Part shown: positions 1 through 64,000 of the stretch, piece after piece | Layout of the letters: each line of letters opens with the position of its first letter | Numbering within the stretch: the stretch's first letter is position 1 | Sequence record: MT764208.1 | DNA length: 64,000 nucleotides | Reading direction: 5' to 3' (one strand) | Source: Escherichia phage JEP8 | Position numbers and translations under genes: made by a program | The notes under the pieces: model-generated | Seen by the model: only the letters and a program-made list of their open reading frames with translations | Told to the model about the DNA's origin: nothing | Database searches by the model: none

Positions 1-208
1 TATTGTTAAAATTAGAAACATACTAATAACGCCGATCAGTGGAGTCGTCAAAACTACTGGTCCTACTTCATTTGGTGTTAATGGTGTTAGAACAACTCAT
101 ATTCAGGATAACGGTGATTTTACTAACCCTGTAATGAGTCTTCTTAAGCTGCCTAGAGACAATAAACATATCACATCCAACAACTTTAAAGAGTTCGATG
201 TTGATTAA
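1..208 (+). CDS. 3-prime fragment of a tail-fibre gene upstream of gp36 (possibly gp35-like); open frame from the window edge to TAA at 206-208
   Basis: Frame 2 is open from base 2 to the stop; position immediately upstream of the gp36-like gene; no start in window. Confidence 0.4.
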   Translation, partial: IVKIRNILITPISGVVKTTGPTSFGVNGVRTTHIQDNGDFTNPVMSLLKLPRDNKHITSNNFKEFDVD

Positions 209-370
209 CATTTTTTTACAAGCCGATCCATGTGGTCGGCTTTATTTTTATACAGTTGGTTAAAATGTAACCAAAACGAAGAAAGATCTTTAGAATAATA
301 GAAAATTTGTTTCGGTTAAAAATTAGTCAGTGCCTACGGCACGTCGCGAAGCGATATTTTGTTAACATTC

Positions 371-378
371 TATAAATA
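371..378 (+). promoter_or_regulatory. T4-type late promoter box TATAAATA
   Basis: Exact TATAAATA about 34 nt upstream of the gp36-like ATG, followed by GAGG Shine-Dalgarno. Confidence 0.55.
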
Positions 379-411
379 CTCGGAACTATAACTAATTTTT
401 GAGGTTACTTT

Positions 412-1902
412 ATGGCAGATTTGAAATATGGATCTACTGTAGGTGGATCTCCCATTTGGACGCAAGGAAACTTGACGATCCAGCCAGCAGGGGATCAGCT
501 TTTCTACAAAGGTCATAAAATCTATACCGCTTTTGATAGACCTTCGGCTACCGATTTTGATGCTGTTAGTGCATCCGAAGGTGGCACATTTCAAAAGCAA
601 GTTCATTTCGAGGAAGGTTTAAGCGTAGGTAGCGCATCGGCTGGAGAAACCAAAAAGAATGGTATCTTTAAAGGTCAGAGTGATGCTGCTAATTTTGACG
701 GTGTAAGCTGGGGTTTGCATTCATGGAAGTCAATAGGCTTTGTTAATGCCCGTGATGGCGTTATTATGGCGTATATTGACACCACAACGGGCGAATTTAA
801 GTCTAAAGGGACTATCGAAGGGACAACCATTAAAGACACAGGTCAACGCGTCTATAGCCCTGTTAATAAACCAACGAATAATGATTTAGATTTGGTGTCT
901 CGTCGCGGTGATACTCTCACAGGAACATATAATTTAAACACTGTCACTGTTAAACTATCGGTTGATTCTAAATTAATTGCAAGGGAACGTGATTTAATTA
1001 ATTTTGATGCGACTAAGATCTATTATGGTAACGTTCTTGATACGTTGGTCTTCCGAAGTAAAGATGAGCCTACCATTTTTGTTAATGGCAGAGAAGGTCG
1101 TTTTTATCACACCAATAATAAACCAACTAAAGCCGATGTTGGGCTAGGCAATGTCACCAATGATGCACAGGTTAAACGTGCTGGTGATATTATGGAAGGT
1201 AACTTGCAAGCGCCTAGAATGTTGGCGACAAACGATCCTGCTGGTCCGAATGAATTGGTTCGTTTGAGCTACTTTGAGAGAAAATCAATGGTAGCAAATC
1301 CAACCATCATTGGAAACGTTGATTGGAACACTCTTATTAATCGCGGTATCTATCGTGTGGAAAATGCTGGGTCGGGTACTAATAAACCGTCTGATAGCTA
1401 TTATAACGGCGTTTTGATGGTATATCGCCCAGAAGATGCGGTCGGTACTCGTCGAATTGTTCAGGTGTATTATCCTGAATCTATTGACCATCCGATGTGC
1501 TGGCGTTCTTGTTCTAATGAATCATGGACTGCATGGAACTATGTAGATCACCGTAAATTAGCCGATATTCGCTATGTTAACGTAACTGGCGATACCATGA
1601 CAGGACCGTTAACTGTTCCGGCTGCAAACGGTGTTAGAACGGCTAAAACTAACTATAACGGGGATAACTGTTATGCGGCGTTAAGCGGTGCTGATGGTAC
1701 TGCTATGATTCACCGCATTAGTGATATTAAAGGGACCGAAAAGCTGGGGATCACCCATGACTCAAAGGTCGTGTTTTTCCGTTCTAGAAACAATACTCAA
1801 ACCGTGGACCGCTATCAGCTTTATCATGAAGGTAATAAACCTACTCCGGCTGATGTTGGAGCGGTTCCACTTAATGCGGTGATTGATTTTGGTACTTTCT
1901 AA
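412..1902 (+). CDS. 36: long tail fibre protein gp36-like (496 aa, longer than T4 gp36)
   Basis: N-terminus MADLKYGSTVGGSPIW resembles recalled T4 gp36 MADLKVGSTTGGSVIW; sits directly before gp37. Confidence 0.7.
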   Translation: MADLKYGSTVGGSPIWTQGNLTIQPAGDQLFYKGHKIYTAFDRPSATDFDAVSASEGGTFQKQVHFEEGLSVGSASAGETKKNGIFKGQSDAANFDGVSWGLHSWKSIGFVNARDGVIMAYIDTTTGEFKSKGTIEGTTIKDTGQRVYSPVNKPTNNDLDLVSRRGDTLTGTYNLNTVTVKLSVDSKLIARERDLINFDATKIYYGNVLDTLVFRSKDEPTIFVNGREGRFYHTNNKPTKADVGLGNVTNDAQVKRAGDIMEGNLQAPRMLATNDPAGPNELVRLSYFERKSMVANPTIIGNVDWNTLINRGIYRVENAGSGTNKPSDSYYNGVLMVYRPEDAVGTRRIVQVYYPESIDHPMCWRSCSNESWTAWNYVDHRKLADIRYVNVTGDTMTGPLTVPAANGVRTAKTNYNGDNCYAALSGADGTAMIHRISDIKGTEKLGITHDSKVVFFRSRNNTQTVDRYQLYHEGNKPTPADVGAVPLNAVIDFGTF

Positions 1903-1907
1903 TTTTA

Positions 1908-1930
1908 GCGGGGATTATCTCCCCGCTTTT
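1908..1930 (+). terminator. GC hairpin GCGGGGA-TTATC-TCCCCGC plus T-run between genes 36 and 37 (partial terminator or processing site)
   Basis: Perfect 7 bp stem followed by TTTT. Confidence 0.4.
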
Positions 1931-1972
1931 CTAAATAATGTTATTCTAATAACCGTTTAAGGATTTTATAAA

Positions 1973-4741
1973 ATGGCAGATTTAAGCAGAATCCAATTTA
2001 AACGTACTAGCACTAAAGGCCGTCGACCTGATGCTGGTACGATGAATCCGGGGGAATTGGCAATCAACCTTGCGGATCAATATCTTCTTACTAAAAATGA
2101 TTCCGGTGCTATTATCAATTTAAGTTGTCCTCCGGTTTATGACCGCGATGTTACAATGGCAGGTAAGGTTAAAGGTAATAATTATATCTTAAGTAAAACC
2201 GCTAACTATCTGGAAGATCAGACAGCGCGAGATCTTAACTACTTTGGTGCTTTCCGTACCAATGGTCTTGATGGTTTTCTCGAACTCACGCTAAACGTTC
2301 CTCATTCTTCTGGTGTTCAGCATGGTCGAGGATTTACTTTCCAGTATGGACACACTGGATCGCGTGTAGAAACTTATGGCTATAATAAAGAAGGTCAAAA
2401 AGCATTTAGCTATAAAATGTATCATGAAGGTGATAAACCAACTCCAGGAGAATTGAACGTTTATAGCAAACAAGAAGTTGACCGTATGTTTGTTAAGAAC
2501 GTTAAACTTGCTACATCTCCTAGTGATATCGTTGAAGGCTATTTTAAATTAGCAACTGCAATGATTCCACAAAACGGTCTTAGCGTATTTTTCCGTATTC
2601 ATGGTGGTAACGGATATAACGTTACTGCATACGATCAAGTTGATATTGTAGAAATTGTTATTCGCAGTGGAAATGGTCGCCCTAAAGGTGTTAACGTTAT
2701 TGCATATCGCCGAAATACAAACAAATCATTTGATGTTTTGGCTGTTAATACTTCTGGTGATAACTATGATATCTATGTGAAATATCAGCGTTACACTGAT
2801 AACGTTATTGTTGAATTTGGTAAAAGTGTTGGTGTTAATCTGGTAGTTCATGACGTTCCAGATTTTGTTGCTGATCGTCCTGCTGGCGATAATGTTATTG
2901 GCGGTCGCGCGGTAACTCTTTTTAATACTGAAAATAAACGTGGTGTGTTAAGTTTTGATGATAACACACAAAACAGCTATGACATTGTTCACTTGAGTAA
3001 TGATAGGGGTACAGGACGAAAATATATTCGTAAATTCCGTAGCAACTATAATGAAATGATCTGGCATGAGACGGTTCAAGGTGCTACTTATCGTCTGGCT
3101 ACTGGTGCAACTGATGTTCAGGATATTCTAACCGTTGAATCTGTTAGCTCAATTTCTGGAACTCATAAAGGTAATATTACTTCTGGTCGTATGCTGTTAA
3201 ATGGTGGTAGTAATGTTATTACCTTGCGGCGTCCTGCTGGTCAATCCAACCATATTGCGTTTCAAGATAATCGTACTGGAGATATTACCCGTCAAGGATG
3301 GATCGGTTATGCCAATGCTAATACTAACGTTTTTGAATGGTATAGTGATGTAGGTGGCAGTTCTATTCGTCAACATATCGACGGACAGATCGAATTTCAG
3401 ACAGGTAGCATGAAGCGAGTTTATACTAACGGACAATTCATTTCATTATATGCCGATGGCTTCCGTACTGTATATGGTAACTATGGTTCATGGTGGCGAA
3501 ATGACGGTAGTAACGTTTATCTGATGAGCACAAAATCAGGCGACACTATGGGTCCGTGGAATACCTTTAGGCCGTTCATCTATAGCCTAGCCAATGGTAA
3601 CGTTACATTGGGGGGTAGTGATGCTGGCAACCATTTAATGCGTCTCAATAATGAAAGTAAACGAGTTGAAGTGAACGCAACCACACATCTTGGAAGCAGA
3701 CTGTATTGGGAACGTAACGACGAAGGATCGAAATCTGTATTCTTTGTTAAATCTTGGGGTAATGAAACTCGCGCTCAAGTGTGGGAACTTGCAGACGAAA
3801 CAAGCTATCATCTATATTCTCAGCGTGATTCTAACGGATCGATTCAATTTCGTGTTGCTGGTAGTTTGGAAACTGGAGGCCGCGCCCAGATTAATGGCGA
3901 TTTGGTCGTTACTAATGTTCTTCGTACAAATAACCAAATACAGATTTATAGAGATAACAACAAAGAGATCTGGTTTAAAGATGCTAATGGTACTAACCGT
4001 GGTGTTATCTGGGGAGATGGTGGCGGCAAAATGAGATTGCGTAACTATTCTGGTGGAGAATATGACCATGTGTTCGAAGCTGGTATGATTCGCCTTGAGC
4101 GTGGTTACGCCAATGGACAAGGTGCTGGGTTGATTCGCGGAGAAGTACAAGGTGGAGCATGGTCTGAATGGAGAACTCGCGCTGCTGGCTTATTGGTTGA
4201 CTGTCCAAATGCTCAAACTTCCGCATATAACGTATGGAAAGCGACCAAATGGGGTTTAGACCACATCGCGGCAATGGGTGTTCATGTTCCTAACGGTAAT
4301 GTTGGTAACTCTATTGCGCGTCTGCATGTTGGTGGCACTAACTTTGACTTTAACGCCTCCGGTGATTTCCAGGCAGGTCGTAACGGTAATTTTAACGATG
4401 TTTATATTCGCTCTGATGCTCGCCTTAAAATCAATAAGGAAGAGTATAAAGAGAATGCCACCGATAAAGTTAATCGCTTGACTGTGTACACCTACGATAA
4501 GGTTAAGTCTTTGACGGACCGCACTGTTATCGCTCATGAAGTTGGTATTATTGCTCAGGATCTTGAAAAAGAATTGCCGGAAGCAGTAACAACTTCTAAG
4601 ATCGGCGATCCTGATAAGCCAGAAGAGATCTTAACAATTTCTAACTCTGCTGTCAACGCTCTTTTAATTAAGGCGTTTCAGGAAATGAGCGAAGAATTGA
4701 AAGCCGTTAAAGCTGAACTAGCGGAACTTAAAAAGAATTAA
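1973..4741 (+). CDS. 37: long tail fibre distal subunit gp37 with C-terminal intramolecular chaperone (peptidase S74-type) domain
   Basis: N-terminus MADLSRIQFKRTSTKGRRPDAG..GELAINL resembles T4 gp37 MATLKQIQFKRSK..GELAINL; last 108 aa carry SDARLK..IAQDLEKELPEAV as in endosialidase/T5 fibre chaperone domains. Confidence 0.85.
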   Translation: MADLSRIQFKRTSTKGRRPDAGTMNPGELAINLADQYLLTKNDSGAIINLSCPPVYDRDVTMAGKVKGNNYILSKTANYLEDQTARDLNYFGAFRTNGLDGFLELTLNVPHSSGVQHGRGFTFQYGHTGSRVETYGYNKEGQKAFSYKMYHEGDKPTPGELNVYSKQEVDRMFVKNVKLATSPSDIVEGYFKLATAMIPQNGLSVFFRIHGGNGYNVTAYDQVDIVEIVIRSGNGRPKGVNVIAYRRNTNKSFDVLAVNTSGDNYDIYVKYQRYTDNVIVEFGKSVGVNLVVHDVPDFVADRPAGDNVIGGRAVTLFNTENKRGVLSFDDNTQNSYDIVHLSNDRGTGRKYIRKFRSNYNEMIWHETVQGATYRLATGATDVQDILTVESVSSISGTHKGNITSGRMLLNGGSNVITLRRPAGQSNHIAFQDNRTGDITRQGWIGYANANTNVFEWYSDVGGSSIRQHIDGQIEFQTGSMKRVYTNGQFISLYADGFRTVYGNYGSWWRNDGSNVYLMSTKSGDTMGPWNTFRPFIYSLANGNVTLGGSDAGNHLMRLNNESKRVEVNATTHLGSRLYWERNDEGSKSVFFVKSWGNETRAQVWELADETSYHLYSQRDSNGSIQFRVAGSLETGGRAQINGDLVVTNVLRTNNQIQIYRDNNKEIWFKDANGTNRGVIWGDGGGKMRLRNYSGGEYDHVFEAGMIRLERGYANGQGAGLIRGEVQGGAWSEWRTRAAGLLVDCPNAQTSAYNVWKATKWGLDHIAAMGVHVPNGNVGNSIARLHVGGTNFDFNASGDFQAGRNGNFNDVYIRSDARLKINKEEYKENATDKVNRLTVYTYDKVKSLTDRTVIAHEVGIIAQDLEKELPEAVTTSKIGDPDKPEEILTISNSAVNALLIKAFQEMSEELKAVKAELAELKKN

Positions 4742-4781
4742 GGAAACTCCCAGGGAAGGGAACTACTAAGGAGAAACGGCT

Positions 4782-5021
4782 ATGGTCTATAATATCGTCA
4801 TTGGCGCTTTGTCTAATTTCGGAATGAAATTATTGTCAAAGTTAATTAGTGAAAAGATGCTCACTAAAATTTTCTTCTATTGCGCTCGTCGTCTTGCGGC
4901 TTATACCAATACGCCAATTGATGATCGTTTTGTGGAAGAACTTTATAAGGAGTTTAATAAAGATCAGTCAGAAGATAGTAACGAGCAAGATAAATCTAGT
5001 GATAGTCAACTACCTAAATAA
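4782..5021 (+). CDS. small hypothetical protein (79 aa) between gp37 and holin
   Basis: AAGGAG Shine-Dalgarno 8 nt upstream of ATG; hydrophobic N-terminus, acidic C-terminus; no recognised homolog. Confidence 0.45.
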   Translation: MVYNIVIGALSNFGMKLLSKLISEKMLTKIFFYCARRLAAYTNTPIDDRFVEELYKEFNKDQSEDSNEQDKSSDSQLPK

Positions 5022-5054
5022 GAGTACACTGTCATAGTTATCTTAGGGCATTAT

Positions 5055-5711
5055 ATGCAAGTTTCTGAAAAAGGGAAAGACTTTGCTATCTCAAATGTCC
5101 TGCGCGCTATTTTCACAACTAAAAGCACGGAGTTGCTCGTACTTCGTGTTTTTGCTGCCGTCGTGTTGTCTATATTGGCATTTGTCGTTTATAGTAAAAA
5201 CGAGTTATTTGCGCTTTATAAAGAGACTCGTTATGAGACTTATGCTCACATTCTCCAGGTAGAGAAAGACCGCAATTTTGATAATGCAGCACAGGAGCAG
5301 TTACAGATAGTTCATGTGTCGGCTGATGCCGATTTTTCTGCTGTTTTTAGTTTTCGTCCGAAAAACCTAAACTATTTTGTTGATTTGGTGGCATATGAAG
5401 GAAAGCTACCACATACAATCGATGAAAAGAATTTAGGCGGATTCCCTATCAATAAAACGAGTGAAGAATATCGTAGACATCTTTTAGGTAAATCATATTT
5501 TACCGATAAAGATTTCCAGTATATTCCATCAAGAGAAAAGAAATTAGAGAATATCGATATAGGTTTCATGTATTCTTGTCCTATATTCAATCTCGATAAT
5601 GTCTATTCTGGTAGTATCGCCATTTCATGGAAGAATAAACCGGATATTGACATTGAGAATTTAGATACTCTTTGCAATCAATCTGCCAGAATCCTCGGAA
5701 GGATTAGATAA
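5055..5711 (+). CDS. t: holin t (218 aa)
   Basis: Same length as T4 holin; shared blocks EQLQIVH, SADADFSAV.SFRPKNLNYFVD, AYEGKLP, YSCPxFNLDN, ARILGR. Confidence 0.9.
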   Translation: MQVSEKGKDFAISNVLRAIFTTKSTELLVLRVFAAVVLSILAFVVYSKNELFALYKETRYETYAHILQVEKDRNFDNAAQEQLQIVHVSADADFSAVFSFRPKNLNYFVDLVAYEGKLPHTIDEKNLGGFPINKTSEEYRRHLLGKSYFTDKDFQYIPSREKKLENIDIGFMYSCPIFNLDNVYSGSIAISWKNKPDIDIENLDTLCNQSARILGRIR

Positions 5712-5716
5712 CTTAA

Positions 5717-5748
5717 AGGGGAAGCCTTTCGGCCTCCCCTTCTTTTTA
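5717..5748. terminator. bidirectional rho-independent terminator between convergent genes
   Basis: AGGGGAAGCC-TTTC-GGCCTCCCCT hairpin flanked by A-run and T-run. Confidence 0.55.
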
Positions 5749-5994
5749 TTGGCGCATAGACGCGCCTGAATCACATTTTGACGCTGTATGATGAAAACAG
5801 GTAGCGTACCAGTCATCGGCTTGTTTGTCTTCGTCAGAAAACGCGTAATTTCGTTGTACGCCGTTTTCTACTTTGACCAGTGCAATAGCTGTTTCTGGAA
5901 GATCAATCAATCGGACAAAATCACCATCTTCCCACTCTACACGAGCAATATCATAGCCCATCTCAAAGTATACAATCGCTTGTTCTAATTTCAT
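5746..5994 (-). CDS. hypothetical protein (82 aa)
   Basis: ORF track; first gene of the leftward cluster. Confidence 0.45.
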   Translation of the reverse strand: MKLEQAIVYFEMGYDIARVEWEDGDFVRLIDLPETAIALVKVENGVQRNYAFSDEDKQADDWYATCFHHTASKCDSGASMRQ

Positions 5995-6320
5995 TCTGGA
6001 AACTTCCCGTAAACATTCTCTGCCAACTTACGTGCATCTTTTACAATATCTTTCATGTAATGACTATAATTTTTAGCTAGATCAATGATGCAATCAACAA
6101 AGAAGTAATAGCGTCGCAGTGCGACCAGCTCAACATCTTCAAGATGACCATTTTCTCCAATCGCTGAAATATGTTTAAATTCCTTTCGGATCGCGTCCAT
6201 CGCTACATTAACTTCTTTTATAATATCTTTCGTATTATATGCACCTCGACTAATCAAAATTTTGGTTAGGTCTTCTGCTTTTTCGTGAAAGTTGTCAATT
6301 TCAAACTCGATCATAATCAC
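5991..6320 (-). CDS. hypothetical protein (109 aa), paralog of 6429-6761
   Basis: GAGGTGA Shine-Dalgarno; shares C-terminal ENxxGKF ending with the neighbour. Confidence 0.55.
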   Translation of the reverse strand: MIMIEFEIDNFHEKAEDLTKILISRGAYNTKDIIKEVNVAMDAIRKEFKHISAIGENGHLEDVELVALRRYYFFVDCIIDLAKNYSHYMKDIVKDARKLAENVYGKFPE

Positions 6321-6428
6321 CTCTCATAATTTCACGCTGTTGTTTCAACATTTTTTCGTGGTTTGCTAATTCTATACCTTGTAATAGCATAACCAGTGCA
6401 ATTTTCAATGATTCATCATCTTTCATAA

Positions 6429-6761
6429 TCAAAATTTACCGAAAATATTCTCTGTCATAATTCTTGCTTCGTCGATTATTTTCGTCATGTTCATGGTGTA
6501 GTTATGATCATTTAGTGCTTTAATAACAACGAGCAAGGAATCTAAAAACACTCGATACCGGGTATATTCTACGCTATTTGTGAATACCGATGTTTTCTCT
6601 ACTTTATCGATCAGATAGCCTAAAGCCGATAGCGCCTCGTTTACTTCCCGTGTTACTTTATCGGCGCTAAACAACACCGGATAAAGACGCGGTGTGATTA
6701 ACCGCGCTGCCTCTTTCAATTCGGTCGCTTTCCATGATTCATATTTGTCAAAATTAAACAT
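6429..6761 (-). CDS. hypothetical protein (110 aa), paralog of 5991-6320
   Basis: AAGGA Shine-Dalgarno; similar length and C-terminal motif. Confidence 0.55.
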   Translation of the reverse strand: MFNFDKYESWKATELKEAARLITPRLYPVLFSADKVTREVNEALSALGYLIDKVEKTSVFTNSVEYTRYRVFLDSLLVVIKALNDHNYTMNMTKIIDEARIMTENIFGKF

Positions 6762-6773
6762 TGTATAATGTCC

Positions 6774-7106
6774 TTACAGATGAAAACCTGTTACAATTAC
6801 CGCATCGATCATACCGCTAGGAATAAACGGTTCACCCTCTTTTATTTCAACTTTGAATTGATGCCATTTCGCCAATACTTCTTCCGGTACACCCAGCGAT
6901 TCGGCGTCTGCTTTAGTTTCATCCATAATCCAACTAGGCTGCATGAGAGCATAGTTTACATAGTCCATTTCTGGGGTCATGTCATCAATGTTAATATATT
7001 TGCAGTTGACGCGTTTCAGAATTTCAAATTCTTTATTGTCAACCTGTACCATGTATAATTCAGTAGTTTCTGGAATCACTTCCCACACAATCAGTACATT
7101 TTTCAT
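6774..7106 (-). CDS. hypothetical protein (110 aa)
   Basis: GAGGTGA Shine-Dalgarno before ATG. Confidence 0.55.
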   Translation of the reverse strand: MKNVLIVWEVIPETTELYMVQVDNKEFEILKRVNCKYINIDDMTPEMDYVNYALMQPSWIMDETKADAESLGVPEEVLAKWHQFKVEIKEGEPFIPSGMIDAVIVTGFHL

Positions 7107-7114
7107 AGTTCACC

Positions 7115-7483
7115 TCACTTAACAAAGATTTTCTTTAATGCTTTCAGGATCGTTGCTTCCGGCGCTTCTTCCGGTGGAGGAAGCAATTCTACCACTTCCT
7201 CTTCCAACTCGATATAGTCTACCAGATATTCTACATAGAATGCAAGTGCTTCCATGAAATTAGATGCTACATCCGATTCGCCACACGCGCCCACATGCAT
7301 TGTATAAACATCACTGCGATCAAGTTTGTGGATGCTTCCCAGATAGTTTCGGTTATACCAGACTTCCCACACTTTCAGCTTTCCGGTTTTGGTTGATGTT
7401 TTATAATCGGTTTCGTAATGATGCAATTGACGTTGCAGATCATTGATAATAACACATTTTTCGTAATTGTTTTGAATTTCCAT
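7115..7483 (-). CDS. hypothetical protein (122 aa)
   Basis: GAGGA Shine-Dalgarno before ATG. Confidence 0.55.
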   Translation of the reverse strand: MEIQNNYEKCVIINDLQRQLHHYETDYKTSTKTGKLKVWEVWYNRNYLGSIHKLDRSDVYTMHVGACGESDVASNFMEALAFYVEYLVDYIELEEEVVELLPPPEEAPEATILKALKKIFVK

Positions 7484-7493
7484 GATGTAATCC

Positions 7494-7685
7494 TCACTTA
7501 TCGTTAAGAAGTTCTAAAACTTTCTGTCGTACTTTGTCAATATTAGTTGATTCAAAAACTGTACGGTATCCCCAGCTTTGACCGTATGAGCGGTTGCAAT
7601 CTCCATATCCCCATTGTTCAACCTGATAGTATTCAAGGAATGGGTGCTGCCGAACTATGATACCATCGCGATTAAAAATTACCAT
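7494..7685 (-). CDS. hypothetical protein (63 aa)
   Basis: GAGGA Shine-Dalgarno before ATG. Confidence 0.5.
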   Translation of the reverse strand: MVIFNRDGIIVRQHPFLEYYQVEQWGYGDCNRSYGQSWGYRTVFESTNIDKVRQKVLELLNDK

Positions 7686-7708
7686 AATATAATCCTCACG
7701 TCAACAAC

Positions 7709-7996
7709 TTATTTTCGGTTGTGGTCACGATATGTTTTAAAATATCCCTCGTACCACGGTAAAACATCTGGATTTTTACCACTATACAGACCTTTAACCA
7801 TCATGTCAATAAGGCCATCCGGTGTTTGATAGTTTCCAGCTTTTATAAGCTCTCTGATTAAAATCTCTCTGTATATGTCTTTCGGATCTTCGTAATCAAC
7901 TTGTATTGTGGTTGTGGTCTCATTCAATTTGGTTTCTGGAGTATCTCGCATTGCATCCCACCAATCTTTTGTGACCTTCATGTTATTGAATTGCAT
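7709..7996 (-). CDS. hypothetical protein (95 aa)
   Basis: AGAGGT Shine-Dalgarno before ATG. Confidence 0.5.
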   Translation of the reverse strand: MQFNNMKVTKDWWDAMRDTPETKLNETTTTIQVDYEDPKDIYREILIRELIKAGNYQTPDGLIDMMVKGLYSGKNPDVLPWYEGYFKTYRDHNRK

Positions 7997-8007
7997 AATT
8001 TAACCTC

Positions 8008-8766
8008 TTACTTGCAAACGTATTGGTCTACATCAATTGCTCCACCGAATGTAGGATGACGTTTTTCAAATCGAATAGTTCCGTCGTTTGGTTCGAAAAC
8101 GGAGTATTCATATAGATCTTTCTTGCCAACATTCTTATAAAACCCGCCTTTAGTCATAACGGTTTCTTGTACGTTTGCTTTGTGTACGTTGTATTCATCA
8201 ATGTATACAAAATCAACCATCTTCCCATTTTTAATTGTTACTTTAAGATCACCCGGTTGATTTCCATATTTGGCATACAGTGGCGCTTCTTTAATTTTTG
8301 TGGAAATTCCATCTTTCATACTCCACTCATAACGAACGGTGCATTGATAGGTAAAAGTTTCGACCTTCGGTTCTTCTACCACTTTTGCTTCCTGTTTCTG
8401 TTGTTCTTCTTCAACCTTTGCAGAAGTCTCTGAATCGCTTTCTGACGAGGTTTCTTCTTTAGGTAATACATTCATCAAGTTTTGGATTTGAGCGTTATAT
8501 ACAGCCTCCAGTGGCTGAATCTGCCCGATATTGATCATTGTATCACGAACAGTTTTATTCCAGTTTCGTTGCTCTTGTTTCAGAGACGGATCAATCTTAA
8601 CAGCCTTAACATACACTTCATGAAGTTTAGAGTCCAGTGCGGAGATAGACTCATTAGCACAAATAAACTTCTCTGATTTGGTAGTAGCTTTAGCGCAATC
8701 AAAGGACGCAGCATTAGCACCGAAAGCAGTAGCGGAAAGAACGATAGCAGCGATAATGTTTTTCAT
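8008..8766 (-). CDS. secreted protein with LprI/DUF1311-like (lysozyme-inhibitor-like) N-terminal domain
   Basis: Signal peptide MKNIIAAIVLSATAFGANA then SFDCAKATT..EKFICANESISALDSKLHEVY..QRNW, the two-Cys DUF1311 pattern. Confidence 0.6.
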   Translation of the reverse strand: MKNIIAAIVLSATAFGANAASFDCAKATTKSEKFICANESISALDSKLHEVYVKAVKIDPSLKQEQRNWNKTVRDTMINIGQIQPLEAVYNAQIQNLMNVLPKEETSSESDSETSAKVEEEQQKQEAKVVEEPKVETFTYQCTVRYEWSMKDGISTKIKEAPLYAKYGNQPGDLKVTIKNGKMVDFVYIDEYNVHKANVQETVMTKGGFYKNVGKKDLYEYSVFEPNDGTIRFEKRHPTFGGAIDVDQYVCK

Positions 8767-8800
8767 AATATATTCCTCAATGTTTTGTCTTGATGGGAGT

Positions 8801-8830
8801 ATCTTACTACTCCCTTAATCCTGTGTCAAC
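8801..8830 (-). promoter_or_regulatory. sigma70-like early promoter (-35 GTTGACA, 17 nt spacer, -10 TAAGAT) with GGGAGTA/TACTCCC palindrome flanking the -10
   Basis: Read on - strand; drives 8008-8766. Confidence 0.45.
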
Positions 8831-8836
8831 TAATTT

Positions 8837-8992
8837 TTAAATTTCTTCTACAGTAAAGTCTTCAATGTTGTTGTGCTCGGCGAACGTTGCCAGACCAGCA
8901 TTCCATGCATCATCCTCAGAGAAGAATACACCGTAACGTTCATATCCTTTAGCGCCTTCAAATTTAACCATTAATTTGTGAGTATGTTTCAT
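8837..8992 (-). CDS. hypothetical protein (51 aa)
   Basis: Trimmed to ATG after AGGAG; the ORF-track extension runs through the promoter. Confidence 0.45.
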   Translation of the reverse strand: MKHTHKLMVKFEGAKGYERYGVFFSEDDAWNAGLATFAEHNNIEDFTVEEI

Positions 8993-9022
8993 TTTGATTC
9001 TCCTTCGTTGTCTTGATGAGTT

Positions 9023-9052
9023 TAGTATAGGGGATCGCCGATCCCCTGTCAA
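9023..9052 (-). promoter_or_regulatory. sigma70-like early promoter (-35 GTTGACA, -10 TATACT); spacer is the palindrome GGGGATCGGCGATCCCC with two GATC sites
   Basis: Exact 17 nt spacing; near-identical cassettes at about 49.5 kb and 59.2 kb. Confidence 0.5.
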
Positions 9053-9061
9053 CAACTATTT

Positions 9062-9274
9062 TTAATTTTTACCCGCTCGTGCATTAATACGCATTTTCTG
9101 CATAGCCATGATCTGGCTTACTGCTTCTTCTTTACGTTTTTGCGTGATAACGTGACCAGATTCCGCAAACTCTCCCGCAACTTCTTCTACAATCTCGCGA
9201 ACTTGAGAACGTCCAAAGATGCGGTTTCCTTCGTAGCTCATAAATTCAGTCACTACTTGCTCAATAGATTTCAT
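9062..9274 (-). CDS. hypothetical protein (70 aa)
   Basis: Trimmed to ATG after AGGAGA. Confidence 0.5.
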   Translation of the reverse strand: MKSIEQVVTEFMSYEGNRIFGRSQVREIVEEVAGEFAESGHVITQKRKEEAVSQIMAMQKMRINARAGKN

Positions 9275-9303
9275 GTGATTCTCCTTTCGTTTGGTATGGG
9301 AGT

Positions 9304-9332
9304 ATAATACTACTCCCATTTCTTTACGTCAA
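9304..9332 (-). promoter_or_regulatory. sigma70-like early promoter (-35 GTTGACG, -10 TATTAT inside GGGAGTA..TACTCCC palindrome)
   Basis: 17 nt spacer. Confidence 0.45.
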
Positions 9333-9335
9333 CAA

Positions 9336-9497
9336 CTATTTTAAATTATTTTCGACCTTCACCCATTCCGCGTATTCTTGCGCGGCTACTTTCGGATTTA
9401 AGCCGTCTTCGTACATTGCATCAAGTAATTCTTTGTCGGTGGGCTTATACCCTAGATAAGCCTCCACCTGATTTTTCCAAATTTTATACCAGTTCAT
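9336..9497 (-). CDS. hypothetical protein (53 aa)
   Basis: Trimmed to ATG after GGTGA. Confidence 0.4.
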   Translation of the reverse strand: MNWYKIWKNQVEAYLGYKPTDKELLDAMYEDGLNPKVAAQEYAEWVKVENNLK

Positions 9498-9501
9498 ATT
9501 A

Positions 9502-9774
9502 TCACCAATCAAGAGCGCGTGTCTCTGCGTCTTCCCATGCTTGATCCATAACAGCCTTGAAAACATATTCTAGAGTATCATCTTTAGAGAATCCGAAGAC
9601 TTTAGACGGAATATCTTCGATTGCTACTCCCGCAACTTCTGCATTACGCGCTTGGCAATAATGCAACTCTAAGTTATCGAGATAGCGACCGCCTAATTTC
9701 TCCATATCATCCCAGCATTTCCAGTAACCTACTTTATCTGCAATTGCCAACACTTTGCTGTTTTCGTTGCACAT
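9502..9774 (-). CDS. hypothetical protein (90 aa)
   Basis: Trimmed to ATG after AAGGAG. Confidence 0.5.
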   Translation of the reverse strand: MCNENSKVLAIADKVGYWKCWDDMEKLGGRYLDNLELHYCQARNAEVAGVAIEDIPSKVFGFSKDDTLEYVFKAVMDQAWEDAETRALDW

Positions 9775-9805
9775 CTTTGATTCTCCTTTTGTTTGGTATG
9801 TGTGT

Positions 9806-9834
9806 ATTATGCAATGTTGGATTCTGTAAGTCAA
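9806..9834 (-). promoter_or_regulatory. sigma70-like early promoter (-35 TTGACT, -10 CATAAT)
   Basis: 17 nt spacer; the TGTGTATTATGCA-type -10 region recurs at 23.7, 61.3 and 62.4 kb. Confidence 0.45.
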
Positions 9835-9884
9835 CAACTTTTTAAAATAAAAAAGCCGACCACAAGGATCGGCTTAATAATCAG

Positions 9885-10280
9885 TTACTTACTAAATTTC
9901 TTTTTGGCTTCGTCTACCGCATGAGATGCCAGTACCGCAGCCGCATGTGCACTTTTATCTGTGTTGCAGAGAACGCCCAGATAAACATCACGCCAAAGTT
10001 TAATCATCTCGTAGATCATATCAATATCATTTTCTTGTTTGTTGGCGATGCTATTCGTCGTTATCTGGTAAGGTAACGGCTTGATCTGTACTGGTTCCGC
10101 CATCGGGCTAATCGGCTTCGGATCAGTCATAATAGGTGCTGTTGTGGGTGGTGTTTTCCATACGCCATTATTCCACGGTTTAATCGTTGTATCGTAAAGT
10201 TTATAAGGATTTTTGTCTGGGTCAACCATCCAGGCATGATGAGTACCCAAACCATTTGAAGTAATGCGTCGTTCAGTCAT
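9885..10280 (-). CDS. hypothetical protein (131 aa), proline-rich middle
   Basis: GGAGGG Shine-Dalgarno. Confidence 0.5.
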   Translation of the reverse strand: MTERRITSNGLGTHHAWMVDPDKNPYKLYDTTIKPWNNGVWKTPPTTAPIMTDPKPISPMAEPVQIKPLPYQITTNSIANKQENDIDMIYEMIKLWRDVYLGVLCNTDKSAHAAAVLASHAVDEAKKKFSK

Positions 10281-10482
10281 ACTTTCCCTCCAAAAATTCT
10301 TTCATCAAATAGTCTATCGTTGCTCTGTGTTCTGGTGTGTTTGTGATCTCTGCTAACTTATTCAGAGATTCAATAGTGATCCGGTTGGCTTCTTCCATAG
10401 TCTCAACGACCATTGGCGCAATCTTTTTATTGTTGTACACGAAAGCCACATAACCGCCTTCTGGATATTCTTTCATAATCAA
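10273..10482 (-). CDS. hypothetical protein (69 aa)
   Basis: ORF track; overlaps the gp52 stop. Confidence 0.45.
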   Translation of the reverse strand: MIMKEYPEGGYVAFVYNNKKIAPMVVETMEEANRITIESLNKLAEITNTPEHRATIDYLMKEFLEGKYD

Positions 10483-11843
10483 CCCTTCTTAAGTTCTTTA
10501 AGATCTTTCTTATATTCCTTCATTGCGGTCGTCTTTGTCCAATACTCATATTCACTATGATGTTTATCGGCATCTTTGACCAGTCGACCATACTCTTCTT
10601 GAGTAACGCTATACAATGGCATAGAAACTAGCTTATCGGCGTATGGACGCAGTTTTTCATGTCCATTGATGGATTGCATTACCTCGGCCTTTTTCTTGCC
10701 CTGTAGCTCGATTTCGCCCTTAATTACGCGATCGATAAATTCGGCTTTAGCCATTGCATAATTGTATGCTTCCAGTGTTTCCGCTTGCATCAATTCAATG
10801 CGTTTATCTACATAGCCTAATCGGATTTCGACGAATCGACGGATCAGATCGCTCGCTTTTTCGAATACTTCTACTAAACCACGTTCGTTAACTACTACGA
10901 TATTCTGGGCTACTAACTGCGTTAGTTTAAAATCCTTCATGATTTGCTCATGTCGAGCGGATTCATCTTCGCTTTTGAAATAATCGCGTTTCAGTGTTAC
11001 TTCAAATCTGAATCCGTCCTTAGAGCAACGGTCATTATACGATACAATCAGATCTTTTTCTTCCAGTGCATCCAGTACCGCTACATATTCTTCACGGTCG
11101 AACTTATAAGGAACTTCTGATATTGTCAGTTTAGTCTTGCCGTTTAGTTCATATGTACCCTCAAGAATCACACCATCGCGATCATCTCGCGGGATAACTT
11201 TACCCTTGAATTTCGGGAATTGAACACTAGGTTCTTTATCCAGTTTTCCGGCAAGTGCTAGCTCTGTGCATTCAATAAGGCTTTCCAGTGAATGCGGTAA
11301 AATGTCAGTTTTATACCCTGTAGCAATACCACTAATACCATTAGCTAGTACCATTGGCACAACTGGCAAGTAGAACGCTGGCGGGATGTGTTCCAGATCT
11401 TCGTGCTTAGGTGCGCAATTCATATCTTTATAGATTTTAAAGAAGTTTTCATGCACACGAGCAAAGATATAACGTGCCGCACCTGCTTTCTGGACTAAAC
11501 GCGATCCGAAGTTACCTTGACCGTCAAGCAGTGGAGTATTATTGCTCCATGTATTCGCCATGAGTGATCCGGCTTCTACGGCATTAGTTTCCCCGTGGTG
11601 ATAACCCAACTCAGCAACACCAGATCCAATATCTGCCATCTTACGGAATTTCTTACGGTCGCCTTTACTCTTTTGAAGTGCGCACTCCATAACAAAGCGT
11701 TGCACTGGTTTAAGCCCATCCACTAATTGAGGAATCCCGCGTTCCTCGGCAGAATAGATCGCATATTCCTTAGCTTCATTATGTACAATGCTTTCAAGGC
11801 TGCGGTAAGTAAATGTGTTTACAATTTGACTAATTTTATCCAT
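10479..11843 (-). CDS. 52: DNA topoisomerase II medium subunit gp52 (GyrA-like)
   Basis: KPVQRFV, LGYHHGE, MANTWSNN.PLLDGQGNFGSR, AARYIFARV, HIPPAFYLP blocks match recalled T4 gp52; start set at ATG after GAGGTGAAG. Confidence 0.9.
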   Translation of the reverse strand: MDKISQIVNTFTYRSLESIVHNEAKEYAIYSAEERGIPQLVDGLKPVQRFVMECALQKSKGDRKKFRKMADIGSGVAELGYHHGETNAVEAGSLMANTWSNNTPLLDGQGNFGSRLVQKAGAARYIFARVHENFFKIYKDMNCAPKHEDLEHIPPAFYLPVVPMVLANGISGIATGYKTDILPHSLESLIECTELALAGKLDKEPSVQFPKFKGKVIPRDDRDGVILEGTYELNGKTKLTISEVPYKFDREEYVAVLDALEEKDLIVSYNDRCSKDGFRFEVTLKRDYFKSEDESARHEQIMKDFKLTQLVAQNIVVVNERGLVEVFEKASDLIRRFVEIRLGYVDKRIELMQAETLEAYNYAMAKAEFIDRVIKGEIELQGKKKAEVMQSINGHEKLRPYADKLVSMPLYSVTQEEYGRLVKDADKHHSEYEYWTKTTAMKEYKKDLKELKKG

Positions 11844-11850
11844 CTTCACC

Positions 11851-12213
11851 TCATACACGCTTACAAATCACATTCTTTACTTTATCAGATTTATCAGCCC
11901 AATCCAATAGCCATTTTAACGGAAGGATTGAAACAATAAACGGGGCAGCAATCAAAGCAAACATGATACACCTGATAATCAGGAAAACGCAAGTGACAAA
12001 ACTAGCGATAGTGATCCCGACAAAACAAAATACCATAGAAAACAGAGTAATGATATAGAAAGGCCAGAATACCCACTCCCGCATCTTAACTCCTTTGTAT
12101 TCTCTGAATTGCTTAAAATCTACAAACAACTCTCGGATAGACGCGTACAGGACCGAAAAATCATCTTTCATTGCTCTGAATGAGCAATCTTCTATTTTAG
12201 AATGACCTAGCAT
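11851..12213 (-). CDS. hypothetical membrane protein (120 aa)
   Basis: Long hydrophobic stretches; AAGGCGG Shine-Dalgarno. Confidence 0.5.
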   Translation of the reverse strand: MLGHSKIEDCSFRAMKDDFSVLYASIRELFVDFKQFREYKGVKMREWVFWPFYIITLFSMVFCFVGITIASFVTCVFLIIRCIMFALIAAPFIVSILPLKWLLDWADKSDKVKNVICKRV

Positions 12214-12215
12214 TA

Positions 12216-12509
12216 TTAACCGCCTTTAACCATTGATACAGGAATTGTTTTCTGATTTGTGTATAATTGGCCTACTTCAATTTTTTCTTGAATCACCACG
12301 ACGTTACAATATCCACTGTCTTTAAGTTTTCTGATAATGACTCGCTTTTGTTCGTCGGTGATAGGATTGACTGTTCTCACCAATTCACCGCAAATAATAG
12401 CACCATCTTTACAATTGCCAGTAACTTTCATGCTACGACCGTGAACAACAACCACATCACCGTAAATCACATTTTCGTCGTCGTATTTGGTAATAACCGT
12501 GACTGTCAT
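12216..12509 (-). CDS. hypothetical protein (97 aa)
   Basis: AGAGGGA Shine-Dalgarno. Confidence 0.5.
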   Translation of the reverse strand: MTVTVITKYDDENVIYGDVVVVHGRSMKVTGNCKDGAIICGELVRTVNPITDEQKRVIIRKLKDSGYCNVVVIQEKIEVGQLYTNQKTIPVSMVKGG

Positions 12510-12528
12510 AATGTATTCCCTCTAAGAA

Positions 12529-12547
12529 AGGCCGCTTTGCGCGGCCT
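12529..12547 (-). terminator. hairpin AGGCCGC-TTTGC-GCGGCCT followed by T-run on the - strand
   Basis: Perfect 7 bp stem. Confidence 0.4.
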
Positions 12548-12554
12548 ATGTTGA

Positions 12555-12881
12555 TTATTGTTCTACAGTATAACCGTTGTTTTCAAGCCATGCAATAACA
12601 ATCTTTTCGCCAATTTCATCGAGCATTTCATCAGCGCCGTATTCTTTAATGAAAGTCGATGGATCATTATTGCTTACTACGTGCTGGATCACAACATGTT
12701 CAGGAATTGCGTCTAGCAGTTCGCTATGATCATACTCATTAACGATATCTTCAACACTAACATTATTAACCAAATCAACATCATCCATAGTCACAGTAAC
12801 GCGACCGGACGGACGCAATGAATATTGGCTACTTTCAACTTCAACATGTGCACTTTCGCAAGTAACTTTCATATCAATCAT
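12555..12881 (-). CDS. hypothetical acidic protein (108 aa)
   Basis: GAGGA Shine-Dalgarno. Confidence 0.5.
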   Translation of the reverse strand: MIDMKVTCESAHVEVESSQYSLRPSGRVTVTMDDVDLVNNVSVEDIVNEYDHSELLDAIPEHVVIQHVVSNNDPSTFIKEYGADEMLDEIGEKIVIAWLENNGYTVEQ

Positions 12882-12895
12882 AATTAATTCCTCTG

Positions 12896-13888
12896 TTAGT
12901 AATGGCTAAACCCTTCGGTCACATCTTCAACCACATAGTAACGATGACAGCGCATTTTGGCATTCGCATAATCTTTCGGGATACTTACAACGTGACGCGG
13001 ATCAACTTTACATTTAATGATTCGGCCTCGTCCACCGCCATAGTGCGGAATATAGTGTTTCGCTGCAACGTGGAGGCCATTAGAGCAAGTGCGATCATCA
13101 TCCGGGTCCACGTCTTTACGCTTCATTTTAACCGTGCGACCTGGGCTATTATCAAACGTATGCGTAAAGAAATCTTTATAATCAACATCAACACGTTTCC
13201 ATGCATAGAAACAACCATCTTCCACGATCTCAATGTCGTTGTGCTCTAAGAAGTCAAACAGACGATCTACGGCCTTACGGCTAGGGTTTTTCTTGCACTT
13301 CTCAAAGAAGTTCAGATAGTGCGTATATGGCTTATTCTCTTTAATCGACTCCACAACTCGACGAGTCAGATTATTATCAAGAACAATATTATGATAATAC
13401 ACAATACCATTTTCGATACGGAAAGCGCCGTGATAATATACTTCAACCGCTTTCTTAATGTCAATCAGCGTAATAGCTTTGATGAAATCATTATGTTTAA
13501 TCGCTTCCAGTGCTTCATTAAAGTTAACATGCGACGGATCAGCAGTATAAACAATGTCACCACATGTAATAGTAATAAACTTAGTTGAGGCTATTGCTAC
13601 GATTTTTGAGGAAGTAGTCACGGGCTTTTTTGCGCGTTCACCGCCTTTTCCTTTACTGGTTTTACGGCGTGCTTTACGTTTTTCTAGTGCCTTGCGACCT
13701 TCCGCTACTGCGTCTTTCTGAATCAGTAATACACGGGAGGCAGTACGACGAGATACCCCAAATGCTGCCGCAAGTGCTTCGCGGGTAGTAAACTTACCTT
13801 CGCCCCACTGTTTAGCCAGTTTGATTTGTTTTTCAGAATCCAGGCATTGAACGTTACGGTCAGAGACGGTGATTTTTGCTTTAGTCAT
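12896..13888 (-). CDS. rIIB: rIIB protein
   Basis: C-terminal blocks PSRKAVDRLFDFL..DIEI.EDG.FYAWK, TFDN.PG..VKM, CS.GLHV, HPR.VVSIP.DY.DAKMR, YYVVEDVTE match recalled T4 rIIB. Confidence 0.85.
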   Translation of the reverse strand: MTKAKITVSDRNVQCLDSEKQIKLAKQWGEGKFTTREALAAAFGVSRRTASRVLLIQKDAVAEGRKALEKRKARRKTSKGKGGERAKKPVTTSSKIVAIASTKFITITCGDIVYTADPSHVNFNEALEAIKHNDFIKAITLIDIKKAVEVYYHGAFRIENGIVYYHNIVLDNNLTRRVVESIKENKPYTHYLNFFEKCKKNPSRKAVDRLFDFLEHNDIEIVEDGCFYAWKRVDVDYKDFFTHTFDNSPGRTVKMKRKDVDPDDDRTCSNGLHVAAKHYIPHYGGGRGRIIKCKVDPRHVVSIPKDYANAKMRCHRYYVVEDVTEGFSHY

Positions 13889-13950
13889 AGTATTCATTCC
13901 TCTATTAGTTGGGCGACTATCGCCGCCCGATTCACATCATTATACCAGAA

Positions 13951-14082
13951 TTATTTTGCTTCTACAACCTTGCGGATTGTGCGGTCTGATACATTATAGA
14001 TTCGTGCCAGTTCGCCTTTAGTCAAGCCGCGAGCGTATTGTTTACGGATGGTTTCTTTCTGGATAGCGGTCAGTTTAGTCAT
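13951..14082 (-). CDS. small helix-turn-helix protein (43 aa) between rIIA and rIIB
   Basis: AGAGGTGA Shine-Dalgarno; MTKLTAIQKETIRKQYARGLTKGELARIYNVSDRTIRKVVEAK; below the 60 aa ORF-track cutoff. Confidence 0.45.
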   Translation of the reverse strand: MTKLTAIQKETIRKQYARGLTKGELARIYNVSDRTIRKVVEAK

Positions 14083-14093
14083 AATATCACCTC

Positions 14094-16202
14094 TTAAAAT
14101 TTAACATTCTTAACCAGTTTCATAAAGTCTTGTGCGCGTTTGTCGTTATGCAGAATACGATACCAGTTATCTACAATATCATACAGTAACGGGCTATTCT
14201 CTTTAAACTTCGCACAAACTGCTTTAATTCGTTCGTTTGCTGCCGTGAATTTTTCATCACAGATCTTTTTAGTTTCTTCGTCCATAATCCAACGAGTAAT
14301 AAGGAGTAACTTGGAAACCTCTTTATTATAATGACGACCGTACAGTCTGTCAATAAATTCTGGAATACAGCGTTCTAATTCATCGTCATGAAACAACATA
14401 GTGATCACACCCAGATATTCGCCATACCCCAGATGATTGGTCTTAACCTTCTTAGCCAGACCAGCCAGCTTACCGCGAACAAATTCTAGCGCACATTCCA
14501 ATTGTTCGTCAACGAGATATTTTTGTGTCTCGTTACGGGTAATAATATACTTTGTTACCCCGAAGTAGTCAAGCGCCGTGTGTAATGTATTTTCATTATA
14601 GATCGATTGACGGCTACGGCTTTCGAATGCATCACCCACGCGGAACATGTGCAAGCCTGATAACTCGCGAATCTCTGCCGCTTTCATGTGATGGCTGGTT
14701 TTATGCCAACTGTCACCAATCTTTTCCATGATATACACGTTAGGCAGCTTGGGAGTAGCTTCACGTTGTGTACGCTCGGTCTTCTCCGGCTTAACTGCTT
14801 TAGCACGCAGATCATCGGCCTCTGATACCTTAATCACGGTCATTTCAGAATCATCATAATACTGTTTGATGTACTCGAAAGTCTCCATATGTTTTTCGTT
14901 GCGCTGACGGAACACAAGTACCTTTTTATTGATGCCGTATTCCTGGACCATGCCGTTAAGAGTCAGTGCACGCAGTTTCGGTTTATCGGTATCATCAATA
15001 AGACACGTAATATCTTCTTTATGCATCCATACAAAATGCGTAATGTTGTATTGACTGCTAACGAAAGCAGGGCGCAATTTACTGATTGTGTGACGAGTAC
15101 GATACAGAGTATACACCTGACCTTCTACGTCGTTAGGCGAATCTTTACCCGCATTCACAAACTTATTATAGATTGCTACCGGATCATCCCACTTCCCGAT
15201 CTTACCCATCTTGCTAATAATATTGCGTTGAGTCGATGAATACTCGCTCATAAATTGCGCAAGTTTACGCTCTGTTTTAATGTTGGCGATCTTTTCTTTA
15301 ACCTTTTCCAACATCATTTCATTGATTTCTGCAATACGTTTTTCGATGTTTGCTTTAGTCTCAATTGACAAGTGAACTTCTTCACGCGATGGCATCAGGT
15401 CCAGATCACCCAACTCAAAATTAATGTAAATGGTCTGGTGCTGGCGGTTTACAGCTTCTAACCATGTTCCGCGAACATATTCATACGGGATCGGATACTG
15501 AATCTTACCCATGATTGCATATACTACATAGGAATCGTTATCACGCCCATTGCAAACATAATAATTATCAAAGCTAGGGAAATAATTAATTTCGATTGCA
15601 TTGATATTAGGTTTGTGTTCCCCAAAATGACGCAGTACAAATTGCGCTTCTCGATGCCATGTCTGAATATCTTTTTCTTTCACCGGAATAGTGATTTTCA
15701 GACCATTGTCTTCATAGGTCGGTTCGTCGAAAATCTGCACCATTTTCGGCATAGAGTTTTGCACAAATGCCGTAAAGCCATAAGCGCGACCATTGTAATA
15801 GTTTACGATTGTAAAGGTGTCAGTGTAGCTATAAGCAGATTTCGCACCTAAACCAAAAGATCCGATATAATCATTAGTTTGGTCTTTTGTTGATTCAAAG
15901 TAAACCGTAAACAGTTGTTCTAATTCTTTCTTAGACGGAATACCCGTACCATAATCACGCACAGAGAAATAAGGTTCAATTGCGGTAGGCAAATGAATAT
16001 CAAACGGACGATCTAAGGTTCCGGCTTCTTTGTGAGTGTCGGTAGCATTGCACGAATACTCACGGACGCAAGCACGTTCACAATATTGATAAGTGTTCTT
16101 AGAAAGCACCATAAAAGCCTTGCTACTTGCTTTCAGTGAAAAATCAACCGCACCGCTCAAGTCACTGCCAAATACTTCTTCATTATCAATATGCATTTTC
16201 AT
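14094..16202 (-). CDS. rIIA: rIIA protein (GHKL-type ATPase fold)
   Basis: 702 aa; GSFGLGAKSAY ATP-lid-like motif; synteny with rIIB and gp39. Confidence 0.8.
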   Translation of the reverse strand: MKMHIDNEEVFGSDLSGAVDFSLKASSKAFMVLSKNTYQYCERACVREYSCNATDTHKEAGTLDRPFDIHLPTAIEPYFSVRDYGTGIPSKKELEQLFTVYFESTKDQTNDYIGSFGLGAKSAYSYTDTFTIVNYYNGRAYGFTAFVQNSMPKMVQIFDEPTYEDNGLKITIPVKEKDIQTWHREAQFVLRHFGEHKPNINAIEINYFPSFDNYYVCNGRDNDSYVVYAIMGKIQYPIPYEYVRGTWLEAVNRQHQTIYINFELGDLDLMPSREEVHLSIETKANIEKRIAEINEMMLEKVKEKIANIKTERKLAQFMSEYSSTQRNIISKMGKIGKWDDPVAIYNKFVNAGKDSPNDVEGQVYTLYRTRHTISKLRPAFVSSQYNITHFVWMHKEDITCLIDDTDKPKLRALTLNGMVQEYGINKKVLVFRQRNEKHMETFEYIKQYYDDSEMTVIKVSEADDLRAKAVKPEKTERTQREATPKLPNVYIMEKIGDSWHKTSHHMKAAEIRELSGLHMFRVGDAFESRSRQSIYNENTLHTALDYFGVTKYIITRNETQKYLVDEQLECALEFVRGKLAGLAKKVKTNHLGYGEYLGVITMLFHDDELERCIPEFIDRLYGRHYNKEVSKLLLITRWIMDEETKKICDEKFTAANERIKAVCAKFKENSPLLYDIVDNWYRILHNDKRAQDFMKLVKNVKF

Positions 16203-16216
16203 AATATAATCCTCAC

Positions 16217-16474
16217 TTAATTAAAATCTTCTTTGTCCATCTCTGCGTAGATTACATCCCACGCCCATAAATCAATAAACGCATTATATGTCACGGTGCA
16301 ATCGTTGTCAATCACTTCTTTCGCATATTTCTTGATGTTTTCGTAGGCAACTTGCGGATCAATTTTGTGTTTACGAAGGTGTGCATATTCATACCTCAAA
16401 CATTTCATAAACAGGTCCATCGATTTCTTTTCTCGATGACACTTGGCGATCAGAAAATCAAAACTTCGACTCAT
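16217..16474 (-). CDS. hypothetical protein (85 aa)
   Basis: AAGGAG Shine-Dalgarno. Confidence 0.5.
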   Translation of the reverse strand: MSRSFDFLIAKCHREKKSMDLFMKCLRYEYAHLRKHKIDPQVAYENIKKYAKEVIDNDCTVTYNAFIDLWAWDVIYAEMDKEDFN

Positions 16475-16484
16475 TTTCTACTCC

Positions 16485-16679
16485 TTATACATTTTCAATC
16501 ACCCATTGCAGATGGGCTTCTGCGTCAACCAATTCAGCGCGGCTTTTCTCTAAGCACTTGCTGTATTCTTTACGTTCCCAATCAGCAATTTCGTTTTTCA
16601 GGACTTCTTCATAGTAAGCAATTACGCCTTTCAGGTCTGAAACTTTACGGCTTGCCAATTCGATGTAATGGTTACGCAT
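16485..16679 (-). CDS. hypothetical protein (64 aa)
   Basis: AAGGAGA Shine-Dalgarno. Confidence 0.5.
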   Translation of the reverse strand: MRNHYIELASRKVSDLKGVIAYYEEVLKNEIADWERKEYSKCLEKSRAELVDAEAHLQWVIENV

Positions 16680-16870
16680 TTTGATTCTCCTTTGTTACTA
16701 GATAACGAATTTGGTCTTGCATTGCGATCAGTTCCCAGCGTGCTACTTTCATCATGGAAACCGACTCTTTGAACATAATATTAGCTTTTTCCTTATTCCC
16801 TGTCAAGTAGATTTCTGCAATTTTTCACAAAATTTTTGAGTTTCTTCATTCTTAAACGGTTTCATATAAG

Positions 16871-17230
16871 TCAACCTTTTGTTTTCGATGGGGATATTAT
16901 GATATATCCCCGATCCAGTGTCAACAGATTTTTAATCTTTTTCAATGCATCCATTACTCGCTCTGCGATCAGTTCTCGTAAGCACTGATAACCATGATAT
17001 TTGATGGCAATGTCACGCAGATCATTAACCAGTTCCCGTACTTCATGGTCTTTCAAATCGTCTCTGTATTTCGATTTAACCGTGTCTTTAGGTGGATTTC
17101 TGATAACCTGAAAACCTTGTTCTGCAATCACTGCGGCTTCGCGCTGGCGTTCATGCTGTACTGTATTTTTGATCAGGTCTGCTTCCATGAACTTTGCCAT
17201 ACTCATCATCATGTTATTCTTTTTGCTCAT
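16871..17230 (-). CDS. hypothetical protein (119 aa)
   Basis: Trimmed to ATG after GAGGA; its 3-prime end overlaps a promoter cassette. Confidence 0.45.
   Translation of the reverse strand: MSKKNNMMMSMAKFMEADLIKNTVQHERQREAAVIAEQGFQVIRNPPKDTVKSKYRDDLKDHEVRELVNDLRDIAIKYHGYQCLRELIAERVMDALKKIKNLLTLDRGYIIISPSKTKG
16896..16924 (-). promoter_or_regulatory. sigma70-like early promoter (-35 TTGACA, -10 CATAAT inside GGGGATAT..ATATCCCC palindrome)
   Basis: 17 nt spacer. Confidence 0.4.
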
Positions 17231-17264
17231 TATTAAATCCTCATAAAAGAAAAGGGAGACTCCC

Positions 17265-17292
17265 ATTATAGAGAATCTCCCTTGTATGTCAA
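17265..17292 (-). promoter_or_regulatory. sigma70-like early promoter (-35 TTGACA, -10 TATAAT) followed by GGGAGACTCCC hairpin and T-run
   Basis: Immediately after the gp39 stop; the hairpin lies at the predicted transcript 5-prime end. Confidence 0.5.
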
Positions 17293-17295
17293 GTG

Positions 17296-19119
17296 TTATG
17301 ATTGCATCCACGCTTTTCTGCGATCGGAATCTTCACTATAGAGCAAATCGAATAGCTCTTTATAGTTTTCTGGTAACGTGATGACCTCCATTACAGGATC
17401 GTTGATCACGCGATGATAGTCTGATTCTGTGAGTGATGCCAACCCTTTGATATATCGAATGTTATAGCCTTTGATATTGTCTCGATCGTTCTCGAAATCT
17501 TCTAGGTCATAATACCATCGAACATCGTCACCTTTCTTTGGTTCCGCAATGATAATAGGCGTTTTGATAAACCGGATTCGTCCATCTTCGAACAATTCAG
17601 GCCAACGTGCAAAGAAAGAGATCAGACTAGGCTTAATAGACCCGGTCCCGTCAGTATCAGCGTCTGTCATAATCGCAATATTTTTGTATTGCATAACTTC
17701 CAACGCATCAACACCAAATTGCAAACCAGTGATCGCCATGATGTTAAAAATTTCGGCGTTCTTAACGATCTTTGCCTCCGGTTGTTCCCACGTTGTAAGA
17801 GTTTTGCCTCGCAACGGGAAACCTCCATGTAAATCTTGATCACGTACAGAGATCAGATAGTTGATCGCGGAATCACCTTCCGTCAAAAACAGGGTAGTTT
17901 CTGCGTCAGTTCCAATAAGGTTAGCTTTAACGTGTTTTGCCACCTTAGCCCGTTTCGCTGCCTTTGCTGCCTTAGTCGCTGCCGCTTTATCTGCTGCCTC
18001 TTTGCGTGCCAGGACTACAGCAATAATAGGCATGATAATGTTTTCTTTCTTAGCAATGACTTTAGCCAGCTTTTTAAAATCAAGATCAATATGACGCTTG
18101 ATATCACCAGTTGGATTAGTCAATCGTTCTTTTGTCTGTGAATCAAAACGAAGGTTAGGCAATTCACGAACAATAAGAATACAGGTCAATCCAGACTTAA
18201 CCGCAGCTTTAGTAACATCAACCTTATATTCTTTCTTGATTCGTTTTACAATCTCTTCACAAAGATCATCTGTCACATAATCAACGTGTGTTCCCCCGTT
18301 TTTGGTAAACAGACCATTAGCAAAGGATACTGATTTAAAACCTTCTCCCTCGACCGCAGGAACTAGGGCAAGTGAAAAGTTTTTATCTTCAATGACAAAC
18401 GGGTCATCATTGTATAGTTTAGCATAGTCCTTGAACTTGCTGGTTATCTTTTTGCCATTAAACTTAAACGTGATCTTAGGAAAGATTACACTTAAGGAAT
18501 ACATACGGTCACAAATCACATCTGAAATTTCTTGTGACATGATCATGCCTTCAAAATGATCGAAATCAGGGCAGAATGTAACCTTAGTCCCTTTCAGCTT
18601 TGATGGTTTAGATGACCAACTAATATTTTCAGCACCATTGGTGCATTGTACGGTCAATTCATTCTCACCATCGCATGTCACACCAGTAAACCACGATGAG
18701 AAAAATGATGTGAGCGCGCTTCCTATCCCATTCATCCCCATAGTGACACGATTTGTATCATCAAAGTTAGATCCTGCTTTAGCTCGTGTCCATGCAGCCA
18801 CTGGTTGGGGAATCTGTTTCCCTTCTGGTGTAGTGACTATATGTTGTGGAATGCCGCGACCGTTATCTGTTACCGACACAATGTTATCTTTGATATCTAC
18901 GCTAATAACATTAGCGTATTCAAAATTAGTGCGGATCGCTTCGTCTACCGAGTTGTCGATAATCTCATCAATAATTTTAACTAGACCGGGAACATATGAT
19001 ACTTTGGTCCATTTTCCAAAAAGGAAACGATTATGTGATTCATAAGTCGTTGACCCTATGTACATAGAAGGTCTTTTAAGACAGTGAGCGCGATCATCTA
19101 ACAGCAAAAATTCAGACAT
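17296..19119 (-). CDS. 39: DNA topoisomerase II large subunit gp39 (GyrB-like, fused form, 607 aa)
   Basis: GHKL ATPase signature DEIIDNSVDEA and GRGIP; TOPRIM-like region; synteny. Confidence 0.9.
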   Translation of the reverse strand: MSEFLLLDDRAHCLKRPSMYIGSTTYESHNRFLFGKWTKVSYVPGLVKIIDEIIDNSVDEAIRTNFEYANVISVDIKDNIVSVTDNGRGIPQHIVTTPEGKQIPQPVAAWTRAKAGSNFDDTNRVTMGMNGIGSALTSFFSSWFTGVTCDGENELTVQCTNGAENISWSSKPSKLKGTKVTFCPDFDHFEGMIMSQEISDVICDRMYSLSVIFPKITFKFNGKKITSKFKDYAKLYNDDPFVIEDKNFSLALVPAVEGEGFKSVSFANGLFTKNGGTHVDYVTDDLCEEIVKRIKKEYKVDVTKAAVKSGLTCILIVRELPNLRFDSQTKERLTNPTGDIKRHIDLDFKKLAKVIAKKENIIMPIIAVVLARKEAADKAAATKAAKAAKRAKVAKHVKANLIGTDAETTLFLTEGDSAINYLISVRDQDLHGGFPLRGKTLTTWEQPEAKIVKNAEIFNIMAITGLQFGVDALEVMQYKNIAIMTDADTDGTGSIKPSLISFFARWPELFEDGRIRFIKTPIIIAEPKKGDDVRWYYDLEDFENDRDNIKGYNIRYIKGLASLTESDYHRVINDPVMEVITLPENYKELFDLLYSEDSDRRKAWMQS

Positions 19120-19125
19120 ATTATA

Positions 19126-19869
19126 TCATTCTCCGTCAGTTCGTTTCAGGTATTCCAACGCTGCATATAGTCTTTGCGGATCGTCTTTGAACATTCCTAA
19201 TCCGGCGTTACATTTTCCACAAAGAACACCTCTTATCTTACCAGTCTTATGATTATGGTCAAGATGTTTCCACTTTTGGCGTTTTCTCTCGCCGCATCGT
19301 TCATTTATGAATTTTACACCGCATATCTCGCAATTGTCAACTCTGTCTAAAATTTCTAACGCTTCTCGTTTTGTTATTTTTATACCATCTTCGGCGTGGT
19401 GATATGGTCTATCTAGTTCTCGTTCTCGTTTCTCAAACAATCGACACTCATCAGAACAATACTTTTGAGATGCGTTTATTGCAACAAATGGTTTACCACA
19501 TTTAGCGCATTCTCGTTCAATCTTTATGTTTTGTGCCTGATCCAACGATGCGCAACGAGAACAGCAAAATTTATGATAGCCTCTAGAGTATGTATGATAA
19601 TTTACAGGATTTGGGCATCTTGCACATTTAACTATTCCTGTTATTCCGTGGCGCAATCTATAAACAGCCTCGTTATATGGTTGTTGATTTCTGAGACCTC
19701 CATTACAGAACTTAAACTCATTCCTTATAATCTGAAATTCCGCAGGATACAATTTTTCCATTTCTGGAATTTTATTTTCTTTAAAAAGATTTGAGTTTAG
19801 TCTATTTCCGCTTTTCGCCTCCAGAACATCAACAATAAACTTTTTGATGTTCACTTTTTCTCTCTCCAA
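19126..19869 (-). CDS. putative homing endonuclease: zinc-finger N-terminus plus endonuclease VII-like domain (start TTG/GTG uncertain)
   Basis: Several CxxC pairs; C-terminal HLDHNHKTGKIRGVLCGKCNAGLG matches the endonuclease VII/HNH motif. Confidence 0.6.
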   Translation of the reverse strand: MEREKVNIKKFIVDVLEAKSGNRLNSNLFKENKIPEMEKLYPAEFQIIRNEFKFCNGGLRNQQPYNEAVYRLRHGITGIVKCARCPNPVNYHTYSRGYHKFCCSRCASLDQAQNIKIERECAKCGKPFVAINASQKYCSDECRLFEKRERELDRPYHHAEDGIKITKREALEILDRVDNCEICGVKFINERCGERKRQKWKHLDHNHKTGKIRGVLCGKCNAGLGMFKDDPQRLYAALEYLKRTDGE

Positions 19870-19957
19870 TACATAACATAACCATAACTTACTGCAACCG
19901 CCACAAAGACGGCTGCAACAATCATATTAAAAATTGAGTGATTGTCAAGTATATGAT

Positions 19958-20131
19958 TCATGACACGCGCACATTTTTATCGTAATACCCGCCATTAATC
20001 CCGCGCGGGGCAGTTAATCCCTGTTTGCATTCTTTACCACATTCAGGGCATTCTGCCTTTTCACGCTCGGAAATTTTGCGGATTTTCTGAAATTGACCGT
20101 GTTCTTCACAAGAATAATCATATAATGGCAT
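19958..20131 (-). CDS. FmdB-like zinc-ribbon protein (57 aa)
   Basis: MPLYDYSCEEHG..CPECGK; AAGGGGGA Shine-Dalgarno before the internal ATG. Confidence 0.5.
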   Translation of the reverse strand: MPLYDYSCEEHGQFQKIRKISEREKAECPECGKECKQGLTAPRGINGGYYDKNVRVS

Positions 20132-20132
20132 A

Positions 20133-20801
20133 TTATCCCCTTTGTTTCTTAACTGAATTTGGATCTGGATTTTCTGGCAAGTCTTCCAGACCCATAGCAT
20201 AACGTTGTGCATAGATTAGCATAAGAATATCGCGAGCGCAATCATGAATCGCATCATGGGCGATAAACCCATCTAGCGTACCCATTGGTAACGGACACTC
20301 ACACATCCCGCGATGCATCAATGTACGCTCAATGGCGGTACGAACATCTCGGATGTTCCAGAATCGCACAGGTTCAAGATTGAACGTCTCTCGTGTATTG
20401 TGTGCACGGCGGATCATATCAACTAGTAACGGAATATCAAACGCATTACCGCGTGACCACATTACTGATTTAACCGGATCTACTCCTACGGATTCACAGA
20501 ATGCGTTAAAACGCGCTAAACCTTCTTTAGTTGATACTTCCGTACCATTTGTGATTAATTGCTTTCTCATGCCTTCTGAGGCGGTATTCTTCCACCATTC
20601 AACCACACCATGATCAAACACTCTTACACCTTTCTGGGAAGGAATATCAAATTTTACCAGAAAGGAATTGTCAACCAGTTCTTTAAATGTAGGTGGGTTG
20701 TGCGGATCTTCTTTAAATCCGATTGCCGCCATATTGATAACCGCCCCATCAGGCGGATAACCTAAACTTTCAAAGTCAATCATTAAATCCACTGGAAGCA
20801 T
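20133..20801 (-). CDS. dexA: exonuclease A DexA
   Basis: IDFE, FD..SQKG.R.F, EWWKN, DIPLLVD, FKLEP.RFWN.RD, CPLP.GTLDGF.AHD.IHDCA.DI.M..YA.RYAMGLED match recalled T4 DexA. Confidence 0.85.
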   Translation of the reverse strand: MLPVDLMIDFESLGYPPDGAVINMAAIGFKEDPHNPPTFKELVDNSFLVKFDIPSQKGVRVFDHGVVEWWKNTASEGMRKQLITNGTEVSTKEGLARFNAFCESVGVDPVKSVMWSRGNAFDIPLLVDMIRRAHNTRETFNLEPVRFWNIRDVRTAIERTLMHRGMCECPLPMGTLDGFIAHDAIHDCARDILMLIYAQRYAMGLEDLPENPDPNSVKKQRG

Positions 20802-20802
20802 T

Positions 20803-21045
20803 TTAAATATCCTCCGCGATATGCCGGAACAACTCCAGATCGTTTTTATCCAGAATGAAACCGCTACAATCAATAATCCCGTTACCGTAATTATCGGTTA
20901 ACAGTCGTTCCGTTGCCATGTATGCGCGTACTTTGTTGTTAAAATTCATTACATGTTGTGCATAGTCACAATGAATCTTTTGACGGTTCCAAGCGACAAT
21001 TGATTGTAGATGTATTACATTAGCCACATTATTAATAACAACCAT
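20803..21045 (-). CDS. hypothetical protein (80 aa)
   Basis: GAGGT Shine-Dalgarno. Confidence 0.5.
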   Translation of the reverse strand: MVVINNVANVIHLQSIVAWNRQKIHCDYAQHVMNFNNKVRAYMATERLLTDNYGNGIIDCSGFILDKNDLELFRHIAEDI

Positions 21046-21046
21046 A

Positions 21047-21214
21047 TCAAAAACCTCGCTTAGTGAAATATTCGATCATTTTATTGATACATTCAGCTTC
21101 ACTGTCGCCGGACACGTTCCATCCATAATAACCCCAACAAAAACACATGGTAACAGTTCCATTGTGACGGCGTACCGTCACTTCGTCAAATTCGGGGATA
21201 TTTCGCATAATCAT
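21047..21214 (-). CDS. small Cys-containing hypothetical protein (55 aa)
   Basis: GAGGA Shine-Dalgarno 8 nt before ATG; not in ORF track (<60 aa). Confidence 0.4.
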   Translation of the reverse strand: MIMRNIPEFDEVTVRRHNGTVTMCFCWGYYGWNVSGDSEAECINKMIEYFTKRGF

Positions 21215-21224
21215 AATAGTTTCC

Positions 21225-22616
21225 TCAAATATAGTCTACCCGATAACGTGCACGGGTAACACCCACATATAATAACTGCATTGCCAGTTCAAAGTCAACA
21301 TTATCTGTACACATGCAAGGAGTATACAGGAACACGCGGTCTACGCTGATCCCTTGTGACTTATGAATAGTGCAAGCTGGTAATGCTTTTACATTCAGGA
21401 ACATACGTTTCATCGTCCAGAAAGAATCCCAATCTGGTTTAAAGTTTGGATTCTCTTTCTTCATTTCGCGATATTGTCCGGCGACCGTATTCAGGTAGAT
21501 AGAGAAAATGTTCTTCTGTCGTTGTTCTGTCAGAATATTGATTTCTACTAAATCCGGTTTGTCGGTAGTGATTCCGACTGCATCTAAACCAACTTTCTGA
21601 TTCAGGATCTCTTTGACTTCGTCATTATCTACGCTTTCCACTTTAAGAGTATACCCTAAAACTGGTTGCGGATCTACCCCCGTGCAACGTAATGTAAATT
21701 CGCGCGGTATAACCTCTTTAACTCGGATCATCTCACCGTTGTTAAAAATCACATTAGGAATCTTCTTCCCGCGTTCATCTCGCAGATATTCGATCAACGG
21801 TTCCTGAGTAACCAGAATTTCATCTACAATGACCGGATCTTCTGTATTGTAAATGCGCTTACGCACAATTTCATTGAGTTTTTCGACACTCTTATTAGTG
21901 TAAGCCAGAATACGGTTTTCTAACAGGTCTTCCGGCGTTTTAACTGCTTCAAAATAACGAGTCATAAACTCCGGCAGAGTTGAGCTATGGAATACACCCT
22001 CGTTACCGCACTGCTTTTCGAATACCCATTTACCGTTACGGACAGCGGTCGCCACATCAATTATTGGTGCATTAGATCGTTTAATCTCTGTAAGTTCTAC
22101 ATTATGAAACCTTTCATCGGTGAAGAAAGGAGAGATCGACGTTGCACCGCTCGGATCAACTGGTCGTAACTGGTACAGATCACCCACGGCAATAATAACA
22201 ATTCGACCGTTGATACTCTTCATGAGAATATCAAATAGTTTCTTATCGACCATACTCGCTTCATCAACAATGATGATCTGAACATCATCTAGCTTAGGAG
22301 TATCTTTTTGCTCAAATACTTGAGTATCTTCATAGTTGGTCGGGTTTAGTCGCAGTAGTGCATGTAAAGTAAATGCTTGACGACCTACCGCTTTACTCAA
22401 AACTTTTTTAGCCTGGTGGGTAGGCGTTGCCAAAACCACACCAGTTACACCACGGCGGACCATTTCCTGAACAATGAATTTCATCATTGCGGTTTTACCA
22501 GTACCCGCCGCACCACGGACAGTTGTATGCTTCTTTTGTTCAATGCGTTTCATTAGAACATCAAAAGCATGTTTTTGCCCGTCTGTTAACATATCGAAAG
22601 TTAATACTCTGCTCAT
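21225..22616 (-). CDS. dda: Dda DNA helicase (SF1)
   Basis: DGQK.AF..VMK, GAAGTGKT, ATPTHQAKK.LSK, SPFFT, ELTE.KRSNAPIIDVAT.VRNGKW, LYVGVTR blocks match recalled T4 Dda. Confidence 0.9.
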   Translation of the reverse strand: MSRVLTFDMLTDGQKHAFDVLMKRIEQKKHTTVRGAAGTGKTAMMKFIVQEMVRRGVTGVVLATPTHQAKKVLSKAVGRQAFTLHALLRLNPTNYEDTQVFEQKDTPKLDDVQIIIVDEASMVDKKLFDILMKSINGRIVIIAVGDLYQLRPVDPSGATSISPFFTDERFHNVELTEIKRSNAPIIDVATAVRNGKWVFEKQCGNEGVFHSSTLPEFMTRYFEAVKTPEDLLENRILAYTNKSVEKLNEIVRKRIYNTEDPVIVDEILVTQEPLIEYLRDERGKKIPNVIFNNGEMIRVKEVIPREFTLRCTGVDPQPVLGYTLKVESVDNDEVKEILNQKVGLDAVGITTDKPDLVEINILTEQRQKNIFSIYLNTVAGQYREMKKENPNFKPDWDSFWTMKRMFLNVKALPACTIHKSQGISVDRVFLYTPCMCTDNVDFELAMQLLYVGVTRARYRVDYI

Positions 22617-22930
22617 TATCCTAAAATCCTCACCTTGCGAACACAGATAGTATTGAGTTCTCGCCGTACCCGTTCTTTTTCATATTCAGGAATTTTATAT
22701 TCGATACCATCCCGAACAATTTCAGAAGACCGGATTATGCCAAATTTTCGTTTAGGTACAACCTTGTATTTCGGTTCACCCGCCAATAGACTCTCACAAT
22801 AATCTATCTGATCACACATTGACGCTAACGCAGCATCATGTGTTTCGCAAGTTAGGACGCGACCCTTCGCGTCCACTGAGTATTGAAAGAATCCGTCTTT
22901 ATCACGATAACATACAGCAAATACATGCAT
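22616..22930 (-). CDS. hypothetical protein (104 aa)
   Basis: Overlaps dda start; AAGGTAGG Shine-Dalgarno. Confidence 0.5.
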   Translation of the reverse strand: MHVFAVCYRDKDGFFQYSVDAKGRVLTCETHDAALASMCDQIDYCESLLAGEPKYKVVPKRKFGIIRSSEIVRDGIEYKIPEYEKERVRRELNTICVRKVRILG

Positions 22931-23685
22931 TATAAACCTACCTTCGCTTTCATCAATTCAATCCACGACGCATCAATCGGAAGCCCGTATTTCACGCGTT
23001 CTTTTTGTGCTGGCGTTAAGTTCTCATACTTAGAAAGAGATTCAATCAAAACGCTGGTATATTTTAGCACGATTTCGGTATTGTTTGCAATAGCCTTAAG
23101 TTTTTCTTCTTTCTTGTTGATTTCGCTAAGGGCTTGCTTGAGATCTGCAATTTTCTGATAACGTTCTTCCATACGGAAGAGAGTATTTTTAATCGCTCGC
23201 TCGGCTGCCTCTGCTTTCTCCGGTTCGTTGTGCTTTTTATGGCGCTCGATTGCTAATTTCTTTTCTTCGATTGCCATTTCCTGATTTTTGATGCGATTCT
23301 CGTTAAGTTCGATCCACTCGATGTACTTCGCACGTAGGGCAATTTCATCATCAGAAAGTTTACCGTTAGTTCCTAGTTCCTGGATCTCTTTAAGAGATTC
23401 GATAGTGTGATTGCCACGGAAAGAATTGTATTTCAGTTTAACCGGAATTACATTGCCATCAACATATCCCAGATTGCAATCAATGCGCTCTAAGGAGAGT
23501 CCATCATCACCTTCACCGAAAGCCTCACCGGAATAGGCGCAATGAGTCTGACGGTAAATGTTACGCACAGTGACTAAGCTCATAGAGAAGTCTTTGTTGC
23601 GACGTGAAGCACCAGCCATGATAGAGTTCAGCCGGAAAACAACCAGCGCCAATTCTTCGTTAGATTTAAAAGCAAACAGTTTCAT
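22930..23685 (-). CDS. hypothetical protein (251 aa), C-terminal coiled coil; positional counterpart of T4 srd (not sequence-verified)
   Basis: ORF track; Shine-Dalgarno present; heptad-rich charged C-terminal half. Confidence 0.5.
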   Translation of the reverse strand: MKLFAFKSNEELALVVFRLNSIMAGASRRNKDFSMSLVTVRNIYRQTHCAYSGEAFGEGDDGLSLERIDCNLGYVDGNVIPVKLKYNSFRGNHTIESLKEIQELGTNGKLSDDEIALRAKYIEWIELNENRIKNQEMAIEEKKLAIERHKKHNEPEKAEAAERAIKNTLFRMEERYQKIADLKQALSEINKKEEKLKAIANNTEIVLKYTSVLIESLSKYENLTPAQKERVKYGLPIDASWIELMKAKVGL

Positions 23686-23713
23686 AATTGATTCTCCTTA
23701 GTTGGTATGTGTG

Positions 23714-23743
23714 TATTATTGTCTATCTGGTTTGTGCTGTCAA
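23714..23743 (-). promoter_or_regulatory. sigma70-like early promoter (-35 TTGACA, -10 ATAATA-like)
   Basis: TGTGTATTAT -10 region class. Confidence 0.4.
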
Positions 23744-23746
23744 CAC

Positions 23747-24250
23747 TTAAATTAAAGAAAATTTGTAAATCTCTATCAGATCGCCATTACACGCGTAAAC
23801 TTCCTCGATCTCATCAAGGATCATGGTCGTCCCTGTCTTGTATATGCACTCGCGCTCATCTGCCAACATAGCATACAAAGACAGTCGAGTAGTCGGATTG
23901 TCATACTCTTTAGACACCACTCGGTCAATAGCATGTTCGTAATAATTCATGCAAGGCTTGGTAGGTTTTATTGCAATAATCTTTCCTGTTGCATAAACAT
24001 CGGTTGCAAAGTCCTCTGCTGTTGATTGCAGTGGCGTAAAGCTCATAGGACGCTCTACAACGAAAGAATCGCCTACAATTAAGGTATCCAGCTTACGGCC
24101 TTCTCTTTTGCTCACACCGCGATACAAGGCTTCATGATGCACTAACCGCTCAGTCTTTTCAATCAATCCATTAAGGATCGACATATCGATATTTTCTTTA
24201 GAGTTCATCACCTCATCAATGATGTTAAGTTCTTCTGGTGTAAATTGCAT
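23747..24250 (-). CDS. putative ADP-ribosyltransferase (ModA/ModB/Alt-like), tentative
   Basis: Ordered YRG ... SFT ... ERE triad resembling the R-S-E ART motif; position after gp56 as in T4 mod genes. Confidence 0.4.
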   Translation of the reverse strand: MQFTPEELNIIDEVMNSKENIDMSILNGLIEKTERLVHHEALYRGVSKREGRKLDTLIVGDSFVVERPMSFTPLQSTAEDFATDVYATGKIIAIKPTKPCMNYYEHAIDRVVSKEYDNPTTRLSLYAMLADERECIYKTGTTMILDEIEEVYACNGDLIEIYKFSLI

Positions 24251-24259
24251 AATAAAAAA

Positions 24260-24283
24260 GCCTCCAATCTTTCGACGGGAGGC
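24260..24283 (-). other. RNA hairpin GCCTCC..GGGAGGC whose 3-prime arm contains the Shine-Dalgarno of the downstream ORF, followed by T-run
   Basis: 6 bp stem; sits between the promoter -10 and the ATG at 24250. Confidence 0.4.
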
Positions 24284-24312
24284 ATAATAAAACCATGATA
24301 GAGTAGTGTCAA
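24284..24312 (-). promoter_or_regulatory. sigma70-like early promoter (-35 TTGACA, -10 TATTAT)
   Basis: 17 nt spacer. Confidence 0.45.
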
Positions 24313-24319
24313 CTAATTT

Positions 24320-24838
24320 TTAGTAGCCGCGTTCTTGACGGGCGAAGTTTTCAGCATTTTTCAGATAGTACAGAATAAAGAGTTCTTGAGCGTCAATACC
24401 CAGCGGGATCATCTTTGACAGAATGAAGTGGATCGCGTCCACAAATTCAAATTTCACTTCAAGCTGATCTTCTGGTGACAGTTCAGAGAATTTACGCGCT
24501 CGCGCTTCCCCGTGGTTCTTTTTCCACATTTTCCAGATTGCACTTGCATCTTTACCATTGGACATTCCACCCAGCGATGTGTAAAGCTCTCGTGTTTCGT
24601 CTGCGATAGCGTCATCCATCCGTTGCATCCAATCCAGCATTTCACCGCAAGTCTCTAGCTTAGTTGGATTTGGGACCCAATCAAATTTTTCGGATAATGC
24701 AACCTGTAAACCAGTTTGCATTTCGAGCATCACCTGAAACGGATCTTTACCTTCTGCAATCGCGTGATGATATGCGGCGATAGCCGCGTCAATATTTTTT
24801 TCGTTAACCAGACCAGCACAAGAATTAAATTCTGACAT
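24320..24838 (-). CDS. 56: dCTPase gp56
   Basis: DPLQVML.MQ, PDKLET.G, FRELLTSLG.MS, ASA.WKKW, MSPEDQLE.KFE.VD.FHF, YYLKN.ENFARQ.RGY match recalled T4 gp56. Confidence 0.85.
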   Translation of the reverse strand: MSEFNSCAGLVNEKNIDAAIAAYHHAIAEGKDPFQVMLEMQTGLQVALSEKFDWVPNPTKLETCGEMLDWMQRMDDAIADETRELYTSLGGMSNGKDASAIWKMWKKNHGEARARKFSELSPEDQLEVKFEFVDAIHFILSKMIPLGIDAQELFILYYLKNAENFARQERGY

Positions 24839-24852
24839 ATTCACCTCATTAA

Positions 24853-25881
24853 TTAAAATTTACAATATTTCATAAACCGCATTTTAGCCATCAGACCTTG
24901 TACGGTGTTCTCTTTGATATATTCCATGATCTGGTCGCGTGTAGCGCCCTCGTCCTGAATCATGGCGTTAACGTCTTTAGAATGCCACGGACAACGATCC
25001 CACAAAACAATCTTTTCCCCTGCATTGATAAACTTTTCCAGTCGGTGCATTGTATCGGCAGACCGTGGTTCCGCATCAAGTACAAACACTCGCTGGTCTG
25101 GGAAAGGGATTTCATCTAATCCCAAAGTACCGCCAGTAATTGCACACCCGTTATCAATAAACAATGAATCGATCGGACCTTCTAAGAAATACACTGGTTT
25201 ACTCGGATCGGCGCGTTCAAGACCATAGACCTTACTCGCTAACTCATGAGTTTTAATCGTCATATATTTGGTCTTTCCGTAATCCTTTCTCAATGCTCGC
25301 CCCTGAATGGATTCTATCTTGTTCTCGCGGTTAAAGATAGGAATCACTAAACGCGGTTCCGGTTGTGGATTCTTGAAAGTATCAGCCTTAATGTGATTTG
25401 CTACCTTTTGCCATTCTCTCGTGAAATACAGAAGATCCCATTTATCGTGAGGAATACAGCGATCACTGACATACTTTATTATAGGATGATTAGCCGGAAG
25501 AGTATCTAACCTCTCGCAGAAAGGCAATGTTTGCACTTTCTTAATCTCCGGCTTTTCTACCTTTTTCAGTGGCTTGAACGTGGTGTTCTTGTGGTCGCCT
25601 TGTTCCTTCCGTCGTTCCATAAGCCATTCCCTGAATAGGTCCGGCTTATACTGTTTGAGAAATTCACCCAACGGCTGATTGTAGTTACAGTTGAAACATC
25701 CGGCTCGCAAACTATCCTTATAGGTATAGATACGGAATCGCGCTTGAGTATGATTTTTCTTTGAGTCACCGCAGATCGGACAACTACAGACCAGCGTAAA
25801 TGAGCTAGTATGCAACCGTTTAAAATTTCGTTCGCCGTATATGGCTTTTTCCGCTATTTCATAATCTGCGTAGTAAATCAT
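24853..25881 (-). CDS. 61: DNA primase gp61
   Basis: 342 aa as in T4; N-terminal zinc finger CSCPICGDS...CFNCNY; synteny between gp56 and gp41. Confidence 0.85.
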   Translation of the reverse strand: MIYYADYEIAEKAIYGERNFKRLHTSSFTLVCSCPICGDSKKNHTQARFRIYTYKDSLRAGCFNCNYNQPLGEFLKQYKPDLFREWLMERRKEQGDHKNTTFKPLKKVEKPEIKKVQTLPFCERLDTLPANHPIIKYVSDRCIPHDKWDLLYFTREWQKVANHIKADTFKNPQPEPRLVIPIFNRENKIESIQGRALRKDYGKTKYMTIKTHELASKVYGLERADPSKPVYFLEGPIDSLFIDNGCAITGGTLGLDEIPFPDQRVFVLDAEPRSADTMHRLEKFINAGEKIVLWDRCPWHSKDVNAMIQDEGATRDQIMEYIKENTVQGLMAKMRFMKYCKF

Positions 25882-25890
25882 ATTAACCTC

Positions 25891-26094
25891 TTATAGCTCA
25901 AATTTCATGAAAGTTCCCACACTTTCATTTTCATTCTCTCCGTTTTCATCTAAGCCAAATTTGTAGACACTACCATCTGGCGATGTGTAAGAGAATACAC
26001 GAAAACGGCCTACCGAATCAAGTTCTGCAAATTCATATTCTTTTCCGGCTTCAAAAAGTGCATATGTGCTTTTAAGACATTTCATCGTAATCAT
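25891..26094 (-). CDS. hypothetical protein (67 aa)
   Basis: ATG overlaps upstream stop (ATGA). Confidence 0.5.
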   Translation of the reverse strand: MITMKCLKSTYALFEAGKEYEFAELDSVGRFRVFSYTSPDGSVYKFGLDENGENENESVGTFMKFEL

Positions 26095-26249
26095 TTAAGC
26101 GCCACCGACAACAGAATGAGAACTACACCAACATACATTGTGATCTCGGATAACTTTTCTGTTTTTGTTTTGTGTCCAGATAATCCGAAAACAACAACAC
26201 CGACAATAGCGGACAGCAAGCCAACGATAAACATGATGATACTAAGCAC
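26091..26249 (-). CDS. small membrane protein (about 52 aa, GTG start)
   Basis: AAGGAG 6-7 nt before GTG; two hydrophobic segments; stop overlaps next ATG. Confidence 0.4.
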   Translation of the reverse strand: MLSIIMFIVGLLSAIVGVVVFGLSGHKTKTEKLSEITMYVGVVLILLSVALK

Positions 26250-26418
26250 CGTCTTTCTCCTTTTTGCGTTTTTCTTTACCCGCTACACTAGGTCCACGAT
26301 TGGTAATAGATCCGCTCGTTTCACCTGCTGCGATCTTCTCAGGATTGCCGCCAGCATCGCCAGCGGTCATATCTTCTTTGAGTTTATTTTCTTCAACAAA
26401 CTGTTTAAATCCAATCAT
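26242..26418 (-). CDS. small Gly-rich basic protein (58 aa)
   Basis: ATG overlaps stop of 26415-26792 (ATGA). Confidence 0.4.
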   Translation of the reverse strand: MIGFKQFVEENKLKEDMTAGDAGGNPEKIAAGETSGSITNRGPSVAGKEKRKKEKDGA

Positions 26419-26792
26419 AGAATAATCTCTTTCAGTAAGTCAACAATCTGGTCTTTCGTCAGTTTATCCTGATTCTCTACAATCTTGATAACACAAGCAT
26501 TAACATCTTTTCGAGTCACGCGGGAGATCGTTTTAATACGATGAAACGGTTCGTAGAAATATACTGCTTCATTATAGAGCGCAGCAATTTTTCGACGCAT
26601 TTGATCTTTATCTGACAAGAAAACAAGTGCTGTTTTATGACCTTCTACACCCGCCACGTTATATAGTTCAGCAACACCCCAGCGACCTTCCGGTTCAATC
26701 ATTCCGGCGTGTTTACCGTCGATAAAAATAAGAATATCTCCGTTGAATGCGGTTTTGAATGCTACATCTTCCGGCGTAATCATATTTTTCAT
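26415..26792 (-). CDS. hypothetical protein (125 aa)
   Basis: AAGGAG Shine-Dalgarno. Confidence 0.55.
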   Translation of the reverse strand: MKNMITPEDVAFKTAFNGDILIFIDGKHAGMIEPEGRWGVAELYNVAGVEGHKTALVFLSDKDQMRRKIAALYNEAVYFYEPFHRIKTISRVTRKDVNACVIKIVENQDKLTKDQIVDLLKEIIL

Positions 26793-26822
26793 AATATAGT
26801 CTCCTTAGAGTTTCATTATAGA

Positions 26823-27458
26823 TCAAGCGAATGTAGAAAGCAAATGTTTTGTTTCTTTCAGTTGTCGTTCAAGATCTTTGCGTTTCTCTTTAAGTTGCAT
26901 TTTAGCATTATTTCGCTGTTTTTCAACATCTTTATCAATGCTCTTATTCCAGTTATCAATATCAGAATAAGTTGGCATACCCAATTCTAGACCTAATGCG
27001 GTTGGATACAGGGTAACAGTCCATAAACCGCTAATCTTCTTAAATAGGTCTGGGTGTAGTGTACTATCTACATCTTCCGGTGTCAACTCTTTTTCTTCTT
27101 TCAGTGGTGGGATCTCGTCATATGGTTCCAGCGCATTTACTTTAATATCAGATACCTCATCAAAGAATCCGCGTACATCCGCAGGAAATACACAAGCAAT
27201 TTCCCAACCGTGATCACGCAGAGAAGTAATATTTTTCACTCCCCCACCATGTGTGATGATTGATGTGACATTGCCATCGAGGTCCACCGAATTTACGAGA
27301 AATGGCTTATCGTCTGTCAGATCATTATAAAACTGTGCTTCGGCTGTAGTCATCTCCAGAAACAGATCTCGGATCGGACGACCATCAGGTGCGTTACCTT
27401 CCTTGAGAGTATAAAAGCGACTTACGATCCATTTTGGCGGTAAAGCATTAGCGGTCAT
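26823..27458 (-). CDS. hypothetical protein (211 aa)
   Basis: AGGAGA Shine-Dalgarno. Confidence 0.55.
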   Translation of the reverse strand: MTANALPPKWIVSRFYTLKEGNAPDGRPIRDLFLEMTTAEAQFYNDLTDDKPFLVNSVDLDGNVTSIITHGGGVKNITSLRDHGWEIACVFPADVRGFFDEVSDIKVNALEPYDEIPPLKEEKELTPEDVDSTLHPDLFKKISGLWTVTLYPTALGLELGMPTYSDIDNWNKSIDKDVEKQRNNAKMQLKEKRKDLERQLKETKHLLSTFA

Positions 27459-27508
27459 GTTATATCTCCTATCAAATCATTCACCAGCGCCCCGCAGGGC
27501 GCATTTTA

Positions 27509-28921
27509 TTAGAAAGTCATGGTATTTGCTAGCTCGTCGAGTTTTTCGCGTTTCTCGGCTTGCTGTGCGCTTTGTGGTTTAACTTGTGCATTCTCCTGAT
27601 CTGCGATCTGGTTTGGTACTTCATACCAACGCTGATTGCCTTTCTTCACACCAACGTTAAACCGTGAATAATAGTTCTTATCACCGTAACGAGACTTGAT
27701 CTGCTTCATGAGTTGGACGCCCATTTTAGCCAGGTCTTCGGTTTCGATAACACCCAACATAAAGTCGGCAGTAGCCGGAAGACCTGCTGATTCAGCGGTA
27801 TCACTCATGTTAAGGTCGGAAGCATCCCAACCCGCGCGGGTAGTCTGTGCCGCAGTCCAACCAACAACATCCCACTTAACAAAAAATCCTCGCAGTTCTT
27901 CCGCAATCGCCTTAACTAGTGTGTAACTATTTTCAGAGTATACACGCAAGCGAGACGATGCGCAAATCCCCAGATAGTCAACAATCACAACATCAGGTTT
28001 AAACTGTTTCTTGAGTCGCAATTCATTCATTAACGCCTCAAAGTGATTGGAGTTCGCGCCACCAGTCGGATACTGCTTGATCATCAATTTTCCAACCGGA
28101 CGATCTCCGATCTTCTTATTCTTAACACGCTTCATGCGTGCGGAATATTCCGCAAAAGAAACATTACCATTATCCAATTCATCTAATGTAATGTCAAGCA
28201 AGTTTGCGTCGATACGTTTTGCTACTACATGCTCTGCCATCTCCATTGAGATATACAATACATCATAACCACATTCCATATAATCCGCAGCAAGAGAACA
28301 CAAGCCAAGCGATTTACCAACGTTTACACCAGCAAGCAACACATTTAGCGTTTTTCTTTCCGCCCCTCCTTTCGTGATTTTATTCAACATCGGCAGCTTA
28401 AACGGGATCTTATTCGCCTTAGTCTGATATAGCAAGAATCGTTTTTCAAAGTCATTAAACCAGTCATGACCTACATCAGAATCAAACGTAATGGATAGTG
28501 CTTCCTGCATGATCTCAGGAATAGCACCCTCACTCGGCAATTTCTTATTCTGTTTCTCTTTTGGTAGTTGTGCGTTCGCCTGAATCTCTAGCGCCCGTGA
28601 CATTGCATTATACATGGCACGGTCACGAATAAATTTTTCGGTTTCCTTCATTAACCAATCAAGGTCTTCCGGTGTATTCTCAAGCGAATCAAGAAGAGTT
28701 TTAGCCCCTTCATATGTTGTCTGATTGCCTCTCTCCTTGTCTAAAGCAATCTGTAATGCAGTTGGCGTAGGAATATTGGAATATTCGTCTACGTGCTTTT
28801 TAATCAGCTTATAAATCAGTTTTTCTTCGTCTTCGGTGAAGTAGTCCGCTTTAAGGTGAGGCCATACATTCGTAAAGAATGCGCCATTGTAAATCAACTG
28901 TGAAAAGATAGTTTTAATCAT
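27509..28921 (-). CDS. 41: replicative DNA helicase gp41 (DnaB-like)
   Basis: Walker A GVNVGKS, SMEM, RecA-like fold; 470 aa vs 475 in T4. Confidence 0.9.
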   Translation of the reverse strand: MIKTIFSQLIYNGAFFTNVWPHLKADYFTEDEEKLIYKLIKKHVDEYSNIPTPTALQIALDKERGNQTTYEGAKTLLDSLENTPEDLDWLMKETEKFIRDRAMYNAMSRALEIQANAQLPKEKQNKKLPSEGAIPEIMQEALSITFDSDVGHDWFNDFEKRFLLYQTKANKIPFKLPMLNKITKGGAERKTLNVLLAGVNVGKSLGLCSLAADYMECGYDVLYISMEMAEHVVAKRIDANLLDITLDELDNGNVSFAEYSARMKRVKNKKIGDRPVGKLMIKQYPTGGANSNHFEALMNELRLKKQFKPDVVIVDYLGICASSRLRVYSENSYTLVKAIAEELRGFFVKWDVVGWTAAQTTRAGWDASDLNMSDTAESAGLPATADFMLGVIETEDLAKMGVQLMKQIKSRYGDKNYYSRFNVGVKKGNQRWYEVPNQIADQENAQVKPQSAQQAEKREKLDELANTMTF

Positions 28922-28923
28922 AC

Positions 28924-29235
28924 TTATCCCCCAACTACACGCATAACAAAGGTCTTAAGTTTATACCAGAAAGTTTCCTTTTTCAACTTTTCTTCTGCTT
29001 CTTTGATCTGCGCGGTTAACGCCTTAATGATGTGAGGATATACCACATCACGATCTGACGGCGTGGAGTAGTCGACCACAATACCTTTAGTGTCTGGATC
29101 GTATTCAACATTATGAATATAGACAATATGATGTTCTCCCTCTTCATCAACAATTATCAGTTCCTGAATAACTGTCTTCATTGCTTCTTGAATCAAGCCG
29201 TGTGCTTCTTCTAAACTTGTTGGTTTCTTATCCAT
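28924..29235 (-). CDS. hypothetical protein (103 aa), positional counterpart of T4 gene 40
   Basis: GAGAGGA Shine-Dalgarno. Confidence 0.5.
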   Translation of the reverse strand: MDKKPTSLEEAHGLIQEAMKTVIQELIIVDEEGEHHIVYIHNVEYDPDTKGIVVDYSTPSDRDVVYPHIIKALTAQIKEAEEKLKKETFWYKLKTFVMRVVGG

Positions 29236-29261
29236 AATATAATCCTCTCAGTAAAAATCTC

Positions 29262-29290
29262 ATTTTACTACTTTAATTATTCTATGTCAA
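29262..29290 (-). promoter_or_regulatory. sigma70-like early promoter (-35 TTGACA, weak -10 TAAAAT)
   Basis: 17 nt spacer. Confidence 0.35.
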
Positions 29291-30053
29291 CAAATTTCCA
29301 ATTTGGAAAGTCTGGACACATACAACGACGGCGAACGGTTCCGCGCTCGTTTCCTAGTACCTTAGATACTTCCGATACAGATTTATAGATCACACCATCA
29401 ACAGATACAGCCTTTCGGTCTTTTCTGTTTTGTTTCTTGCTCTTTTCTCGTCTGGCTTCGACATTCTCCGAATCATTCCATTGTCTCTTTGCTGTCTCGC
29501 GGGAAGATATTGTCTTTTGTTCTTTAACAATATCTTTAACAAGTTGTTCTTGTCCTGTTATCTTCGCCCACACATTAACAGACTGAATAGCATTAGCCTC
29601 ACTCATTCCCCAACGTTTACCGGATATATTCTTACGACGAACGCGTAGAAATTCGTTAAAGACTTCTTCGCATTGGTGCATATAATCACGAAAACCATAT
29701 TTCTTAGCCCATGCCTCTTTAATTGCACCAGACATATTTTCGGCAATACGTCTACGCACCCATGCATACTCCTTATTATTGCGACCGTGACTGGTCATAC
29801 ACATCATACGTGCAGCCATAATAAGACCAACATTCTTAGGATACATTTTAGCTAACAATAAGTGAGCGGTAAAGTGTTCCTCCGGTGTCAATGGAACGAG
29901 ATTTTCCTGTTCATCCGTGCCGCCCATACAACGTGGTTTAACGTGATGGATCTCTATGTATCCGGTCGGCTTCTCTCGGTTTCTTGCTCGTTCAATCAAT
30001 CTTTCGTAATGTGTTTTGTAGTTCATGTGATCCTCCATATGAAAAAGGGGCAT
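29277..30053 (-). CDS. free-standing HNH homing endonuclease (true start may be an internal ATG at 30026)
   Basis: EIHHVKPRCMGGTDEQENLVPLTPEEHFTAH is a classic HNH motif; inserted between uvsX and the gene 40/41 block. Confidence 0.75.
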   Translation of the reverse strand: MPLFHMEDHMNYKTHYERLIERARNREKPTGYIEIHHVKPRCMGGTDEQENLVPLTPEEHFTAHLLLAKMYPKNVGLIMAARMMCMTSHGRNNKEYAWVRRRIAENMSGAIKEAWAKKYGFRDYMHQCEEVFNEFLRVRRKNISGKRWGMSEANAIQSVNVWAKITGQEQLVKDIVKEQKTISSRETAKRQWNDSENVEARREKSKKQNRKDRKAVSVDGVIYKSVSEVSKVLGNERGTVRRRCMCPDFPNWKFVDIE

Positions 30054-30077
30054 AAAGCCCCTTAACTGCCACTGATA

Positions 30078-31148
30078 TTATGCTAACATATCCTCGACTT
30101 CTTTGTCAACTGCTTCGTCGCTGATAACTTGACCTAACTGATAGTGATCGTTGATCGCTTTCTGGAAGTGTTCATTGGTCAGAAGTGGTTTCCAAAAATC
30201 AACACTATCCGTTTCTTTAGCGCGGAACTTGCGGTCTTCGGTTTCCATTTCTCCTGTTTCAGCATTCAGGATTGAGCGAGAATACCAACCATTCGACGGT
30301 TTAACAATCCAACCCAACTCGATAGCCAGTTCAAGCAATCCAGAGTAAGGATCAATGCCACCGCTAAAGGTTACGCTAATCGGGAACTTCGATTTTTCTT
30401 TAACGGTTCGTGATTTTTCCGCATTCAGGATAAAATCATAACCAGTAATTTCGGTTCCTTCTTTCTGCTGACGACGGCTAATAATGAATACTTCGTTTGC
30501 ACTGTACATACCACCAGTACCACCCGACATAATCTCTTTCGGATACAGAGACATTTCAGAGTAAGTATGGTTAATAGCGATGCACGGGATATCATTCATA
30601 GTCAGATAAGGTGTCATCATACGGAACAAGCCTTTAAGTGCTTTAGCTCGCGTCATATCCTGCGCTGATTTCTCATTAATCGCGTCTTCAACTTCTTTTT
30701 TGCTTGCCAAGTTACCGATTGAGTCGATAAAGATGATCACTTTATCTTCACGGGTAATTTGCTCAAGCTGGTTCATGATTTCAAATTTAAGTTCTTCGAT
30801 GTTCTTGATTGGAACATGCACCACGCGATCAGGATCTACACCCATAGATGACAGATAAGCGGACGTAATACCGAACTCAGAATCAAAGAACAAACACGCC
30901 GCATCAGGATTCTGTTTCATGTATGCACTAACACAAGTTAATCCCATGTTTGATTTAAAGTGCTTAGACGGACCAGCAAAGAAAATCAGACCAGATTGAA
31001 AGCCCTTTTTAAGATCACCTGAAAACGCAATATTCAGCATCGGGATCTTAGTGCGAGTATTTGTTTTTTCGTTAAAGAAGCTGGATTTAGACAGTACCGC
31101 AGTAGTTTTCAGGGTAGAGTTCTTTTTCAGTTTTTCCAGTACAGACAT
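30078..31148 (-). CDS. uvsX: UvsX recombinase (RecA-like)
   Basis: RTKIPM.NIA.SG, SGL...AGPSK.FKSN.GLT, FYDSEFGIT.AYL.SMGVDP.RV.H, IDS.GNLASKKE.EDA.NEK, CIAINHTY, KSRTVKEKSKF, GGIDPYSGLL match recalled T4 UvsX. Confidence 0.9.
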   Translation of the reverse strand: MSVLEKLKKNSTLKTTAVLSKSSFFNEKTNTRTKIPMLNIAFSGDLKKGFQSGLIFFAGPSKHFKSNMGLTCVSAYMKQNPDAACLFFDSEFGITSAYLSSMGVDPDRVVHVPIKNIEELKFEIMNQLEQITREDKVIIFIDSIGNLASKKEVEDAINEKSAQDMTRAKALKGLFRMMTPYLTMNDIPCIAINHTYSEMSLYPKEIMSGGTGGMYSANEVFIISRRQQKEGTEITGYDFILNAEKSRTVKEKSKFPISVTFSGGIDPYSGLLELAIELGWIVKPSNGWYSRSILNAETGEMETEDRKFRAKETDSVDFWKPLLTNEHFQKAINDHYQLGQVISDEAVDKEVEDMLA

Positions 31149-31159
31149 TATTAATACCT

Positions 31160-31348
31160 CTATTCAGTTAATCCGTAATACTTTAATTGCTTCATTGTTA
31201 TTCGATCTTTGTAGTGCTCTTGAATTAACTTTTTCATCGCATCAACATCGATCGTCACAAATACTTCGTTGCTGTGATTTCCGTGAACTTTCTTGAAATG
31301 CTCTATGCCTTCCTCACGTTCACGTTTAATCTTTTCAATGTCTCTCAT
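31160..31348 (-). CDS. hypothetical protein (62 aa)
   Basis: Trimmed to ATG downstream of hairpin; the ORF-track GTG extension runs into the hairpin. Confidence 0.45.
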   Translation of the reverse strand: MRDIEKIKREREEGIEHFKKVHGNHSNEVFVTIDVDAMKKLIQEHYKDRITMKQLKYYGLTE

Positions 31349-31366
31349 AATATATTTCTCACATTG

Positions 31367-31393
31367 GCGGGTATCGTAACCCAACACCCGCCA
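31367..31393 (-). other. GC hairpin GGCGGGT..ACCCGCC immediately after a promoter -10 (transcript 5-prime stem-loop)
   Basis: 7 bp stem, 13 nt loop. Confidence 0.4.
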
Positions 31394-31420
31394 TTATACA
31401 CACTTTATCTTAAATGTCAA
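31393..31420 (-). promoter_or_regulatory. sigma70-like early promoter (-35 TTGACA overlapping gene 43 stop, -10 TATAAT)
   Basis: 16 nt spacer. Confidence 0.45.
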
Positions 31421-32886
31421 ACAGGTCCGTAAGCGATGCCACCTTTTCATATTGCAGCTTTGCAGCCGTGGTAATGTTCTCCAGTGGTTTGACGAAAGTC
31501 TTATTAAACAACAAAGGCCAGTCTAACCACTTTAACACCTCGCTTTCAATCTCTGGAGGAATACGAGTACCGGACAACCAACCAAAACAGATTTCTCCAA
31601 ACGGATTTCGATCTTTCAGCGGTACAATCATAACCTTCTCGCCTTCACGAATCGGATCTAGTCCGAATTTTCGAGCATTACGATTATAACACAATACACT
31701 CTTAACCGCATACGGACAACCCTTAATCGGATACCCGTTTGAATCGCTGTATTTCTGTAGGTTGTTTGCAGATGATACCGCAGCAACATCAAGATAGTCA
31801 AGTTTTCTAAATTCTTGCTCAAAAATACCGTAGTATTCCTGCAATGACTCTTCACCTTCCTGCAACATACGGCGAATACATTCTTTCAGTGATTTCTGAC
31901 ATGCTTTCGGGGTGGAGCTACGTTGCGTTTCCAAGCCCATGATTTTTAGCTTAGGTTCAGCAAAGCGCGTTCCTTCCATATCCCAAACATTAAGAGCATA
32001 ACGCTTTTTACCAGTCCAGAATCCACCGATACCCGCAGATTTCAATGGAGGACCAGCAATTGCCTCACGGTCCATAAACATCAAGTGCTCATAGTTGTTC
32101 ATGTACTCGCATAACTCGCGATATCCCTCGTCGATAATAGGTTCCATTCGATGTTTACCGAAATTATCAAGGAAGTCAACAAGTTTTTCGGTATCGTCGA
32201 AACGGTCTTCCCCACCAACCTTATCAATAACATTGTTAACCAGCACATAAACGGAGTCAGTATCACAATAACGAACATATGCAAAATCAGTTGTTCCGCA
32301 AAGCTCGTTTAAGTATTCGTTAATCTTACGCTCAATCCACTGAATTGCAAGCTGACCGAACAGTGTGATCGCACTAGCGTTACGGAGATCATAAAAACGG
32401 AATTTAGGATTCCCCAACGCACCATAAAGGGAGTTGATCAAAACTTTTCGAGAAAGCTGGTTTGTATTGCACAAGATCGACTCGTCTTTACATTCATCCA
32501 GCAATTTCTCTAAGGCATCTTTACTTAATTCAGAAAGCATCGATTTAAACGCTTCGTCAAAGTCGTGACGCACTTCAACGCTATAGCTAATGGTTCCCCC
32601 ATAAACATGATTTTCATCGTGTAGAATCGCTTTACAGAGTTCAGCATTGCGATCACATGCCAACATCATGTTTTTGTACTGCTTACGCTGATCGAATACC
32701 TTTTTAATCTCAATCGGTACGATACCATGAATATCTTTTCGATACATCCATCCGTTAGGCGAGCAAGAATACTCATCACTAGGACGTGGTGCAGTTTTAT
32801 TGATATACTCGTGCATCGGTGCAGCATCAAAAGATCCAGCGATTGTTTCCGGCGAAATGTTAACCTGACGGATGATTGATGGATAC
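31410..32886 (-). CDS. 43: DNA polymerase gp43, exon 2 (from second half of motif A, YPSIIRQ..., to stop)
   Basis: In-frame conserved YPSIIRQVNISPETI lies directly upstream of the ORF-track ATG with no start codon; downstream blocks incl. YCDTDSVYV match recalled T4 gp43. Confidence 0.8.
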
Positions 32887-34000
32887 CATTATGTTCAGCG
32901 CGGTTCGCTACTCCCGCGCCCGTTCTCTTGCGAACTGCTACATGTCACCATGTAGATCAGACTATATCACATTCTCATAGAGAATCCTGCCATTTCGAAT
33001 CGCTTGATTCTACTCTACTCGGTTCGTTACCCTTTCGATAGTCGTTGAACAACTGCATCTTTAAGCTCATTTTGATCAAACGGTGTTCTCTTACAGTACC
33101 CGCTATAATTCTTAGCAAAAGGTTTCTTCTTACCAAAGATCTCTTTTCCTGAATTATGTGCTTCAACAAGAAAATTCACCATTTCATCAAATGTGAAACT
33201 TGCAAATTTAGCATAAGTTTCATTACGTTTTGACATTATTTTACTCATAACTTCCGGTCGTTTAGACGCTGAATTTTCGCGTTTCTCGCCAGTATTAAAT
33301 GATACCAACTCACCGGAAACATATCTAGGATCATCACAACTAACTCTAAACCGATTTCCTTCATTATCCTTAACGATAACAGTATTCTTTAGCTTTTCTG
33401 CCATAGAATCAAGACCTTTTCGTATAGTGTCCTCATCAGCCCCGAAATATTTCTTTCCGCTCATATCGGTTCTGGCTTTTCCGGTCTTGTTTTCGGATAT
33501 TTTCAGTCTAACTTCCTCTCGCTTGGCTGGGTTATTGTCTCCAGCGAATGCATCTTTGGTTAACGCCTTCACTTTATCGTCATAAGATCCTCTAGAGATG
33601 AAAGCATATGCTCTCTTGCATTCACCGTTATTGAATATTAAGCACAATAACCGATGCGCCTCGACGTGGTCTTCAAACTTAAGCCTAACAAGATTCCATT
33701 TATCTAACCGATATTCAGGGAACATTGACTTCGGGCATATATGATGCACCTCGGAATATTCTTCACCCTGATACGGATTAGACACCAGTTTAATGTAGTC
33801 GTTTAATGCTTCCTCGTTATGTATTTCGTACTTTCTTAAAATGTCTTTCATCTCGCGCCTCCAATGTATATCAATATCTATATACATTATAAGACACGTT
33901 AGCTCAAAATGCAACTGCTGCTGATTGTCTCCTTAGAGATTTCCCAGCAATTAAGCAGGTTATTCGATCACTGTCACCAGTGAAAGCCCCATATCAGTTT
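32887..34000 (-). mobile_element. group I intron (1114 nt) in gene 43 carrying an HNH homing-endonuclease ORF
   Basis: P (AAUUGCUGGGAAA), Q (AAUCAGCAGC), R (GUUCAACGACUA), S (GAUAUAGUCUG) elements; IGS GGGG pairs with exon CCCU; 5-prime exon ends in U and intron ends in G; P9-like hairpin with GUGA loop. Confidence 0.75.
33027..33851 (-). CDS. intron-encoded HNH homing endonuclease (274 aa)
   Basis: GGAGG Shine-Dalgarno then ATG (MKDILRKYE); EVHHICPKSMFP..WNLVRLKFEDHVEAH HNH motif; 3-prime end overlaps intron R element. Confidence 0.75.
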   Translation of the reverse strand: MKDILRKYEIHNEEALNDYIKLVSNPYQGEEYSEVHHICPKSMFPEYRLDKWNLVRLKFEDHVEAHRLLCLIFNNGECKRAYAFISRGSYDDKVKALTKDAFAGDNNPAKREEVRLKISENKTGKARTDMSGKKYFGADEDTIRKGLDSMAEKLKNTVIVKDNEGNRFRVSCDDPRYVSGELVSFNTGEKRENSASKRPEVMSKIMSKRNETYAKFASFTFDEMVNFLVEAHNSGKEIFGKKKPFAKNYSGYCKRTPFDQNELKDAVVQRLSKG

Positions 34001-35202
34001 AGGGAAGTAAGGTCAAAGCTCATCATCCAACGGTAAGCATTCGGCACAGGTTCTTTTACAAATGCGCCTGGATAAGTCTGCTTAGGCTGTATCTTATTTT
34101 CCGGTACTACTTTACCCTCTGCTTTCAGAGATCCGAAGATAATAGCATCCCATACCTTCATCGGGTTATATACATGGTTAAACTTAATTTTCGCATAGAA
34201 ACATAGACTATACACAAGATCGATAAATCCACGCTTTTTATCAATCGCCAGCACACGGTCAACGTCGCCGATGTTATAATCGATGTAAAGTTGATGGTTG
34301 TCATCACGCAATTTCTTTAATGGACCATCATAATCAACCTTACCGATTCCTGTCTCATATTCAGCAACATAATCTAATGCATATGTTGGTTGAGTCGTAA
34401 AGCTAAATTTCTTGTACAGGTCAATATAATCAAGGCTTTCGATCCCCATGATCGTAAATGCTTCACGCTCGTTGCCAAAATCATCCTGTGAGATTCTGGA
34501 TTTAATCTTACCGCACGGGCTTAGACGGTTTGCCGTTCGACTTCCAAACTTATTCCCGATACGTTTAATGATATATGGAATATCGAATGTTTCTGTGTTC
34601 CAGCCAGTGAAACCAACGGGTCGGTTTTCCTCAAAGAATCGGATGTATTCTAACAGCAATTCATCTTCTGTGTCATAAACGTTATAAACAACGCGCTCCA
34701 CAATATCAGGTCGAAGAATAGACTTGCTTGCTTCCCAGATTTCACCGTTTTTTCCTTTCAAATCAAATACAAAGAAACGATCATGTAAGGAATCATAATG
34801 CGTAATTGCATCGATAGGATATTTCGCTTCTTCTGGTTTAGGAAATTCTGGGGCAGTGACCTCAATATCAACCCACGCTACACGGATTTTATTTCGGTCA
34901 TATCGAATCTCGCCTTTATATGTATCGGACAGATAGGAGATGATAAAATCATCCATCCCTAGTGCCTCTTGCCCCATTTCCCCCATCTTTTTACGCCATT
35001 TGTTGGCCTCGTTCATAGATGGGAATTTTTTAGCAATGCAAGGCTTGCCATAGATATCTTTATAATTCGTAACCATACCAGGCGCGGCATGATGAAATAA
35101 AGTTGGCGTATATTCAACGTAACGCTCTTGTTCTTGTCCAGCATCATCAATATAACGCTCGTAGATCTTATCACCCACTCGCTCACATGACAGAAAATAC
35201 AT
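34001..35202 (-). CDS. 43: DNA polymerase gp43, exon 1 (N-terminal and exonuclease domains up to ...SFDLTSL)
   Basis: ERYID, FPSM, DIEVT, IDAITHYDS, FTGWN.E.FD.PYI, YDGP..KLR..NHQ.YI.YNI.DV, WDAIIF.SLK, PGAFV.EP, MSFDLTSL match recalled T4 gp43; start at ATG after GGAGGAG. Confidence 0.8.
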
Positions 35203-35284
35203 AATATAAACTCCTCCACTTACGAAAGACACTCATTATAGGGGAATCGACTTGGTTTGTCAATACCCCTATCCCATCAGTATC

Positions 35285-35647
35285 TTAGCGTCCGATCTGA
35301 TATTTCTCGATCAGAGTCCACTCTTCTTTCTGTTTGAAAGACAGTACACGGAAATTATTAACTTCGGTAGTTTCAAAATCACTATCAATTAGGGTACATA
35401 GATTCCACTGCGCCAGAAGTTTTGCAATGTTATTACGGCGTAATTCATCTTCCCACGTCATTTTAACACTACGACCATCTAATTTCAACAACTCCTTGAA
35501 ATGAACGATGTAATAGCGCCCTTTCTTCTGGAGAATATGACAAGACTGATACAGAGTCTTGTCTCGATTGTTGGCAATGCCGCAGCGGGTTAAAGTCTCC
35601 TTAATTTTAAGGAAGTTTTCAGGACTAATCAAATTAATTTCAATCAT
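35285..35647 (-). CDS. regA: translational repressor RegA
   Basis: MIEI.L..PE.FLK.KETLTR.GIANN.DK.LYQSCHILQKKG.YYIVHFKE and NNFRV.SFKQK.EW.L..KY.IG match recalled T4 RegA. Confidence 0.85.
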   Translation of the reverse strand: MIEINLISPENFLKIKETLTRCGIANNRDKTLYQSCHILQKKGRYYIVHFKELLKLDGRSVKMTWEDELRRNNIAKLLAQWNLCTLIDSDFETTEVNNFRVLSFKQKEEWTLIEKYQIGR

Positions 35648-35648
35648 T

Positions 35649-36227
35649 TTACCACCTTTCTATAATCTTTTTAAGTCGTTTCCTTTCTGTCTGATTCTTA
35701 GTAACACCCGCCAAAAGTTCATCGGTCGCATACGGTTTAATGTGCTTCAATAACTTGTCCATATATCCCTTTTCATTAGCCAAATCGAGATAAAACCGGG
35801 CGTCATCCATATTTACACAATATGCTTTCGCCACTGCCGTTAAAACCAATTTTTGGTCCAATTCTTCTGTTAGTTTAGCCCATTTACCGTATCGTTTCCC
35901 CTTAGAAATACTCTGTAAGAGATAATCAAAATGCATTTGATCTGGGAGGCCATGACCGATTAAATTCATCACATACGCGCTATATAGACAATCTGCGTGC
36001 TGGGAAAGAGCGGTGTTAATCCATCTCTGGTTATATGCAGAATTGTTTCCCACATTAACGCGCTGTTTATCTAAGGTGATATGATCCATCAGAGCAAATA
36101 ATGCATTGTCGGTTTTCTCGGTGAACGTGTCCGCTAATTCAGACACCTTTTCCCAATCACGAGAGCGCCATGCAATTTCATGCTCGTTTAATTGTGTATC
36201 ATCTTCACCGAAAAATTGACCTAACAT
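35649..36227 (-). CDS. 62: clamp-loader subunit gp62
   Basis: QLNEHE.AW.S.DW, YSAYVMNLIG.GL.D..HF.YL, KGKRYGKWAKL; start overlaps gp44 stop (TAATG) as in T4. Confidence 0.8.
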   Translation of the reverse strand: MLGQFFGEDDTQLNEHEIAWRSRDWEKVSELADTFTEKTDNALFALMDHITLDKQRVNVGNNSAYNQRWINTALSQHADCLYSAYVMNLIGHGLPDQMHFDYLLQSISKGKRYGKWAKLTEELDQKLVLTAVAKAYCVNMDDARFYLDLANEKGYMDKLLKHIKPYATDELLAGVTKNQTERKRLKKIIERW

Positions 36228-37201
36228 TATACGAACTCCAATTCAACCATTAATTGCATTAACAAAAAGACAATGTGAATCTCTTTATCAGCCGCGTGCG
36301 CAAACATCTGATTATTTTCACCGATGATCTCAGTGAGACGAATAATCGACGCTGGCTTAACTTGAGTATACAACTCATTATAAAGTTTCTTGACAAATTG
36401 AGCGTATGTATTGGTATATCGTGGCGCAAGTTTACGCACATTAGCAAACTGTTTAGTTTTAAGTGCTTCCACTACATCGGTTACTTCGGTATTGCTACTT
36501 TCGATAACCATACTCAATACACCAGCATCAATTTTACCGTGTTTTGCGTAACGGTCCAAAAGTTTCATTACGCGCCGGAAATCTGGGAAGTTCTGCTTAA
36601 CCAGTTCCGCCAATACGCGCATTTCTTCTACTGGAACACCTTCTTTATCAAGAATTGCTTTACACCGGACGATCATTTCTTTCATCATGCGAAGCTGGTC
36701 ATCTTTAGTCGGAGATCCAAACGTGATTGGATCAAATCGAGATCTCAACGCTGGGATAATACCTTCTAGATCGTTTGCTGTGATAATGAAGGTCACATTG
36801 TTTGAGTATGCCTCGGAGAAACTACGCAAGTGTCTTTGAGCATCAGCCAGCCCTGCTCGGTCATACTCATCGATAATAACAACTTTGCCTTTTTCTCGTT
36901 TTTCTTCATCGAGTGATACACTCTGCGCAAAGCGTGTAATCTCATCTCGGATAAAGTCAATCTTACAATCTGCGCCGTTAACAAACAGATAATCAACACC
37001 CACATCTTCACAAAGCGCCTTAGCAACGGTTGTTTTACCAGTACCCGGCGATGGGCTATGCAGAATCATTGAAGGGATTCGGCCTTGTTTAACGATCTGC
37101 GCGAAGATCTTTTTATCTGCTTCCGGCAGAATACATTCAGAAATTGATTTCGGACGGTATTTCTGTTCCCACTGAAACTCATTTTCATTAACACTCAGCA
37201 T
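36227..37201 (-). CDS. 44: clamp-loader ATPase gp44 (AAA+)
   Basis: EQKYRP, ECILP, ILHSPSPGTGKTTVAKALC Walker A, IIDE.DR Walker B; start at ATG after GAGAGGTGA. Confidence 0.9.
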   Translation of the reverse strand: MLSVNENEFQWEQKYRPKSISECILPEADKKIFAQIVKQGRIPSMILHSPSPGTGKTTVAKALCEDVGVDYLFVNGADCKIDFIRDEITRFAQSVSLDEEKREKGKVVIIDEYDRAGLADAQRHLRSFSEAYSNNVTFIITANDLEGIIPALRSRFDPITFGSPTKDDQLRMMKEMIVRCKAILDKEGVPVEEMRVLAELVKQNFPDFRRVMKLLDRYAKHGKIDAGVLSMVIESSNTEVTDVVEALKTKQFANVRKLAPRYTNTYAQFVKKLYNELYTQVKPASIIRLTEIIGENNQMFAHAADKEIHIVFLLMQLMVELEFV

Positions 37202-37228
37202 ATAATCACCTCTCACAAATTACATCAT

Positions 37229-37253
37229 TAAAAAGGGGAGTATAATACTCCCC
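37229..37253 (-). terminator. rho-independent terminator after gene 45: GGGGAGTA..TACTCCCC palindrome plus T-run
   Basis: Near-perfect 8 bp stem followed by TTTTT on the - strand. Confidence 0.5.
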
Positions 37254-37265
37254 ACAAACATTATA

Positions 37266-37952
37266 TTAGTCGGTGTAGCTGGAGTCAAGGTCACACGCGA
37301 TCATATAAGATACGGTTTCACTTGCCAGCCATACAGCCTTACGGCGAGTGAAGCTCAGTTTGTAATCACCGAAGTCAGTAGCAACCAGTTTCATGTTGTC
37401 TTTACGAATAAAGAAATGGAAGTCGGCGGTTCCGGTATATTCGCCCATGTCAAGACAAAACATCTCATTAGGATTGTTTTTGTCAATCTCTTCCCAGCCT
37501 TTGATCATCAGACGACCATCAATCGGTAGAAATTCAAGGCGGTCCACTTTAAGCTGATTGCTCATTTTCATAAGCTGTTTCAGATCGTCGTTGCTCAATT
37601 CGTAATCTACATCGCTTGCAGGTGGAGTAACTCGGCCTTTCGGTGATACGATAGCGGCAGCACTAGCACCAGGATAGTTAATTTTCAGTCGATCGTTAGA
37701 CACACGAATGTTTCCAGTGCGGTTATCAACCGTAATATCTGCTTCATCGCCTACCAGATTCAGAATACCCAAGAAAGAGTTAAGATCGTAAATCCCAATT
37801 TCGTGTTCCAGTTCTTGATTCAGAGTCGCTTCACCATATACAACGTTTGTCATGTTTTTGGTGATCAGCACATTTCCTTTTTTCAGGATGATACCTGGGT
37901 TAATAGCGGAAAAGTTTTTCAGGGTAGCAATGGTTTCTTTAGTCAGTTTCAT
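37266..37952 (-). CDS. 45: sliding clamp gp45 (228 aa)
   Basis: Same length as T4 gp45; N-terminus MKLTKETIATLKNF resembles MKLSKDTTALLKNF; IYDLN.FLGIL.LV. Confidence 0.85.
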   Translation of the reverse strand: MKLTKETIATLKNFSAINPGIILKKGNVLITKNMTNVVYGEATLNQELEHEIGIYDLNSFLGILNLVGDEADITVDNRTGNIRVSNDRLKINYPGASAAAIVSPKGRVTPPASDVDYELSNDDLKQLMKMSNQLKVDRLEFLPIDGRLMIKGWEEIDKNNPNEMFCLDMGEYTGTADFHFFIRKDNMKLVATDFGDYKLSFTRRKAVWLASETVSYMIACDLDSSYTD

Positions 37953-37982
37953 CAAATCACCTTTATCATGTTAATCAATTAA

Positions 37983-38360
37983 TTACGGGTTCACTTCGTG
38001 CTCATTTTGAATCTTTAGCATTCTTTCGATAAATTTTTTCTCGGCTTCCTTATCGGATGAGTGAGTATACTTCAATCCAATGTAAGCTGTCAAGTATTGT
38101 TGCAGAGCATAGACAGTAACAGGATTCTTTGCGGTCTTTTTTCCGTCGAGATATACCAGATCACCACGAACATCAAACGCAAGTTTACGACGAATCACAT
38201 CATCAACAAATTTATCTAGGACAAAATACCACTCAATACACTCTATCCCGTGACGGTAGTTCATTACATCATTATCTTTGATATAATCAAACGGAATATG
38301 ACATAATTTACTATTTTGTAGGATGAATAGCATTTGTTCTTTTAAGCTCATACGTTTCAT
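37983..38360 (-). CDS. hypothetical protein (125 aa), positional counterpart of T4 rpbA
   Basis: Trimmed to ATG just after upstream stop. Confidence 0.45.
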   Translation of the reverse strand: MKRMSLKEQMLFILQNSKLCHIPFDYIKDNDVMNYRHGIECIEWYFVLDKFVDDVIRRKLAFDVRGDLVYLDGKKTAKNPVTVYALQQYLTAYIGLKYTHSSDKEAEKKFIERMLKIQNEHEVNP

Positions 38361-38364
38361 TCTA

Positions 38365-38742
38365 TCACTTCCCATCAGCAATTGCGATCAGACGAGTTAC
38401 TACTACGCTAGCGGCTTCAATCAGCAGTTCATCAGTGTCAATCTGATAACTTTTTTCGAGAATATCTTTACCTCGAATAGTTTTAGCGCCTTTAGCAATT
38501 GAATCATCGTAATACTTGCGCATTGCAGCGATCCATTCTTTTTGCACCATATCATCAATATGCGCGTACAGTTCAAAGCGTGCTTGCTGCGGGATAACCT
38601 TCATTTTAGCTTTCTCGCTTTCTGGCATTTGTAGTACCCACGCTTTACGGATCTTGTTCATTGCTCGGTCAAATTCGAGACTGGTTTTCTTGTTCTGAAT
38701 GTCTGCTACAGTAATTTTAGCCAGGTTTGCGGAAGTAGTCAT
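38365..38742 (-). CDS. hypothetical protein (125 aa)
   Basis: Trimmed to ATG after GGAGA. Confidence 0.5.
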   Translation of the reverse strand: MTTSANLAKITVADIQNKKTSLEFDRAMNKIRKAWVLQMPESEKAKMKVIPQQARFELYAHIDDMVQKEWIAAMRKYYDDSIAKGAKTIRGKDILEKSYQIDTDELLIEAASVVVTRLIAIADGK

Positions 38743-38772
38743 AATATTAATCTCCAAAATAAAATCAGTATA

Positions 38773-39003
38773 TCACGTTCTAAAGTTTGTTGCAACCCCA
38801 GCATCAGGGTAATCAAGTTTATCAAATTTGGGGACCAGCATAAACTCATGATGACGACAAGACAACATTTTTGTTATGTCTTCATCGCTGTATATGCTGT
38901 TTTTCATATCCCCCATACTAACTACATATTCTTCACCGGAATATAGATTGATTAATGTATACAATTCTAACTCCGGCTGCGTTACTCTGTCAAATGTTAA
39001 CAT
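38773..39003 (-). CDS. hypothetical protein (76 aa)
   Basis: ATG overlaps the gp46 3-prime end. Confidence 0.45.
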   Translation of the reverse strand: MLTFDRVTQPELELYTLINLYSGEEYVVSMGDMKNSIYSDEDITKMLSCRHHEFMLVPKFDKLDYPDAGVATNFRT

Positions 39004-40672
39004 TCATTTCAGTGAATCGCCCACGTTTAACCATCTTGAGATGACGGCTAAAATCATCAGGGTTATGGTCACGATGGCTGATAATATACACGTTATCATC
39101 TAACTTGTCAATGATGGAATCAAGTGCTTTTACGCCTTGAACGTCAGTAGCCCCATCATAGATTTCATCGAGTACCAACAAAGAAATATTAGTACCAGAT
39201 ACTTTACCAGCAACATCACGCCATGTAAAGAGCATCGCAAGATCAATACGTGCTTTTTCGCCTTGACTGAATGATGTATACGAAAACGATTCACGCCCCC
39301 GTGATTTGATTGTTTCGTTAAACTCTTCATCTAACGTAAAGATATAATCCGCTTCCATGATCTCCAGATAATAAGCAATTCGATCATTGAAATATGGAAT
39401 ATATTTCTTGACGATAGACGCCTTAACACCGGAATCCTTCAACATTTCTGTTACAAATCCGCGATGATATTTTTCAAGAACTAGTTTTGATTTTTCATTG
39501 GTAATCTCTACCAGTTCGTGTTCCAGTTTAGCAAGTTCTTCGGAATTGTCAACCCTTTCTTTTTGTAATTCCTGAATTGCTTTCTGGATCTGTTTAGCCC
39601 GACCTACAGATGCCGTTAAATTAGCTCTCTGTGACTCTATAGCGCGTTTAATTTCCAAGACCTTAGTTTGTGCTGTCTGGAAAGAATTGGCTTTCTCTGC
39701 GTATTCTACGCGCTTCTCGTCAATCAGAGACAGCTTATGTTCTGCTTGTGCTTTTTGCTCGCGCACCGCTTGATCATTACCCTGAATGATCGGTTGTGTA
39801 CACGTAGGACAGACACCGCCTTTCTCGTGCATATGGATAACACGATCAAAGTTCTGGATCTGTGCCCCAATCTGTGCGATAGCCGTATTAATTTTAGCCA
39901 ATGCCGCGCTGGGATCTTCCGGCATAACAACAGCCAATAGCTCATCGGTCAAGCGAGTTTCTTCGGCTTTAAATGCTTTAGCCGATTCCACCTCTTTATC
40001 ATACATATTCTGTAAACGCTGGAGATTCTCGGCACTCGCCTTGCTAGCGTCTTCTATGTACTTTTTATGAGTGTTGATTTGTTGCTGAACGTGATTAGCT
40101 TTCATTTCCTGCATTTGGATATTCTGGGTAATCTCGCGCACATACGCTTTATTCAGTTTATCCATTTCGCCTAGCGTAGCAATATCAAGCAAATCCTCGA
40201 CCAGCTTACGGCGACCCGCTGCCGGAAGACTCATAAACGGAACATAACCCGCAGTGCCTAAAACAACAATCTGCTTAAAGCTGGCTAGGTTCATGCCTAT
40301 GATACCTTCAAAATATTCCTGAAAGTCTTTGGTGCTTGCGCTCTCATCGATCTTTTGACCGTCGCGATGCACTTCGAATACTTCCGGCTTTTGTCCACGT
40401 TTAATATAAAATTCTTTCCCGTCCAGTTCAAACCAGACTTCGACTAACAGTTTCTTTTTGTTGACGCTGTTAATCAATTGGCCTTTCTTGATACTACGAA
40501 ACGGTTTACCAAACAATACAAAGCAAAGCGCCTCGATCATTGTTGATTTACCAGCACCGTTAACACCAGTGATCAGTGTCTTTTTGAATCCGTCTAGCTG
40601 AATCTCAACAGGTTCAGCACCCACGCTCATTATATTTTGATAGCGCAAGGTTTTAAAATTTAACTTTGCCAT
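38990..40672 (-). CDS. 46: recombination endonuclease subunit gp46 (Rad50/SbcC-like ATPase, 560 aa)
   Basis: KYKNIMSVG-like N-terminus, Walker A GVNGAGKST, LVEDLL, C-terminal ETIKSRGRE.FSY.SFSQGEKARIDLA; length equals T4 gp46. Confidence 0.9.
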   Translation of the reverse strand: MAKLNFKTLRYQNIMSVGAEPVEIQLDGFKKTLITGVNGAGKSTMIEALCFVLFGKPFRSIKKGQLINSVNKKKLLVEVWFELDGKEFYIKRGQKPEVFEVHRDGQKIDESASTKDFQEYFEGIIGMNLASFKQIVVLGTAGYVPFMSLPAAGRRKLVEDLLDIATLGEMDKLNKAYVREITQNIQMQEMKANHVQQQINTHKKYIEDASKASAENLQRLQNMYDKEVESAKAFKAEETRLTDELLAVVMPEDPSAALAKINTAIAQIGAQIQNFDRVIHMHEKGGVCPTCTQPIIQGNDQAVREQKAQAEHKLSLIDEKRVEYAEKANSFQTAQTKVLEIKRAIESQRANLTASVGRAKQIQKAIQELQKERVDNSEELAKLEHELVEITNEKSKLVLEKYHRGFVTEMLKDSGVKASIVKKYIPYFNDRIAYYLEIMEADYIFTLDEEFNETIKSRGRESFSYTSFSQGEKARIDLAMLFTWRDVAGKVSGTNISLLVLDEIYDGATDVQGVKALDSIIDKLDDNVYIISHRDHNPDDFSRHLKMVKRGRFTEMNVNI

Positions 40673-40916
40673 TAAGCCACTCCGCAATCACACATTCCAT
40701 AATATTAAATGCTAACACATCTTCATCAATGTTGTAAACACTTGCAGCCTTCACTTTAACTAGTGTGTCTCTGCGATCTGGCAACATGATCACATAATCC
40801 AGTGTCGCCGGATCATATGTCATAAAGGGATCAATGTAAATCCCTTTATTCAATGCCAGATATTCGCGAAGACCTTCTATAACCCTGTGTCTAAGGTAGG
40901 TCATCGATAGAATCAT
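40653..40916 (-). CDS. hypothetical protein (87 aa)
   Basis: ORF track; overlaps gp46 start. Confidence 0.45.
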   Translation of the reverse strand: MILSMTYLRHRVIEGLREYLALNKGIYIDPFMTYDPATLDYVIMLPDRRDTLVKVKAASVYNIDEDVLAFNIMECVIAEWLNGKVKF

Positions 40917-41485
40917 TTTAGTTTATGTTCCTCTAAAAATTCTTCAATTTCACCTTGCAGGTCTTCCGCTTGCTGTTCCAGAATATCGCGAAATTCACCT
41001 ACAGTCAAGCGGTGATCACATTTCACCAGTCTATGCGGGAGAATATACCCCTTGTACATTGTCTCTGACGCTTCCAGGAATACCCCGCTATGCATGACAG
41101 AGATCCAACCTGTTAGAGTCAATGGAGTATTCGGAAAATAATATTTGCTGGATTGTTTCCACTGGACGAAAGCACCATATACAATCGGATTATATTCACC
41201 AACCACACTCTTAATAATAGCTTCTACTTTGTCTTTTACAAATACGCCCATATCCATATTGATCATCAATTCTTGTGGATGTATCACTTTAAGATAACGA
41301 TGATAACCATCATCATAATACAGCTTAACCACTGGCTGACCCCACGTAGATGAAATATTCGCTTTCAGATAACCATAAATCGGATTCTTGTAATGTGATT
41401 GTTTTATCGTGTAGTTATGCAACAGCGTAATAAAATGTTGCATTACCAATTTATCTGGATCAGCCGCGACCATAGTCGTATTCAT
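40913..41485 (-). CDS. hypothetical protein (190 aa)
   Basis: Trimmed to ATG after AAGGGGGA. Confidence 0.5.
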   Translation of the reverse strand: MNTTMVAADPDKLVMQHFITLLHNYTIKQSHYKNPIYGYLKANISSTWGQPVVKLYYDDGYHRYLKVIHPQELMINMDMGVFVKDKVEAIIKSVVGEYNPIVYGAFVQWKQSSKYYFPNTPLTLTGWISVMHSGVFLEASETMYKGYILPHRLVKCDHRLTVGEFRDILEQQAEDLQGEIEEFLEEHKLK

Positions 41486-41777
41486 AATATGTTCCCCCTT
41501 CAATCTCATATTGTTTCAGGTCTTCTAAAAGTTCATCCATTGCTTGTTTCAGCACATGACGCAGCGTAAAGTAATAGCTTTCATCAAATTCTATTTCATC
41601 GCGAGGAATAGAGCGAAACTTACACTTAACGGTAGTGTCAGTGAGTCGCTTTTCGAGCATCATCCGAACTTCTTCATGCTCTTTGGAATACCATACATCA
41701 ACGGAGATCCCCTTACGGCGAGCAAACATAGGCAACGCTGCATTAAATTCCATTACTTTTTGTGCAAGTGTTTTCAT
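41460..41777 (-). CDS. hypothetical protein (105 aa)
   Basis: GGAG Shine-Dalgarno; ATGA overlap with upstream stop. Confidence 0.5.
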   Translation of the reverse strand: MKTLAQKVMEFNAALPMFARRKGISVDVWYSKEHEEVRMMLEKRLTDTTVKCKFRSIPRDEIEFDESYYFTLRHVLKQAMDELLEDLKQYEIEGGTYYEYDYGRG

Positions 41778-42025
41778 CGTACAGACTCCATAGACCCACG
41801 AGCAATAACATTCTGGGTAATATCAGCAACCTTACGGGATACGATGGTTGCTAGTTCCAGTCTAGTGATATTGTCTCGGTCGAAAGGAATTTCATCATGT
41901 GTCCACATCCCGTAATTAGAACGGAAGGATAGCATATGTTGACCATTCCGAACAACCTCAAAAACTCGGATCTTAGTAAACTTCTCTAAACTTGCGTTAA
42001 ATTCTTTCAGTGTGTCGGTAATCAT
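41774..42025 (-). CDS. hypothetical protein (83 aa)
   Basis: GGGAGGT Shine-Dalgarno. Confidence 0.5.
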   Translation of the reverse strand: MITDTLKEFNASLEKFTKIRVFEVVRNGQHMLSFRSNYGMWTHDEIPFDRDNITRLELATIVSRKVADITQNVIARGSMESVR

Positions 42026-42051
42026 AATAACCTCCCATCAATTTTTTAGAG

Positions 42052-42080
42052 AGTATAACGGGGATTTCTCCCCGCGTCAA
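42052..42080 (-). promoter_or_regulatory. sigma70-like early promoter (-35 TTGACG, -10 TATACT) with GGGGA/TCCCC hairpin in spacer
   Basis: 17 nt spacer; immediately after gp47 stop. Confidence 0.45.
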
Positions 42081-43106
42081 CTAACTTTTTGCGCTATTTA
42101 CTTCGGCTAAAAGCTCATCGGAGATACGCTTAACTGCCGCAAGTTCTTCCGGTTCTAGGTTTTGTTCTTCCAGATATTCATAGACCATCTGAATAGTGCT
42201 TTTAACTTCAATAACACCTGTTTCCTGTGATGCGCTACTCTCCAGCTTATGGACCACTTTTAGCTTGTGTACAACGGCCTCTAACGCGCTTTCTAACTTA
42301 GTTAACCCATTATCAGCGACCGTTGCAATTAGGCGCACACTAAGCCCTTTAAAGCGTTCTACATCGATTTTATCATCTGACGGGTAAGTGATACGCACAT
42401 GATAAGTTTTGTCATTCTGGATAAACTCCTTTTTGTGTGTATCTGTATCGAATACCCAAAAACCACGCGGATCATTTTCGTCGCCAGCCGTTAGTGTGTA
42501 TGGTGTACCGATATACGTTACGTTACCGCCATCACTGATAGTATGAAAGTGACCGGAAAACACTTCACGGTATTTCTTGAGGAAGTCCGCGCTATAACCT
42601 TCGGATTTTAACCCTTTATAGAAATAGTAGCCGGACAATTCCCAATGGCCTACACAATATTCGCTGAATGAATTTTGAATAAACTCTAAAACCTCGGATT
42701 TATTGTCATCACAAAACCACGGGAACAGGTCGAATGATACCCCATCAAAGGTAACTGTTTCCGGCTTATCAATAACCTTAATGCAATCATACTGGCTTAA
42801 CACTTCGCGCGGTGCGTTAGGCTGGATCTTATTGCGTTTAAACATATCATGATTCCCGACCGTGATATAACAGGTGATTCCTGCCTCTTCCAGTAATGGG
42901 ATGACCTTAGTACGGTTAAATTTCATGGTTTCATGTGTGATAGCCTTGCGACAATCAAACCAATCCCCTGTTTGAATCCATATCTTAATACCATTTTCTT
43001 TAGAATAATCAACAGCTTTCTTGATCGTGTCTAAAATATACTCATGCACCCACGGATCATCGCCACCGATACCAGTATGCAGATCACCCAAAAGCAAAAT
43101 TTTCAT
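42081..43106 (-). CDS. 47: recombination endonuclease subunit gp47 (Mre11/SbcD-like nuclease)
   Basis: MKILLLGDLH phosphoesterase motif I, GNHD motif; 341 aa vs 339 in T4. Confidence 0.9.
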   Translation of the reverse strand: MKILLLGDLHTGIGGDDPWVHEYILDTIKKAVDYSKENGIKIWIQTGDWFDCRKAITHETMKFNRTKVIPLLEEAGITCYITVGNHDMFKRNKIQPNAPREVLSQYDCIKVIDKPETVTFDGVSFDLFPWFCDDNKSEVLEFIQNSFSEYCVGHWELSGYYFYKGLKSEGYSADFLKKYREVFSGHFHTISDGGNVTYIGTPYTLTAGDENDPRGFWVFDTDTHKKEFIQNDKTYHVRITYPSDDKIDVERFKGLSVRLIATVADNGLTKLESALEAVVHKLKVVHKLESSASQETGVIEVKSTIQMVYEYLEEQNLEPEELAAVKRISDELLAEVNSAKS

Positions 43107-43196
43107 AGTCTCTTCCTCTCTTCGTTTTCGATGCTCTCACTATATCATAGAAAAATAAAAAGGGAAACCCCTTTCGGAGTCTCCCTTATAAAGCCA

Positions 43197-43484
43197 TTAC
43201 AGCATACTTAATACCGTTTGCCGTGTACTAATCCACATAGCAGAAAGCAGTTCTGGCGTGTGTGGCTGTTTGTAGATATCACGTAACTTTCCGATAGCGT
43301 AGATATACGCATCACGGTTATCATCGATGATAGCTTGTTCAGCCCACCGCTTAAGGCGTGCAATCTCTCGCGAGTTCTTACGCAAGATCTTTTCCGCTTT
43401 CTTAGCGGCTTTAGCCTCTAGTTCTGCTTGTACTTTGTCTACTTCATTCACTGCAATCTTGTCATGCTGTTCATCGTAAGTCAT
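43197..43484 (-). CDS. hypothetical protein (95 aa)
   Basis: AGAGGT Shine-Dalgarno. Confidence 0.5.
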   Translation of the reverse strand: MTYDEQHDKIAVNEVDKVQAELEAKAAKKAEKILRKNSREIARLKRWAEQAIIDDNRDAYIYAIGKLRDIYKQPHTPELLSAMWISTRQTVLSML

Positions 43485-43485
43485 G

Positions 43486-43719
43486 TTATTTTACCTCTGG
43501 GATATAATCAATTATTAAAGAAAATTCATCTTCTGATACATTATAGCTATGTGAGATTGTACCCGTCAAGACCTCAAGATCCGGTGATTTGATATTGCAC
43601 GGATCGATAATCACCGGAACGCCGCAATCTCTCAAAAATAATTTGGCGAAATACGGCACGAGGTCAGTTTCAAACTCTGCTTCTTCCAGCAAACGGGAAA
43701 TGTTAATTTTCAATCTCAT
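43486..43719 (-). CDS. hypothetical protein (77 aa)
   Basis: ORF track; overlaps gp55 3-prime end. Confidence 0.4.
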
Positions 43720-44236
43720 AAAATTGGTCCAGGCTAGGCAATTCCTCAGTCAATACATCTTCAACCTTTGGCGCTTTCGGTTTATTGACCGATTCCTCGT
43801 AGTTGTTGATTTTATCGTAAATGTCCTGTATGAATGCCTCATCAGCAATCTGGCACATATCAGCGTCGCGTTCGTCATATACATGATGCACAAAATATTT
43901 GTATTTTGCGGCTGTCGCTGTTCTCTCTTTTTTAATGCGCTGTACAAAAGCATTAAAGCACGCTTGCGTGATGTAAGCATGAGGATTTTTATACTTTGTC
44001 TCGTCAAAATTAATCAAACCCTTGACCGCCGCTTCGATTCCGTCGTCGATCATTTCTTCGCGCCATGTTTGACTATAACCAGAAAAGTTAAAACGACGTG
44101 ATAGATTTTTAGAGATTTGCATAATTGCTAGGCCGATTTGATCGCTCATTGGAACTTGCCGACCTTCTGCTGCAATTTGTTGTTTCCAACGGCAAATTTC
44201 TTCGTAAAGCTCTTTATTGTTTACATAATCAGACAC
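43703..44236 (-). CDS. 55: late sigma factor gp55 (GTG start)
   Basis: [64 protein letters not shown]...YEES match recalled T4 gp55. Confidence 0.85.
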
Positions 44237-44276
44237 TTCGCACCCTCGCTATTATTTAGGAAATAACCCTTTCGGG

Positions 44277-45746
44277 CTATTCCCCATTACCATTATACTT
44301 TCTTTGCTTAGTTATCCACACTCTAACCATCTCTACTGATTCACCGTCAGACGGATCAAGAGTTTTTCCTTTTTTCTTCATGCGATACTTAAATCCGTTA
44401 AATCTTGCATTCTCTTGCTCGTTAAAGTCGAACATCTTTTTAAATGATTTTCTCCCTTTACGCTCACCACATTCTAGCGGAATCATTCGGTCTGTTATTA
44501 CATTGGCATTAGGTAGAAACGTTTTTAGATAATCCACCAACGCCCAATCAGGAACATATAGATTAACATTCTCCTTGCTCTCGTTGTCTCTCAGGTTACA
44601 ACGCAAACATAATTGAAATGCTGGTTCCAGATAATCAGACACATGACGCGCTTTCAAAAACTCGTTTGTCGGGAGATCACAACTATTAGCAAGACCTTTT
44701 AAAATATCAATCTCCCATCGTTGAGGGTTAAAGCTGAACATCACAGCAACATTTTTATGATGAATGTAAGAGTTAAGACCATAAGATCCGTAAGGTATCC
44801 GCTCACCAATACCATTTGTGCACGCTTCACGGTCCCGATTCACGGTATAAATGAAGTCATCGCCACATTCATTTTTAACCATATCAACAAGACGTTCAAA
44901 GGTATTGTTTGTTTCTGACTGGTGACGCGACCAGCGTTCGGAGTCAGTCATAAGGATGATGTTAACTCTATCTGTATTTTTATACTCTTTGAAATATAGT
45001 CTGGATTCTAGCGCACTCGGAACAAAATCGCAATTTGCATAGTATCGTAGATACTTCCCACTATATGTATCAAAGAGATTTGCACATGCTATCGTAACCT
45101 TTTTAAAGTCTCCCCACGTACCGTGTTTGTTATCGTTCAAGAAAACAATTTTCGACCCATTCTTCCGGTGTCCTTCGTTATGTTTTACCATAACGTTGAT
45201 TTTCTTCTCTAATAACGCCTCATAAAGCCCTCTAAGAGAAGAATCGATCATATCAGTACCATCCTTTGCACTTTCTATCTTTTCTTTGATAGCGGCCTTC
45301 TCAGAGTCTTTTAGAACTAAGTTCTGTAGGCATTCCGATTCGTCGGCGATTGGTTCGCAATGCTTCGTGATAAGTTCAAGATTAGACTTAAACGGATACT
45401 CATTAAATTCAACCAGTTGAGGAACTTCATCAATGTAAAGAGCATATTCACCAAACATTTTTGAACGTTCCATATTAGATAACGCTGTATGTGTAATGAA
45501 TATCACATCAGCACCGTCTTTAACTGATTGCATTATCGACGCTTGCACTGTCTTAAGGCTTCTTAGTCTTGTGCTATCGATCAAGACAGCACGACCGCCC
45601 ATTCTTTTAAACTTATTGTAAGATTGTTCACTTAAAACACGAGATGGCGAAGCAATAACCGCTTTTTCTTTTGTCTCTAGGACGTGGGAAAGTATAGCAT
45701 CAGTTTTCCCCGCCGCTGGCAATGCGATTAATGTTTCAATCTTCAT
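44277..45746 (-). CDS. P-loop NTPase with SF2-helicase-like motifs, function unknown (489 aa)
   Basis: ALPAAGKT (motif I), SPSRVL (Ia-like), YIDEV (motif II) in N-terminal 110 aa; remainder unrecognised. Confidence 0.55.
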   Translation of the reverse strand: MKIETLIALPAAGKTDAILSHVLETKEKAVIASPSRVLSEQSYNKFKRMGGRAVLIDSTRLRSLKTVQASIMQSVKDGADVIFITHTALSNMERSKMFGEYALYIDEVPQLVEFNEYPFKSNLELITKHCEPIADESECLQNLVLKDSEKAAIKEKIESAKDGTDMIDSSLRGLYEALLEKKINVMVKHNEGHRKNGSKIVFLNDNKHGTWGDFKKVTIACANLFDTYSGKYLRYYANCDFVPSALESRLYFKEYKNTDRVNIILMTDSERWSRHQSETNNTFERLVDMVKNECGDDFIYTVNRDREACTNGIGERIPYGSYGLNSYIHHKNVAVMFSFNPQRWEIDILKGLANSCDLPTNEFLKARHVSDYLEPAFQLCLRCNLRDNESKENVNLYVPDWALVDYLKTFLPNANVITDRMIPLECGERKGRKSFKKMFDFNEQENARFNGFKYRMKKKGKTLDPSDGESVEMVRVWITKQRKYNGNGE

Positions 45747-46033
45747 TAGAAACCCTTACGTCGTGCTTTCTGGCATTTCTTGATCATTTTATCAGAAATT
45801 TCGCGCTTAGGTGCAAGCTCTTTCACACCGAAAGCACTAATGCCAAATTCAGAGAGAATATATTCAACCAACAATTCACGCACACGCGCTTTACCGATAT
45901 TCACGCCGTTATTTTTCAGATATGTCTGGCCTTCGACTTGCATCAGATCTAAATCAGCGTCGGTAATATTGATTTCTTCCATGCGCCCAAATCGAGAGTA
46001 AACCATGTGTGCGATTGCATTGTGTACTAACAT
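45746..46033 (-). CDS. hypothetical protein (95 aa), translationally coupled to the NTPase gene
   Basis: Trimmed to ATG after GAGGAA; stop overlaps NTPase ATG (TAATG). Confidence 0.5.
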   Translation of the reverse strand: MLVHNAIAHMVYSRFGRMEEINITDADLDLMQVEGQTYLKNNGVNIGKARVRELLVEYILSEFGISAFGVKELAPKREISDKMIKKCQKARRKGF

Positions 46034-46054
46034 AATATATTCCTCACTCAAGAA

Positions 46055-46213
46055 TTACTTAATGATACTTACTTTACCAGATCCATGACAATGAGCGCAA
46101 CACCCATCACCACGTAATCCTGTTCCGTTACAGTGTTTACACTTCTTCAACGGTAAAGTCATTATAGCAAATAAAGCAATAATGAACACCGAAACTAAAT
46201 TCTCAATAATCAT
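46055..46213 (-). CDS. small membrane-anchored DnaJ-type zinc-finger protein (52 aa)
   Basis: GAGGG Shine-Dalgarno; hydrophobic N-terminus then CKHCNGTG and CAHCHGSG (CxxCxGxG repeats); not in ORF track. Confidence 0.45.
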   Translation of the reverse strand: MIIENLVSVFIIALFAIMTLPLKKCKHCNGTGLRGDGCCAHCHGSGKVSIIK

Positions 46214-46472
46214 AAATCGCCCTCAGTTCTTTATAGCCTCCAATGTGCTCGTTGTCAATGAATATCTGGGGGTATACAAACCGGAGGCTCTTTGAGTTCA
46301 GCCTCCCCGCCAGTTCTTCAATCATATCACGGTCGGGAATAATGTCAACCCCGACCTGCTTGAATACTGGTTTAAGTGTATACGGAATACCCAGATCATC
46401 CAGTAGCTTCATTGCACTAATACAACCATAACAATGATAAGCCTCTTTAGGTATACCGTATATCTCGATCAT
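46203..46472 (-). CDS. nrdH: glutaredoxin-like protein (NrdH/NrdC family)
   Basis: CYGC active-site motif, YPQIFIDNEHIGGY; position next to nrdG/nrdD. Confidence 0.7.
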   Translation of the reverse strand: MIEIYGIPKEAYHCYGCISAMKLLDDLGIPYTLKPVFKQVGVDIIPDRDMIEELAGRLNSKSLRFVYPQIFIDNEHIGGYKELRAIYDY

Positions 46473-46945
46473 TTCTCAGCCTTTAATCTTTCTAGTTCTT
46501 CTTCCAGTTCCTTGATCCGTTGGTCACGTTCAAAGTCACGCTGTAACTTAGTGGCGAATACTCGTTTAAACTGATTGTAATCATCGATTTTAAACACTTC
46601 TTCTTCGCCATAGCGACGCACAGAAACTTCGTAGTTATTGAAGAATTGTTGCATCATTGCTTCGGATGATAGTTCTGCTGATACTACTTTAAAATATTGA
46701 TCTTCGGTAGGTGAAAACCAATTACAAGCATAAAGATAAACCTTTTCATTGTCTGGACACTGATAAGCCTTACCATCGATTTCAATCACAGAAACATATT
46801 CAGGTATACTGGATGAATCAATAGCTAAGACTTTAAACGCACGGTCCCCGATAAACTCGGAGATCACACGATTCGCATCACTGGTTGCAAATGCTTTACG
46901 CGCTTGTTCGTTTTTCCACTGATAGGTCATACCAACAACAAACAT
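46469..46945 (-). CDS. repeat-domain family protein (1 copy) with C-terminal coiled coil
   Basis: GMTYQWK..FKVL..IEIDG..W.. domain; ERDQRIKELEEELERLKAEK tail. Confidence 0.55.
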   Translation of the reverse strand: MFVVGMTYQWKNEQARKAFATSDANRVISEFIGDRAFKVLAIDSSSIPEYVSVIEIDGKAYQCPDNEKVYLYACNWFSPTEDQYFKVVSAELSSEAMMQQFFNNYEVSVRRYGEEEVFKIDDYNQFKRVFATKLQRDFERDQRIKELEEELERLKAEK

Positions 46946-46946
46946 A

Positions 46947-47771
46947 TTACCAACCTCGCTCTTTACCGATCAAAAATTCAACTTCACGACGTTTAATATC
47001 TTCTTGAAGGTCTTTAATCTTCTGGCGATCTTGCATGATTTCGTCCATCTTGTCAAGTGCTGTAATGAAATCATCGAAACGTTCAAAGGTTTTACCTTCA
47101 TTTGCTTCGCCAAATTTAACCATTGTCAGGCCGTAACGACTACTAAACAGACGTTTCAACTGTCCAACGATCTTAGAATCAGTAGTGACGACTTCCAATT
47201 CTTCTACTTCTTGAAAGAATTTTCTATCAGAATCAATAAACCAGCTAATTCCTTTATGGTCTTTATCTTCGGTTGCACTCATTAGAGTATGGTCTTTACC
47301 ATCAATTTCAATTACATCAATTTGCCCACATGGACTAACCTTTTTAACAGTAAAAGGTCTATAATTTATTGCTCGTGCAATAACATAATTAAGGTTTGAT
47401 ACGTTTTCAGCATAATGGCAGAAGTCGGTCATAGCATTCGCATCTTTCCAAGTATAAGTTTTACCAACTTCCCATTTCTGGGGAACTTCTTCGACTTCAC
47501 GAAAGAATTTTCTATCGAATGGACTAAAGAAATATGTTGCAGTCCAAATGTCTTTTCCTGTAGCAGTTTTCGCCGTATGATAAACACCGTCTAGCTCTAT
47601 TGCATCAATCCAACCGTTACCCTCGATCTCGATGATGGTAAATGGCTTGTCACCAATAGCTGCACTAATATCGCTGTTAAGTGGAGAAAGAACACCTTCT
47701 CCGTTAGTAATAAACTCAGTTTTAGCGTTTTCGTCTTTCCAAGTGTAAGTTTTACCAATTTCCCATTTCAT
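46947..47771 (-). CDS. repeat-domain family protein (2 copies) with C-terminal coiled coil
   Basis: MKWEIGKTYTWKD.. and QKWEVGKTYTWKD.. internal duplication, each ending DRKFF.EV. Confidence 0.55.
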   Translation of the reverse strand: MKWEIGKTYTWKDENAKTEFITNGEGVLSPLNSDISAAIGDKPFTIIEIEGNGWIDAIELDGVYHTAKTATGKDIWTATYFFSPFDRKFFREVEEVPQKWEVGKTYTWKDANAMTDFCHYAENVSNLNYVIARAINYRPFTVKKVSPCGQIDVIEIDGKDHTLMSATEDKDHKGISWFIDSDRKFFQEVEELEVVTTDSKIVGQLKRLFSSRYGLTMVKFGEANEGKTFERFDDFITALDKMDEIMQDRQKIKDLQEDIKRREVEFLIGKERGW

Positions 47772-47783
47772 AATATATTCCCC

Positions 47784-48269
47784 TTAACCGATTTTATCAA
47801 GTTCGTTTAATGCTTTCTCTGCTTCCTGTATAGCTTGCACTCTTTCCGGCATTTTGTCAAGAAAATCTTTCAACTCTTCAAAACTGGAGATATGACGCAA
47901 GGCATTAGCACCGATAGCCGCATGTGATTTGCATTCAAAGCGGATTTTATAATTATCCATAGCCAATTTGAGAAGATCAATTAGATCATGTTCATGACCA
48001 GGCAATAAAACTTCTTTGAAGCACGCTCGGTCGTCATCGGAAAACCATATATTATCACCAACATCGATAGAACTAATATAATCCCCTTCGTGATTATAGA
48101 TTGAACGTACATTACCCCAACGGTCTACCGTAGCGACAGTAAATGGTTTATCTAGATATGTAAACACACCATCAATATTAGGTTTTTGTTCGTAACGCCA
48201 ACAATCACGCAAAATACGCTTTTCGTCCTCACCAACCAACTTATATGTCTTCCCTTCTTCCCATTTCAT
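47784..48269 (-). CDS. repeat-domain family protein (1 copy)
   Basis: MKWEEGKTYKL..; trimmed to the ATG matching family N-termini. Confidence 0.55.
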   Translation of the reverse strand: MKWEEGKTYKLVGEDEKRILRDCWRYEQKPNIDGVFTYLDKPFTVATVDRWGNVRSIYNHEGDYISSIDVGDNIWFSDDDRACFKEVLLPGHEHDLIDLLKLAMDNYKIRFECKSHAAIGANALRHISSFEELKDFLDKMPERVQAIQEAEKALNELDKIG

Positions 48270-48273
48270 AATA

Positions 48274-48801
48274 TCATCTCTCATTTTTGATACGTGATTC
48301 TAATTGGATCATACGGTCGCGCGTTTGCTTATATTCGCGGATAGCACCGATTCGGCTAGGCATACCATCCAGTACGCTCTTAATACCTTCTAGGGTAGTG
48401 ATTTTAGCAATGCTATTATGCAATCCTGTCTTATCGATCAACTGAATGTCGTAGGCTTCCATAAGCAGACCCAGACGTTCTAAAGTTAGGTCTTCTTCTT
48501 TTTCTTCCGATTCTGGAATCTTAGGTTCAATAGTAACTTCGGTAAAGAAACGACGCTCACCAGCCCAAAACCACACACCGGAACAGCCAATAGGGGATTC
48601 TTTTAACGTCATAGAGTCGAAATCACTACCAATAATAGTAATTTCTCTAACATCACCATCATCGTCAATGTCTTCTACCATAAACGGGCGACCAGCCAAC
48701 AAGTCCACAATACATCTGTTAATAGACGACGAAAATTTAGTCAGTTCGGCTTTCGACGCTTCGCATTCAATCTTGTAAGTTTTACCAACTTCCCATTCCA
48801 T
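48274..48801 (-). CDS. repeat-domain family protein (1 copy) with C-terminal coiled coil
   Basis: MEWEVGKTYKI.. after GAGGTGA; ERRFFTEV. Confidence 0.55.
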   Translation of the reverse strand: MEWEVGKTYKIECEASKAELTKFSSSINRCIVDLLAGRPFMVEDIDDDGDVREITIIGSDFDSMTLKESPIGCSGVWFWAGERRFFTEVTIEPKIPESEEKEEDLTLERLGLLMEAYDIQLIDKTGLHNSIAKITTLEGIKSVLDGMPSRIGAIREYKQTRDRMIQLESRIKNER

Positions 48802-48811
48802 AATAATCACC

Positions 48812-49315
48812 TCAAATAATTTTCACTGGAATACTATTAACAATCTTGTATTGTACTTGATTGTCAGACCCCCGCCACGGCTTCTTCGTTGGCATATCTT
48901 TAATATAACGCCCATCGATGAACATGTCAACTGATTCTACAATTTTTCTTTGCTCATCATTCAATTGGTCAAGGGTATAACCGGACCATAGCCAAATATC
49001 TTTATTTGGCATCCATGATTTTACTTCATCGATGATCCGCTGTACACCCTTTAAATTGCGTTTATACAGTGGATCGCCACCTAAGAATGTTAGCCCCTGA
49101 ATAAAATCAGGACTAAGCAGATCCAGAATCAATCCCATTGTATCATCGGTGAATGGTTCCCCGTTCTTAGGATTGAGTATACTGGAATTAAAACAACCAT
49201 CACATGCGTGTGAACATCCGGTAACGTAAAGGGAGACTCTCACTCCCTCACCGTTAACCATATCACAATCTTTAATATCGGCATAGCGTAGTTTGCCGTA
49301 TGTATCAGAACTCAT
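48812..49315 (-). CDS. nrdG: anaerobic ribonucleotide reductase activating protein NrdG (radical SAM)
   Basis: D.VNG.G.RV.L.VTGC.H.C.GC.N, GLT..GGDPLY, DIWLW.GY, KPWRGSDNQ match recalled T4 NrdG. Confidence 0.85.
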   Translation of the reverse strand: MSSDTYGKLRYADIKDCDMVNGEGVRVSLYVTGCSHACDGCFNSSILNPKNGEPFTDDTMGLILDLLSPDFIQGLTFLGGDPLYKRNLKGVQRIIDEVKSWMPNKDIWLWSGYTLDQLNDEQRKIVESVDMFIDGRYIKDMPTKKPWRGSDNQVQYKIVNSIPVKII

Positions 49316-49532
49316 ATTCAATTACCCCGAACTCGTTTACAATCTGCGCTTTATAGTAACCACCGCGAGATGCCAATAGATAAGCTGGTCTTAGGTATTC
49401 GTATTCACGGATTTCTACTTGTGCGTTTTCAGTTTCCCAAATCAGTAAAGTCCACATATTTGATTCTCCTGTAAAGTTGTATCTCGTCTTGATGAATATA
49501 GTATAGGGGATCTCGCGATCCCCGTCAAGAAT

Positions 49533-50075
49533 TTATTTTAAATTTTTTCGAATGTATTCAGACCATTCCTTCCCTGTCATTTCGGACCCGTTCTGGAAAC
49601 TGAAATATTCATAAGGCATCGAGTCAAGATAAAACAGGATCATACATCGCGCCATATAATACCAATCACGATTAAAGTAAACTACGTTATCACCAGTGCC
49701 ATCAACCCCTTTATCATAACCATCGCGGGTACGGGCTACCCATTGAATAGTATCAGTTTTCTCACGGATAGTAACAGGTTCCCAATATCCAGCACATCCA
49801 GCATGACCACACGAACAAGTAAGGAAGTATTGGCCTTTTGCTTTGTTGTCATCCCATTCACGATGGATTGGTTCGACCTCGTGAAACAGTACCAAACAAT
49901 CATGATTATGCAACACTGGCTTACCATCAATCAATGCATGGAATGTATACAAACGACCAGTAGACAAATAGCTATCCTCACGCTCAACCAGTTCAATAGC
50001 AATCTTTTTAGCTCGTTCTTTGTGTCGTTGTGCTTTACGCTTACGGTTTAATGATTTCATATTCACCTCACACAT
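49533..50075 (-). CDS. hypothetical Cys-rich protein (180 aa)
   Basis: Start coupled to upstream stop; CSCGHAGCAGYW. Confidence 0.5.
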   Translation of the reverse strand: MCEVNMKSLNRKRKAQRHKERAKKIAIELVEREDSYLSTGRLYTFHALIDGKPVLHNHDCLVLFHEVEPIHREWDDNKAKGQYFLTCSCGHAGCAGYWEPVTIREKTDTIQWVARTRDGYDKGVDGTGDNVVYFNRDWYYMARCMILFYLDSMPYEYFSFQNGSEMTGKEWSEYIRKNLK

Positions 50076-50077
50076 TA

Positions 50078-50620
50078 TCAAAGGTCGCGATATAGTACAT
50101 TATGAAAATGAGAACTTGCATTACCAATATTGTAGATAATAAATTCTTCATCCGGCGCTTGCGCTACAAATTGAGTATGAGCAACCGCCACAACCTTAAA
50201 AATACGATCCGTGATCTTGTGTTTAATTTCTGCCCCTACTTCCATAGGAACATATTCATTTGTTTCTGTTTCAGTCGCAAAACAGCCATCTTCTTCATAA
50301 GCACGAACAAATCGGTCGCAATCAGTACGCTTAACAAATTCAAGAGTATATAATTCTCGTGAATTGTCGGTATAGACCAATACAGAATTATTATGATAGC
50401 GAATCACATACAGGTTATTATCATCGTCAATTACGCAAAAGCTACGGATTCCTTCGCCTTGACTCCAGCAGATATTAACCACCGTTCCTCTAATAAAAAA
50501 ACTTTCCTTTAAATTAAAACTAGTCAATGTGCTAGCGTGCATTTTAACAACAACACCATCGCCAATTTCCAGTTTACGAAGTTTAACTTCTTTGCTCAGT
50601 ACACAAAACATCATCATCAT
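50078..50620 (-). CDS. hypothetical protein (about 180 aa)
   Basis: GAGAGGA Shine-Dalgarno before a run of ATG codons. Confidence 0.5.
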   Translation of the reverse strand: MMMMFCVLSKEVKLRKLEIGDGVVVKMHASTLTSFNLKESFFIRGTVVNICWSQGEGIRSFCVIDDDNNLYVIRYHNNSVLVYTDNSRELYTLEFVKRTDCDRFVRAYEEDGCFATETETNEYVPMEVGAEIKHKITDRIFKVVAVAHTQFVAQAPDEEFIIYNIGNASSHFHNVLYRDL

Positions 50621-50649
50621 GTTGTCCTCTCGTTGTTTTCGATGTGAGC

Positions 50650-50677
50650 ATTATACATTAGCTAATCAAGTTGTCAA
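50650..50677 (-). promoter_or_regulatory. sigma70-like early promoter (-35 TTGACA, -10 TATAAT)
   Basis: 16 nt spacer; downstream of the nrdD terminator. Confidence 0.45.
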
Positions 50678-50683
50678 CACCCC

Positions 50684-50715
50684 AAAACGAAAAAGCCGAC
50701 CCTTTCGGATCGGCT
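50684..50715 (-). terminator. rho-independent terminator after nrdD
   Basis: GCCGACCC-TTTC-GGATCGGC hairpin followed by TTTTTCGTTTT on the - strand. Confidence 0.5.
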
Positions 50716-50720
50716 GAAAA

Positions 50721-52583
50721 TTACATGTGCTTAACGCGGTTTACCATCTCGGAGTGTTTCCCGTGGTTAAATGGACGCAGATCAACAGATCCAAGATATC
50801 CACTAACGCGACGGATAACATTCATCTTTTCCAGATTGTCATTGCCGCAATCAGGGCAAACAAAACCAGACTCGGTCGCTCTCATTTCCTTATTAGATCC
50901 ACATACATGACATACATCAGAAGGAGTATTAACACCGAAGTAGTGCAATTTATCCATTGCATAGTCTACTACAGTTTCAAGACCTTTCAGGTTGTTTTTC
51001 ATGTCTGGGAACTCAACATAAGAGATCATGCCACCGGACGCCAGCCAGTGATAATCTTTCTCAAAGTCGATTTTCTCAAATGGTGTGACTTTCCGGTCTA
51101 CGTCAAGGTGGAATGAGTTGGTGTACCAGTCTTTATCGGTAGCACCCTTAACAATACCAAATTGCTCTCTGTCCAGTCGATTAAATCGATAGCAAAGGCT
51201 CTCGGCTGGCGTACCGTAAAGACTAAACCCAAGTCCGGTTTCATCCTTCCATTTTTCAGTATAATGACGCAAGATCTTAAGAATATGTTTACCGTATCGC
51301 TGCGCATCTTCCGAATCAAACGGATGAACACCAAACAGGACGCTCAATACCTCATGTAAACCAATATATCCAAGAGAGATACTAGCGCGACCATCTTTCA
51401 ACACTTCCAAAATTTCATCGTTTTGATGAATACGGAAAAATGCACCTTCTGTATACAGCACCGGAGCAACATTGGCTTTAGCGCCTTTTAAAGCGTCTAC
51501 GCGACTCATGAGCGCATCAAAGCAAATAGGCATACGATTGGCTAGCTCTTGTTCGAATAGCTCAATTCTGCGCATTACAGACGCTTTACCAGCACGACGC
51601 GCGGCAATAAGGGCAATACGCGGAAGATTCAGAGTCACAACACCTAAGTTATTACGTCCGTCTAATACTTCTTCTCCTTTCTCATTATGCCACACACCCA
51701 GGAAGCTACGACAACCCATCGGGCTAACCGGAACACTAGATCCGGTGATACTACGGTTATTCTTCGCAGAGATATAATCAGGGTAAAGACGCTTACTAGA
51801 ACATTCCAATGCAAGTTGCTTAATGTCGTAGTTCGGATCTTCCGGTTTAAGGTTTAATCCTTCTTCTAAGAACATCACCAGCTTAGGAAACACCGGAGTG
51901 ATACCATCTTTACCTAAACCTTTAGTTCGAACGTTCAGGATCGCTTTCTGAATCAGTTTTTCTTCCCAGCTAGTACCCATACCAAAGGTTAAAGTCACAA
52001 AAGGCGTTTGACCGTTGGTGGAGAACAAAGTGTTGATTTCATATTCCAACGCTTGATACCCGTCTAAAGTTTCTTTTTCTGTCTTCTCTTGTGCATAGAG
52101 AGTATCAGCTTTGATTCCGTAGGTTTCGGCATCAGCAAGGTGTTTATGATATGTTTTCTCAACATACGGTGCTAACACCTGATCGATGTTTGCGATTGTG
52201 GTCCCTCCATATTGATGACTTGCCACCTGTGCGATAATTTGAGCGGTCACAGCACATGCAACACCGATCGATTTAGGACTTTCGATTTGTGCGCTACCCA
52301 ATTTAAAACCATTCTCTAACATGTCTTTGAGATTAACAAGACAGCAGTTAGTAAACGGCATAGCGGGTGCATAATCCATATCATGATAATGAATATCACC
52401 GTCTACATGCGCTTTATAGATGTGCTCAGGTAACACGGTTTTAGCAATCTGTTTAGACACAGCACCAGCAATCAGATCTCGACGTGTCGGGAATGTTCGC
52501 GCGTCTTTGTTCGCGTTCTCTTTACTTACTTCGTTTTCTTTACCCGTTGCGATCTCTGTAATGTCTTTGATTAGTTTTTCCAT
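50721..52583 (-). CDS. nrdD: anaerobic ribonucleoside-triphosphate reductase NrdD (glycyl radical enzyme), uninterrupted
   Basis: Extensive blocks match recalled T4 NrdD incl. NANKD.R.FPT.RDL, PFTNCCLV.LK.MLENGFKLG.AQIE.PKSIG, C-terminal CxxC zinc ribbon and glycyl-radical RVSGYLG. Confidence 0.9.
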   Translation of the reverse strand: MEKLIKDITEIATGKENEVSKENANKDARTFPTRRDLIAGAVSKQIAKTVLPEHIYKAHVDGDIHYHDMDYAPAMPFTNCCLVNLKDMLENGFKLGSAQIESPKSIGVACAVTAQIIAQVASHQYGGTTIANIDQVLAPYVEKTYHKHLADAETYGIKADTLYAQEKTEKETLDGYQALEYEINTLFSTNGQTPFVTLTFGMGTSWEEKLIQKAILNVRTKGLGKDGITPVFPKLVMFLEEGLNLKPEDPNYDIKQLALECSSKRLYPDYISAKNNRSITGSSVPVSPMGCRSFLGVWHNEKGEEVLDGRNNLGVVTLNLPRIALIAARRAGKASVMRRIELFEQELANRMPICFDALMSRVDALKGAKANVAPVLYTEGAFFRIHQNDEILEVLKDGRASISLGYIGLHEVLSVLFGVHPFDSEDAQRYGKHILKILRHYTEKWKDETGLGFSLYGTPAESLCYRFNRLDREQFGIVKGATDKDWYTNSFHLDVDRKVTPFEKIDFEKDYHWLASGGMISYVEFPDMKNNLKGLETVVDYAMDKLHYFGVNTPSDVCHVCGSNKEMRATESGFVCPDCGNDNLEKMNVIRRVSGYLGSVDLRPFNHGKHSEMVNRVKHM

Positions 52584-52596
52584 TGTATCACCTATG

Positions 52597-52619
52597 AAAA
52601 AGCGGGATTTTCTCCCGCT
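52597..52619 (-). terminator. hairpin AGCGGGA..TCCCGCT plus T-run upstream of the nrdD ribosome-binding site
   Basis: 7 bp stem; terminates transcripts from 52630-53124. Confidence 0.4.
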
Positions 52620-52629
52620 CGTTGATAGT

Positions 52630-53124
52630 TTATTTTACCAGTTCTGCTAATTCTTTTTCTTTAGCTTCCAGTTCAGCTTTAAGCTGTTTAATCTCTTGTC
52701 GCTTCTTATTAGCGGCTTCCTGCTTACTATTGCGGATAATCTGATCTAGATACAACTCCCAATCCTGAATATTTTTGATAATATAACCGTCAACATTAAT
52801 TGGTCGGATATTTAGTACAGCTTCCAGTTTAGTCGCAAAAACTTTAATTGCTGGTGTGAAGTATTCATATTCGTTATCTTCAAACCAATAACCTAGACTT
52901 GCATTCTCAATACGAAGACGAAGTTCAAGATCAAGGTCTTTATCTTCGGTGTAAAGATCTTGCACATGCCCCATCGAACTAACAACAACTTTAAAACGAA
53001 TTTTATCAACACCACCAAACACATCAGTAAGGATACCAGCAATTGAGCTATTAGCGCAAGATTGGTCGCTGAATGCGTCAAGGTTTTCTTTAGTTACAGT
53101 ATACCAAACATCTTGTACCCACAT
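52630..53124 (-). CDS. hypothetical protein (164 aa) with C-terminal coiled coil
   Basis: GAGAGGA Shine-Dalgarno; KQLKAELEAKEKELAELVK tail. Confidence 0.5.
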   Translation of the reverse strand: MWVQDVWYTVTKENLDAFSDQSCANSSIAGILTDVFGGVDKIRFKVVVSSMGHVQDLYTEDKDLDLELRLRIENASLGYWFEDNEYEYFTPAIKVFATKLEAVLNIRPINVDGYIIKNIQDWELYLDQIIRNSKQEAANKKRQEIKQLKAELEAKEKELAELVK

Positions 53125-53178
53125 AATATAATCCTCTCGTTGTTAAGTGGGAGTATTATAGCATACTCCCTTCGCATG

Positions 53179-54357
53179 TCAAGCACTAACTTTTTTCTTT
53201 ACTGCTTTCACCTTCTGGCGAATTGCTCGAATCTCTTCGATCTCTTTTTCAGTCTCTTTAACAATTTCTTTGCGATTCTGAATATCTGTATCGAGATTAT
53301 CATCAAGTTTAGGCAGCATGTCAATCAAGAACTTTTTAAAGTCTTTCAGGTTTCGGATAACAGCACCTTCACCCATTACCGCCACCCCTACACCATCCGG
53401 CAGATCACCAAACAGCTTAACCAGTTCAGACAGATGATCATGATCTTCTAGTGCTTCTTCCGGTTCAGATGGCAGTTCAACAAAGTTATAACGTTCATCA
53501 TTGCTGATCAAGTGATACCAGCAAAGCCCAAAAGATTTAGGAGTATATTCTACACCATCAACTTCAACCGCGTCAACACTTCCGAAAGAATCTACTTTAG
53601 TTGCCTTAAATCCGTGTTCCAGCTTTTGAACAATTTCAATAACATGACTGGATACGGTTTCCGTATTAAACCAATGAGGCAAATTATGTGGATTTGGCTT
53701 GTAGCGTTCGCCTACTTTAAATCTCTGACCACGCTCTTGCATACGGACATATTCAACTCGCGTGATTTCCGCGAAGTATTCAAATTCGCCACCGTCAAAC
53801 ACACAAGCCCATTGATCACAAAAACGATCTGCCTTAACAGTTTCACCTTTCGCGGTGATCATGGTAGCTGATCCGTGCAATTCTTCTTCAACTAAAAAGC
53901 CATATTCGACAAAATCAACAAGTTTCATAGCTTCTTTGTGATCTGGATCATGCTCTCCCCAGAATCGCTTAAATTCTTGCAAACCTTCTGGGGTAAACGA
54001 ATAACATTTACCTTTTTCAAAGTAAGTCGGCATTGCATCCTCTTTCTTGTTCATCGCTTCGTATGCCTCTTTTGAGATGCGTTTAAAGTATTTACGCTCA
54101 TTGTGCATAATCATAGTAGCCCAATAATCAACAATATCATTAGCGGAATAAACTACATCTCCAGCTTCAATAGTAATAACATGACCGTGGTCATCTTTTT
54201 CTAATACTTTAAAGCCCTTTTCTACGATTTCAGCAACCCGAATATGACCACGGCGCGAAGCATCGGTCAGAATAATTGAATAGCGAGAAAAGTCTAGAAA
54301 CTCATCTTTACCACCTTCACGGAATGCATAGTAATGACCTTCAAAGAATTTAGCCAT
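53179..54357 (-). CDS. repeat-domain family protein (about 3 copies, 392 aa) with C-terminal coiled coil
   Basis: Three modules each ending ERKYF/FEYF/ERYNF; GAGAGGA Shine-Dalgarno. Confidence 0.55.
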   Translation of the reverse strand: MAKFFEGHYYAFREGGKDEFLDFSRYSIILTDASRRGHIRVAEIVEKGFKVLEKDDHGHVITIEAGDVVYSANDIVDYWATMIMHNERKYFKRISKEAYEAMNKKEDAMPTYFEKGKCYSFTPEGLQEFKRFWGEHDPDHKEAMKLVDFVEYGFLVEEELHGSATMITAKGETVKADRFCDQWACVFDGGEFEYFAEITRVEYVRMQERGQRFKVGERYKPNPHNLPHWFNTETVSSHVIEIVQKLEHGFKATKVDSFGSVDAVEVDGVEYTPKSFGLCWYHLISNDERYNFVELPSEPEEALEDHDHLSELVKLFGDLPDGVGVAVMGEGAVIRNLKDFKKFLIDMLPKLDDNLDTDIQNRKEIVKETEKEIEEIRAIRQKVKAVKKKVSA

Positions 54358-54413
54358 AATATAATCCTCTCGTTGTTTAGATGTGAGTATCTTACTACTC
54401 CCGTTTCATCATG

Positions 54414-54980
54414 TCAAGCGTTAAATGACTTTTGGATCTCTTTCAGTTCAGCTACTTTATCGGCGCTGAATTTAGCGTAGGTATCATGTCGAATAATTTC
54501 ACTTTCAAGAAAGGTTTCCAGCCGAGATCTATTTTCAATAAGGAACTCTTTCAGGTCTTCCGCGTTCTTGATAAAGATTTTATTGTCAGTAATGTCATCT
54601 TCAATCGCAAAGGAGATAGAGCGAACTTTACCAAACAAGTTAATCAGATCTTCCAGAGATTCTTCTTTCTTAACTGGTTTCATTTCTTCAAACTGCTTTT
54701 TAGTGATGCGTTTAAAGTATTTGCGCTCGCTTGCATCAATCATGATTGACGCACCCTCATAATCATGAGTTTCTACCAAATACACTTTACCCATAACATT
54801 AACCGTAAGAACTTTAAAGCCCCTGTGAAGCACACCATACAGGAACTTGTTATGTTGTGGATAGCGTTTAACAAATTCCTCTGCGGACTCAGCATTACGG
54901 AAAGTGTAATAACGACCTCGTTCAAAAACAGCATCATTTGAAGACTTAGCTGGATACAATTTATACGTTTTCTGTACCAT
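54414..54980 (-). CDS. repeat-domain family protein (188 aa)
   Basis: VQKTYKLY..GFKVL..ERKYFKRI; trimmed to ATG after AGAGGA. Confidence 0.5.
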   Translation of the reverse strand: MVQKTYKLYPAKSSNDAVFERGRYYTFRNAESAEEFVKRYPQHNKFLYGVLHRGFKVLTVNVMGKVYLVETHDYEGASIMIDASERKYFKRITKKQFEEMKPVKKEESLEDLINLFGKVRSISFAIEDDITDNKIFIKNAEDLKEFLIENRSRLETFLESEIIRHDTYAKFSADKVAELKEIQKSFNA

Positions 54981-54994
54981 AATATAATCCTCTA

Positions 54995-55267
54995 TCATTT
55001 CACTAATTGAACAGCACGGAACAGAATGCGCTCACACGGAAGCAGCATAAATTCCCAACGCGGATCAAAGTCTTTAGCGGTGTATGTTTTCCCATCAACC
55101 GAGATTTCACTTACATAACCAACAGGTGACACTTTAAGAACAGTAAATCCATTCTTGATGACTTCGTAGGTATCTTTCACTCCTTCGTATTCATCATCTA
55201 AGAAGTCTTTACGTGCTTGCTCAGATTTAAAAACATAGGCAACACCGGATTTAAACATCTTACGCAT
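54995..55267 (-). CDS. repeat-domain family protein (90 aa)
   Basis: Trimmed to ATG after AAGGAGA; GFTVLKV..VDGKTY. Confidence 0.5.
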   Translation of the reverse strand: MRKMFKSGVAYVFKSEQARKDFLDDEYEGVKDTYEVIKNGFTVLKVSPVGYVSEISVDGKTYTAKDFDPRWEFMLLPCERILFRAVQLVK

Positions 55268-55330
55268 TGTTGATTCTCCTTCTTGATTAGATGGGAGCAT
55301 TTTACTACTCCCATTTCTTATTGTCAACTA

Positions 55331-55804
55331 CTATCTTAAACTTTTTATGAATTGTTTCTTATACTTCTTCGTGATCTCTTCTCTTGTATCAGCGTCGCAG
55401 TAATCGAAACCTTCTGCGTCCATAATAGCAACCATCTCCGCGCGGGTCAAGCGTGAAAATAGTTTTACTTTATCAACGGCATATTGAGGATGTAAATGAT
55501 TGTTGGTGTAGTCTCCTTTGATGTAATTAACATAGTTTGTAGCCCAAACAACGAAATCAGCACCTAAAGCACCAACACCAAACCGCTTAAAGTCTCCGGT
55601 CAACGATCCTTCTAGGCGGTTGCAACACGAATGAAGCAATCCCCTTACGCGGCCTTGCCCTTTCCCATCTAGATCATGATCATGGTCAAGATGGTTTTTG
55701 CTCATATCCTCAAAAAGTGGCAATTGACAAAGGGGGCAAATGCCCCCCTGTTTTTCGAATAGTTCTTGTTTGTACTCTTTAGCACTCTTAGCAGTCAGTA
55801 ACAT
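55331..55804 (-). CDS. 49: recombination endonuclease VII gp49 (157 aa)
   Basis: C.LC, NHLDHDH, RGLL..CN..EG, NY..Y.K.DYT.N..HP, FSRL...EM, KKQ..KSL match recalled T4 endo VII; same length. Confidence 0.85.
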   Translation of the reverse strand: MLLTAKSAKEYKQELFEKQGGICPLCQLPLFEDMSKNHLDHDHDLDGKGQGRVRGLLHSCCNRLEGSLTGDFKRFGVGALGADFVVWATNYVNYIKGDYTNNHLHPQYAVDKVKLFSRLTRAEMVAIMDAEGFDYCDADTREEITKKYKKQFIKSLR

Positions 55805-55828
55805 AAATTCACCCTCCAAAGAAGGTAT

Positions 55829-56110
55829 TTAACCATTAATCTTGTTTTTGACTACAAAGGATCTGAACTCATCAAAACCACCTATATAATCACCATTATA
55901 GAAAATCTGCGGCATGGTGGCAATAACTTCTACCCCTGAGCGATCCTGAATGTCGGCAATGATAGAATCAATCTTTACCGGACGACCGTTTTCGTCTACA
56001 CCATCATTAACCGGAATGTAGATGTAAGGGATCTTACGCGATTCACAAAGGCGCTTTGCATTCTGGCAATACTTACAGTTGTAACCTTCAAAACCAAAAA
56101 TTTCTACCAT
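55829..56110 (-). CDS. nrdC: glutaredoxin NrdC-like
   Basis: CKYCQNAKRL active-site region, MPQIFYNGDYIGGFDEFRSF; aligns with recalled T4 NrdC. Confidence 0.7.
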   Translation of the reverse strand: MVEIFGFEGYNCKYCQNAKRLCESRKIPYIYIPVNDGVDENGRPVKIDSIIADIQDRSGVEVIATMPQIFYNGDYIGGFDEFRSFVVKNKING

Positions 56111-56118
56111 GTTATACC

Positions 56119-56931
56119 TCAATCTACGTTAGTTACATAAACTTCTTGCGTATCAGAAGACTTACCACCTGAACGATCTAGGCAATAGGTCTTATTCAAC
56201 AGGACGCAGTTTAAATCATTCCGCTTGATAAAGTCAAGGAGATGATCATTTACCTTTCCCTTATGATGTGTGACATTACTGATACCAAACTGAAAACCAC
56301 GCGCCATAATAGATTCTACCCACTGATAGAATTTAATCTCTTCCTCGTTACTCCAGAACTTATTGTATTCCGCAGAAGTGATAAGGTACGGCGGGTCCAA
56401 ATAAACGAAATCACCTGGCAAGATCTCGATCTCGTCATAGCGACCAGACGTAAAACTGATTCGACCGTCTTTGTTTTCTTCCTTAAAATTCAGGACACGC
56501 TCTACCGCGTTTTCGTTAAAAGTCCGGCGACCAAAATTAGCATTAAATTCTCCCTTTCGGTTATGGCGGTTAATGTTGCTAAAACTGTGCTGAATCAACA
56601 CAAACAGAGATAGCGGATCTGGATTCTCGTTATACTTCTTACGGAATATCATGTAAGCGTCTTTATCATCACGAGACAAATCATTTTCGGCAATAATACG
56701 CTTGATCGTAGAAACCGGATCAGGACACTCGTCAATCGCTTTGTACGCGTCAATTAAGCGGTGATCATAGTCATTAGCCAGCACATCACCTTCGACGTAC
56801 AGAGACACGCTCAAGCCGCCACAGAAGGCATCAACAAAGCGGTTATAGCGCTTAGGGAAATACTTACTAACACCGGGCAATAGCTTTTCCTTATTGCCAG
56901 TATAGGGAATTAAACCTAATGCTTTCTTCAT
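56119..56931 (-). CDS. dam: DNA adenine methyltransferase Dam
   Basis: YTGNK..LLP, NRFVD.FCGGLSVSL, VLAND, GDFVY.DPPYLIT.A.YNKFWS.EEE, GISNV..H.GK.N match recalled T4 Dam. Confidence 0.85.
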   Translation of the reverse strand: MKKALGLIPYTGNKEKLLPGVSKYFPKRYNRFVDAFCGGLSVSLYVEGDVLANDYDHRLIDAYKAIDECPDPVSTIKRIIAENDLSRDDKDAYMIFRKKYNENPDPLSLFVLIQHSFSNINRHNRKGEFNANFGRRTFNENAVERVLNFKEENKDGRISFTSGRYDEIEILPGDFVYLDPPYLITSAEYNKFWSNEEEIKFYQWVESIMARGFQFGISNVTHHKGKVNDHLLDFIKRNDLNCVLLNKTYCLDRSGGKSSDTQEVYVTNVD

Positions 56932-57362
56932 TATCCCTTCCTCAAATAAGTTCGCTCAATCTCTACCAGTTCGAAAAAATCTTGCCAGTCGCAAGGAAAA
57001 TTGCAGTTTCCGAAATGATCCTCTTTGTAAAGTTCTTTACCGGATGGCAGCTTAATATCTGTTACGCTGTAGTATCCGCAACAATCGCAATCACCATCTG
57101 TATATTCTGTTTTGGTAGGAATATCCATCATTGCCAGATACAAAGGTACATCGTCTTGCTCAAAGTTCATGTAACCTTCATGGTCGAATGAAACAAAGTT
57201 ATCATCGCCACCGAAAGGGATATAATGGTCATAATCGGTTACAGGTTGACCGTGCAATTCCCATTCTACAATTTTAACATTACCGCTAAACTTGATGCCC
57301 ATAATTTCAACAAGAAAATGAGTATCGTCAATGTAAATCTTACTAGGAGTTGGATAACCCAT
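56931..57362 (-). CDS. hypothetical protein (143 aa)
   Basis: GAGGA Shine-Dalgarno; stop overlaps dam ATG. Confidence 0.5.
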   Translation of the reverse strand: MGYPTPSKIYIDDTHFLVEIMGIKFSGNVKIVEWELHGQPVTDYDHYIPFGGDDNFVSFDHEGYMNFEQDDVPLYLAMMDIPTKTEYTDGDCDCCGYYSVTDIKLPSGKELYKEDHFGNCNFPCDWQDFFELVEIERTYLRKG

Positions 57363-57372
57363 TATATAATCC

Positions 57373-57666
57373 TCATATCTCAGAGAATAGAATCTCTGTT
57401 AGCTTCACTGACTGCTCTCTGAATGTTAGCGTATACTCGAAAGGAAAGTCAACACCCAACTTCAAAAGAGAATAGCCTACCGCCTCTTTATGCTTATCGG
57501 TTAGGGCGATCCTAACCAATTCCCGTTGAATCTCTTTAGGCGGTGAATGGATAGTAACACGGGTATCATGTAATGTCCAGTCACCATTTCGAATTAAGAT
57601 TAACGGTTTATCATCATTGAAGATCACCGACCCCTTTCCGGTCGGTGAATGTTTTATATTAATCAT
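57373..57666 (-). CDS. hypothetical protein (97 aa)
   Basis: ORF track, trimmed from TTG to the adjacent ATG. Confidence 0.45.
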   Translation of the reverse strand: MINIKHSPTGKGSVIFNDDKPLILIRNGDWTLHDTRVTIHSPPKEIQRELVRIALTDKHKEAVGYSLLKLGVDFPFEYTLTFREQSVKLTEILFSEI

Positions 57667-57880
57667 CAAATTCTAAGAAATATTCTGGAACGATATAACC
57701 GTTAAAGTCATTGCACTTATAAAAATGTGGTGCATTCAATGCTGGATGAGCATTAGTAAAGAGTTTACCCTCTAGAAACAGAATGTAATTAATCGGTCTA
57801 ATACCGACAGAATCAGGATCTAAACCTTTTTCTTTCAGTTCAGCCAGCGTTAAAACTCGTCCAGATCGTAACTTAGCCAT
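57659..57880 (-). CDS. hypothetical protein (73 aa)
   Basis: GGGGGT Shine-Dalgarno. Confidence 0.45.
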   Translation of the reverse strand: MAKLRSGRVLTLAELKEKGLDPDSVGIRPINYILFLEGKLFTNAHPALNAPHFYKCNDFNGYIVPEYFLEFDD

Positions 57881-58166
57881 GATTTACCCCCAATTCATCA
57901 AGATTATGTCGCAGCATTTCAGAGTATTTTTCTACTTCCTTGATCTTAGTGTGGATCTCCACGATCTCATCTTCACTATCAGATAGTTTAATGGCAATCG
58001 CGAGCGTGCTTTTACCAGCTTTCATAGTCTCTTTCCGTTCAACCAATAGATCCGCGTGTTTCAATAGCAATTCTTCACGTCGAACATAAGCGACGGTCAA
58101 AGCCTCATCAGCGATTTCTAAAGCATTTTCAGCGACACCAACAACCATTTTACGAGTAGACAGCAT
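57873..58166 (-). CDS. hypothetical protein (97 aa)
   Basis: ORF track. Confidence 0.45.
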   Translation of the reverse strand: MLSTRKMVVGVAENALEIADEALTVAYVRREELLLKHADLLVERKETMKAGKSTLAIAIKLSDSEDEIVEIHTKIKEVEKYSEMLRHNLDELGVNHG

Positions 58167-58180
58167 AAATTCACCTCACA

Positions 58181-58489
58181 TTATTTCACGTTAACGCCGT
58201 CATCAATCCAGCCGACGCTATTTTGTTTAACAGTTTTACCATAGGATGCATACTTAATCAAGCATGGTTTAACATCATTATCAAATCTTCCTAAACGTAC
58301 TCCCAAATCAGGAATATCCATGTATGCGGCTTTATATCCCCATGTGCCGTATTCAGAATCAATCTCAACCGGACGGCCTTTAAAAGCATACACTACACCG
58401 TGACGGTCAACGATAACATAGCGATAGCCAGCCGGAAGATACACAGTTTCGCCGTAAACTTTAACTGGAGTAGCAGAAGAGATAAACAT
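58181..58489 (-). CDS. hypothetical protein (102 aa)
   Basis: Trimmed to ATG after GAGGA. Confidence 0.45.
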   Translation of the reverse strand: MFISSATPVKVYGETVYLPAGYRYVIVDRHGVVYAFKGRPVEIDSEYGTWGYKAAYMDIPDLGVRLGRFDNDVKPCLIKYASYGKTVKQNSVGWIDDGVNVK

Positions 58490-58559
58490 AATATAATCCT
58501 CACATCGTTCATTTGATGCGGTCATTATATGATAACCGCATTTTCATGTCAACAGTTTT

Positions 58560-58868
58560 TTAAAAATCTTCTTCCGGTTTATATCGACCGTCATCGACTG
58601 GTTTTGGACTGAATCCTTTATGCGTGCGCGGCTTCGCTTCCGGTTTACCAGCAATCATCAAACCAAAACATTTCAGCCCCTTATAACACATAACAATATC
58701 AACCACGGTCCACGTTATAGGCCATACGATTGCAGCAATACAAAATGCTCCTGTATCGACCTCTTTGGTGTCCTTGTCGAATCTGGCGTACAAGCAGAAT
58801 ACTAGATACGAGATCATTGCACCAGTAGTCCAGATATAAAGCACATTAACAATATCTTGTGTTGTCAC
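58560..58868 (-). CDS. hypothetical membrane protein (about 102 aa, GTG start)
   Basis: GGAGGA then GTG just after the upstream stop; two hydrophobic segments. Confidence 0.4.
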   Translation of the reverse strand: MTTQDIVNVLYIWTTGAMISYLVFCLYARFDKDTKEVDTGAFCIAAIVWPITWTVVDIVMCYKGLKCFGLMIAGKPEAKPRTHKGFSPKPVDDGRYKPEEDF

Positions 58869-58878
58869 ATTATCCTCC

Positions 58879-59157
58879 TTACATGTCTTGCAGTGCATAA
58901 AAGCATTTTTCTTCATAGTCATAGAAAATGTCAAAGTATGCTTTTTCCACATACTCGCCATTAATCCAAGCGGCAGTAACAATCAGAGTGGTCCAGTTAG
59001 ATCCGCTCTCAACGGTAAAGGTTTTAATACCCAGCTTCGCTGCCAAGTCGAACGCAAACCGGACGCAACCACGGCAGGAAGTGATATTGGAAGTTTTGAT
59101 TTTAAAGCCACCGCGAGTTTTAGAAATTTCTACTTTAGCGAAAGACAGGTTGCTCAT
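58879..59157 (-). CDS. hypothetical protein (92 aa)
   Basis: Trimmed to ATG after AAGGAGA. Confidence 0.45.
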   Translation of the reverse strand: MSNLSFAKVEISKTRGGFKIKTSNITSCRGCVRFAFDLAAKLGIKTFTVESGSNWTTLIVTAAWINGEYVEKAYFDIFYDYEEKCFYALQDM

Positions 59158-59194
59158 TTTGATTCTCCTTAAGAAAGTGTGTTTCGTTTTGATG

Positions 59195-59226
59195 TGTGTA
59201 GTATAGGGGATCACCGATCCCCTGTC
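59195..59226 (-). promoter_or_regulatory. sigma70-like early promoter cassette (-35 GTTGACA, spacer GGGGATCGGTGATCCCC, -10 TATACT); coordinates approximate
   Basis: Near-identical to the cassettes at 9023-9052 and about 49.5 kb. Confidence 0.45.
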
Positions 59227-59236
59227 AACAACTTTT

Positions 59237-59500
59237 TTATGATTTTAGTGAATTAACCACCACATCAAAATGATGTACAGAGTACACCTTATTAAACACA
59301 TATTCATCGTGTTTAGGAATCGCCCCTAATCGCTCTATTTCGCTCGCTAACACGATAAAACGTTTATCCGGTGCATTTACCTTATATGCTTCAACAACGC
59401 ACGGAAAACGCGTTTTAGCGAGTTCGGGATAGTTTTCTGACTCCATCAGGACAATGAATACCCTATTACATTGATTGTAGAATCCGGTTTTTGATTTCAT
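59237..59500 (-). CDS. hypothetical protein (start uncertain)
   Basis: ORF track trimmed to an internal ATG. Confidence 0.4.
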   Translation of the reverse strand: MKSKTGFYNQCNRVFIVLMESENYPELAKTRFPCVVEAYKVNAPDKRFIVLASEIERLGAIPKHDEYVFNKVYSVHHFDVVVNSLKS

Positions 59501-59804
59501 CAAGTTTTCTTCTCTGTGAAATTCGTGCAATCTTCCTTTCATGATTTCGTTGGTTCTTGTCTTCACAGTTTACCCACTCAACAAGGTCTTTACCTAACTC
59601 GAAAGCCCATTCTCGGTCCTGCTTTACGTTTTGTAGGTATGGACTTTCCGACACTCGAAGAAGTGATCTTGTCGTAACAAGAATGATCTCAGGAATGTTC
59701 GGATGTTCCTTTCCATATACAATAGGACGCGAGTCACTATCAATACCCTGTAAGAAGGTGTATCCTGAATCACTTAGAATCATATACTTTTTCATTTCAC
59801 ACAT
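59466..59804 (-). CDS. hypothetical protein (112 aa)
   Basis: ATG after GAGGAAA. Confidence 0.45.
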   Translation of the reverse strand: MCEMKKYMILSDSGYTFLQGIDSDSRPIVYGKEHPNIPEIILVTTRSLLRVSESPYLQNVKQDREWAFELGKDLVEWVNCEDKNQRNHERKIARISQRRKLDEIKNRILQSM

Positions 59805-60061
59805 CACAGTTTCCTCAACCAGTTATTAAAGCGAGCAAACCATGACGCTTTTCGTGCTTCTTTTACTTTATGTGCACGCAAACCACTGAAACACCATTCA
59901 TAATCATCACTGAAATATGATTCAACAGGAACACCCGCATTTCGTAGTTCTCTGGTCTTTATCATGAATCCTTGACATAAGGGGCGACCTTCAACAATGA
60001 TAGGAAGTTTAACTTTTTCCATGAAAGTATACCCAGCACGGTCAATAATTTCAATTTTCAT
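59804..60061 (-). CDS. hypothetical protein (85 aa)
   Basis: GGAGA Shine-Dalgarno. Confidence 0.45.
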   Translation of the reverse strand: MKIEIIDRAGYTFMEKVKLPIIVEGRPLCQGFMIKTRELRNAGVPVESYFSDDYEWCFSGLRAHKVKEARKASWFARFNNWLRKL

Positions 60062-60305
60062 TTACATTATCTCCATAGATCTTTCCATCAATATCAATTT
60101 CACCAGCACGAACATCTAGGATAAGATGCGGTAGGTGAATGCAGTTTTCCCACCCTACTCGCTTCATTTCTGAAACAGTGACGTAAGCCCACCCGTTCGC
60201 TGTAATAAAGTCTACTTCAACCTTGAGAGGAAAGCAAGACTTTTCTATGTCTTCAAATCCGATAATGTGTTTTGTCGTTGAATATGGAATATATCCGGTG
60301 ATCAT
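60051..60305 (-). CDS. hypothetical protein (84 aa)
   Basis: AAGGAGA Shine-Dalgarno; ATGA overlap with upstream stop. Confidence 0.45.
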   Translation of the reverse strand: MITGYIPYSTTKHIIGFEDIEKSCFPLKVEVDFITANGWAYVTVSEMKRVGWENCIHLPHLILDVRAGEIDIDGKIYGDNVNEN

Positions 60306-60736
60306 TTTGTGATCTCCTTATACTCAACACACCATAAGCGGGTAGCCCATGATAAACGCTCATAACGCTGGCAGAAATCGGACCATAGATATTGTGTACC
60401 GTCTTGCATGGTTGAAATATGCGTTTTCTCACCTACTTTCACGAAAGAAGTATTCGATTTTGTGATCTCGACCGGAGTATATCCGAAAGCGGGTTCCAAG
60501 CCAACATCTGAACTAAATGCCAATTTAACAGAATTTGTTTTTCTGACCGCTGTCCGGTTTCCTTCTGGGTACAGCACAGCAGGTTTAGCGCCTAAGCGGA
60601 TAAACTCAGTGTTTTTAATAAACAGAATATCATGATAACCGTCATATTCCGACACTTCCATAGTAACAGGAAAATCGACATGTTCTAAACCTGGTAGATC
60701 TCGCATATCATGAAAGGTCGCCATCAACTTTTTCAT
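60302..60736 (-). CDS. hypothetical protein (144 aa)
   Basis: Trimmed to ATG after GAGGAA. Confidence 0.45.
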   Translation of the reverse strand: MKKLMATFHDMRDLPGLEHVDFPVTMEVSEYDGYHDILFIKNTEFIRLGAKPAVLYPEGNRTAVRKTNSVKLAFSSDVGLEPAFGYTPVEITKSNTSFVKVGEKTHISTMQDGTQYLWSDFCQRYERLSWATRLWCVEYKEITK

Positions 60737-60746
60737 TCTATATTCC

Positions 60747-60944
60747 TCACTCTTCTGTTTCATTTCTTTTATATGGTACTATAACAGGATTAATACAGCA
60801 AGCACCAATTACGTTATGAGCACCACAATTTAAGCATTTATAATCATGGAACTTATTAAGGAATCGACCAAACTCATAACCGACTAGCGCCGCATGTACT
60901 TGAGTCTCGATCTCATCCATATCAGCCAATGTTTTAACCTTCAT
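60747..60944 (-). CDS. hypothetical Cys-rich protein (65 aa)
   Basis: Trimmed to ATG after GAGGA; CLNCGAHNVIGACC. Confidence 0.45.
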   Translation of the reverse strand: MKVKTLADMDEIETQVHAALVGYEFGRFLNKFHDYKCLNCGAHNVIGACCINPVIVPYKRNETEE

Positions 60945-60954
60945 AATATAATCC

Positions 60955-61245
60955 TCAAATTGTAGTTTTGCGAAGATGGTCATTACATGCTTTTAATGCA
61001 TCGGTCGCGGTGTCATAGCGAGTATTATCATAGCACCAATAACCATCTGTCAACTGATAAATTAATCCATCCTTTTTAGCTTCGATGAAAGACAATTCTT
61101 TGAAAGTTTCTACTTTCTTTGCTGATACTCCACGGTCACGTCGCTTATACAGTTTAGCTAAAATGCGTTCAGCTTGTTCCTCTTTATCTCCAGACAGATC
61201 CCAGATGATGTTTCGGATATGCTTGATTAATTGTTCAGTGGTCAT
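60955..61245 (-). CDS. hypothetical protein (96 aa)
   Basis: AAGGAGA Shine-Dalgarno. Confidence 0.5.
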   Translation of the reverse strand: MTTEQLIKHIRNIIWDLSGDKEEQAERILAKLYKRRDRGVSAKKVETFKELSFIEAKKDGLIYQLTDGYWCYDNTRYDTATDALKACNDHLRKTTI

Positions 61246-61274
61246 CTTTGATTCTCCTTAGTTGGTATGCGTGC

Positions 61275-61302
61275 ATTATAGCATTGTGATTATCTTTGTC
61301 AA
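61275..61302 (-). promoter_or_regulatory. sigma70-like early promoter (-35 TTGACA, -10 TATAAT)
   Basis: 16 nt spacer. Confidence 0.45.
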
Positions 61303-61307
61303 CACCC

Positions 61308-61339
61308 AAAAACAAAAAAGGCTACCCCGAAGGATAGCC
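61308..61339 (-). terminator. rho-independent terminator after the gp38-like gene
   Basis: GGCTACCCC..GGATAGCC hairpin followed by T-run on the - strand. Confidence 0.45.
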
Positions 61340-61346
61340 CATAAAA

Positions 61347-62126
61347 TTACACGCGAGCACCGTAGATCGTGCCTACTTTATCCCAGCGAGGGGCATTGCC
61401 AGTAACAGCCTTACCAGCCGCTCCGCCATTATATTCCGATCCCCGTCCACGGATATTACATTTACCACCAGCGCCACCAGCATCACCACCGTTACCGCCA
61501 TTATATACACCGTTGACAGACCCTTTACCTGGCGCGGAAATAGTACCAGCAGTAGCACCCTGTTCCATTTTAGCAGACCCACCAGCAGCGCCAAATGGAC
61601 GACCGCCGCCACCTCCAAAAGTCAATTTCATTTGTGGAAAAGGAGACCAGTATCCTCCGCCACCACCACCACCGCCACCGCAAATAGCGCCGTTATTTGT
61701 GATGCGTAAGCGTGTGCCTATACCGTTGTTAATTGCATTACCACCAGCACCACCAGCGGAGTTATTGCCACCATTACCACCACGCCCCCAAACATGAACA
61801 CCTGCATTAATGATCAATGTTACATATTCGTTTGTTAACGAGCTAGGGAAGTCAAGACAAGGAACGCCAGTAGATTGGGAAACAATATTACCCGTGATAG
61901 TAATTACTACCGGAGTAGATCCTTGTGCTTTCATCCAGTTAATAAGAGTGTCTTTATTGTAAGAGTTACTAGCACCAATGCTATAATGAATCTCTTTAGA
62001 GCGTCCGACCATTGCCGACATATACGCCGGACGACCTAAGCGTACAGCTTGCATTGCGGCGCTCATCCACCGTTGACCAGTCTCGGACACCGCAGATGAT
62101 CCTACCCATCCAGAAGATATTGCCAT
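61347..62126 (-). CDS. 38: gp38-like tail-fibre adhesin (T2-type receptor-recognition protein with glycine-rich motifs), ectopic
   Basis: N-terminus GWVGSSAVSETGQRWMS resembles recalled T2 gp38 GWIGSSAVNETGQRWMS; GRGGNGG, GGGGGGGGGY, GGGGGRPFG glycine-rich motifs; about 259 aa. Confidence 0.7.
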   Translation of the reverse strand: MAISSGWVGSSAVSETGQRWMSAAMQAVRLGRPAYMSAMVGRSKEIHYSIGASNSYNKDTLINWMKAQGSTPVVITITGNIVSQSTGVPCLDFPSSLTNEYVTLIINAGVHVWGRGGNGGNNSAGGAGGNAINNGIGTRLRITNNGAICGGGGGGGGGYWSPFPQMKLTFGGGGGRPFGAAGGSAKMEQGATAGTISAPGKGSVNGVYNGGNGGDAGGAGGKCNIRGRGSEYNGGAAGKAVTGNAPRWDKVGTIYGARV

Positions 62127-62142
62127 AAAATTTCCTCACAAG

Positions 62143-62162
62143 AAAAGCCCCAATTAAGGGGC
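62143..62162 (-). terminator. hairpin GCCCC-AATTAA-GGGGC plus T-run upstream of the gp38-like gene
   Basis: 5 bp GC stem. Confidence 0.4.
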
Positions 62163-62180
62163 ATTGATTGATAATATTAC

Positions 62181-62402
62181 TTAGATGACCTCTGCTTCAC
62201 CATCCAGGAAGAAAGACCATGTTTTGTTAGGATAGCGAAGCGCCCATGATTCAGCAGTTTTAACACCAGCTTCGAACAATTGACGGCTGGTTACTTTAGC
62301 CATACCATCTTCGATGGCAACGTTTTCAATAATCATCGGGTACTTAGCGCCACGCATGAAACCGAAACCAGCGGAAGATTTGATAATTTTAACAGTTGCC
62401 AT
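62181..62402 (-). CDS. hypothetical protein (73 aa)
   Basis: AGGAGA Shine-Dalgarno. Confidence 0.5.
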   Translation of the reverse strand: MATVKIIKSSAGFGFMRGAKYPMIIENVAIEDGMAKVTSRQLFEAGVKTAESWALRYPNKTWSFFLDGEAEVI

Positions 62403-62490
62403 TTTTGATTCTCCTAGAAAGTGTATCTCGTTTCGATGTGTGTATTATGCAATAACACCGGAACGCTGTCAACACTTTCTAAGAAAAATT

Positions 62491-62775
62491 TTAAACTAAT
62501 CGAATGTAGCCCAAAATTTCAGCACTTTTAGCCAGATCTAAAATTTCCCATTCAAGATCGCCGTAGTCATAATTTGCAACCATCAACTGACCATTTTTCA
62601 TGCAGCAATCATGAGAGAAAATTTGCCCCGCATAAACTACGATAGTGATAAACTTTCCTGATTCTGGCGGTGTGGAAGACAAAGCGACCATATGACCATT
62701 CAGCTTAGTCACCAGTGATGGAACAATAAAATTCGGGCTTACCTTAATACCGTTAAATTCGTTTGTGTCTTTCAT
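62491..62775 (-). CDS. hypothetical protein (94 aa)
   Basis: GAGGT Shine-Dalgarno; ATGA overlap. Confidence 0.5.
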   Translation of the reverse strand: MKDTNEFNGIKVSPNFIVPSLVTKLNGHMVALSSTPPESGKFITIVVYAGQIFSHDCCMKNGQLMVANYDYGDLEWEILDLAKSAEILGYIRLV

Positions 62776-63122
62776 GCCAGACCTCGCAAAACACTAATAG
62801 CATAATCATGCTGGTTATTCATAATATCAATTGCATTGTGATAACGAGCTAAACCATCAAGGATAAATTCTTGTTTATCCTGTTTCAGTTTGGTATCACG
62901 CGCAGCCATAAGAGCATCGAGAACAGGTCCAAAGTGATTATCTAATTCATCTTCGGTTGCAATGTTTCCTATTGCCTCGTCGATCCGTGATTCTAATGCT
63001 TGCTTTTCGTTGATCACTTGCTGGGTATATTCCAACACATCAAGAATATCGCGGGTAACGTCGCCGTGATAAGGTATTCCCGCATGAAGATGATCAATTA
63101 ATCGCTGAATATCGATGTTCAT
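62772..63122 (-). CDS. hypothetical protein (116 aa)
   Basis: AGAGGAGGG Shine-Dalgarno. Confidence 0.5.
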   Translation of the reverse strand: MNIDIQRLIDHLHAGIPYHGDVTRDILDVLEYTQQVINEKQALESRIDEAIGNIATEDELDNHFGPVLDALMAARDTKLKQDKQEFILDGLARYHNAIDIMNNQHDYAISVLRGLA

Positions 63123-63457
63123 TTGTAACCCTCCTCTGAAAGCACATCCCAGATCGTTGAGTCAAGGTGCATTAAATTCCACATAATAGAGTCATAACTA
63201 CCGAAGCCAGAAGTAAAAATTACATCACACTGGCGATAGGTCTTATGAAAATCGGTGGCTGTCTCTGCATCAATCGGCATATCGTCACCAGAAAGCACCA
63301 GACATTTAAGAATCATAACTCTGTTAGCCGTTGGCGCTTGCTTAGTCTTTTCAGCATATTTTTCGATGATCCGTTTTGCCTTTTCTTCTTTGATACGTCC
63401 AGACCAAATCCGGTTTCGGTATTGATTCATAATAATTTCAATCACATCATTTTGCAT
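63119..63457 (-). CDS. hypothetical protein (112 aa)
   Basis: GGAGA Shine-Dalgarno. Confidence 0.5.
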   Translation of the reverse strand: MQNDVIEIIMNQYRNRIWSGRIKEEKAKRIIEKYAEKTKQAPTANRVMILKCLVLSGDDMPIDAETATDFHKTYRQCDVIFTSGFGSYDSIMWNLMHLDSTIWDVLSEEGYK

Positions 63458-63656
63458 TCTTCACGGTCTCCATAATTGTTTTGTAAGCCAGTTTAAGATG
63501 ATCACCGAAAAACTTTGCAGTGTTACCCTTCGGATCGCGGAGCATGGTTTCTACGATCTCATCGGCAGTAACAATTTCTCCTTTCTTTGCTGCATGTTCT
63601 ACCATATACTTCAAAGTTTCTTCGGAAGCAAGTGCTGCGGCTACTGGATTAATCAT
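63447..63656 (-). CDS. hypothetical protein (69 aa)
   Basis: AAGGAGA Shine-Dalgarno. Confidence 0.5.
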   Translation of the reverse strand: MINPVAAALASEETLKYMVEHAAKKGEIVTADEIVETMLRDPKGNTAKFFGDHLKLAYKTIMETVKNAK

Positions 63657-63685
63657 TTTGATTCTCCTTTGTTGTCGATGTATGC

Positions 63686-63714
63686 ATTATGCTATACCCT
63701 ATTCCGGTTGTCAA
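63686..63714 (-). promoter_or_regulatory. sigma70-like early promoter (-35 TTGACA, -10 CATAAT)
   Basis: 17 nt spacer. Confidence 0.45.
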
Positions 63715-63720
63715 CACCTA

Positions 63721-63751
63721 AAAACGAAAAAGCCACCCTTTCGGATGGCTT
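63721..63751 (-). terminator. rho-independent terminator
   Basis: AGCCACCC-TTTC-GGATGGCT hairpin followed by T-run on the - strand. Confidence 0.45.
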
Positions 63752-64000
63752 TTGATTATATTTTATTCTAATCCATTTGTATAGTAGTGTTTGAATCGAC
63801 CTTTGCTAAACTCGTTAAACATAGTAACCAATTTACCACCACTTTCCAATGATAGCACTTCCTCGTCTTAGACGGGTCTTCCGATTCGGCAGTAATTGAA
63901 CACGCGAAAGTATGAGGAAGCCAAATAGTTGTGTTAATGCTAGTATTCTTTTACTTCTGGTATGCATCCCACAGTGACTAACATTAAGCCAGTCGAGTGA

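Follow-up and report, generated by a model that had tools for sequence, protein, structure and literature searches.

Early promoters with a double-GATC hairpin in an RB49-like coliphage are promoter-early stem-loops

The stretch of DNA considered here, 64,000 nucleotides of Escherichia phage JEP8 (MT764208.1; hereafter the window), carries on its minus strand three near-identical promoter cassettes, each set in a gap between two ORFs. The order of their parts is the same in all three: an AT-rich tract with the stop codon of the upstream ORF, (G)TTGAC, a hairpin, TATACT, CATCAA(G/A)AC, AGGAGAATCAAAATG, and the next ORF. The whole cassette is packed into the 69-79 nt that separate stop codon from start codon. 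These elements belong to the promoter-early stem-loops (PeSLs) known from related phages, and they are listed below together with other PeSLs of the window and with its dam gene.

8990..9064, minus strand: complete PeSL, orthologue of RB49 PeSL264/263
9064-9062, minus strand: stop codon TAA of the upstream ORF
9061-9053, minus strand: AT-rich tract
9052-9047, minus strand: -35 hexamer TTGACA
9046-9030, minus strand: hairpin GGGGATC-GGC-GATCCCC; as 9030..9046, a perfect 7+3+7 palindrome that fills the 17-nt spacer, its GATC sites starting 7 nt apart
9029-9024, minus strand: -10 hexamer TATACT
9017, minus strand: predicted +1, the A in CAT
9004-9000 and 8992-8990, minus strand: Shine-Dalgarno AGGAG and start codon ATG
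49455..49535, minus strand: complete PeSL, orthologue of RB49 PeSL054/053
49535-49533 and 49528-49523, minus strand: stop codon TAA and -35 hexamer TTGACG
49523-49506, minus strand: hairpin GGGGATC-GCGA-GATCCCC
49505-49500 and 49493, minus strand: -10 hexamer TATACT and predicted +1 (A)
49470-49466 and 49457-49455, minus strand: Shine-Dalgarno and start codon ATG of a DUF7170 ORF, upstream of nrdG
59155..59239, minus strand: complete PeSL, orthologue of RB49 PeSL071/070
59239-59237 and 59228-59223, minus strand: stop codon TAA and -35 hexamer
59222-59206, minus strand: hairpin GGGGATC-GGT-GATCCCC
59205-59200 and 59193, minus strand: -10 hexamer TATACT and predicted +1 (A)
59169-59165 and 59157-59155, minus strand: Shine-Dalgarno and start codon ATG
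8801..8829, minus strand: PeSL of the GGGAGTA..TACTCCC class
9304..9332, minus strand: PeSL of the GGGAGTA..TACTCCC class, hairpin over the -10; one end of the PeSL-to-PeSL deletion in phage ECD7
9806..9834, minus strand: PeSL-type promoter TTGACT-N17-CATAAT; other end of the 9309-9777 deletion
16896..16924, minus strand: PeSL of another sub-class, TTGACA with hairpin GGGGATAT/ATATCCCC spanning the -10 CATAAT
42052..42080, minus strand: PeSL with the GATC-free spacer hairpin CGGGGA-GAAA-TCCCCG (fold -15.4 kcal/mol)
53155..55327, minus strand: span of three PeSLs of the GGGAGTA..TACTCCC class (53182-53155, 54417-54389, 55327-55299)
56119..56931, minus strand: dam, a D12 N6-adenine methyltransferase of the T4 Dam type, orthologue of RB49p063

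On the minus strand, positions 9052-9024 read TTGACA-GGGGATCGGCGATCCCC-TATACT and positions 59228-59200 read TTGACA-GGGGATCGGTGATCCCC-TATACT, while 49528-49500 hold a variant, cTTGACG-GGGATCGCGAGATCCCC-TATACT, again with a 17-nt spacer and two GATC sites. The preliminary description had given GTTGACA..TATACT for all three loci; this stands for the first and the last, but in the middle one the -35 is TTGACG, whose final G at the same time opens the stem, and the loop has 4 nt instead of 3. Its other reading, a 17-nt spacer occupied by a palindrome with two GATC sites, holds in every copy. At this spacing, the matches to the sigma70 consensus are 11/12, 11/12, and 10/12; the TAA lies 4-9 nt 5' of the -35 and AGGAG 7-8 nt 5' of the ATG. 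The stems are perfect over 7 bp, and the RNA folds range from -13.8 to -14.6 kcal/mol (z = -2.2 to -3.3), with -14.6 kcal/mol (z = -2.7, 51-nt RNA) for the hairpin at 9030..9046 and -13.9 kcal/mol (z = -3.3) for that of the cassette at 49455..49535. Within the spacer, the GATC sites take up nucleotides 4-7 and 11-14 when the loop has 3 nt, or 3-6 and 11-14 when it has 4, and the hexamers are left untouched.

The similarity among the three copies extends well beyond these 29 nt, from the AT-rich tract through to AGGAGAATCAAAATG, and 53 nt of the cassette at 8990..9064 are 100% identical to RB49 158927-158979. Transcription is predicted to start at 9017, 49493, and 59193, at the A of the conserved CAT, 7 nt past the -10. 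All three cassettes have AGGAG as their Shine-Dalgarno sequence (9000-9004, 49466-49470, and 59165-59169). RB49 encodes RegB, and the RegB of T4 cleaves the GGAG of early mRNAs, so that the transcripts of the three cassettes may be RegB targets.

A motif search like the one proposed in the preliminary description was run on the window. With up to two mismatches allowed, the pattern TTGACA-N17-TATACT occurs 34 times, where 8.4 +/- 3.2 occurrences are expected, and all but one of them (33/34) are on the minus strand; the palindrome pattern GGGGATCNNNGATCCCC is found twice against 0.06 expected by chance. In our own reading of the scans, the window holds about 18 intergenic promoters of the PeSL type, with further stems such as GGGAGTA/TACTCCC, CGGGGA/TCCCCG, and ATGCGGT/ACCGCAT. 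The first of these is the second palindrome class already noticed around the -10 of other promoters, and it was recovered at 9332, 8829, 55327, 54417, and 53182. The related promoter at 16896-16924 does have the single GATC ascribed to it, but this site is placed 3 nt after the -35 and not just 5' of the -10. As for the dam gene, its assignment at 56119-56931 is borne out by Pfam PF02086 (E = 3.8e-30) and by a full-length match to the T4 Dam structures 1YFJ/1Q0S (E = 1e-64).

A distinct hairpin, AGCCGATCC-loop-GG(G)TCGGCT, is repeated on the minus strand at 9875-9853 and 50715-50694, where it is followed by a T-run and then by a TTGACA promoter. From its sequence it looks like a canonical terminator, and it is specific to RNA because it contains G·U pairs. 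It holds one GATC and fits the PeSL sub-class with the stem-loop 5' of the -35.

The window is 97-98% identical to RB49, phi1, G2248, and about 55 further Krischvirus phages (Straboviridae). It was in RB49 and phi1 that PeSLs were described in 2010 by Arbiol, Comeau, Kutateladze, Adamia, and Krisch (Genome Biol Evol 2:140), as a near-consensus sigma70 promoter with an AT-rich upstream tract and a G-rich/C-rich stem-loop, 51-52 of them per genome, mostly 5' of ORFans and in hyperplastic regions (PMC2839356). Five sub-classes were distinguished by the position of the stem-loop, and the arrangement of the three window copies, with the stem-loop between -35 and -10, is among the two most frequent (PMC2839356); a further account is that of Comeau et al. 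2014 (PMC4122927). The three elements of the window are PeSLs of an RB49-like (Krischvirus), T4-type coliphage. Each has its promoter in an intergenic gap, a Gn-loop-Cn stem, a stop codon in the AT tract, and a Shine-Dalgarno sequence with ATG; they are multicopy and associated with indels, and the ORFs downstream of them belong to no Pfam family or to a DUF only. The 53-nt cassette has 5-9 matching places per Krischvirus genome. What had been called near-identical early promoter cassettes are thus sigma70-type PeSLs, with an anatomy that matches the definition in PMC2839356, and the readings of the three copies as promoter cassettes and as recombination substrates are already in print. The identity of the elements, their anatomy, and the comparative pattern come from the present analysis; the promoter, terminator, and mini-circle activities of their relatives are taken from the published work.

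A search of the whole RB49 genome gave six copies with two GATC sites, between the ORF pairs 054/053, 071/070, 192/191, 206/205, 210/209, and 264/263. Two more copies of the same sub-family have a single GATC: PeSL211/210, which reads GGGGATCACGTATCCCC, and the copy at 115,033, which reads GGGGGTC-ACC-GATCCCC. To judge from these sequences, the double-GATC hairpin is the mark of a single sub-family of paralogues, which has 8 members in RB49 and 3 in the window. Two RB49 ORFs that lie 3' of double-GATC PeSLs, ORF191 (117,347) and ORF205 (121,673), have near-identical starts, ATGTTCGAGACTAAAGCAG and ATGTTCCAGACTAAAGCAG, which suggests that PeSL and ORF were duplicated together as a single cassette.

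Several members of the sub-family have been studied at the bench: the published work on promoter, terminator, and mini-circle activity made use of 206/205, 211/210, 210/209, and 192/191. In DH5alpha, a clone of wild-type PeSL206/205 yielded about 13,000 Miller units (PMC2839356); since this PeSL is a double-GATC copy in RB49 and in phi1 alike, the promoter result applies whichever phage was the source. The stem-loop of PeSL211/210 lowered lacZ expression about as much as rrnB T1 did, a reporter result for one family member outside its native context (PMC2839356). The mini-circles of ORFan192 and ORFan210 arise by crossover between PeSLs, and in that of ORFan210 from RB49 the crossover of the flanking PeSLs falls inside the loop (PMC2839356).

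How, then, might such a cassette work? An explanation in three parts, in which the GATC pair is incidental to one copied hairpin sequence, seems to us highly probable. PeSLs would sit between the small early genes of hyperplastic regions, and the cassette would be, in the first place, a strong sigma70 promoter, with an UP-like AT tract, a -35 that departs from the consensus by one base at most, a spacer of the optimal 17 nt, TATACT, and a CAT start, which host RNA polymerase would use immediately after infection. The role of the AT-rich tract is probably that of an UP element. RB49-like phages are not known to have MotA/AsiA. In the second place, the G4-loop-C4 hairpin would terminate or attenuate read-through and leave each small gene insulated; as it exactly fills the spacer, 5' of its own start, it would be transcribed only by polymerase arriving from upstream. 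Finally, the ~70-90 nt common to the copies would offer the recombination system of the phage short patches of homology, and the outcome would be deletions and insertions, conversion of one copy by another, and the excision of mini-circles. The GGGGATC/GATCCCC sequence would have spread by duplication and conversion of the cassette rather than as an independently selected Dam switch. By analogy, we infer that the three copies of the window behave like the published family members and that their GATC sites are incidental.

The second part of this explanation deserves a comment. The hairpins are without a U-tract, because their tail is the -10 hexamer (UAUACU): the tail, UAUACUAA, falls below the criterion of five T in eight, and a simple terminator scan did not call the GATC hairpins of the three copies. 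What speaks for termination or attenuation is therefore the published reporter experiment with the paralogue.

As for the third part, the idea that the repeats are recombination substrates for module shuffling agrees with the published PeSL model (PMC2839356) and with polymorphisms at or beside the copies in relatives of the phage. One case is the loss of window 9309-9777, i.e., two small ORFs between PeSL9834 and PeSL9332, from ECD7 and one further contig. The junction is a chimeric PeSL9834/PeSL9332 with the crossover in the common ATACCAAAC..GGAGAATCA segment, and by its sequence this is a textbook PeSL-to-PeSL deletion. An insertion is found in the contig IMGVR_UViG_3300045988_033703, where an ORF of 93 aa (264 bp, 1159-1422) is placed at window 9070/9072, between ORF264 and the AT-rich edge of PeSL9052; it has no counterpart in the window, and its start is apparently coupled to the stop of the upstream ORF. 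In ECD7 and OZ035808, the flanks of 071/070 enclose a loop of the 211/210 type, a combination that indicates gene conversion between copies. At the 49.5-kb copy, no PeSL-bounded replacement was found in JSE, SSG23, and KFS-EC; their divergence lies inside the upstream ORF, at window about 49856-50007.

More elaborate is the case of LF73P4 (OZ035795.1), which differs from RB49 by four novel junctions, with breaks at record positions about 37,650, 56,800, and 83,230. Its homology to the window ends at 59246, at the AT-rich edge of PeSL59228, and continues as RB49 123,217 onwards (ORF211, DNA ligase). The PeSLs concerned are chimeric: ORF211 is joined to ORF070 and, reciprocally, ORF071 to ORF210. 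The other two novel junctions fall at a non-coding inverted repeat of ~110 bp. The two copies of this repeat, window about 257-366 (RB49 150,000-150,109) and RB49 62,775-62,882, are 93.6% identical, and weaker copies occur near RB49 97.5-97.8 kb. The arrangement is as if two successive inversions had taken place, one between the 110-bp repeats and the other between PeSL071/070 and PeSL211/210; it may instead be a misassembly at the repeats.

Another question is whether the pair of GATC sites has a meaning of its own. A search for related loci with the three downstream proteins returned two Krischvirus contigs in IMG/VR, and GenBank phage records were sampled instead. The comparison takes in 39 copies of the family, drawn from 10 genomes or contigs (the window, RB49, phi1, LF73P4, OZ035808, ECD7, the IMG/VR contig, JSE, SSG23, and KFS-EC). 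The GC-rich hairpin is present in 39/39, while the number of GATC sites varies: two in 30 copies, one in 7, and none in 2. The locus 5' of ORF209 (210/209) is instructive, as the hairpin there is GGGGATC-ACC-GATCCCC in RB49 and GGGGATC-GGGA-GATCCCC in phi1, and in LF73P4 and OZ035808 it is replaced by the GATC-free GGGGAG-GTTAAA-CTCCCC or GGGAG-GTTAAA-CTCCC between conserved flanks. In two different copies, RB49 115,033 and phi1 193/191, GATC has become GGTC; the Dam site is gone and a G·U pair is kept in the transcript, a change that is sensible only if it is the RNA hairpin that is being preserved. These two A-to-G changes are independent. PeSL211/210, the source of the stem-loop tested as a terminator, has lost its second GATC and has a stem of 6 bp and a loop of 5 nt.

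Since the hairpin is kept even where GATC is lost, the GATC pair would be incidental to the hairpin sequence: most simply, the hairpin is what is maintained, and the two sites are a property of one copied version of it. As the genomes are only a few percent (2-8%) diverged, this conservation argument is good evidence, short of proof. The stems of T4/PST-type PeSLs, AGNA-loop-TCNT, cannot hold GATC, yet T4 encodes Dam.

A broader scan of IMG/VR, with the pattern GTTGAC-N18-TATACT-N5-CATCAA, returned mostly strong promoters of unrelated phages and only 3 Krischvirus matches, and it was unusable as a census of spacers. These matches, on many unrelated phage contigs, are apparently real strong promoters, and several are repeated with conserved spacers of their own, e.g., TAGATAAATAATTTATC.

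The loops of the hairpins add a further observation. At 264/263, the loop is GGC in the window (9030-9046) and GCC in OZ035808.1, and at 054/053 it is GCGA in the window (49506-49523) and TCGC in OZ035808.1; in both cases, it is reverse-complemented between unchanged arms. A third such pair, GGT and ACC, separates RB49 (121,715-121,729) from phi1 and LF73P4 at 206/205, although here conversion from a paralogue could be the cause. As the GCGA loop occurs at no other locus, an in-place flip by pairing of arm to arm in the DNA is likely there. These flips imply that the loop sequence is under no strand-specific selection, and they hint at an activity of the palindromes as DNA, which would fit the published crossover inside the loop (PMC2839356). 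They are not described in the PeSL papers, and, if confirmed, flipping in place would mark PeSLs as active DNA palindromes.

Could the hairpin then be chiefly a DNA structure, a hairpin or cruciform cut by endonuclease VII (gp49) or by gp46/47 so as to initiate recombination, with effects on transcription being secondary? The arms are perfectly palindromic, RB49 encodes gp49 and gp46/47, and exact reverse-complement loops at orthologous sites (GGC/GCC, GCGA/TCGC, GGT/ACC) are what is expected if the arms pair in DNA; a mini-circle crossover in RB49 was mapped inside the loop (PMC2839356). Nevertheless, this reading is unlikely: a stem of 7 bp offers little length for the extrusion of a cruciform, selection at the RNA level is indicated both by the G·U-compatible changes and by hairpins of other classes that contain G·U pairs, other crossovers were mapped away from the stem, either in the AT-rich tract or in the stretch that separates the -10 from the Shine-Dalgarno sequence, and short homology alone suffices for T4-type recombination.

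The three-part explanation has also to be weighed against a role for methylation. GATC in the spacer would enter the cell fully methylated and become hemimethylated once the DNA has replicated, and this might alter promoter strength, possibly through a SeqA-like reader, so that some early promoters would respond to replication or to whether the host is dam+ or dam-. The phage does encode a full-length Dam of the T4 type, both sites are retained in 30/39 of the sampled copies, and GATC and Dam are absent from the PeSL papers. Dam-sensitive promoters also exist, such as IS10 pIN, that of the IS50 transposase, P1 cre, and dnaA. Even so, we regard such a switch as very improbable, and the tuning by methylation suggested in the preliminary description finds no support. 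The sites lie within the spacer and overlap neither the -35 nor the -10, and at least one of them has been lost in 9/39 copies with the stem kept; these losses affect orthologues and paralogues, and some are the G·U-compatible changes described above. In most PeSLs the stems are free of GATC, which is found in one of several types of hairpin. Moreover, GATC is common in the genome, with 373 sites in the 64 kb of the window or 1 per 172 bp, as the trinucleotide content predicts. The very high activity of PeSL206/205 was measured in DH5alpha, a dam+ strain, so that methylation does not silence this promoter. Finally, the GATC sites start 7-8 bp apart, about 0.7 turn, and are off the same face of the helix.

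Two narrower ideas were considered alongside. Depletion or enrichment of GATC was rejected as a signal, the 373 sites observed comparing with 360 expected from trinucleotide content (227 from base composition). Sequestration by SeqA is not favored either, given the 7-8 bp spacing and the preference of this protein for GATC pairs on the same helix face (PMC2691817). A literature search found no paper that connects PeSLs, or the early promoters of T4-type phages, with GATC or Dam, and the Dam-tuning idea is, in this sense, new. Its strongest form, in which the ~8 double-GATC early promoters are sensitive to replication or methylation, being active on injected DNA and altered when hemimethylated or after growth in a dam- host, deserves little credence; if true, it would amount to an epigenetic timer for some early genes of RB49-like phages.

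Very improbable, too, is that GGGGATC-n3-GATCCCC is the site of a dimeric phage or host protein, be it a repressor of early promoters or a recombination protein that targets PeSLs: a perfect palindrome between -35 and -10 is in the classic position for a repressor, and Arbiol et al. speculated that the GGGG...CCCC stem-loop is the target of a DNA-binding recombination protein (PMC2839356), so that the palindrome-binding protein of the preliminary description had a precedent, but loops of 3 to 6 nt leave the spacing of half-sites unfixed, loop orientation flips, the arms vary (GGGGAT, GGGGAG, GGGAG) and whole hairpins are replaced at orthologous sites, unrelated hairpins lie over the -10 or 5' of the -35 in other PeSLs, and no candidate binder was identified; the variable loops, the flips, and the replaced hairpins speak against a spacing-sensitive, sequence-specific protein.

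With the three-part explanation preferred, the useful result about the Dam sites is a negative one: they are explained by one hairpin sequence copied around the genome. To the published picture of PeSLs, the comparison adds evidence for gene conversion, a case of one hairpin exchanged for another while the locus stays the same, G·U-compatible changes that favor a role in RNA, and the loop flips. Few concrete mechanisms have been proposed for the shuffling of accessory genes in large lytic phages, and PeSLs are among them; recognizing them aids annotation, as they mark promoters, transcript ends, and likely recombination breakpoints.

Comparison with known systems places these elements among familiar ones. 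Like the promoters of IS10 pIN, IS50, P1 cre, and dnaA, they have GATC inside a sigma70 promoter in a genome exposed to Dam; in those promoters, however, GATC overlaps the -10/-35 or the site of a regulator and activity varies with methylation, whereas in the three copies it is confined to the spacer. With intrinsic terminators they share a GC-rich stem of 7 bp, a short loop, and a position directly 3' of a stop codon, and one family member was similar to rrnB T1 in a lacZ reporter; terminators have a U-tract, while the PeSL hairpin runs into UAUACU. From the PeSLs of RB49 and phi1 there is no structural difference: the three copies are near-identical orthologues (264/263, 054/053, 071/070), with a like anatomy, the same setting upstream of ORFans, and the same association with indels, although the PeSL papers are silent on the two Dam sites in the stem of this sub-family, on loop flips, and on hairpin replacement. 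Lastly, as in morons and integron cassettes, small accessory genes travel with a promoter and a terminator of their own; PeSLs, however, owe their mobility to homologous recombination between regulatory repeats and have no integrase or attC-type site, a comparison drawn by the authors who described them (PMC2839356).

Follow-up and report, generated by a model that had tools for sequence, protein, structure and literature searches.

A 43-codon open reading frame (ORF) between rIIA and rIIB of Escherichia phage JEP8 (record MT764208.1), here called ORF43, is probably an early gene that arose as a local duplicate of the helix-turn-helix (HTH) module at the N terminus of RIIB, with a product that would bind DNA in trans; we give this reading a probability of roughly 0.6. 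The analysis covered a 64,000-nt stretch of the record (the window). ORF43 lies on its minus strand (Table 1), and the predicted peptide, MTKLTAIQKETIRKQYARGLTKGELARIYNVSDRTIRKVVEAK, is 43 amino acids (aa) long and starts at an ATG (14082..14080).

The frame had been pointed out in a reading made from the sequence alone (the sequence-only reading), whose coordinates and peptide were exact; the strand had been left unstated. The strong ribosome-binding site described there is GAGGTGA, in the minus-strand context TTT-TAA-GAGGTGA-TATT-ATG, where it stands 4 nt from the start codon. Over this region, Krischvirus genomes (RB49, Phi1, GEC-3S, and MIZ4 among them) were 98 to 99.4% identical, and the window is Krischvirus (RB49-like) phage DNA. 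In T4, rIIA and rIIB are directly adjacent, as the sequence-only reading had said, with a gap of 11 nt; the gap between rIIA and ORF43 in the window is the same.

Annotations of ORF43 exist in RB49, Phi1, GEC-3S, and some 50 further records, with the label "hypothetical protein" in nearly all Krischvirus relatives. It is named RB49p274/NP_891845.1 in RB49 (where it occupies the same position as in the window), BN201_0276 in GEC-3S, and CDS0114 in MIZ4. The peptide was 98 to 100% identical in 58 Krischvirus records, and phrog_15481 matched it over its full length (1-43 of 43, E 3e-34). The existence of the gene is therefore not new, and ORF43 was missed only by the length filter of the first ORF track. 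In the literature searched (on the rIIB HTH, the RB49 junction ORF, and r1589), we found neither a description of ORF43 nor a published link between RB49p274/phrog_15481 and the rIIB N-terminal domain.

Table 1. Features of the rIIA-rIIB region in the window (positions are those of the whole stretch)
Feature	Position	Strand	Remarks
rIIA	14094..16202	minus	702 aa; phrog_612, E 9e-188
rIIA stop codon TAA	14094..14096	minus	11 nt before the ORF43 ATG
Shine-Dalgarno (SD) GAGGTGA of ORF43	14087..14093	minus	4 nt (TATT) before the ATG; abuts the rIIA stop
ORF43 (= RB49p274/phrog_15481)	13951..14082, including TAA stop	minus	Free-standing three-helix HTH of 43 aa, paralogous to the rIIB N-terminal module (by sequence comparison and prediction)
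rIIB	12896..13888 (longest ORF to 13897)	minus	330 aa from ATG 13888; phrog_609, E 2e-106
Sigma-70 promoter, TTGACA-17-TATAAT, 12/12	16283..16311	minus	Upstream of rIIA
Sigma-70 promoter, TTGACA-17-TATAAT, 12/12	14325..14353	minus	Within the 3' end of rIIA, ~240 nt ahead of ORF43
rIIB promoter	13939..13967	minus	Annotated as promoter in GEC-3S
Hairpin GGGCGGC-GATA-GTCGCCC	13911..13928	minus	GC rich; between the rIIB promoter and the rIIB SD

The relationship of ORF43 to rIIB was established with profiles, which were needed because BLASTP of ORF43 against the window's own rIIB returned nothing (E 27), the pair being too short and too diverged. With hhalign, ORF43 matched the rIIB N-terminal HTH at a probability of 98.2% (E 3e-14), and in a MAFFT alignment it fell column for column on the rIIB N-terminal HTH of T4 and of four other genera. 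Outside Krischvirus, the best tblastn E-values among the matches listed were those to the first ~40 residues of rIIB, with the Jiaodavirus N terminus (52% identical) ahead of Karamvirus, Winklervirus, and others; generic actinophage HTH proteins, again among the matches listed, were weaker and interleaved lower.

A hidden Markov model (HMM) of the rIIB HTH only was built from 41 non-Krischvirus rIIB N termini, and 142 proteins from two protein searches were rescored on it. Scoring was done per domain, because summed scores inflate the rank of multi-repeat proteins in an exhaustive search. The ORF43 family reached 46 to 48 bits (E about 1e-16), versus 31 to 36 bits for the Krischvirus-type rIIB HTH itself; the modules of the 137 other nearest proteins (1.84 billion representatives searched) scored no higher than 41.7 bits. 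Within the window, the model matched only ORF43 and the rIIB N terminus. On this profile evidence ORF43 is homologous to the rIIB N-terminal HTH, and the resemblance between the two that the sequence-only reading had remarked on is one of true homology. Annotating RB49p274/phrog_15481 as an rIIB-N-type HTH domain protein and free-standing paralogue would be defensible from these sequence comparisons.

The window's rIIB keeps an HTH module of its own, diverged and located at ~aa 14 to 57, which in a full-length alignment sits directly before the core domain, as in T4; ORF43 is thus an extra, upstream copy. Helix 3 of the attached Krischvirus copy reads RRTASRVL, versus DTIRRVL in the canonical form. 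ORF43 is not covalently joined to the RIIB core, since TAA follows residue 43, and a spacer of ~62 to 63 nt, holding a promoter and a hairpin, runs from its stop to the rIIB start. Fusion of the two products by read-through or frameshifting was considered and rejected, as the relative frame varies among lineages (offsets of 194, 197, 201, and 202 nt). As to the rIIB start, the longest ORF is 333 aa from ATG 13897, a codon abutted by the SD GAGGA (13902-13898); ATG 13888, 9 nt downstream of that SD, is where the annotations of relatives begin the gene (330 aa).

An 8-kb stretch held 80 ORFs of at least 30 aa (ORF listing), so that 43 codons alone are within chance and the reality of ORF43 rests on homology and selection. 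A search of 5.8 billion proteins returned five ORF43 clusters, each of exactly 43 aa (98, 86, 86, 77, and 69% identity), and the gene order rIIA (692 to 715 aa), ORF43, rIIB was found in all of the contigs L008 to L013. Conservation of the frame in relatives, which the sequence-only reading had named as a refuting test, was strong, at exactly 43 codons in the same slot. Among the cultured phages in the collection searched with tblastn, no copy of 60 to 95% identity was found; the diverged relatives therefore represent uncultured Krischvirus-like lineages.

In these diverged metagenomic relatives, dN/dS of ORF43 was 0.02 to 0.13 (Nei-Gojobori), with synonymous differences near saturation (pS 0.47 to 0.78). 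Identity to the window copy was 73 to 86% for ORF43, versus 39 to 42% for rIIA (25 to 35% over its C-terminal 150 aa) and 61 to 64% for rIIB; ORF43 is the most conserved protein of the rII locus in these relatives. Of its 43 residues, 28 do not vary across the lineages; helix 2 and most of the recognition helix, NVSDRTIRKVVE, belong to these, and the recognition helix is constant except for one K-to-R change in L008. A purine-rich SD precedes the gene in every lineage (GAGGTGA in L009 to L013; a weaker TGGTGA in L008). Judged by its pattern of substitution, ORF43 is a real gene under strong purifying selection. One 32-aa protein (P0080), with a start identical to that of ORF43 (MTKLTAIQKETIR) before it diverges, probably stems from an assembly in which this gene was truncated or frameshifted.

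The fold of ORF43 is confidently predicted to be a three-helix HTH: AlphaFold2, run on the family alignment, placed helices at residues 6-17, 22-28, and 33-41 (pLDDT 90.6). Pfam CENP-B_N (PF04218) matched above its gathering cut-off (26.0 versus 21.2 bits), a match read as superfamily-level likeness only, because many other HTH families also match weakly. Sigma70_r4 (PF04545) was second best at 21.1 bits, below its cut-off of 24.1; HTH_28 (20.4 bits) and HTH_7 (PF02796; 18.3 bits versus 23.8) also fell below theirs. The structures nearest to the model in Foldseek were DNA-bound tri-helical HTHs, with IS21 IstA (TM 0.81, rmsd 1.0 Å) and CENP-B (TM 0.79; rmsd range for the two, 1.0 to 1.5 Å) ahead of gamma-delta resolvase (TM 0.73 to 0.75); all of these matches were nonsignificant (E of at least 0.09), as expected for a domain of only 43 residues. 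No match below E 0.2 emerged when the ORF43 profile was run against PDB sequences. The sequence-only reading had seen a textbook HTH of resolvase/Hin type: the HTH holds, by the CENP-B_N match and the model, and the resolvase/Hin label is imprecise, given the HTH_7 score and the closer fit of IstA and CENP-B. A serine-recombinase catalytic domain is absent, ORF43 consisting of the HTH only.

The net charge of ORF43 is +7, versus -4 to +5 in the 41 non-Krischvirus modules embedded in rIIB. From the modeled fold, the S-x-x-T-I-R-K recognition helix, this charge, and the occurrence of such a module in homing endonucleases, we favor DNA binding as the most likely activity, with somewhat better than even confidence. 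The small DNA-binding regulator inferred in the sequence-only reading would draw indirect support from fold, charge, and family. It is unlikely that ORF43 binds protein instead, be it as a subunit of the RIIA/RIIB complex or a competitor in its assembly, by mimicking sigma-70 region 4 at RNA polymerase, or as a decoy for host sensors that detect RIIB. Such a role would accord with the second place of Sigma70_r4 among the Pfam matches, and the fact that ORF43 is better conserved than rIIA and rIIB suggests that its target is conserved too and possibly belongs to the host. Neither a motA orthologue nor a middle-promoter consensus was identifiable in RB49 (PMC1524935), which leaves room for a sigma region-4 mimic in this lineage, and RIIB triggers a CARD-gasdermin defense (PMC10312443), which makes a decoy conceivable. 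However, neither sigma region 4 nor any anti-sigma factor matches ORF43 at the family level, and the recognition helix (S-x-x-T-I-R-K/R), charge, and nearest structures of ORF43 are typical of HTHs that contact DNA.

Expression signals surround the gene. Every diverged relative has, like the window, a sigma-70 match inside rIIA (10 to 12 of 12 positions, 223 to 403 nt upstream of ORF43), and these internal matches are present despite the poor conservation of that part of rIIA. The rIIB promoter has its -35 element, TTGTAG (13967..13962), inside the 3' end of ORF43, followed by a 17-nt spacer and by TGn with the -10 hexamer TATAAT, the two together at 13947..13939. By these motifs, ORF43 appears set up for early expression, both together with rIIA and from a promoter of its own, and rIIB has an additional promoter. 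The ORF43 initiation region (14076-14093, minus strand; GAGGUGAUAUUAUGACU) lies where T4 has the initiation region of rIIB, which is a known RegA translational-operator site (AAAAUUAUGUAC; PMC3014915). AUUAUG is common to the two regions, and RegA action at this site in Krischvirus is a candidate.

A GC-rich hairpin of 7 to 10 bp lies between ORF43 and rIIB in five of five lineages (z-scores -2.4 to -5.7; at about 4631-4655 in L008 and about 2722-2745 in L009). Its structure is conserved and its stem sequences differ among the five. The arms stand on either side of the rIIB promoter's -10 hexamer in L009, L011, and L013, and the whole hairpin is just downstream of that hexamer in the window and L008. 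It may serve as an RNA stabilizer, as a processing site, or in some other way. Rfam (E ≤ 1) gave no known RNA family at the junction or the hairpin. A terminator scan from ORF43 to rIIB found no intrinsic terminator, and the hairpin was rejected as one because it has no U-tract.

The inverted repeat that forms this hairpin invites the idea of ORF43 as a repressor or autoregulator dedicated to the rIIB promoter, with a binding site in the repeat itself, which is GC rich and either overlaps the -10 element or comes after it. An HTH gene immediately upstream of the promoter is typical of autoregulators, the repeat is there in all five lineages, and arms flanking the -10 hexamer in three of them make an operator-like layout. 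We nonetheless consider this improbable, because the arms (GGGCGGC, GCGCCTC, ACGTCCTGA, GCGTCCC, and GCGTCCTA), the loops (3 to 11 nt), and the position relative to the -10 element vary among lineages, while the recognition helix is near-invariant. Pairing that is kept when sequence is not fits an RNA hairpin better than an operator, and ORF43 is without a dimerization domain. No DNA target was identified for ORF43, this variable repeat being the sole inverted repeat nearby.

The distribution of the module was surveyed in 80 diverse rIIB loci from IMG/VR, with L008 scanned alongside. A separate upstream HTH copy occurred only in two Krischvirus loci of the 80 (L017 and L018) and in L008. Nearly all loci with a detectable module had a single copy, placed within the rIIB ORF at its N terminus or close to it, and none was detectable in the 15 most distant loci, except L086. 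When IMG/VR was scanned with the ORF43 alignment, the only genomes retrieved were two of Krischvirus and L016, an unrelated high-GC phage with a generic HTH. In L008, the most diverged relative, rIIB (4685-6064; 459 aa) carries three tandem modules before the core, at about aa 5 to 43, 59 to 97, and 144 to 183; together with ORF43 these make four copies, and copy number at the rII locus thus ranges from 1 to 4. Three other arrangements may each be a variant, an rII mutant, or a sequencing error: rIIA and rIIB fused in a single 1,050-aa ORF (L020, 745-3894; genome of 180,500 bp), an rIIB with its HTH part and core in different frames (L069, 3-972), and a 171-aa HTH ORF apart from the rIIB core in a distant phage (L086, 2256-3576).

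Tandem arrays of 3 to 9 copies of the ~40-aa module were found in metagenomic proteins, several of which end in an HNH-type motif; these proteins fall among P0006 to P0142 (e.g., P0007, P0008, P0010, and P0012). Such arrays and the three-copy rIIB of L008 indicate that the module readily duplicates; it is evidently used elsewhere as a DNA-binding unit and is prone to duplication. Outside the family, the single-domain match of highest identity (56% over 39 aa) is the HTH at the C terminus of P0075, an HNH/NUMOD4 homing endonuclease. With the arrays fused to HNH motifs (P0007 and P0010) and the endonucleases among the PHROG matches of ORF43, it would fit a history in which ORF43 is the surviving HTH of a degraded homing endonuclease once located between rIIA and rIIB, and no duplicate of rIIB. 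This is very unlikely, because there is no room for it, selection is strong, and the P0075 HTH fits the rIIB-HTH profile far worse (28 versus 46 to 48 bits). No HNH or GIY-YIG remnants lie beside ORF43, which has only the 11 nt to the rIIA stop upstream and the promoter, hairpin, and rIIB downstream; a decaying remnant misfits purifying selection and a fixed length of 43 aa; and the adjacent rIIB carries the same module, in three copies in one relative. Where the sequence-only reading spoke of an ORF "inserted" between rIIA and rIIB, the position was right, but the evidence points to local duplication or splitting-off of the rIIB module and not to a foreign insertion.

Short ORFs are common by chance and translational coupling is plausible at this junction, but a chance ORF or duplication leftover, its translation merely coupling rIIA to rIIB and its peptide without a role, is scarcely credible and largely refuted by the selection data (low dN/dS with near-saturated synonymous change in the most conserved protein of the locus), besides which there are the invariant residues, the confident predicted fold, and the promoter and hairpin that separate ORF43 from an rIIB whose relative frame differs among lineages.

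In the reading we prefer, that of a local duplicate acting in trans, the 5' N-terminal HTH module of rIIB would have been duplicated in place. The upstream copy would have kept the ancestral junction of rIIA stop, SD, and ATG, gained a stop codon, and become a separate cistron; a promoter and a hairpin would now part it from rIIB, and the copy attached to rIIB would then have diverged. The ~40 alignable residues of ORF43 and rIIB are too few for a phylogeny to settle the direction and route of this duplication. ORF43 is nearer to the rIIB HTHs of other genera than to the one in the adjacent rIIB, and it could have been acquired by recombination with another T4-like phage. The MTK start and "VSDR" shared with the window's rIIB N terminus were considered as a trace of the duplication boundary and set aside, as the relatives are without the MTK start.

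ORF43 would be transcribed with rIIA as well as from the promoter within the 3' part of rIIA, and its translation would use the strong SD adjoining the rIIA stop. Free and very basic, the module would bind DNA and might do in trans what the rIIB N-terminal domain does in cis in other T4-like phages, as a small transcription factor or a DNA-anchoring factor of the rII system. We propose only tentatively that it acts in trans within the rII system or is a small regulator of the early phase. The free copy is canonical and highly constrained, which suggests that the function of the module needs no covalent link to the RIIB core. Classical T4 work (deletion r1589; Crick et al. 1961, the Crick-Brenner frameshifts) reportedly found the rIIB N-terminal segment dispensable for B function, in agreement with a function independent of linkage to the core.

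Few loci in genetics are as famous as rII. A separately encoded, constrained module would amount to a natural separation-of-function allele of the enigmatic rIIB N-terminal domain, one that could be deleted, tagged, or supplied in trans with the RIIB core left intact. ORF43 is also an example of a real gene of a size that length-filtered ORF tracks miss. Iyer et al. proposed that rIIB is a specific transcription factor (PMC7824862). A bolder version, which we think doubtful, is that the ancestral function of the rIIB N terminus has passed to ORF43 altogether and is exerted on a conserved, possibly host, target, with ORF43 serving as a minimal early transcription factor in a phage lineage without MotA or as a decoy or adaptor that alters the sensing of RII by RexAB or CARD-gasdermin defenses. 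If true, this would provide a genetic handle on the purpose of the rIIB N-terminal segment.

Compared with known systems, ORF43 has the same fold as the HTHs of IstA, CENP-B/pogo, resolvase/Hin, and HNH homing endonucleases; unlike the transposase and recombinase HTH proteins, it has neither a catalytic domain nor a minor-groove arm. The metagenomic tandem-HTH arrays are built of the same type of module (20 to 42 bits per module on the rIIB-HTH profile), whereas ORF43 is a single module with its own expression, and the arrays examined were not linked to rII loci. The closest counterpart is the N-terminal HTH of T4-type RIIB (T4 rIIB aa ~4 to 48), with 42 to 52% identity. Both begin 11 nt after the rIIA stop behind a strong SD, have three helices, and share the recognition helix VS-x-(D/R)-T-I-R-(R/K)-V. 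In contrast to T4-type RIIB, ORF43 ends right after helix 3 with no fusion to the ~230-aa RIIB core, is much more basic, and coexists with a second, diverged copy that has stayed attached to rIIB.

Follow-up and report, generated by a model that had tools for sequence, protein, structure and literature searches.

The minus-strand gap between gene 39 and the open reading frame (ORF) that follows it, the locus shown above, raises the question of why a strong stem-loop should sit within a near-perfect sigma-70 promoter, and in which RNA it would act. We addressed this question in the 64 000-nt stretch of Escherichia phage JEP8 to which the locus belongs (MT764208.1; the window). A first-pass annotation had cited this site as one of six examples of a recurrent intergenic module, composed of a rho-independent terminator, a sigma-70-like promoter, a short GC stem-loop at or just after the transcription start and a Shine–Dalgarno (SD) sequence with its ATG. 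All six cited sites do contain the elements that it named, at the positions where it had placed them. The single four-part layout, however, was not confirmed: besides the promoter and the SD with ATG there is one hairpin at most, and no cassette combined a terminator with a second hairpin. At the locus shown here, the supposed separate terminator and start hairpin turned out to be one and the same structure, a 13-bp stem whose loop is the −10 hexamer TATAAT and which is followed by the T-run TTCTTTTAT. This cassette is 100% identical in the phages Phi1 and RB49.

Genomic context of the window

BLAST searches with three large pieces assigned the window to Krischvirus, the RB49/Phi1-like T4-type 'pseudo-T-even' coliphages, with 94–98% identity to Phi1, RB49, GEC-3S and ∼55 other records and an identical match to none of them. 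According to the Phi1 map, the plus strand carries the late genes 36, 37 and t (1–5711), and everything from ∼5746 to 64 000 is encoded on the minus strand, in the gene order rIIB, rIIA, 39, dda, modB, 61, 41, uvsX, 43, 45, 46, 47, 55, nrdG, nrdD and gene 38, together with small ORFs. A greedy ORF model had misplaced several gene starts (e.g. 59111 and 16776), and gene boundaries were corrected against the Phi1 annotation. On the same map, the gene downstream of 17 of the 24 cassettes described below is a hypothetical ORF. Naming each cassette by the first position of its −35 hexamer, gene 43 is flanked by cassettes 35263 and 31420, and cassette 50677 follows nrdD.

Near-consensus promoters on the coding strand

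At its default threshold (at least 9 of 12 matching positions), a consensus scanner found promoter-like sites to be slightly to modestly over-represented and terminator-like sites not notably so. We re-scored the matches by threshold and strand and found the promoter signal in the high-scoring tail. Matches of at least 11/12 numbered 33 on the coding strand and 0 on the other strand, where 200 dinucleotide shuffles gave an expectation of 1.0 ± 1.0; the intergenic modules thus recur far beyond chance. Perfect 12/12 matches were found nine times on the coding strand and not at all on the other (0.02 expected from 200 dinucleotide shuffles), and the TTGACA hexamer itself 49 versus 7 times. With the rough gene model, non-coding sequence made up 6.7% of the region and contained 16 of the 33 strong matches. 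After correction of the gene boundaries, at least 11/12 was reached by 18 of the 24 intergenic cassettes and by 15 intragenic matches.

Globally, the minus-strand early region holds 24 intergenic near-consensus sigma-70 promoters (score 10–12 of 12, spacer 16–17 nt), all of them oriented in the direction of transcription (Table 1). The 20 nt upstream of the −35 hexamer (−20 to −1 relative to it) have an AT content of 71%, compared with 60% in the window overall, and TTGACA is repeatedly preceded by AAAAAGTTG or AAAATTAG. Further downstream, AAGGAGAATCAAAATG or GAGGATTATATTATG occurs 20–38 nt past the predicted transcription start (+1) in 23 of the 24 cassettes.

Table 1. Early cassettes and stand-alone hairpins of the window. 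All features are on the minus strand; coordinates of the elements run 5′ to 3′ on that strand, and the ATG is given by its first position. Classes are defined in the text.
Class	Region	−35	Hairpin	−10	SD and ATG	Context and remarks
A	63654–63753	63714–63709	63753–63728 (GAAA loop), T-run	CATAAT 63691–63686	AAGGAG; ATG 63656	Upstream of ORF084 homologue; orthologous in Phi1, RB49 and GEC-3S; promoter and terminator annotated in GEC-3S record
A	61243–61340	61302–61297	61340–61319 (UUCG loop), T-run	61280–61275	ATG 61245	Between gene 38 and ORF078 homologue
A	50618–50715	50677–50672	50715–50694 (GAAA loop), T-run	50655–50650	ATG 50620	Downstream of nrdD; repeat family D8
A	9772–9875	TTGACT 9834–9829	9875–9853, T-run	CATAAT 9811–9806	ATG 9774	
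B	59155–59228	59228–59223	GGGGATCGGTGATCCCC 59223–59205	TATACT 59205–59200	ATG 59157	Stem-loop in spacer; family D1
B	49455–49528	TTGACG 49528–49523	49523–49506 (GCGA loop)	TATACT 49505–49500	ATG 49457	
B	42023–42080	TTGACG 42080–42075	42075–42058 (GAAA loop)	TATACT 42057–42052	ATG 42025	Downstream of gene 47
B	8990–9052	9052–9047	9047–9029	TATACT 9029–9024	ATG 8992	
B (group)	35200–35270	35263–35258	Imperfect stem 35270–35241, brackets −35 and ends at −10	35240–35235	ATG 35202	Upstream of gene 43; early promoter in RB49 record
C	58487–58552	58552–58547	58541–58516	58529–58524	ATG 58489	−10 in loop
C	55265–55327	55327–55322	AUGGGAGUA...UGCUCCCAU 55314–55291	TAAAAT 55304–55299	ATG 55267	Family D2
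C	54355–54417	54417–54412	Decayed stem 54404	TAAGAT 54394–54389	ATG 54357	ACTCAC where relatives have ACTCCC (C-to-A)
C	53122–53182	53182–53177	53170–53149	53160–53155	ATG 53124	
C	17228–17292	TTGACA 17292–17287	17283–17252	TATAAT 17270–17265 (16-nt spacer)	GAGG; ATG 17230	Cited site, between gene 39 (topoisomerase) and ORF005 homologue
C	16865–16924	16924–16919	16911–16890	CATAAT 16901–16896	ATG 16865	Upstream of ORF004 homologue
C	9272–9332	TTGACG 9332–9327	9319–9296	TATTAT 9309–9304	ATG 9274	
C	8764–8829	8829–8824	8814–8795	TAAGAT 8806–8801	ATG 8766	
D	37199–37288	TTGACT 37288–37283	37253–37235 from predicted +1, TTTTT	37265–37260	ATG 37201	Between genes 45 and 44; early promoter in RB49 record
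D	31346–31420	TTGACA 31420–31415	31393–31365 (12 bp), no T-run	TATAAT 31398–31393 (16-nt spacer)	ATG 31348	Downstream of gene 43; early promoter in RB49 record
D	24248–24312	24312–24307	24283–24260, T6	TATTAT 24289–24284	ATG 24250	Upstream of modB
D-like	19889–19948	19948–19943	19921–19889	TATGAT 19926–19921		Just upstream of extra ORF with Endonuclease_7 domain
No local hairpin	62400–62472	62472–62467		CATAAT 62449–62444	ATG 62402	
Promoter only	23683–23743	23743–23738		AATAAT 23720–23715	ATG 23685	Upstream of srd; family D15
Promoter only	29233–29290	29290–29285		TAAAAT 29267–29262	ATG 29235	Upstream of gene 40, at 3′ end of inserted homing-endonuclease ORF
Stand-alone	62147–62162		Terminator hairpin, T-run			Intergenic, no promoter
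Stand-alone	52599–52621		Terminator hairpin, T-run			Upstream of nrdD
Stand-alone	43160–43187		Terminator hairpin (GAAA loop), T-run			Upstream of gene 47
Stand-alone	30045–30063		Terminator hairpin, T-run			Downstream of uvsX
Stand-alone	12529–12547		Hairpin, then T-rich tail			Intergenic

One hairpin per cassette, at variable positions

Counting imperfect stems, a hairpin is present in 21 of the 24 cassettes. There is one per cassette and its position varies: upstream of the −35 hexamer and followed by a T-run in class A (four copies), in the spacer or bracketing the −35 in class B (five copies), with the −10 hexamer in or near the loop in class C (eight copies), and just past the −10 in class D (four copies), with three cassettes having no local hairpin. 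A perfect-stem hairpin of −10 kcal/mol or stronger was found in 18 of the 24 intergenic cassettes, compared with 9% of random windows and one of the 15 intragenic promoters (p = 1.5e-14). The six cited hairpins have folding energies of −13.8 to −21.4 kcal/mol (z = −3.8 to −5.7), and none of 200 shuffles was equally stable. The three cited class A sites (50650–50715, 61275–61339 and 63686–63751) share a GC stem and a T-run, followed by GGTGTTGACA-16/17-(T/C)ATAAT, with GGTG before TTGACA. Lying ∼50 nt upstream of the predicted +1 and running into T-runs, class A hairpins have the arrangement of terminators. A U-tract directly follows the GC hairpin in eight of the 21 cassette hairpins and in five stand-alone hairpins; the other 13 cassette hairpins (class B, most of class C, and 31393) have none. 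A search of the predicted leaders for a second hairpin was negative. The complete window, scanned against Rfam at the gathering threshold, gave no match, hence no described RNA family over the cassettes.

Two sites involve the SD sequence itself. At 24283–24260 the hairpin reads GCCUCC...GGAGGC followed by U6, and the GGAGG that serves as SD of modB is part of the 3′ arm, as had been noted before for what was then called a putative ADP-ribosyltransferase gene. The sole basis of that name is the annotation as modB of the orthologues in Phi1 and RB49; Pfam gave no hit. In cassette 62472, pairing is possible across the whole promoter, between the AT-rich tract upstream of it and the leader with its SD.

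Hairpins lie mostly upstream of the predicted transcripts

We placed +1 seven nt after the −10 hexamer, at the conserved A of a recurring 'CAT' motif that is preceded by C residues; for this phage, it is a predicted position. It is in line with the preference of RB49 for C at −3 to −1, part of a consensus that agrees with 5′-end mapping (Nolan et al. 2006). A literature search for a Krischvirus transcriptome gave nothing relevant. With +1 seven nt past the −10, on which these counts depend, 16 of the 21 hairpins end at or before the start site, one ends at +6 and four lie downstream. The 3′ arm of class C hairpins ends 1–3 nt from the predicted +1 (within 1 nt in six of the eight copies). In three of the four class D hairpins, most of the 5′ arm is cut off by the predicted start site, and the only complete hairpin at a predicted +1 is 37253. 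Furthermore, the first-pass annotation had placed a stem-loop at or just after the start, and the predicted leaders of the cited examples proved unstructured: their folding energies of −0.2 to −6.9 kcal/mol (z = −0.7 to +0.8) are no better than those of shuffles, and the leaders of the three cited cassettes that begin with a terminator (−0.2 to −0.5 kcal/mol, z near 0) show no fold past the −10. With most hairpins ahead of the predicted +1 and no structure in the predicted leaders, the hairpin would generally be part of the transcript arriving from upstream and not of the cassette's own mRNA.

The stems carry marks of sense-strand RNA

Folding as RNA favoured the sense over the antisense strand in 25 of 29 hairpins. 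Because G·U pairs had been allowed on the sense strand when stems were searched for, this comparison was at risk of bias, and we therefore ran it again, adding flanks of 6 or 10 nt and counting G·T and A·C pairs on equal terms. The asymmetry held: with 6-nt flanks it was still 25 versus 4 (p = 3e-4), and among the stem pairs, both types treated alike, there were 24 G·T and 7 A·C. GNRA and UUCG loops are frequent and occur on the sense strand only; the loops include GAAA, in eight hairpins, as well as GCGA, GAUA and UUCG. The GNRA and UUCG loops, together with the greater stability of the sense RNA, fit a terminator or attenuator role. The stems carry marks of selection as sense-strand RNA, which favours this role over a purely DNA-level recombination signal.

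A repeat family with orthologues in related phages

In an unbiased search for direct repeats, the cassettes made up the leading families of the window (D1, 76 nt; D2, 56 nt; D8, 43 nt; D9; and others). Copies are 60–82% identical over 43–76 nt, including non-functional positions. We rejected an origin as mobile repeats of the MITE or REP type, since the copies lack terminal inverted repeats and target duplications, are strictly co-oriented with transcription and each surround a functional-looking promoter. Full alignments to orthologues in Phi1, RB49 or GEC-3S were obtained for 23 of the 24 cassettes, and the cited cassettes are 95–100% identical to those of Phi1 and RB49. Substitutions between orthologues are mainly located in loops and spacers, and two changes within stems convert G·U to Watson–Crick pairs. 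Hairpin-plus-promoter units also recur at unrelated Phi1 loci, and the GenBank records of GEC-3S and RB49 annotate promoters and terminators at the sites corresponding to ours.

Elements of this kind were defined as promoter-early stem-loops (PeSLs) by Arbiol et al. (2010, Genome Biol Evol 2:140, PMC2839356), who counted ∼52 in Phi1 and 51 in RB49. A PeSL combines a consensus sigma-70 promoter with an AT-rich tract, a stem-loop that often has runs of G and C, and the downstream gene's SD and ATG (PMC2839356). The AT-rich tract of PeSLs usually includes the upstream stop codon. Five subclasses were distinguished by the site of the stem-loop, which may lie between the boxes, overlap the −35 or the −10, or lie upstream of the −35 or downstream of the −10, and PeSLs were found to be concentrated upstream of ORFans, as well as flanking gene 43 and adjoining nrdD (PMC2839356). 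For RB49 and Phi1, Comeau et al. (2014, PMC4122927) give the consensus TTGACA-N17-TATAAT with a G(n)-loop-C(n) stem, which our cassettes fit. Indeed, all sequence features of PeSLs were found in the window, namely the promoter, the position of the stem-loop, the AT tract, the SD with ATG, the intergenic and co-oriented location, and membership in a repeat family. The window cassettes align with Phi1 PeSL206/205, 212/210 and 193/191. The Phi1 PeSL206/205 and 212(211)/210 sites are spacer-type cassettes; cassettes 9052 and 59228 are near-identical to these two sites, with a shared GGGGATC(N3)GATCCCC stem, and the stem-loop of 59228 is identical to that of PeSL212/210. The promoter strength of PeSL206/205 and the terminator activity of the GGGGATC...GATCCCC stem-loop of PeSL211/210 have been shown experimentally (PMC2839356).

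We therefore assign the cassettes, with a probability of roughly 93%, to the PeSLs of the RB49/Phi1-type T4-like phages, including a model in which the hairpin acts on transcription from upstream. The resemblance to PeSLs had been recognized in the first-pass annotation and was, if anything, understated, as PeSLs were defined in the phage group to which the window itself belongs and the cited copies are identical or near-identical orthologues. The cassettes are thus not new: work on this genus had already described and named them, and tested part of them, in 2010.

Proposed function of the cassettes

Under this model, host RNA polymerase with sigma-70 would fire at each cassette immediately upon infection. 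The stem-loop would form in RNA arriving from upstream and terminate or attenuate that transcription, so that each gene or gene group would become an insulated unit with a promoter of its own. With the hairpin upstream of, inside or flush with the promoter, the cassette's own transcript would usually carry neither a terminator nor a 5′ structure, and its leader would be short (about 23–28 nt, sometimes 35–38 nt), unstructured and A/C-rich, with a strong SD and ATG. At 24283, and by long-range pairing at 62472, the SD could be sequestered in read-through RNA and free in the transcript of the cassette itself. For the 13 hairpins without a U-tract, we infer termination by extrapolation from one published construct; they may be terminators as well.

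Arbiol et al. (PMC2839356) proposed that PeSLs serve as homology patches for ORF shuffling. In JEP8, the 40–80 nt of similar sequence between cassettes could likewise provide patches of homology for the gain, loss or swap of ORFs. Such a role of the cassettes in recombination of the JEP8 genome is weakly suggested.

Alternative explanations for the hairpins

The first-pass annotation had proposed that the hairpins are 5′-terminal stem-loops of the cassettes' own mRNAs, which would protect them from RNase E. The four class D hairpins lie downstream of the −10, as this would require, with the stem of 37253 starting exactly at the predicted +1, and a residual hairpin of −6.9 kcal/mol could form at the 5′ end of the 31420 transcript. 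Nevertheless, the proposal is very unlikely for the family, given that most hairpins end at or before the predicted start, that three of the class D copies would keep little of their 5′ arm past the start site, that the class A hairpins are followed by T-runs and lie ∼50 nt upstream of the predicted +1, and that folding of the predicted leaders at the cited sites did not surpass that of shuffles. RNase E protection would be relevant to one to four class D copies at best. Even less credible is the idea that there is no composite element at all, and that ordinary promoters and terminators are found close together since phage intergenic gaps are short. Class A does resemble a standard terminator followed by a standard promoter, and the five stand-alone terminators and three hairpin-less promoters show that both parts exist separately. 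However, in 13 cassettes the hairpin forms part of the promoter itself, occupying the spacer or having the −10 as its loop, and chance proximity accounts neither for the sequence identity between copies, which extends to non-functional positions, nor for the same hairpin-plus-promoter units at unrelated Phi1 loci, so that we regard this explanation as extremely improbable.

The stem-loops could also have been selected mainly as DNA, as cruciforms or protein sites that target recombination or cassette insertion, with any effect on transcription being secondary. Arbiol et al. (PMC2839356) reported PeSL mini-circles and speculated about a recombination protein that would bind the GGGG...CCCC motif. 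Several insertions and deletions (indels) in related phages are indeed found next to cassettes or hairpins: in phage W115, an HNH ORF just upstream of cassette 17292 separates its −35 from the stop of gene 39; an extra ORF of Phi1, ORF263.1, ends at cassette 9052, with the breakpoint just upstream (9065/9072); an extra HNH ORF of RB49, ORF040, adjoins hairpin 43187; and the uvsX terminator hairpin 30063 is separated by a homing-endonuclease ORF from promoter 29290, the promoter overlapping the 3′ end of that ORF. Of about 10 indels that distinguish the window from Phi1 or RB49, 3–4 abut a cassette, and the remaining ones are mostly homing-endonuclease or intron insertions or intragenic replacements. 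The indels are thus mostly explained by homing endonucleases, which need no PeSL, and this counts against stems that are mainly DNA elements. So do the strict co-orientation of every cassette with transcription and the strand asymmetry of stems and loops, for which a cruciform has no need. Overall, we consider selection mainly as DNA to be unlikely. There is a slim chance that the conserved GGGG...CCCC hairpin within the promoter, in addition to a terminator role, is recognized by a phage protein dedicated to the site-specific excision and integration of ORF-plus-PeSL mini-circles, which would amount to an integron-like gene-cassette system in a lytic phage.

Practical value

The practical value of the analysis lies in the corrected anatomy of the cassettes, with one hairpin each, usually outside the cassette's own transcript. 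The list of coordinates for 24 early promoters and the hairpins that would insulate them helps to define transcription units in Krischvirus phages that are candidates for therapy. The gain in annotation is small, because the public records of close relatives already mark promoters and terminators at these sites. A further small addition is the use of G·U pairs and GNRA/UUCG loops as evidence of selection on the sense-strand RNA.

Comparison with known systems

With the PeSLs of RB49 and Phi1, the cassettes share the phage genus, the TTGACA-N16/17-TATAAT promoter, the AT tract, a G(n)-loop-C(n) stem at variable positions, and the SD with ATG. Both lie between genes, in most cases ahead of ORFs with no known function, and also flank gene 43 and nrdD. 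Nothing essential differs; the window has its own neighbouring insertions and the decayed stem at 54404. The evidence from strand asymmetry and tetraloops is added here and is absent from the abstract and from sections 9, 13, 16 and 21 of Arbiol et al. (2010).

Class A hairpins, 17283, 37253, 24283, 19921 and the five stand-alone hairpins have the GC stem, stable tetraloop and T-run of canonical rho-independent terminators, whereas 13 cassette hairpins differ from these in having no U-tract and in lying physically within the promoter. The four class D cassettes share with the 5′ stabilizer stem-loops of the ompA type a GC hairpin near the transcript start. In contrast to ompA, most cassette hairpins are located upstream of the predicted +1 and would therefore be absent from the mRNA to be protected. 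Finally, the early promoters of T4 and the PeSL-like elements at T-even internal-protein loci, in PST/T4 and in nt-1/KVP40 likewise use an early promoter, a stem-loop and an SD as a repeated linker of small ORFs. These T4-type elements have a −35 of GTTTAC or TTTACW and weaker, AT-richer stems, whereas the JEP8 cassettes combine a near-perfect sigma-70 consensus with stems built from runs of G and C.

Repeated initiation modules and promoter matches within genes

On the - strand, we found two stereotyped translation-initiation modules, GAGGATTATATTATG and AAGGAGAATCAAAATG, each present in at least eight copies (examples in the table). Some of these copies lie at gene junctions that carry no promoter, and the ribosome-binding region is therefore itself a repeated module.

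Besides the intergenic promoter-early stem-loop cassettes (near-consensus sigma-70 promoter, one GC stem-loop, Shine–Dalgarno (SD) sequence and ATG), the window holds 15 further promoter matches within coding sequences that score at least 11/12 against the TTGACA and TATAAT hexamers. Every one of them is on the coding strand, and hardly any is accompanied by a hairpin. Two are perfect (12/12): one precedes the rIIA start by 80 nt and the other is inside rIIA. Counts of the TTGACA hexamer itself are 49 for the coding strand and 7 for the other. In the RB49 record, some of the intragenic matches (inside genes 41, 46 and ORF031) are labelled as hypothetical early promoters.

Features with example positions in the window
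Feature	Position	Strand	Remark
Module GAGGATTATATTATG, example copies	53122-53136, 54355-54369, 58487-58501, 29233-29247, 16200-16214, 7683-7697, 60942-60956	-	
Module AAGGAGAATCAAAATG, example copies	63654-63669, 8990-9005, 61243-61258, 23683-23698	-	
Intragenic promoter matches, examples	16311-16283, 14353-14325, 28197-28169, 39111-39083, 38093-38064	-	
247-aa ORF	19126-19869	-	Endonuclease_7 domain, E = 1e-16; upstream of gene 39
249-aa ORF	29277-30026	-	I-TevI DNA-binding domain and weak HNH match; between uvsX and gene 40

Variant cassettes

The cassette whose -35 element lies at 62472 (62400-62505, - strand) has no local hairpin. Here, an AT-rich tract 5′ of the -35 element (UUCUUAGAAAGUG) is able to form base pairs with the leader and its SD (CACUUUCUAGGAG), spanning the whole promoter, with a folding energy of -29 kcal/mol for the gap. 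This pairing would hide the SD only in read-through transcripts arriving from upstream. Elsewhere, a gene extends into a cassette: the ORF005 homologue (16871-17230, -) has 119 aa in the window, compared with 111 aa in W115 and 99 aa in both Phi1 and RB49, and its reading frame runs through the -35 element, stem-loop and -10 element (16924-16890) of the cassette that follows. A near-identical terminator hairpin, AAGCCGATCC(A/T)TGTGGTCGGCTT followed by a T-run, is found on both strands, at 9853-9875 (-) as part of an early-region cassette and at 220-242 (+) directly upstream of gene 36, in what is the gene 35/36 interval by the Phi1 map.

Gene content relative to related phages

Compared with Phi1 and RB49, the window carries two ORF-sized insertions (19066-19871 and 29250-30036). 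Their 247-aa and 249-aa ORFs look like free-standing homing endonucleases. The 3′ end of the 249-aa ORF contains a predicted promoter (29290-29262), which would allow gene 40 to be expressed again. Conversely, the ORF074 segment (∼215 nt) of Phi1, RB49 and GEC-3S is missing (59985-60061); because a 77-nt stretch aligns to both sides of the gap, the alignment suggests loss by deletion between repeats. Neighbouring small ORFs contain internal paralogous repeats, in the ORF049-051 region and in the goF-like ORF058/059 (47422-48805; 54050-54728).

A candidate group I intron in gene 43

The DNA polymerase gene 43 (31410-35202, - strand) is split by a 1114-nt insertion at 32887-34000, which contains a 295-aa ORF (33027-33914) and looks like an ORF-bearing group I intron. 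Its match to Rfam RF00028 (33198-32938; 31 bits, E = 1e-5) is under the gathering score; despite this, the conserved group I core motifs are found. The insertion interrupts the SLYPS polymerase motif at its Leu codon. The last bases of the 5′ exon and of the candidate intron are U and G, respectively, and a P1 helix could form by CCCU/GGGG pairing. In silico excision of 34000..32887 yields an 892-aa gp43 that is identical to that of Phi1 at 885 of 893 aligned positions (stop counted). RB49 and Phi1 lack the insertion. Phage ELT4 has a 100% identical copy, and ∼11 other Krischvirus records also contain the insertion, annotating the region as an HNH/NUMOD3 endonuclease together with two polymerase CDS.
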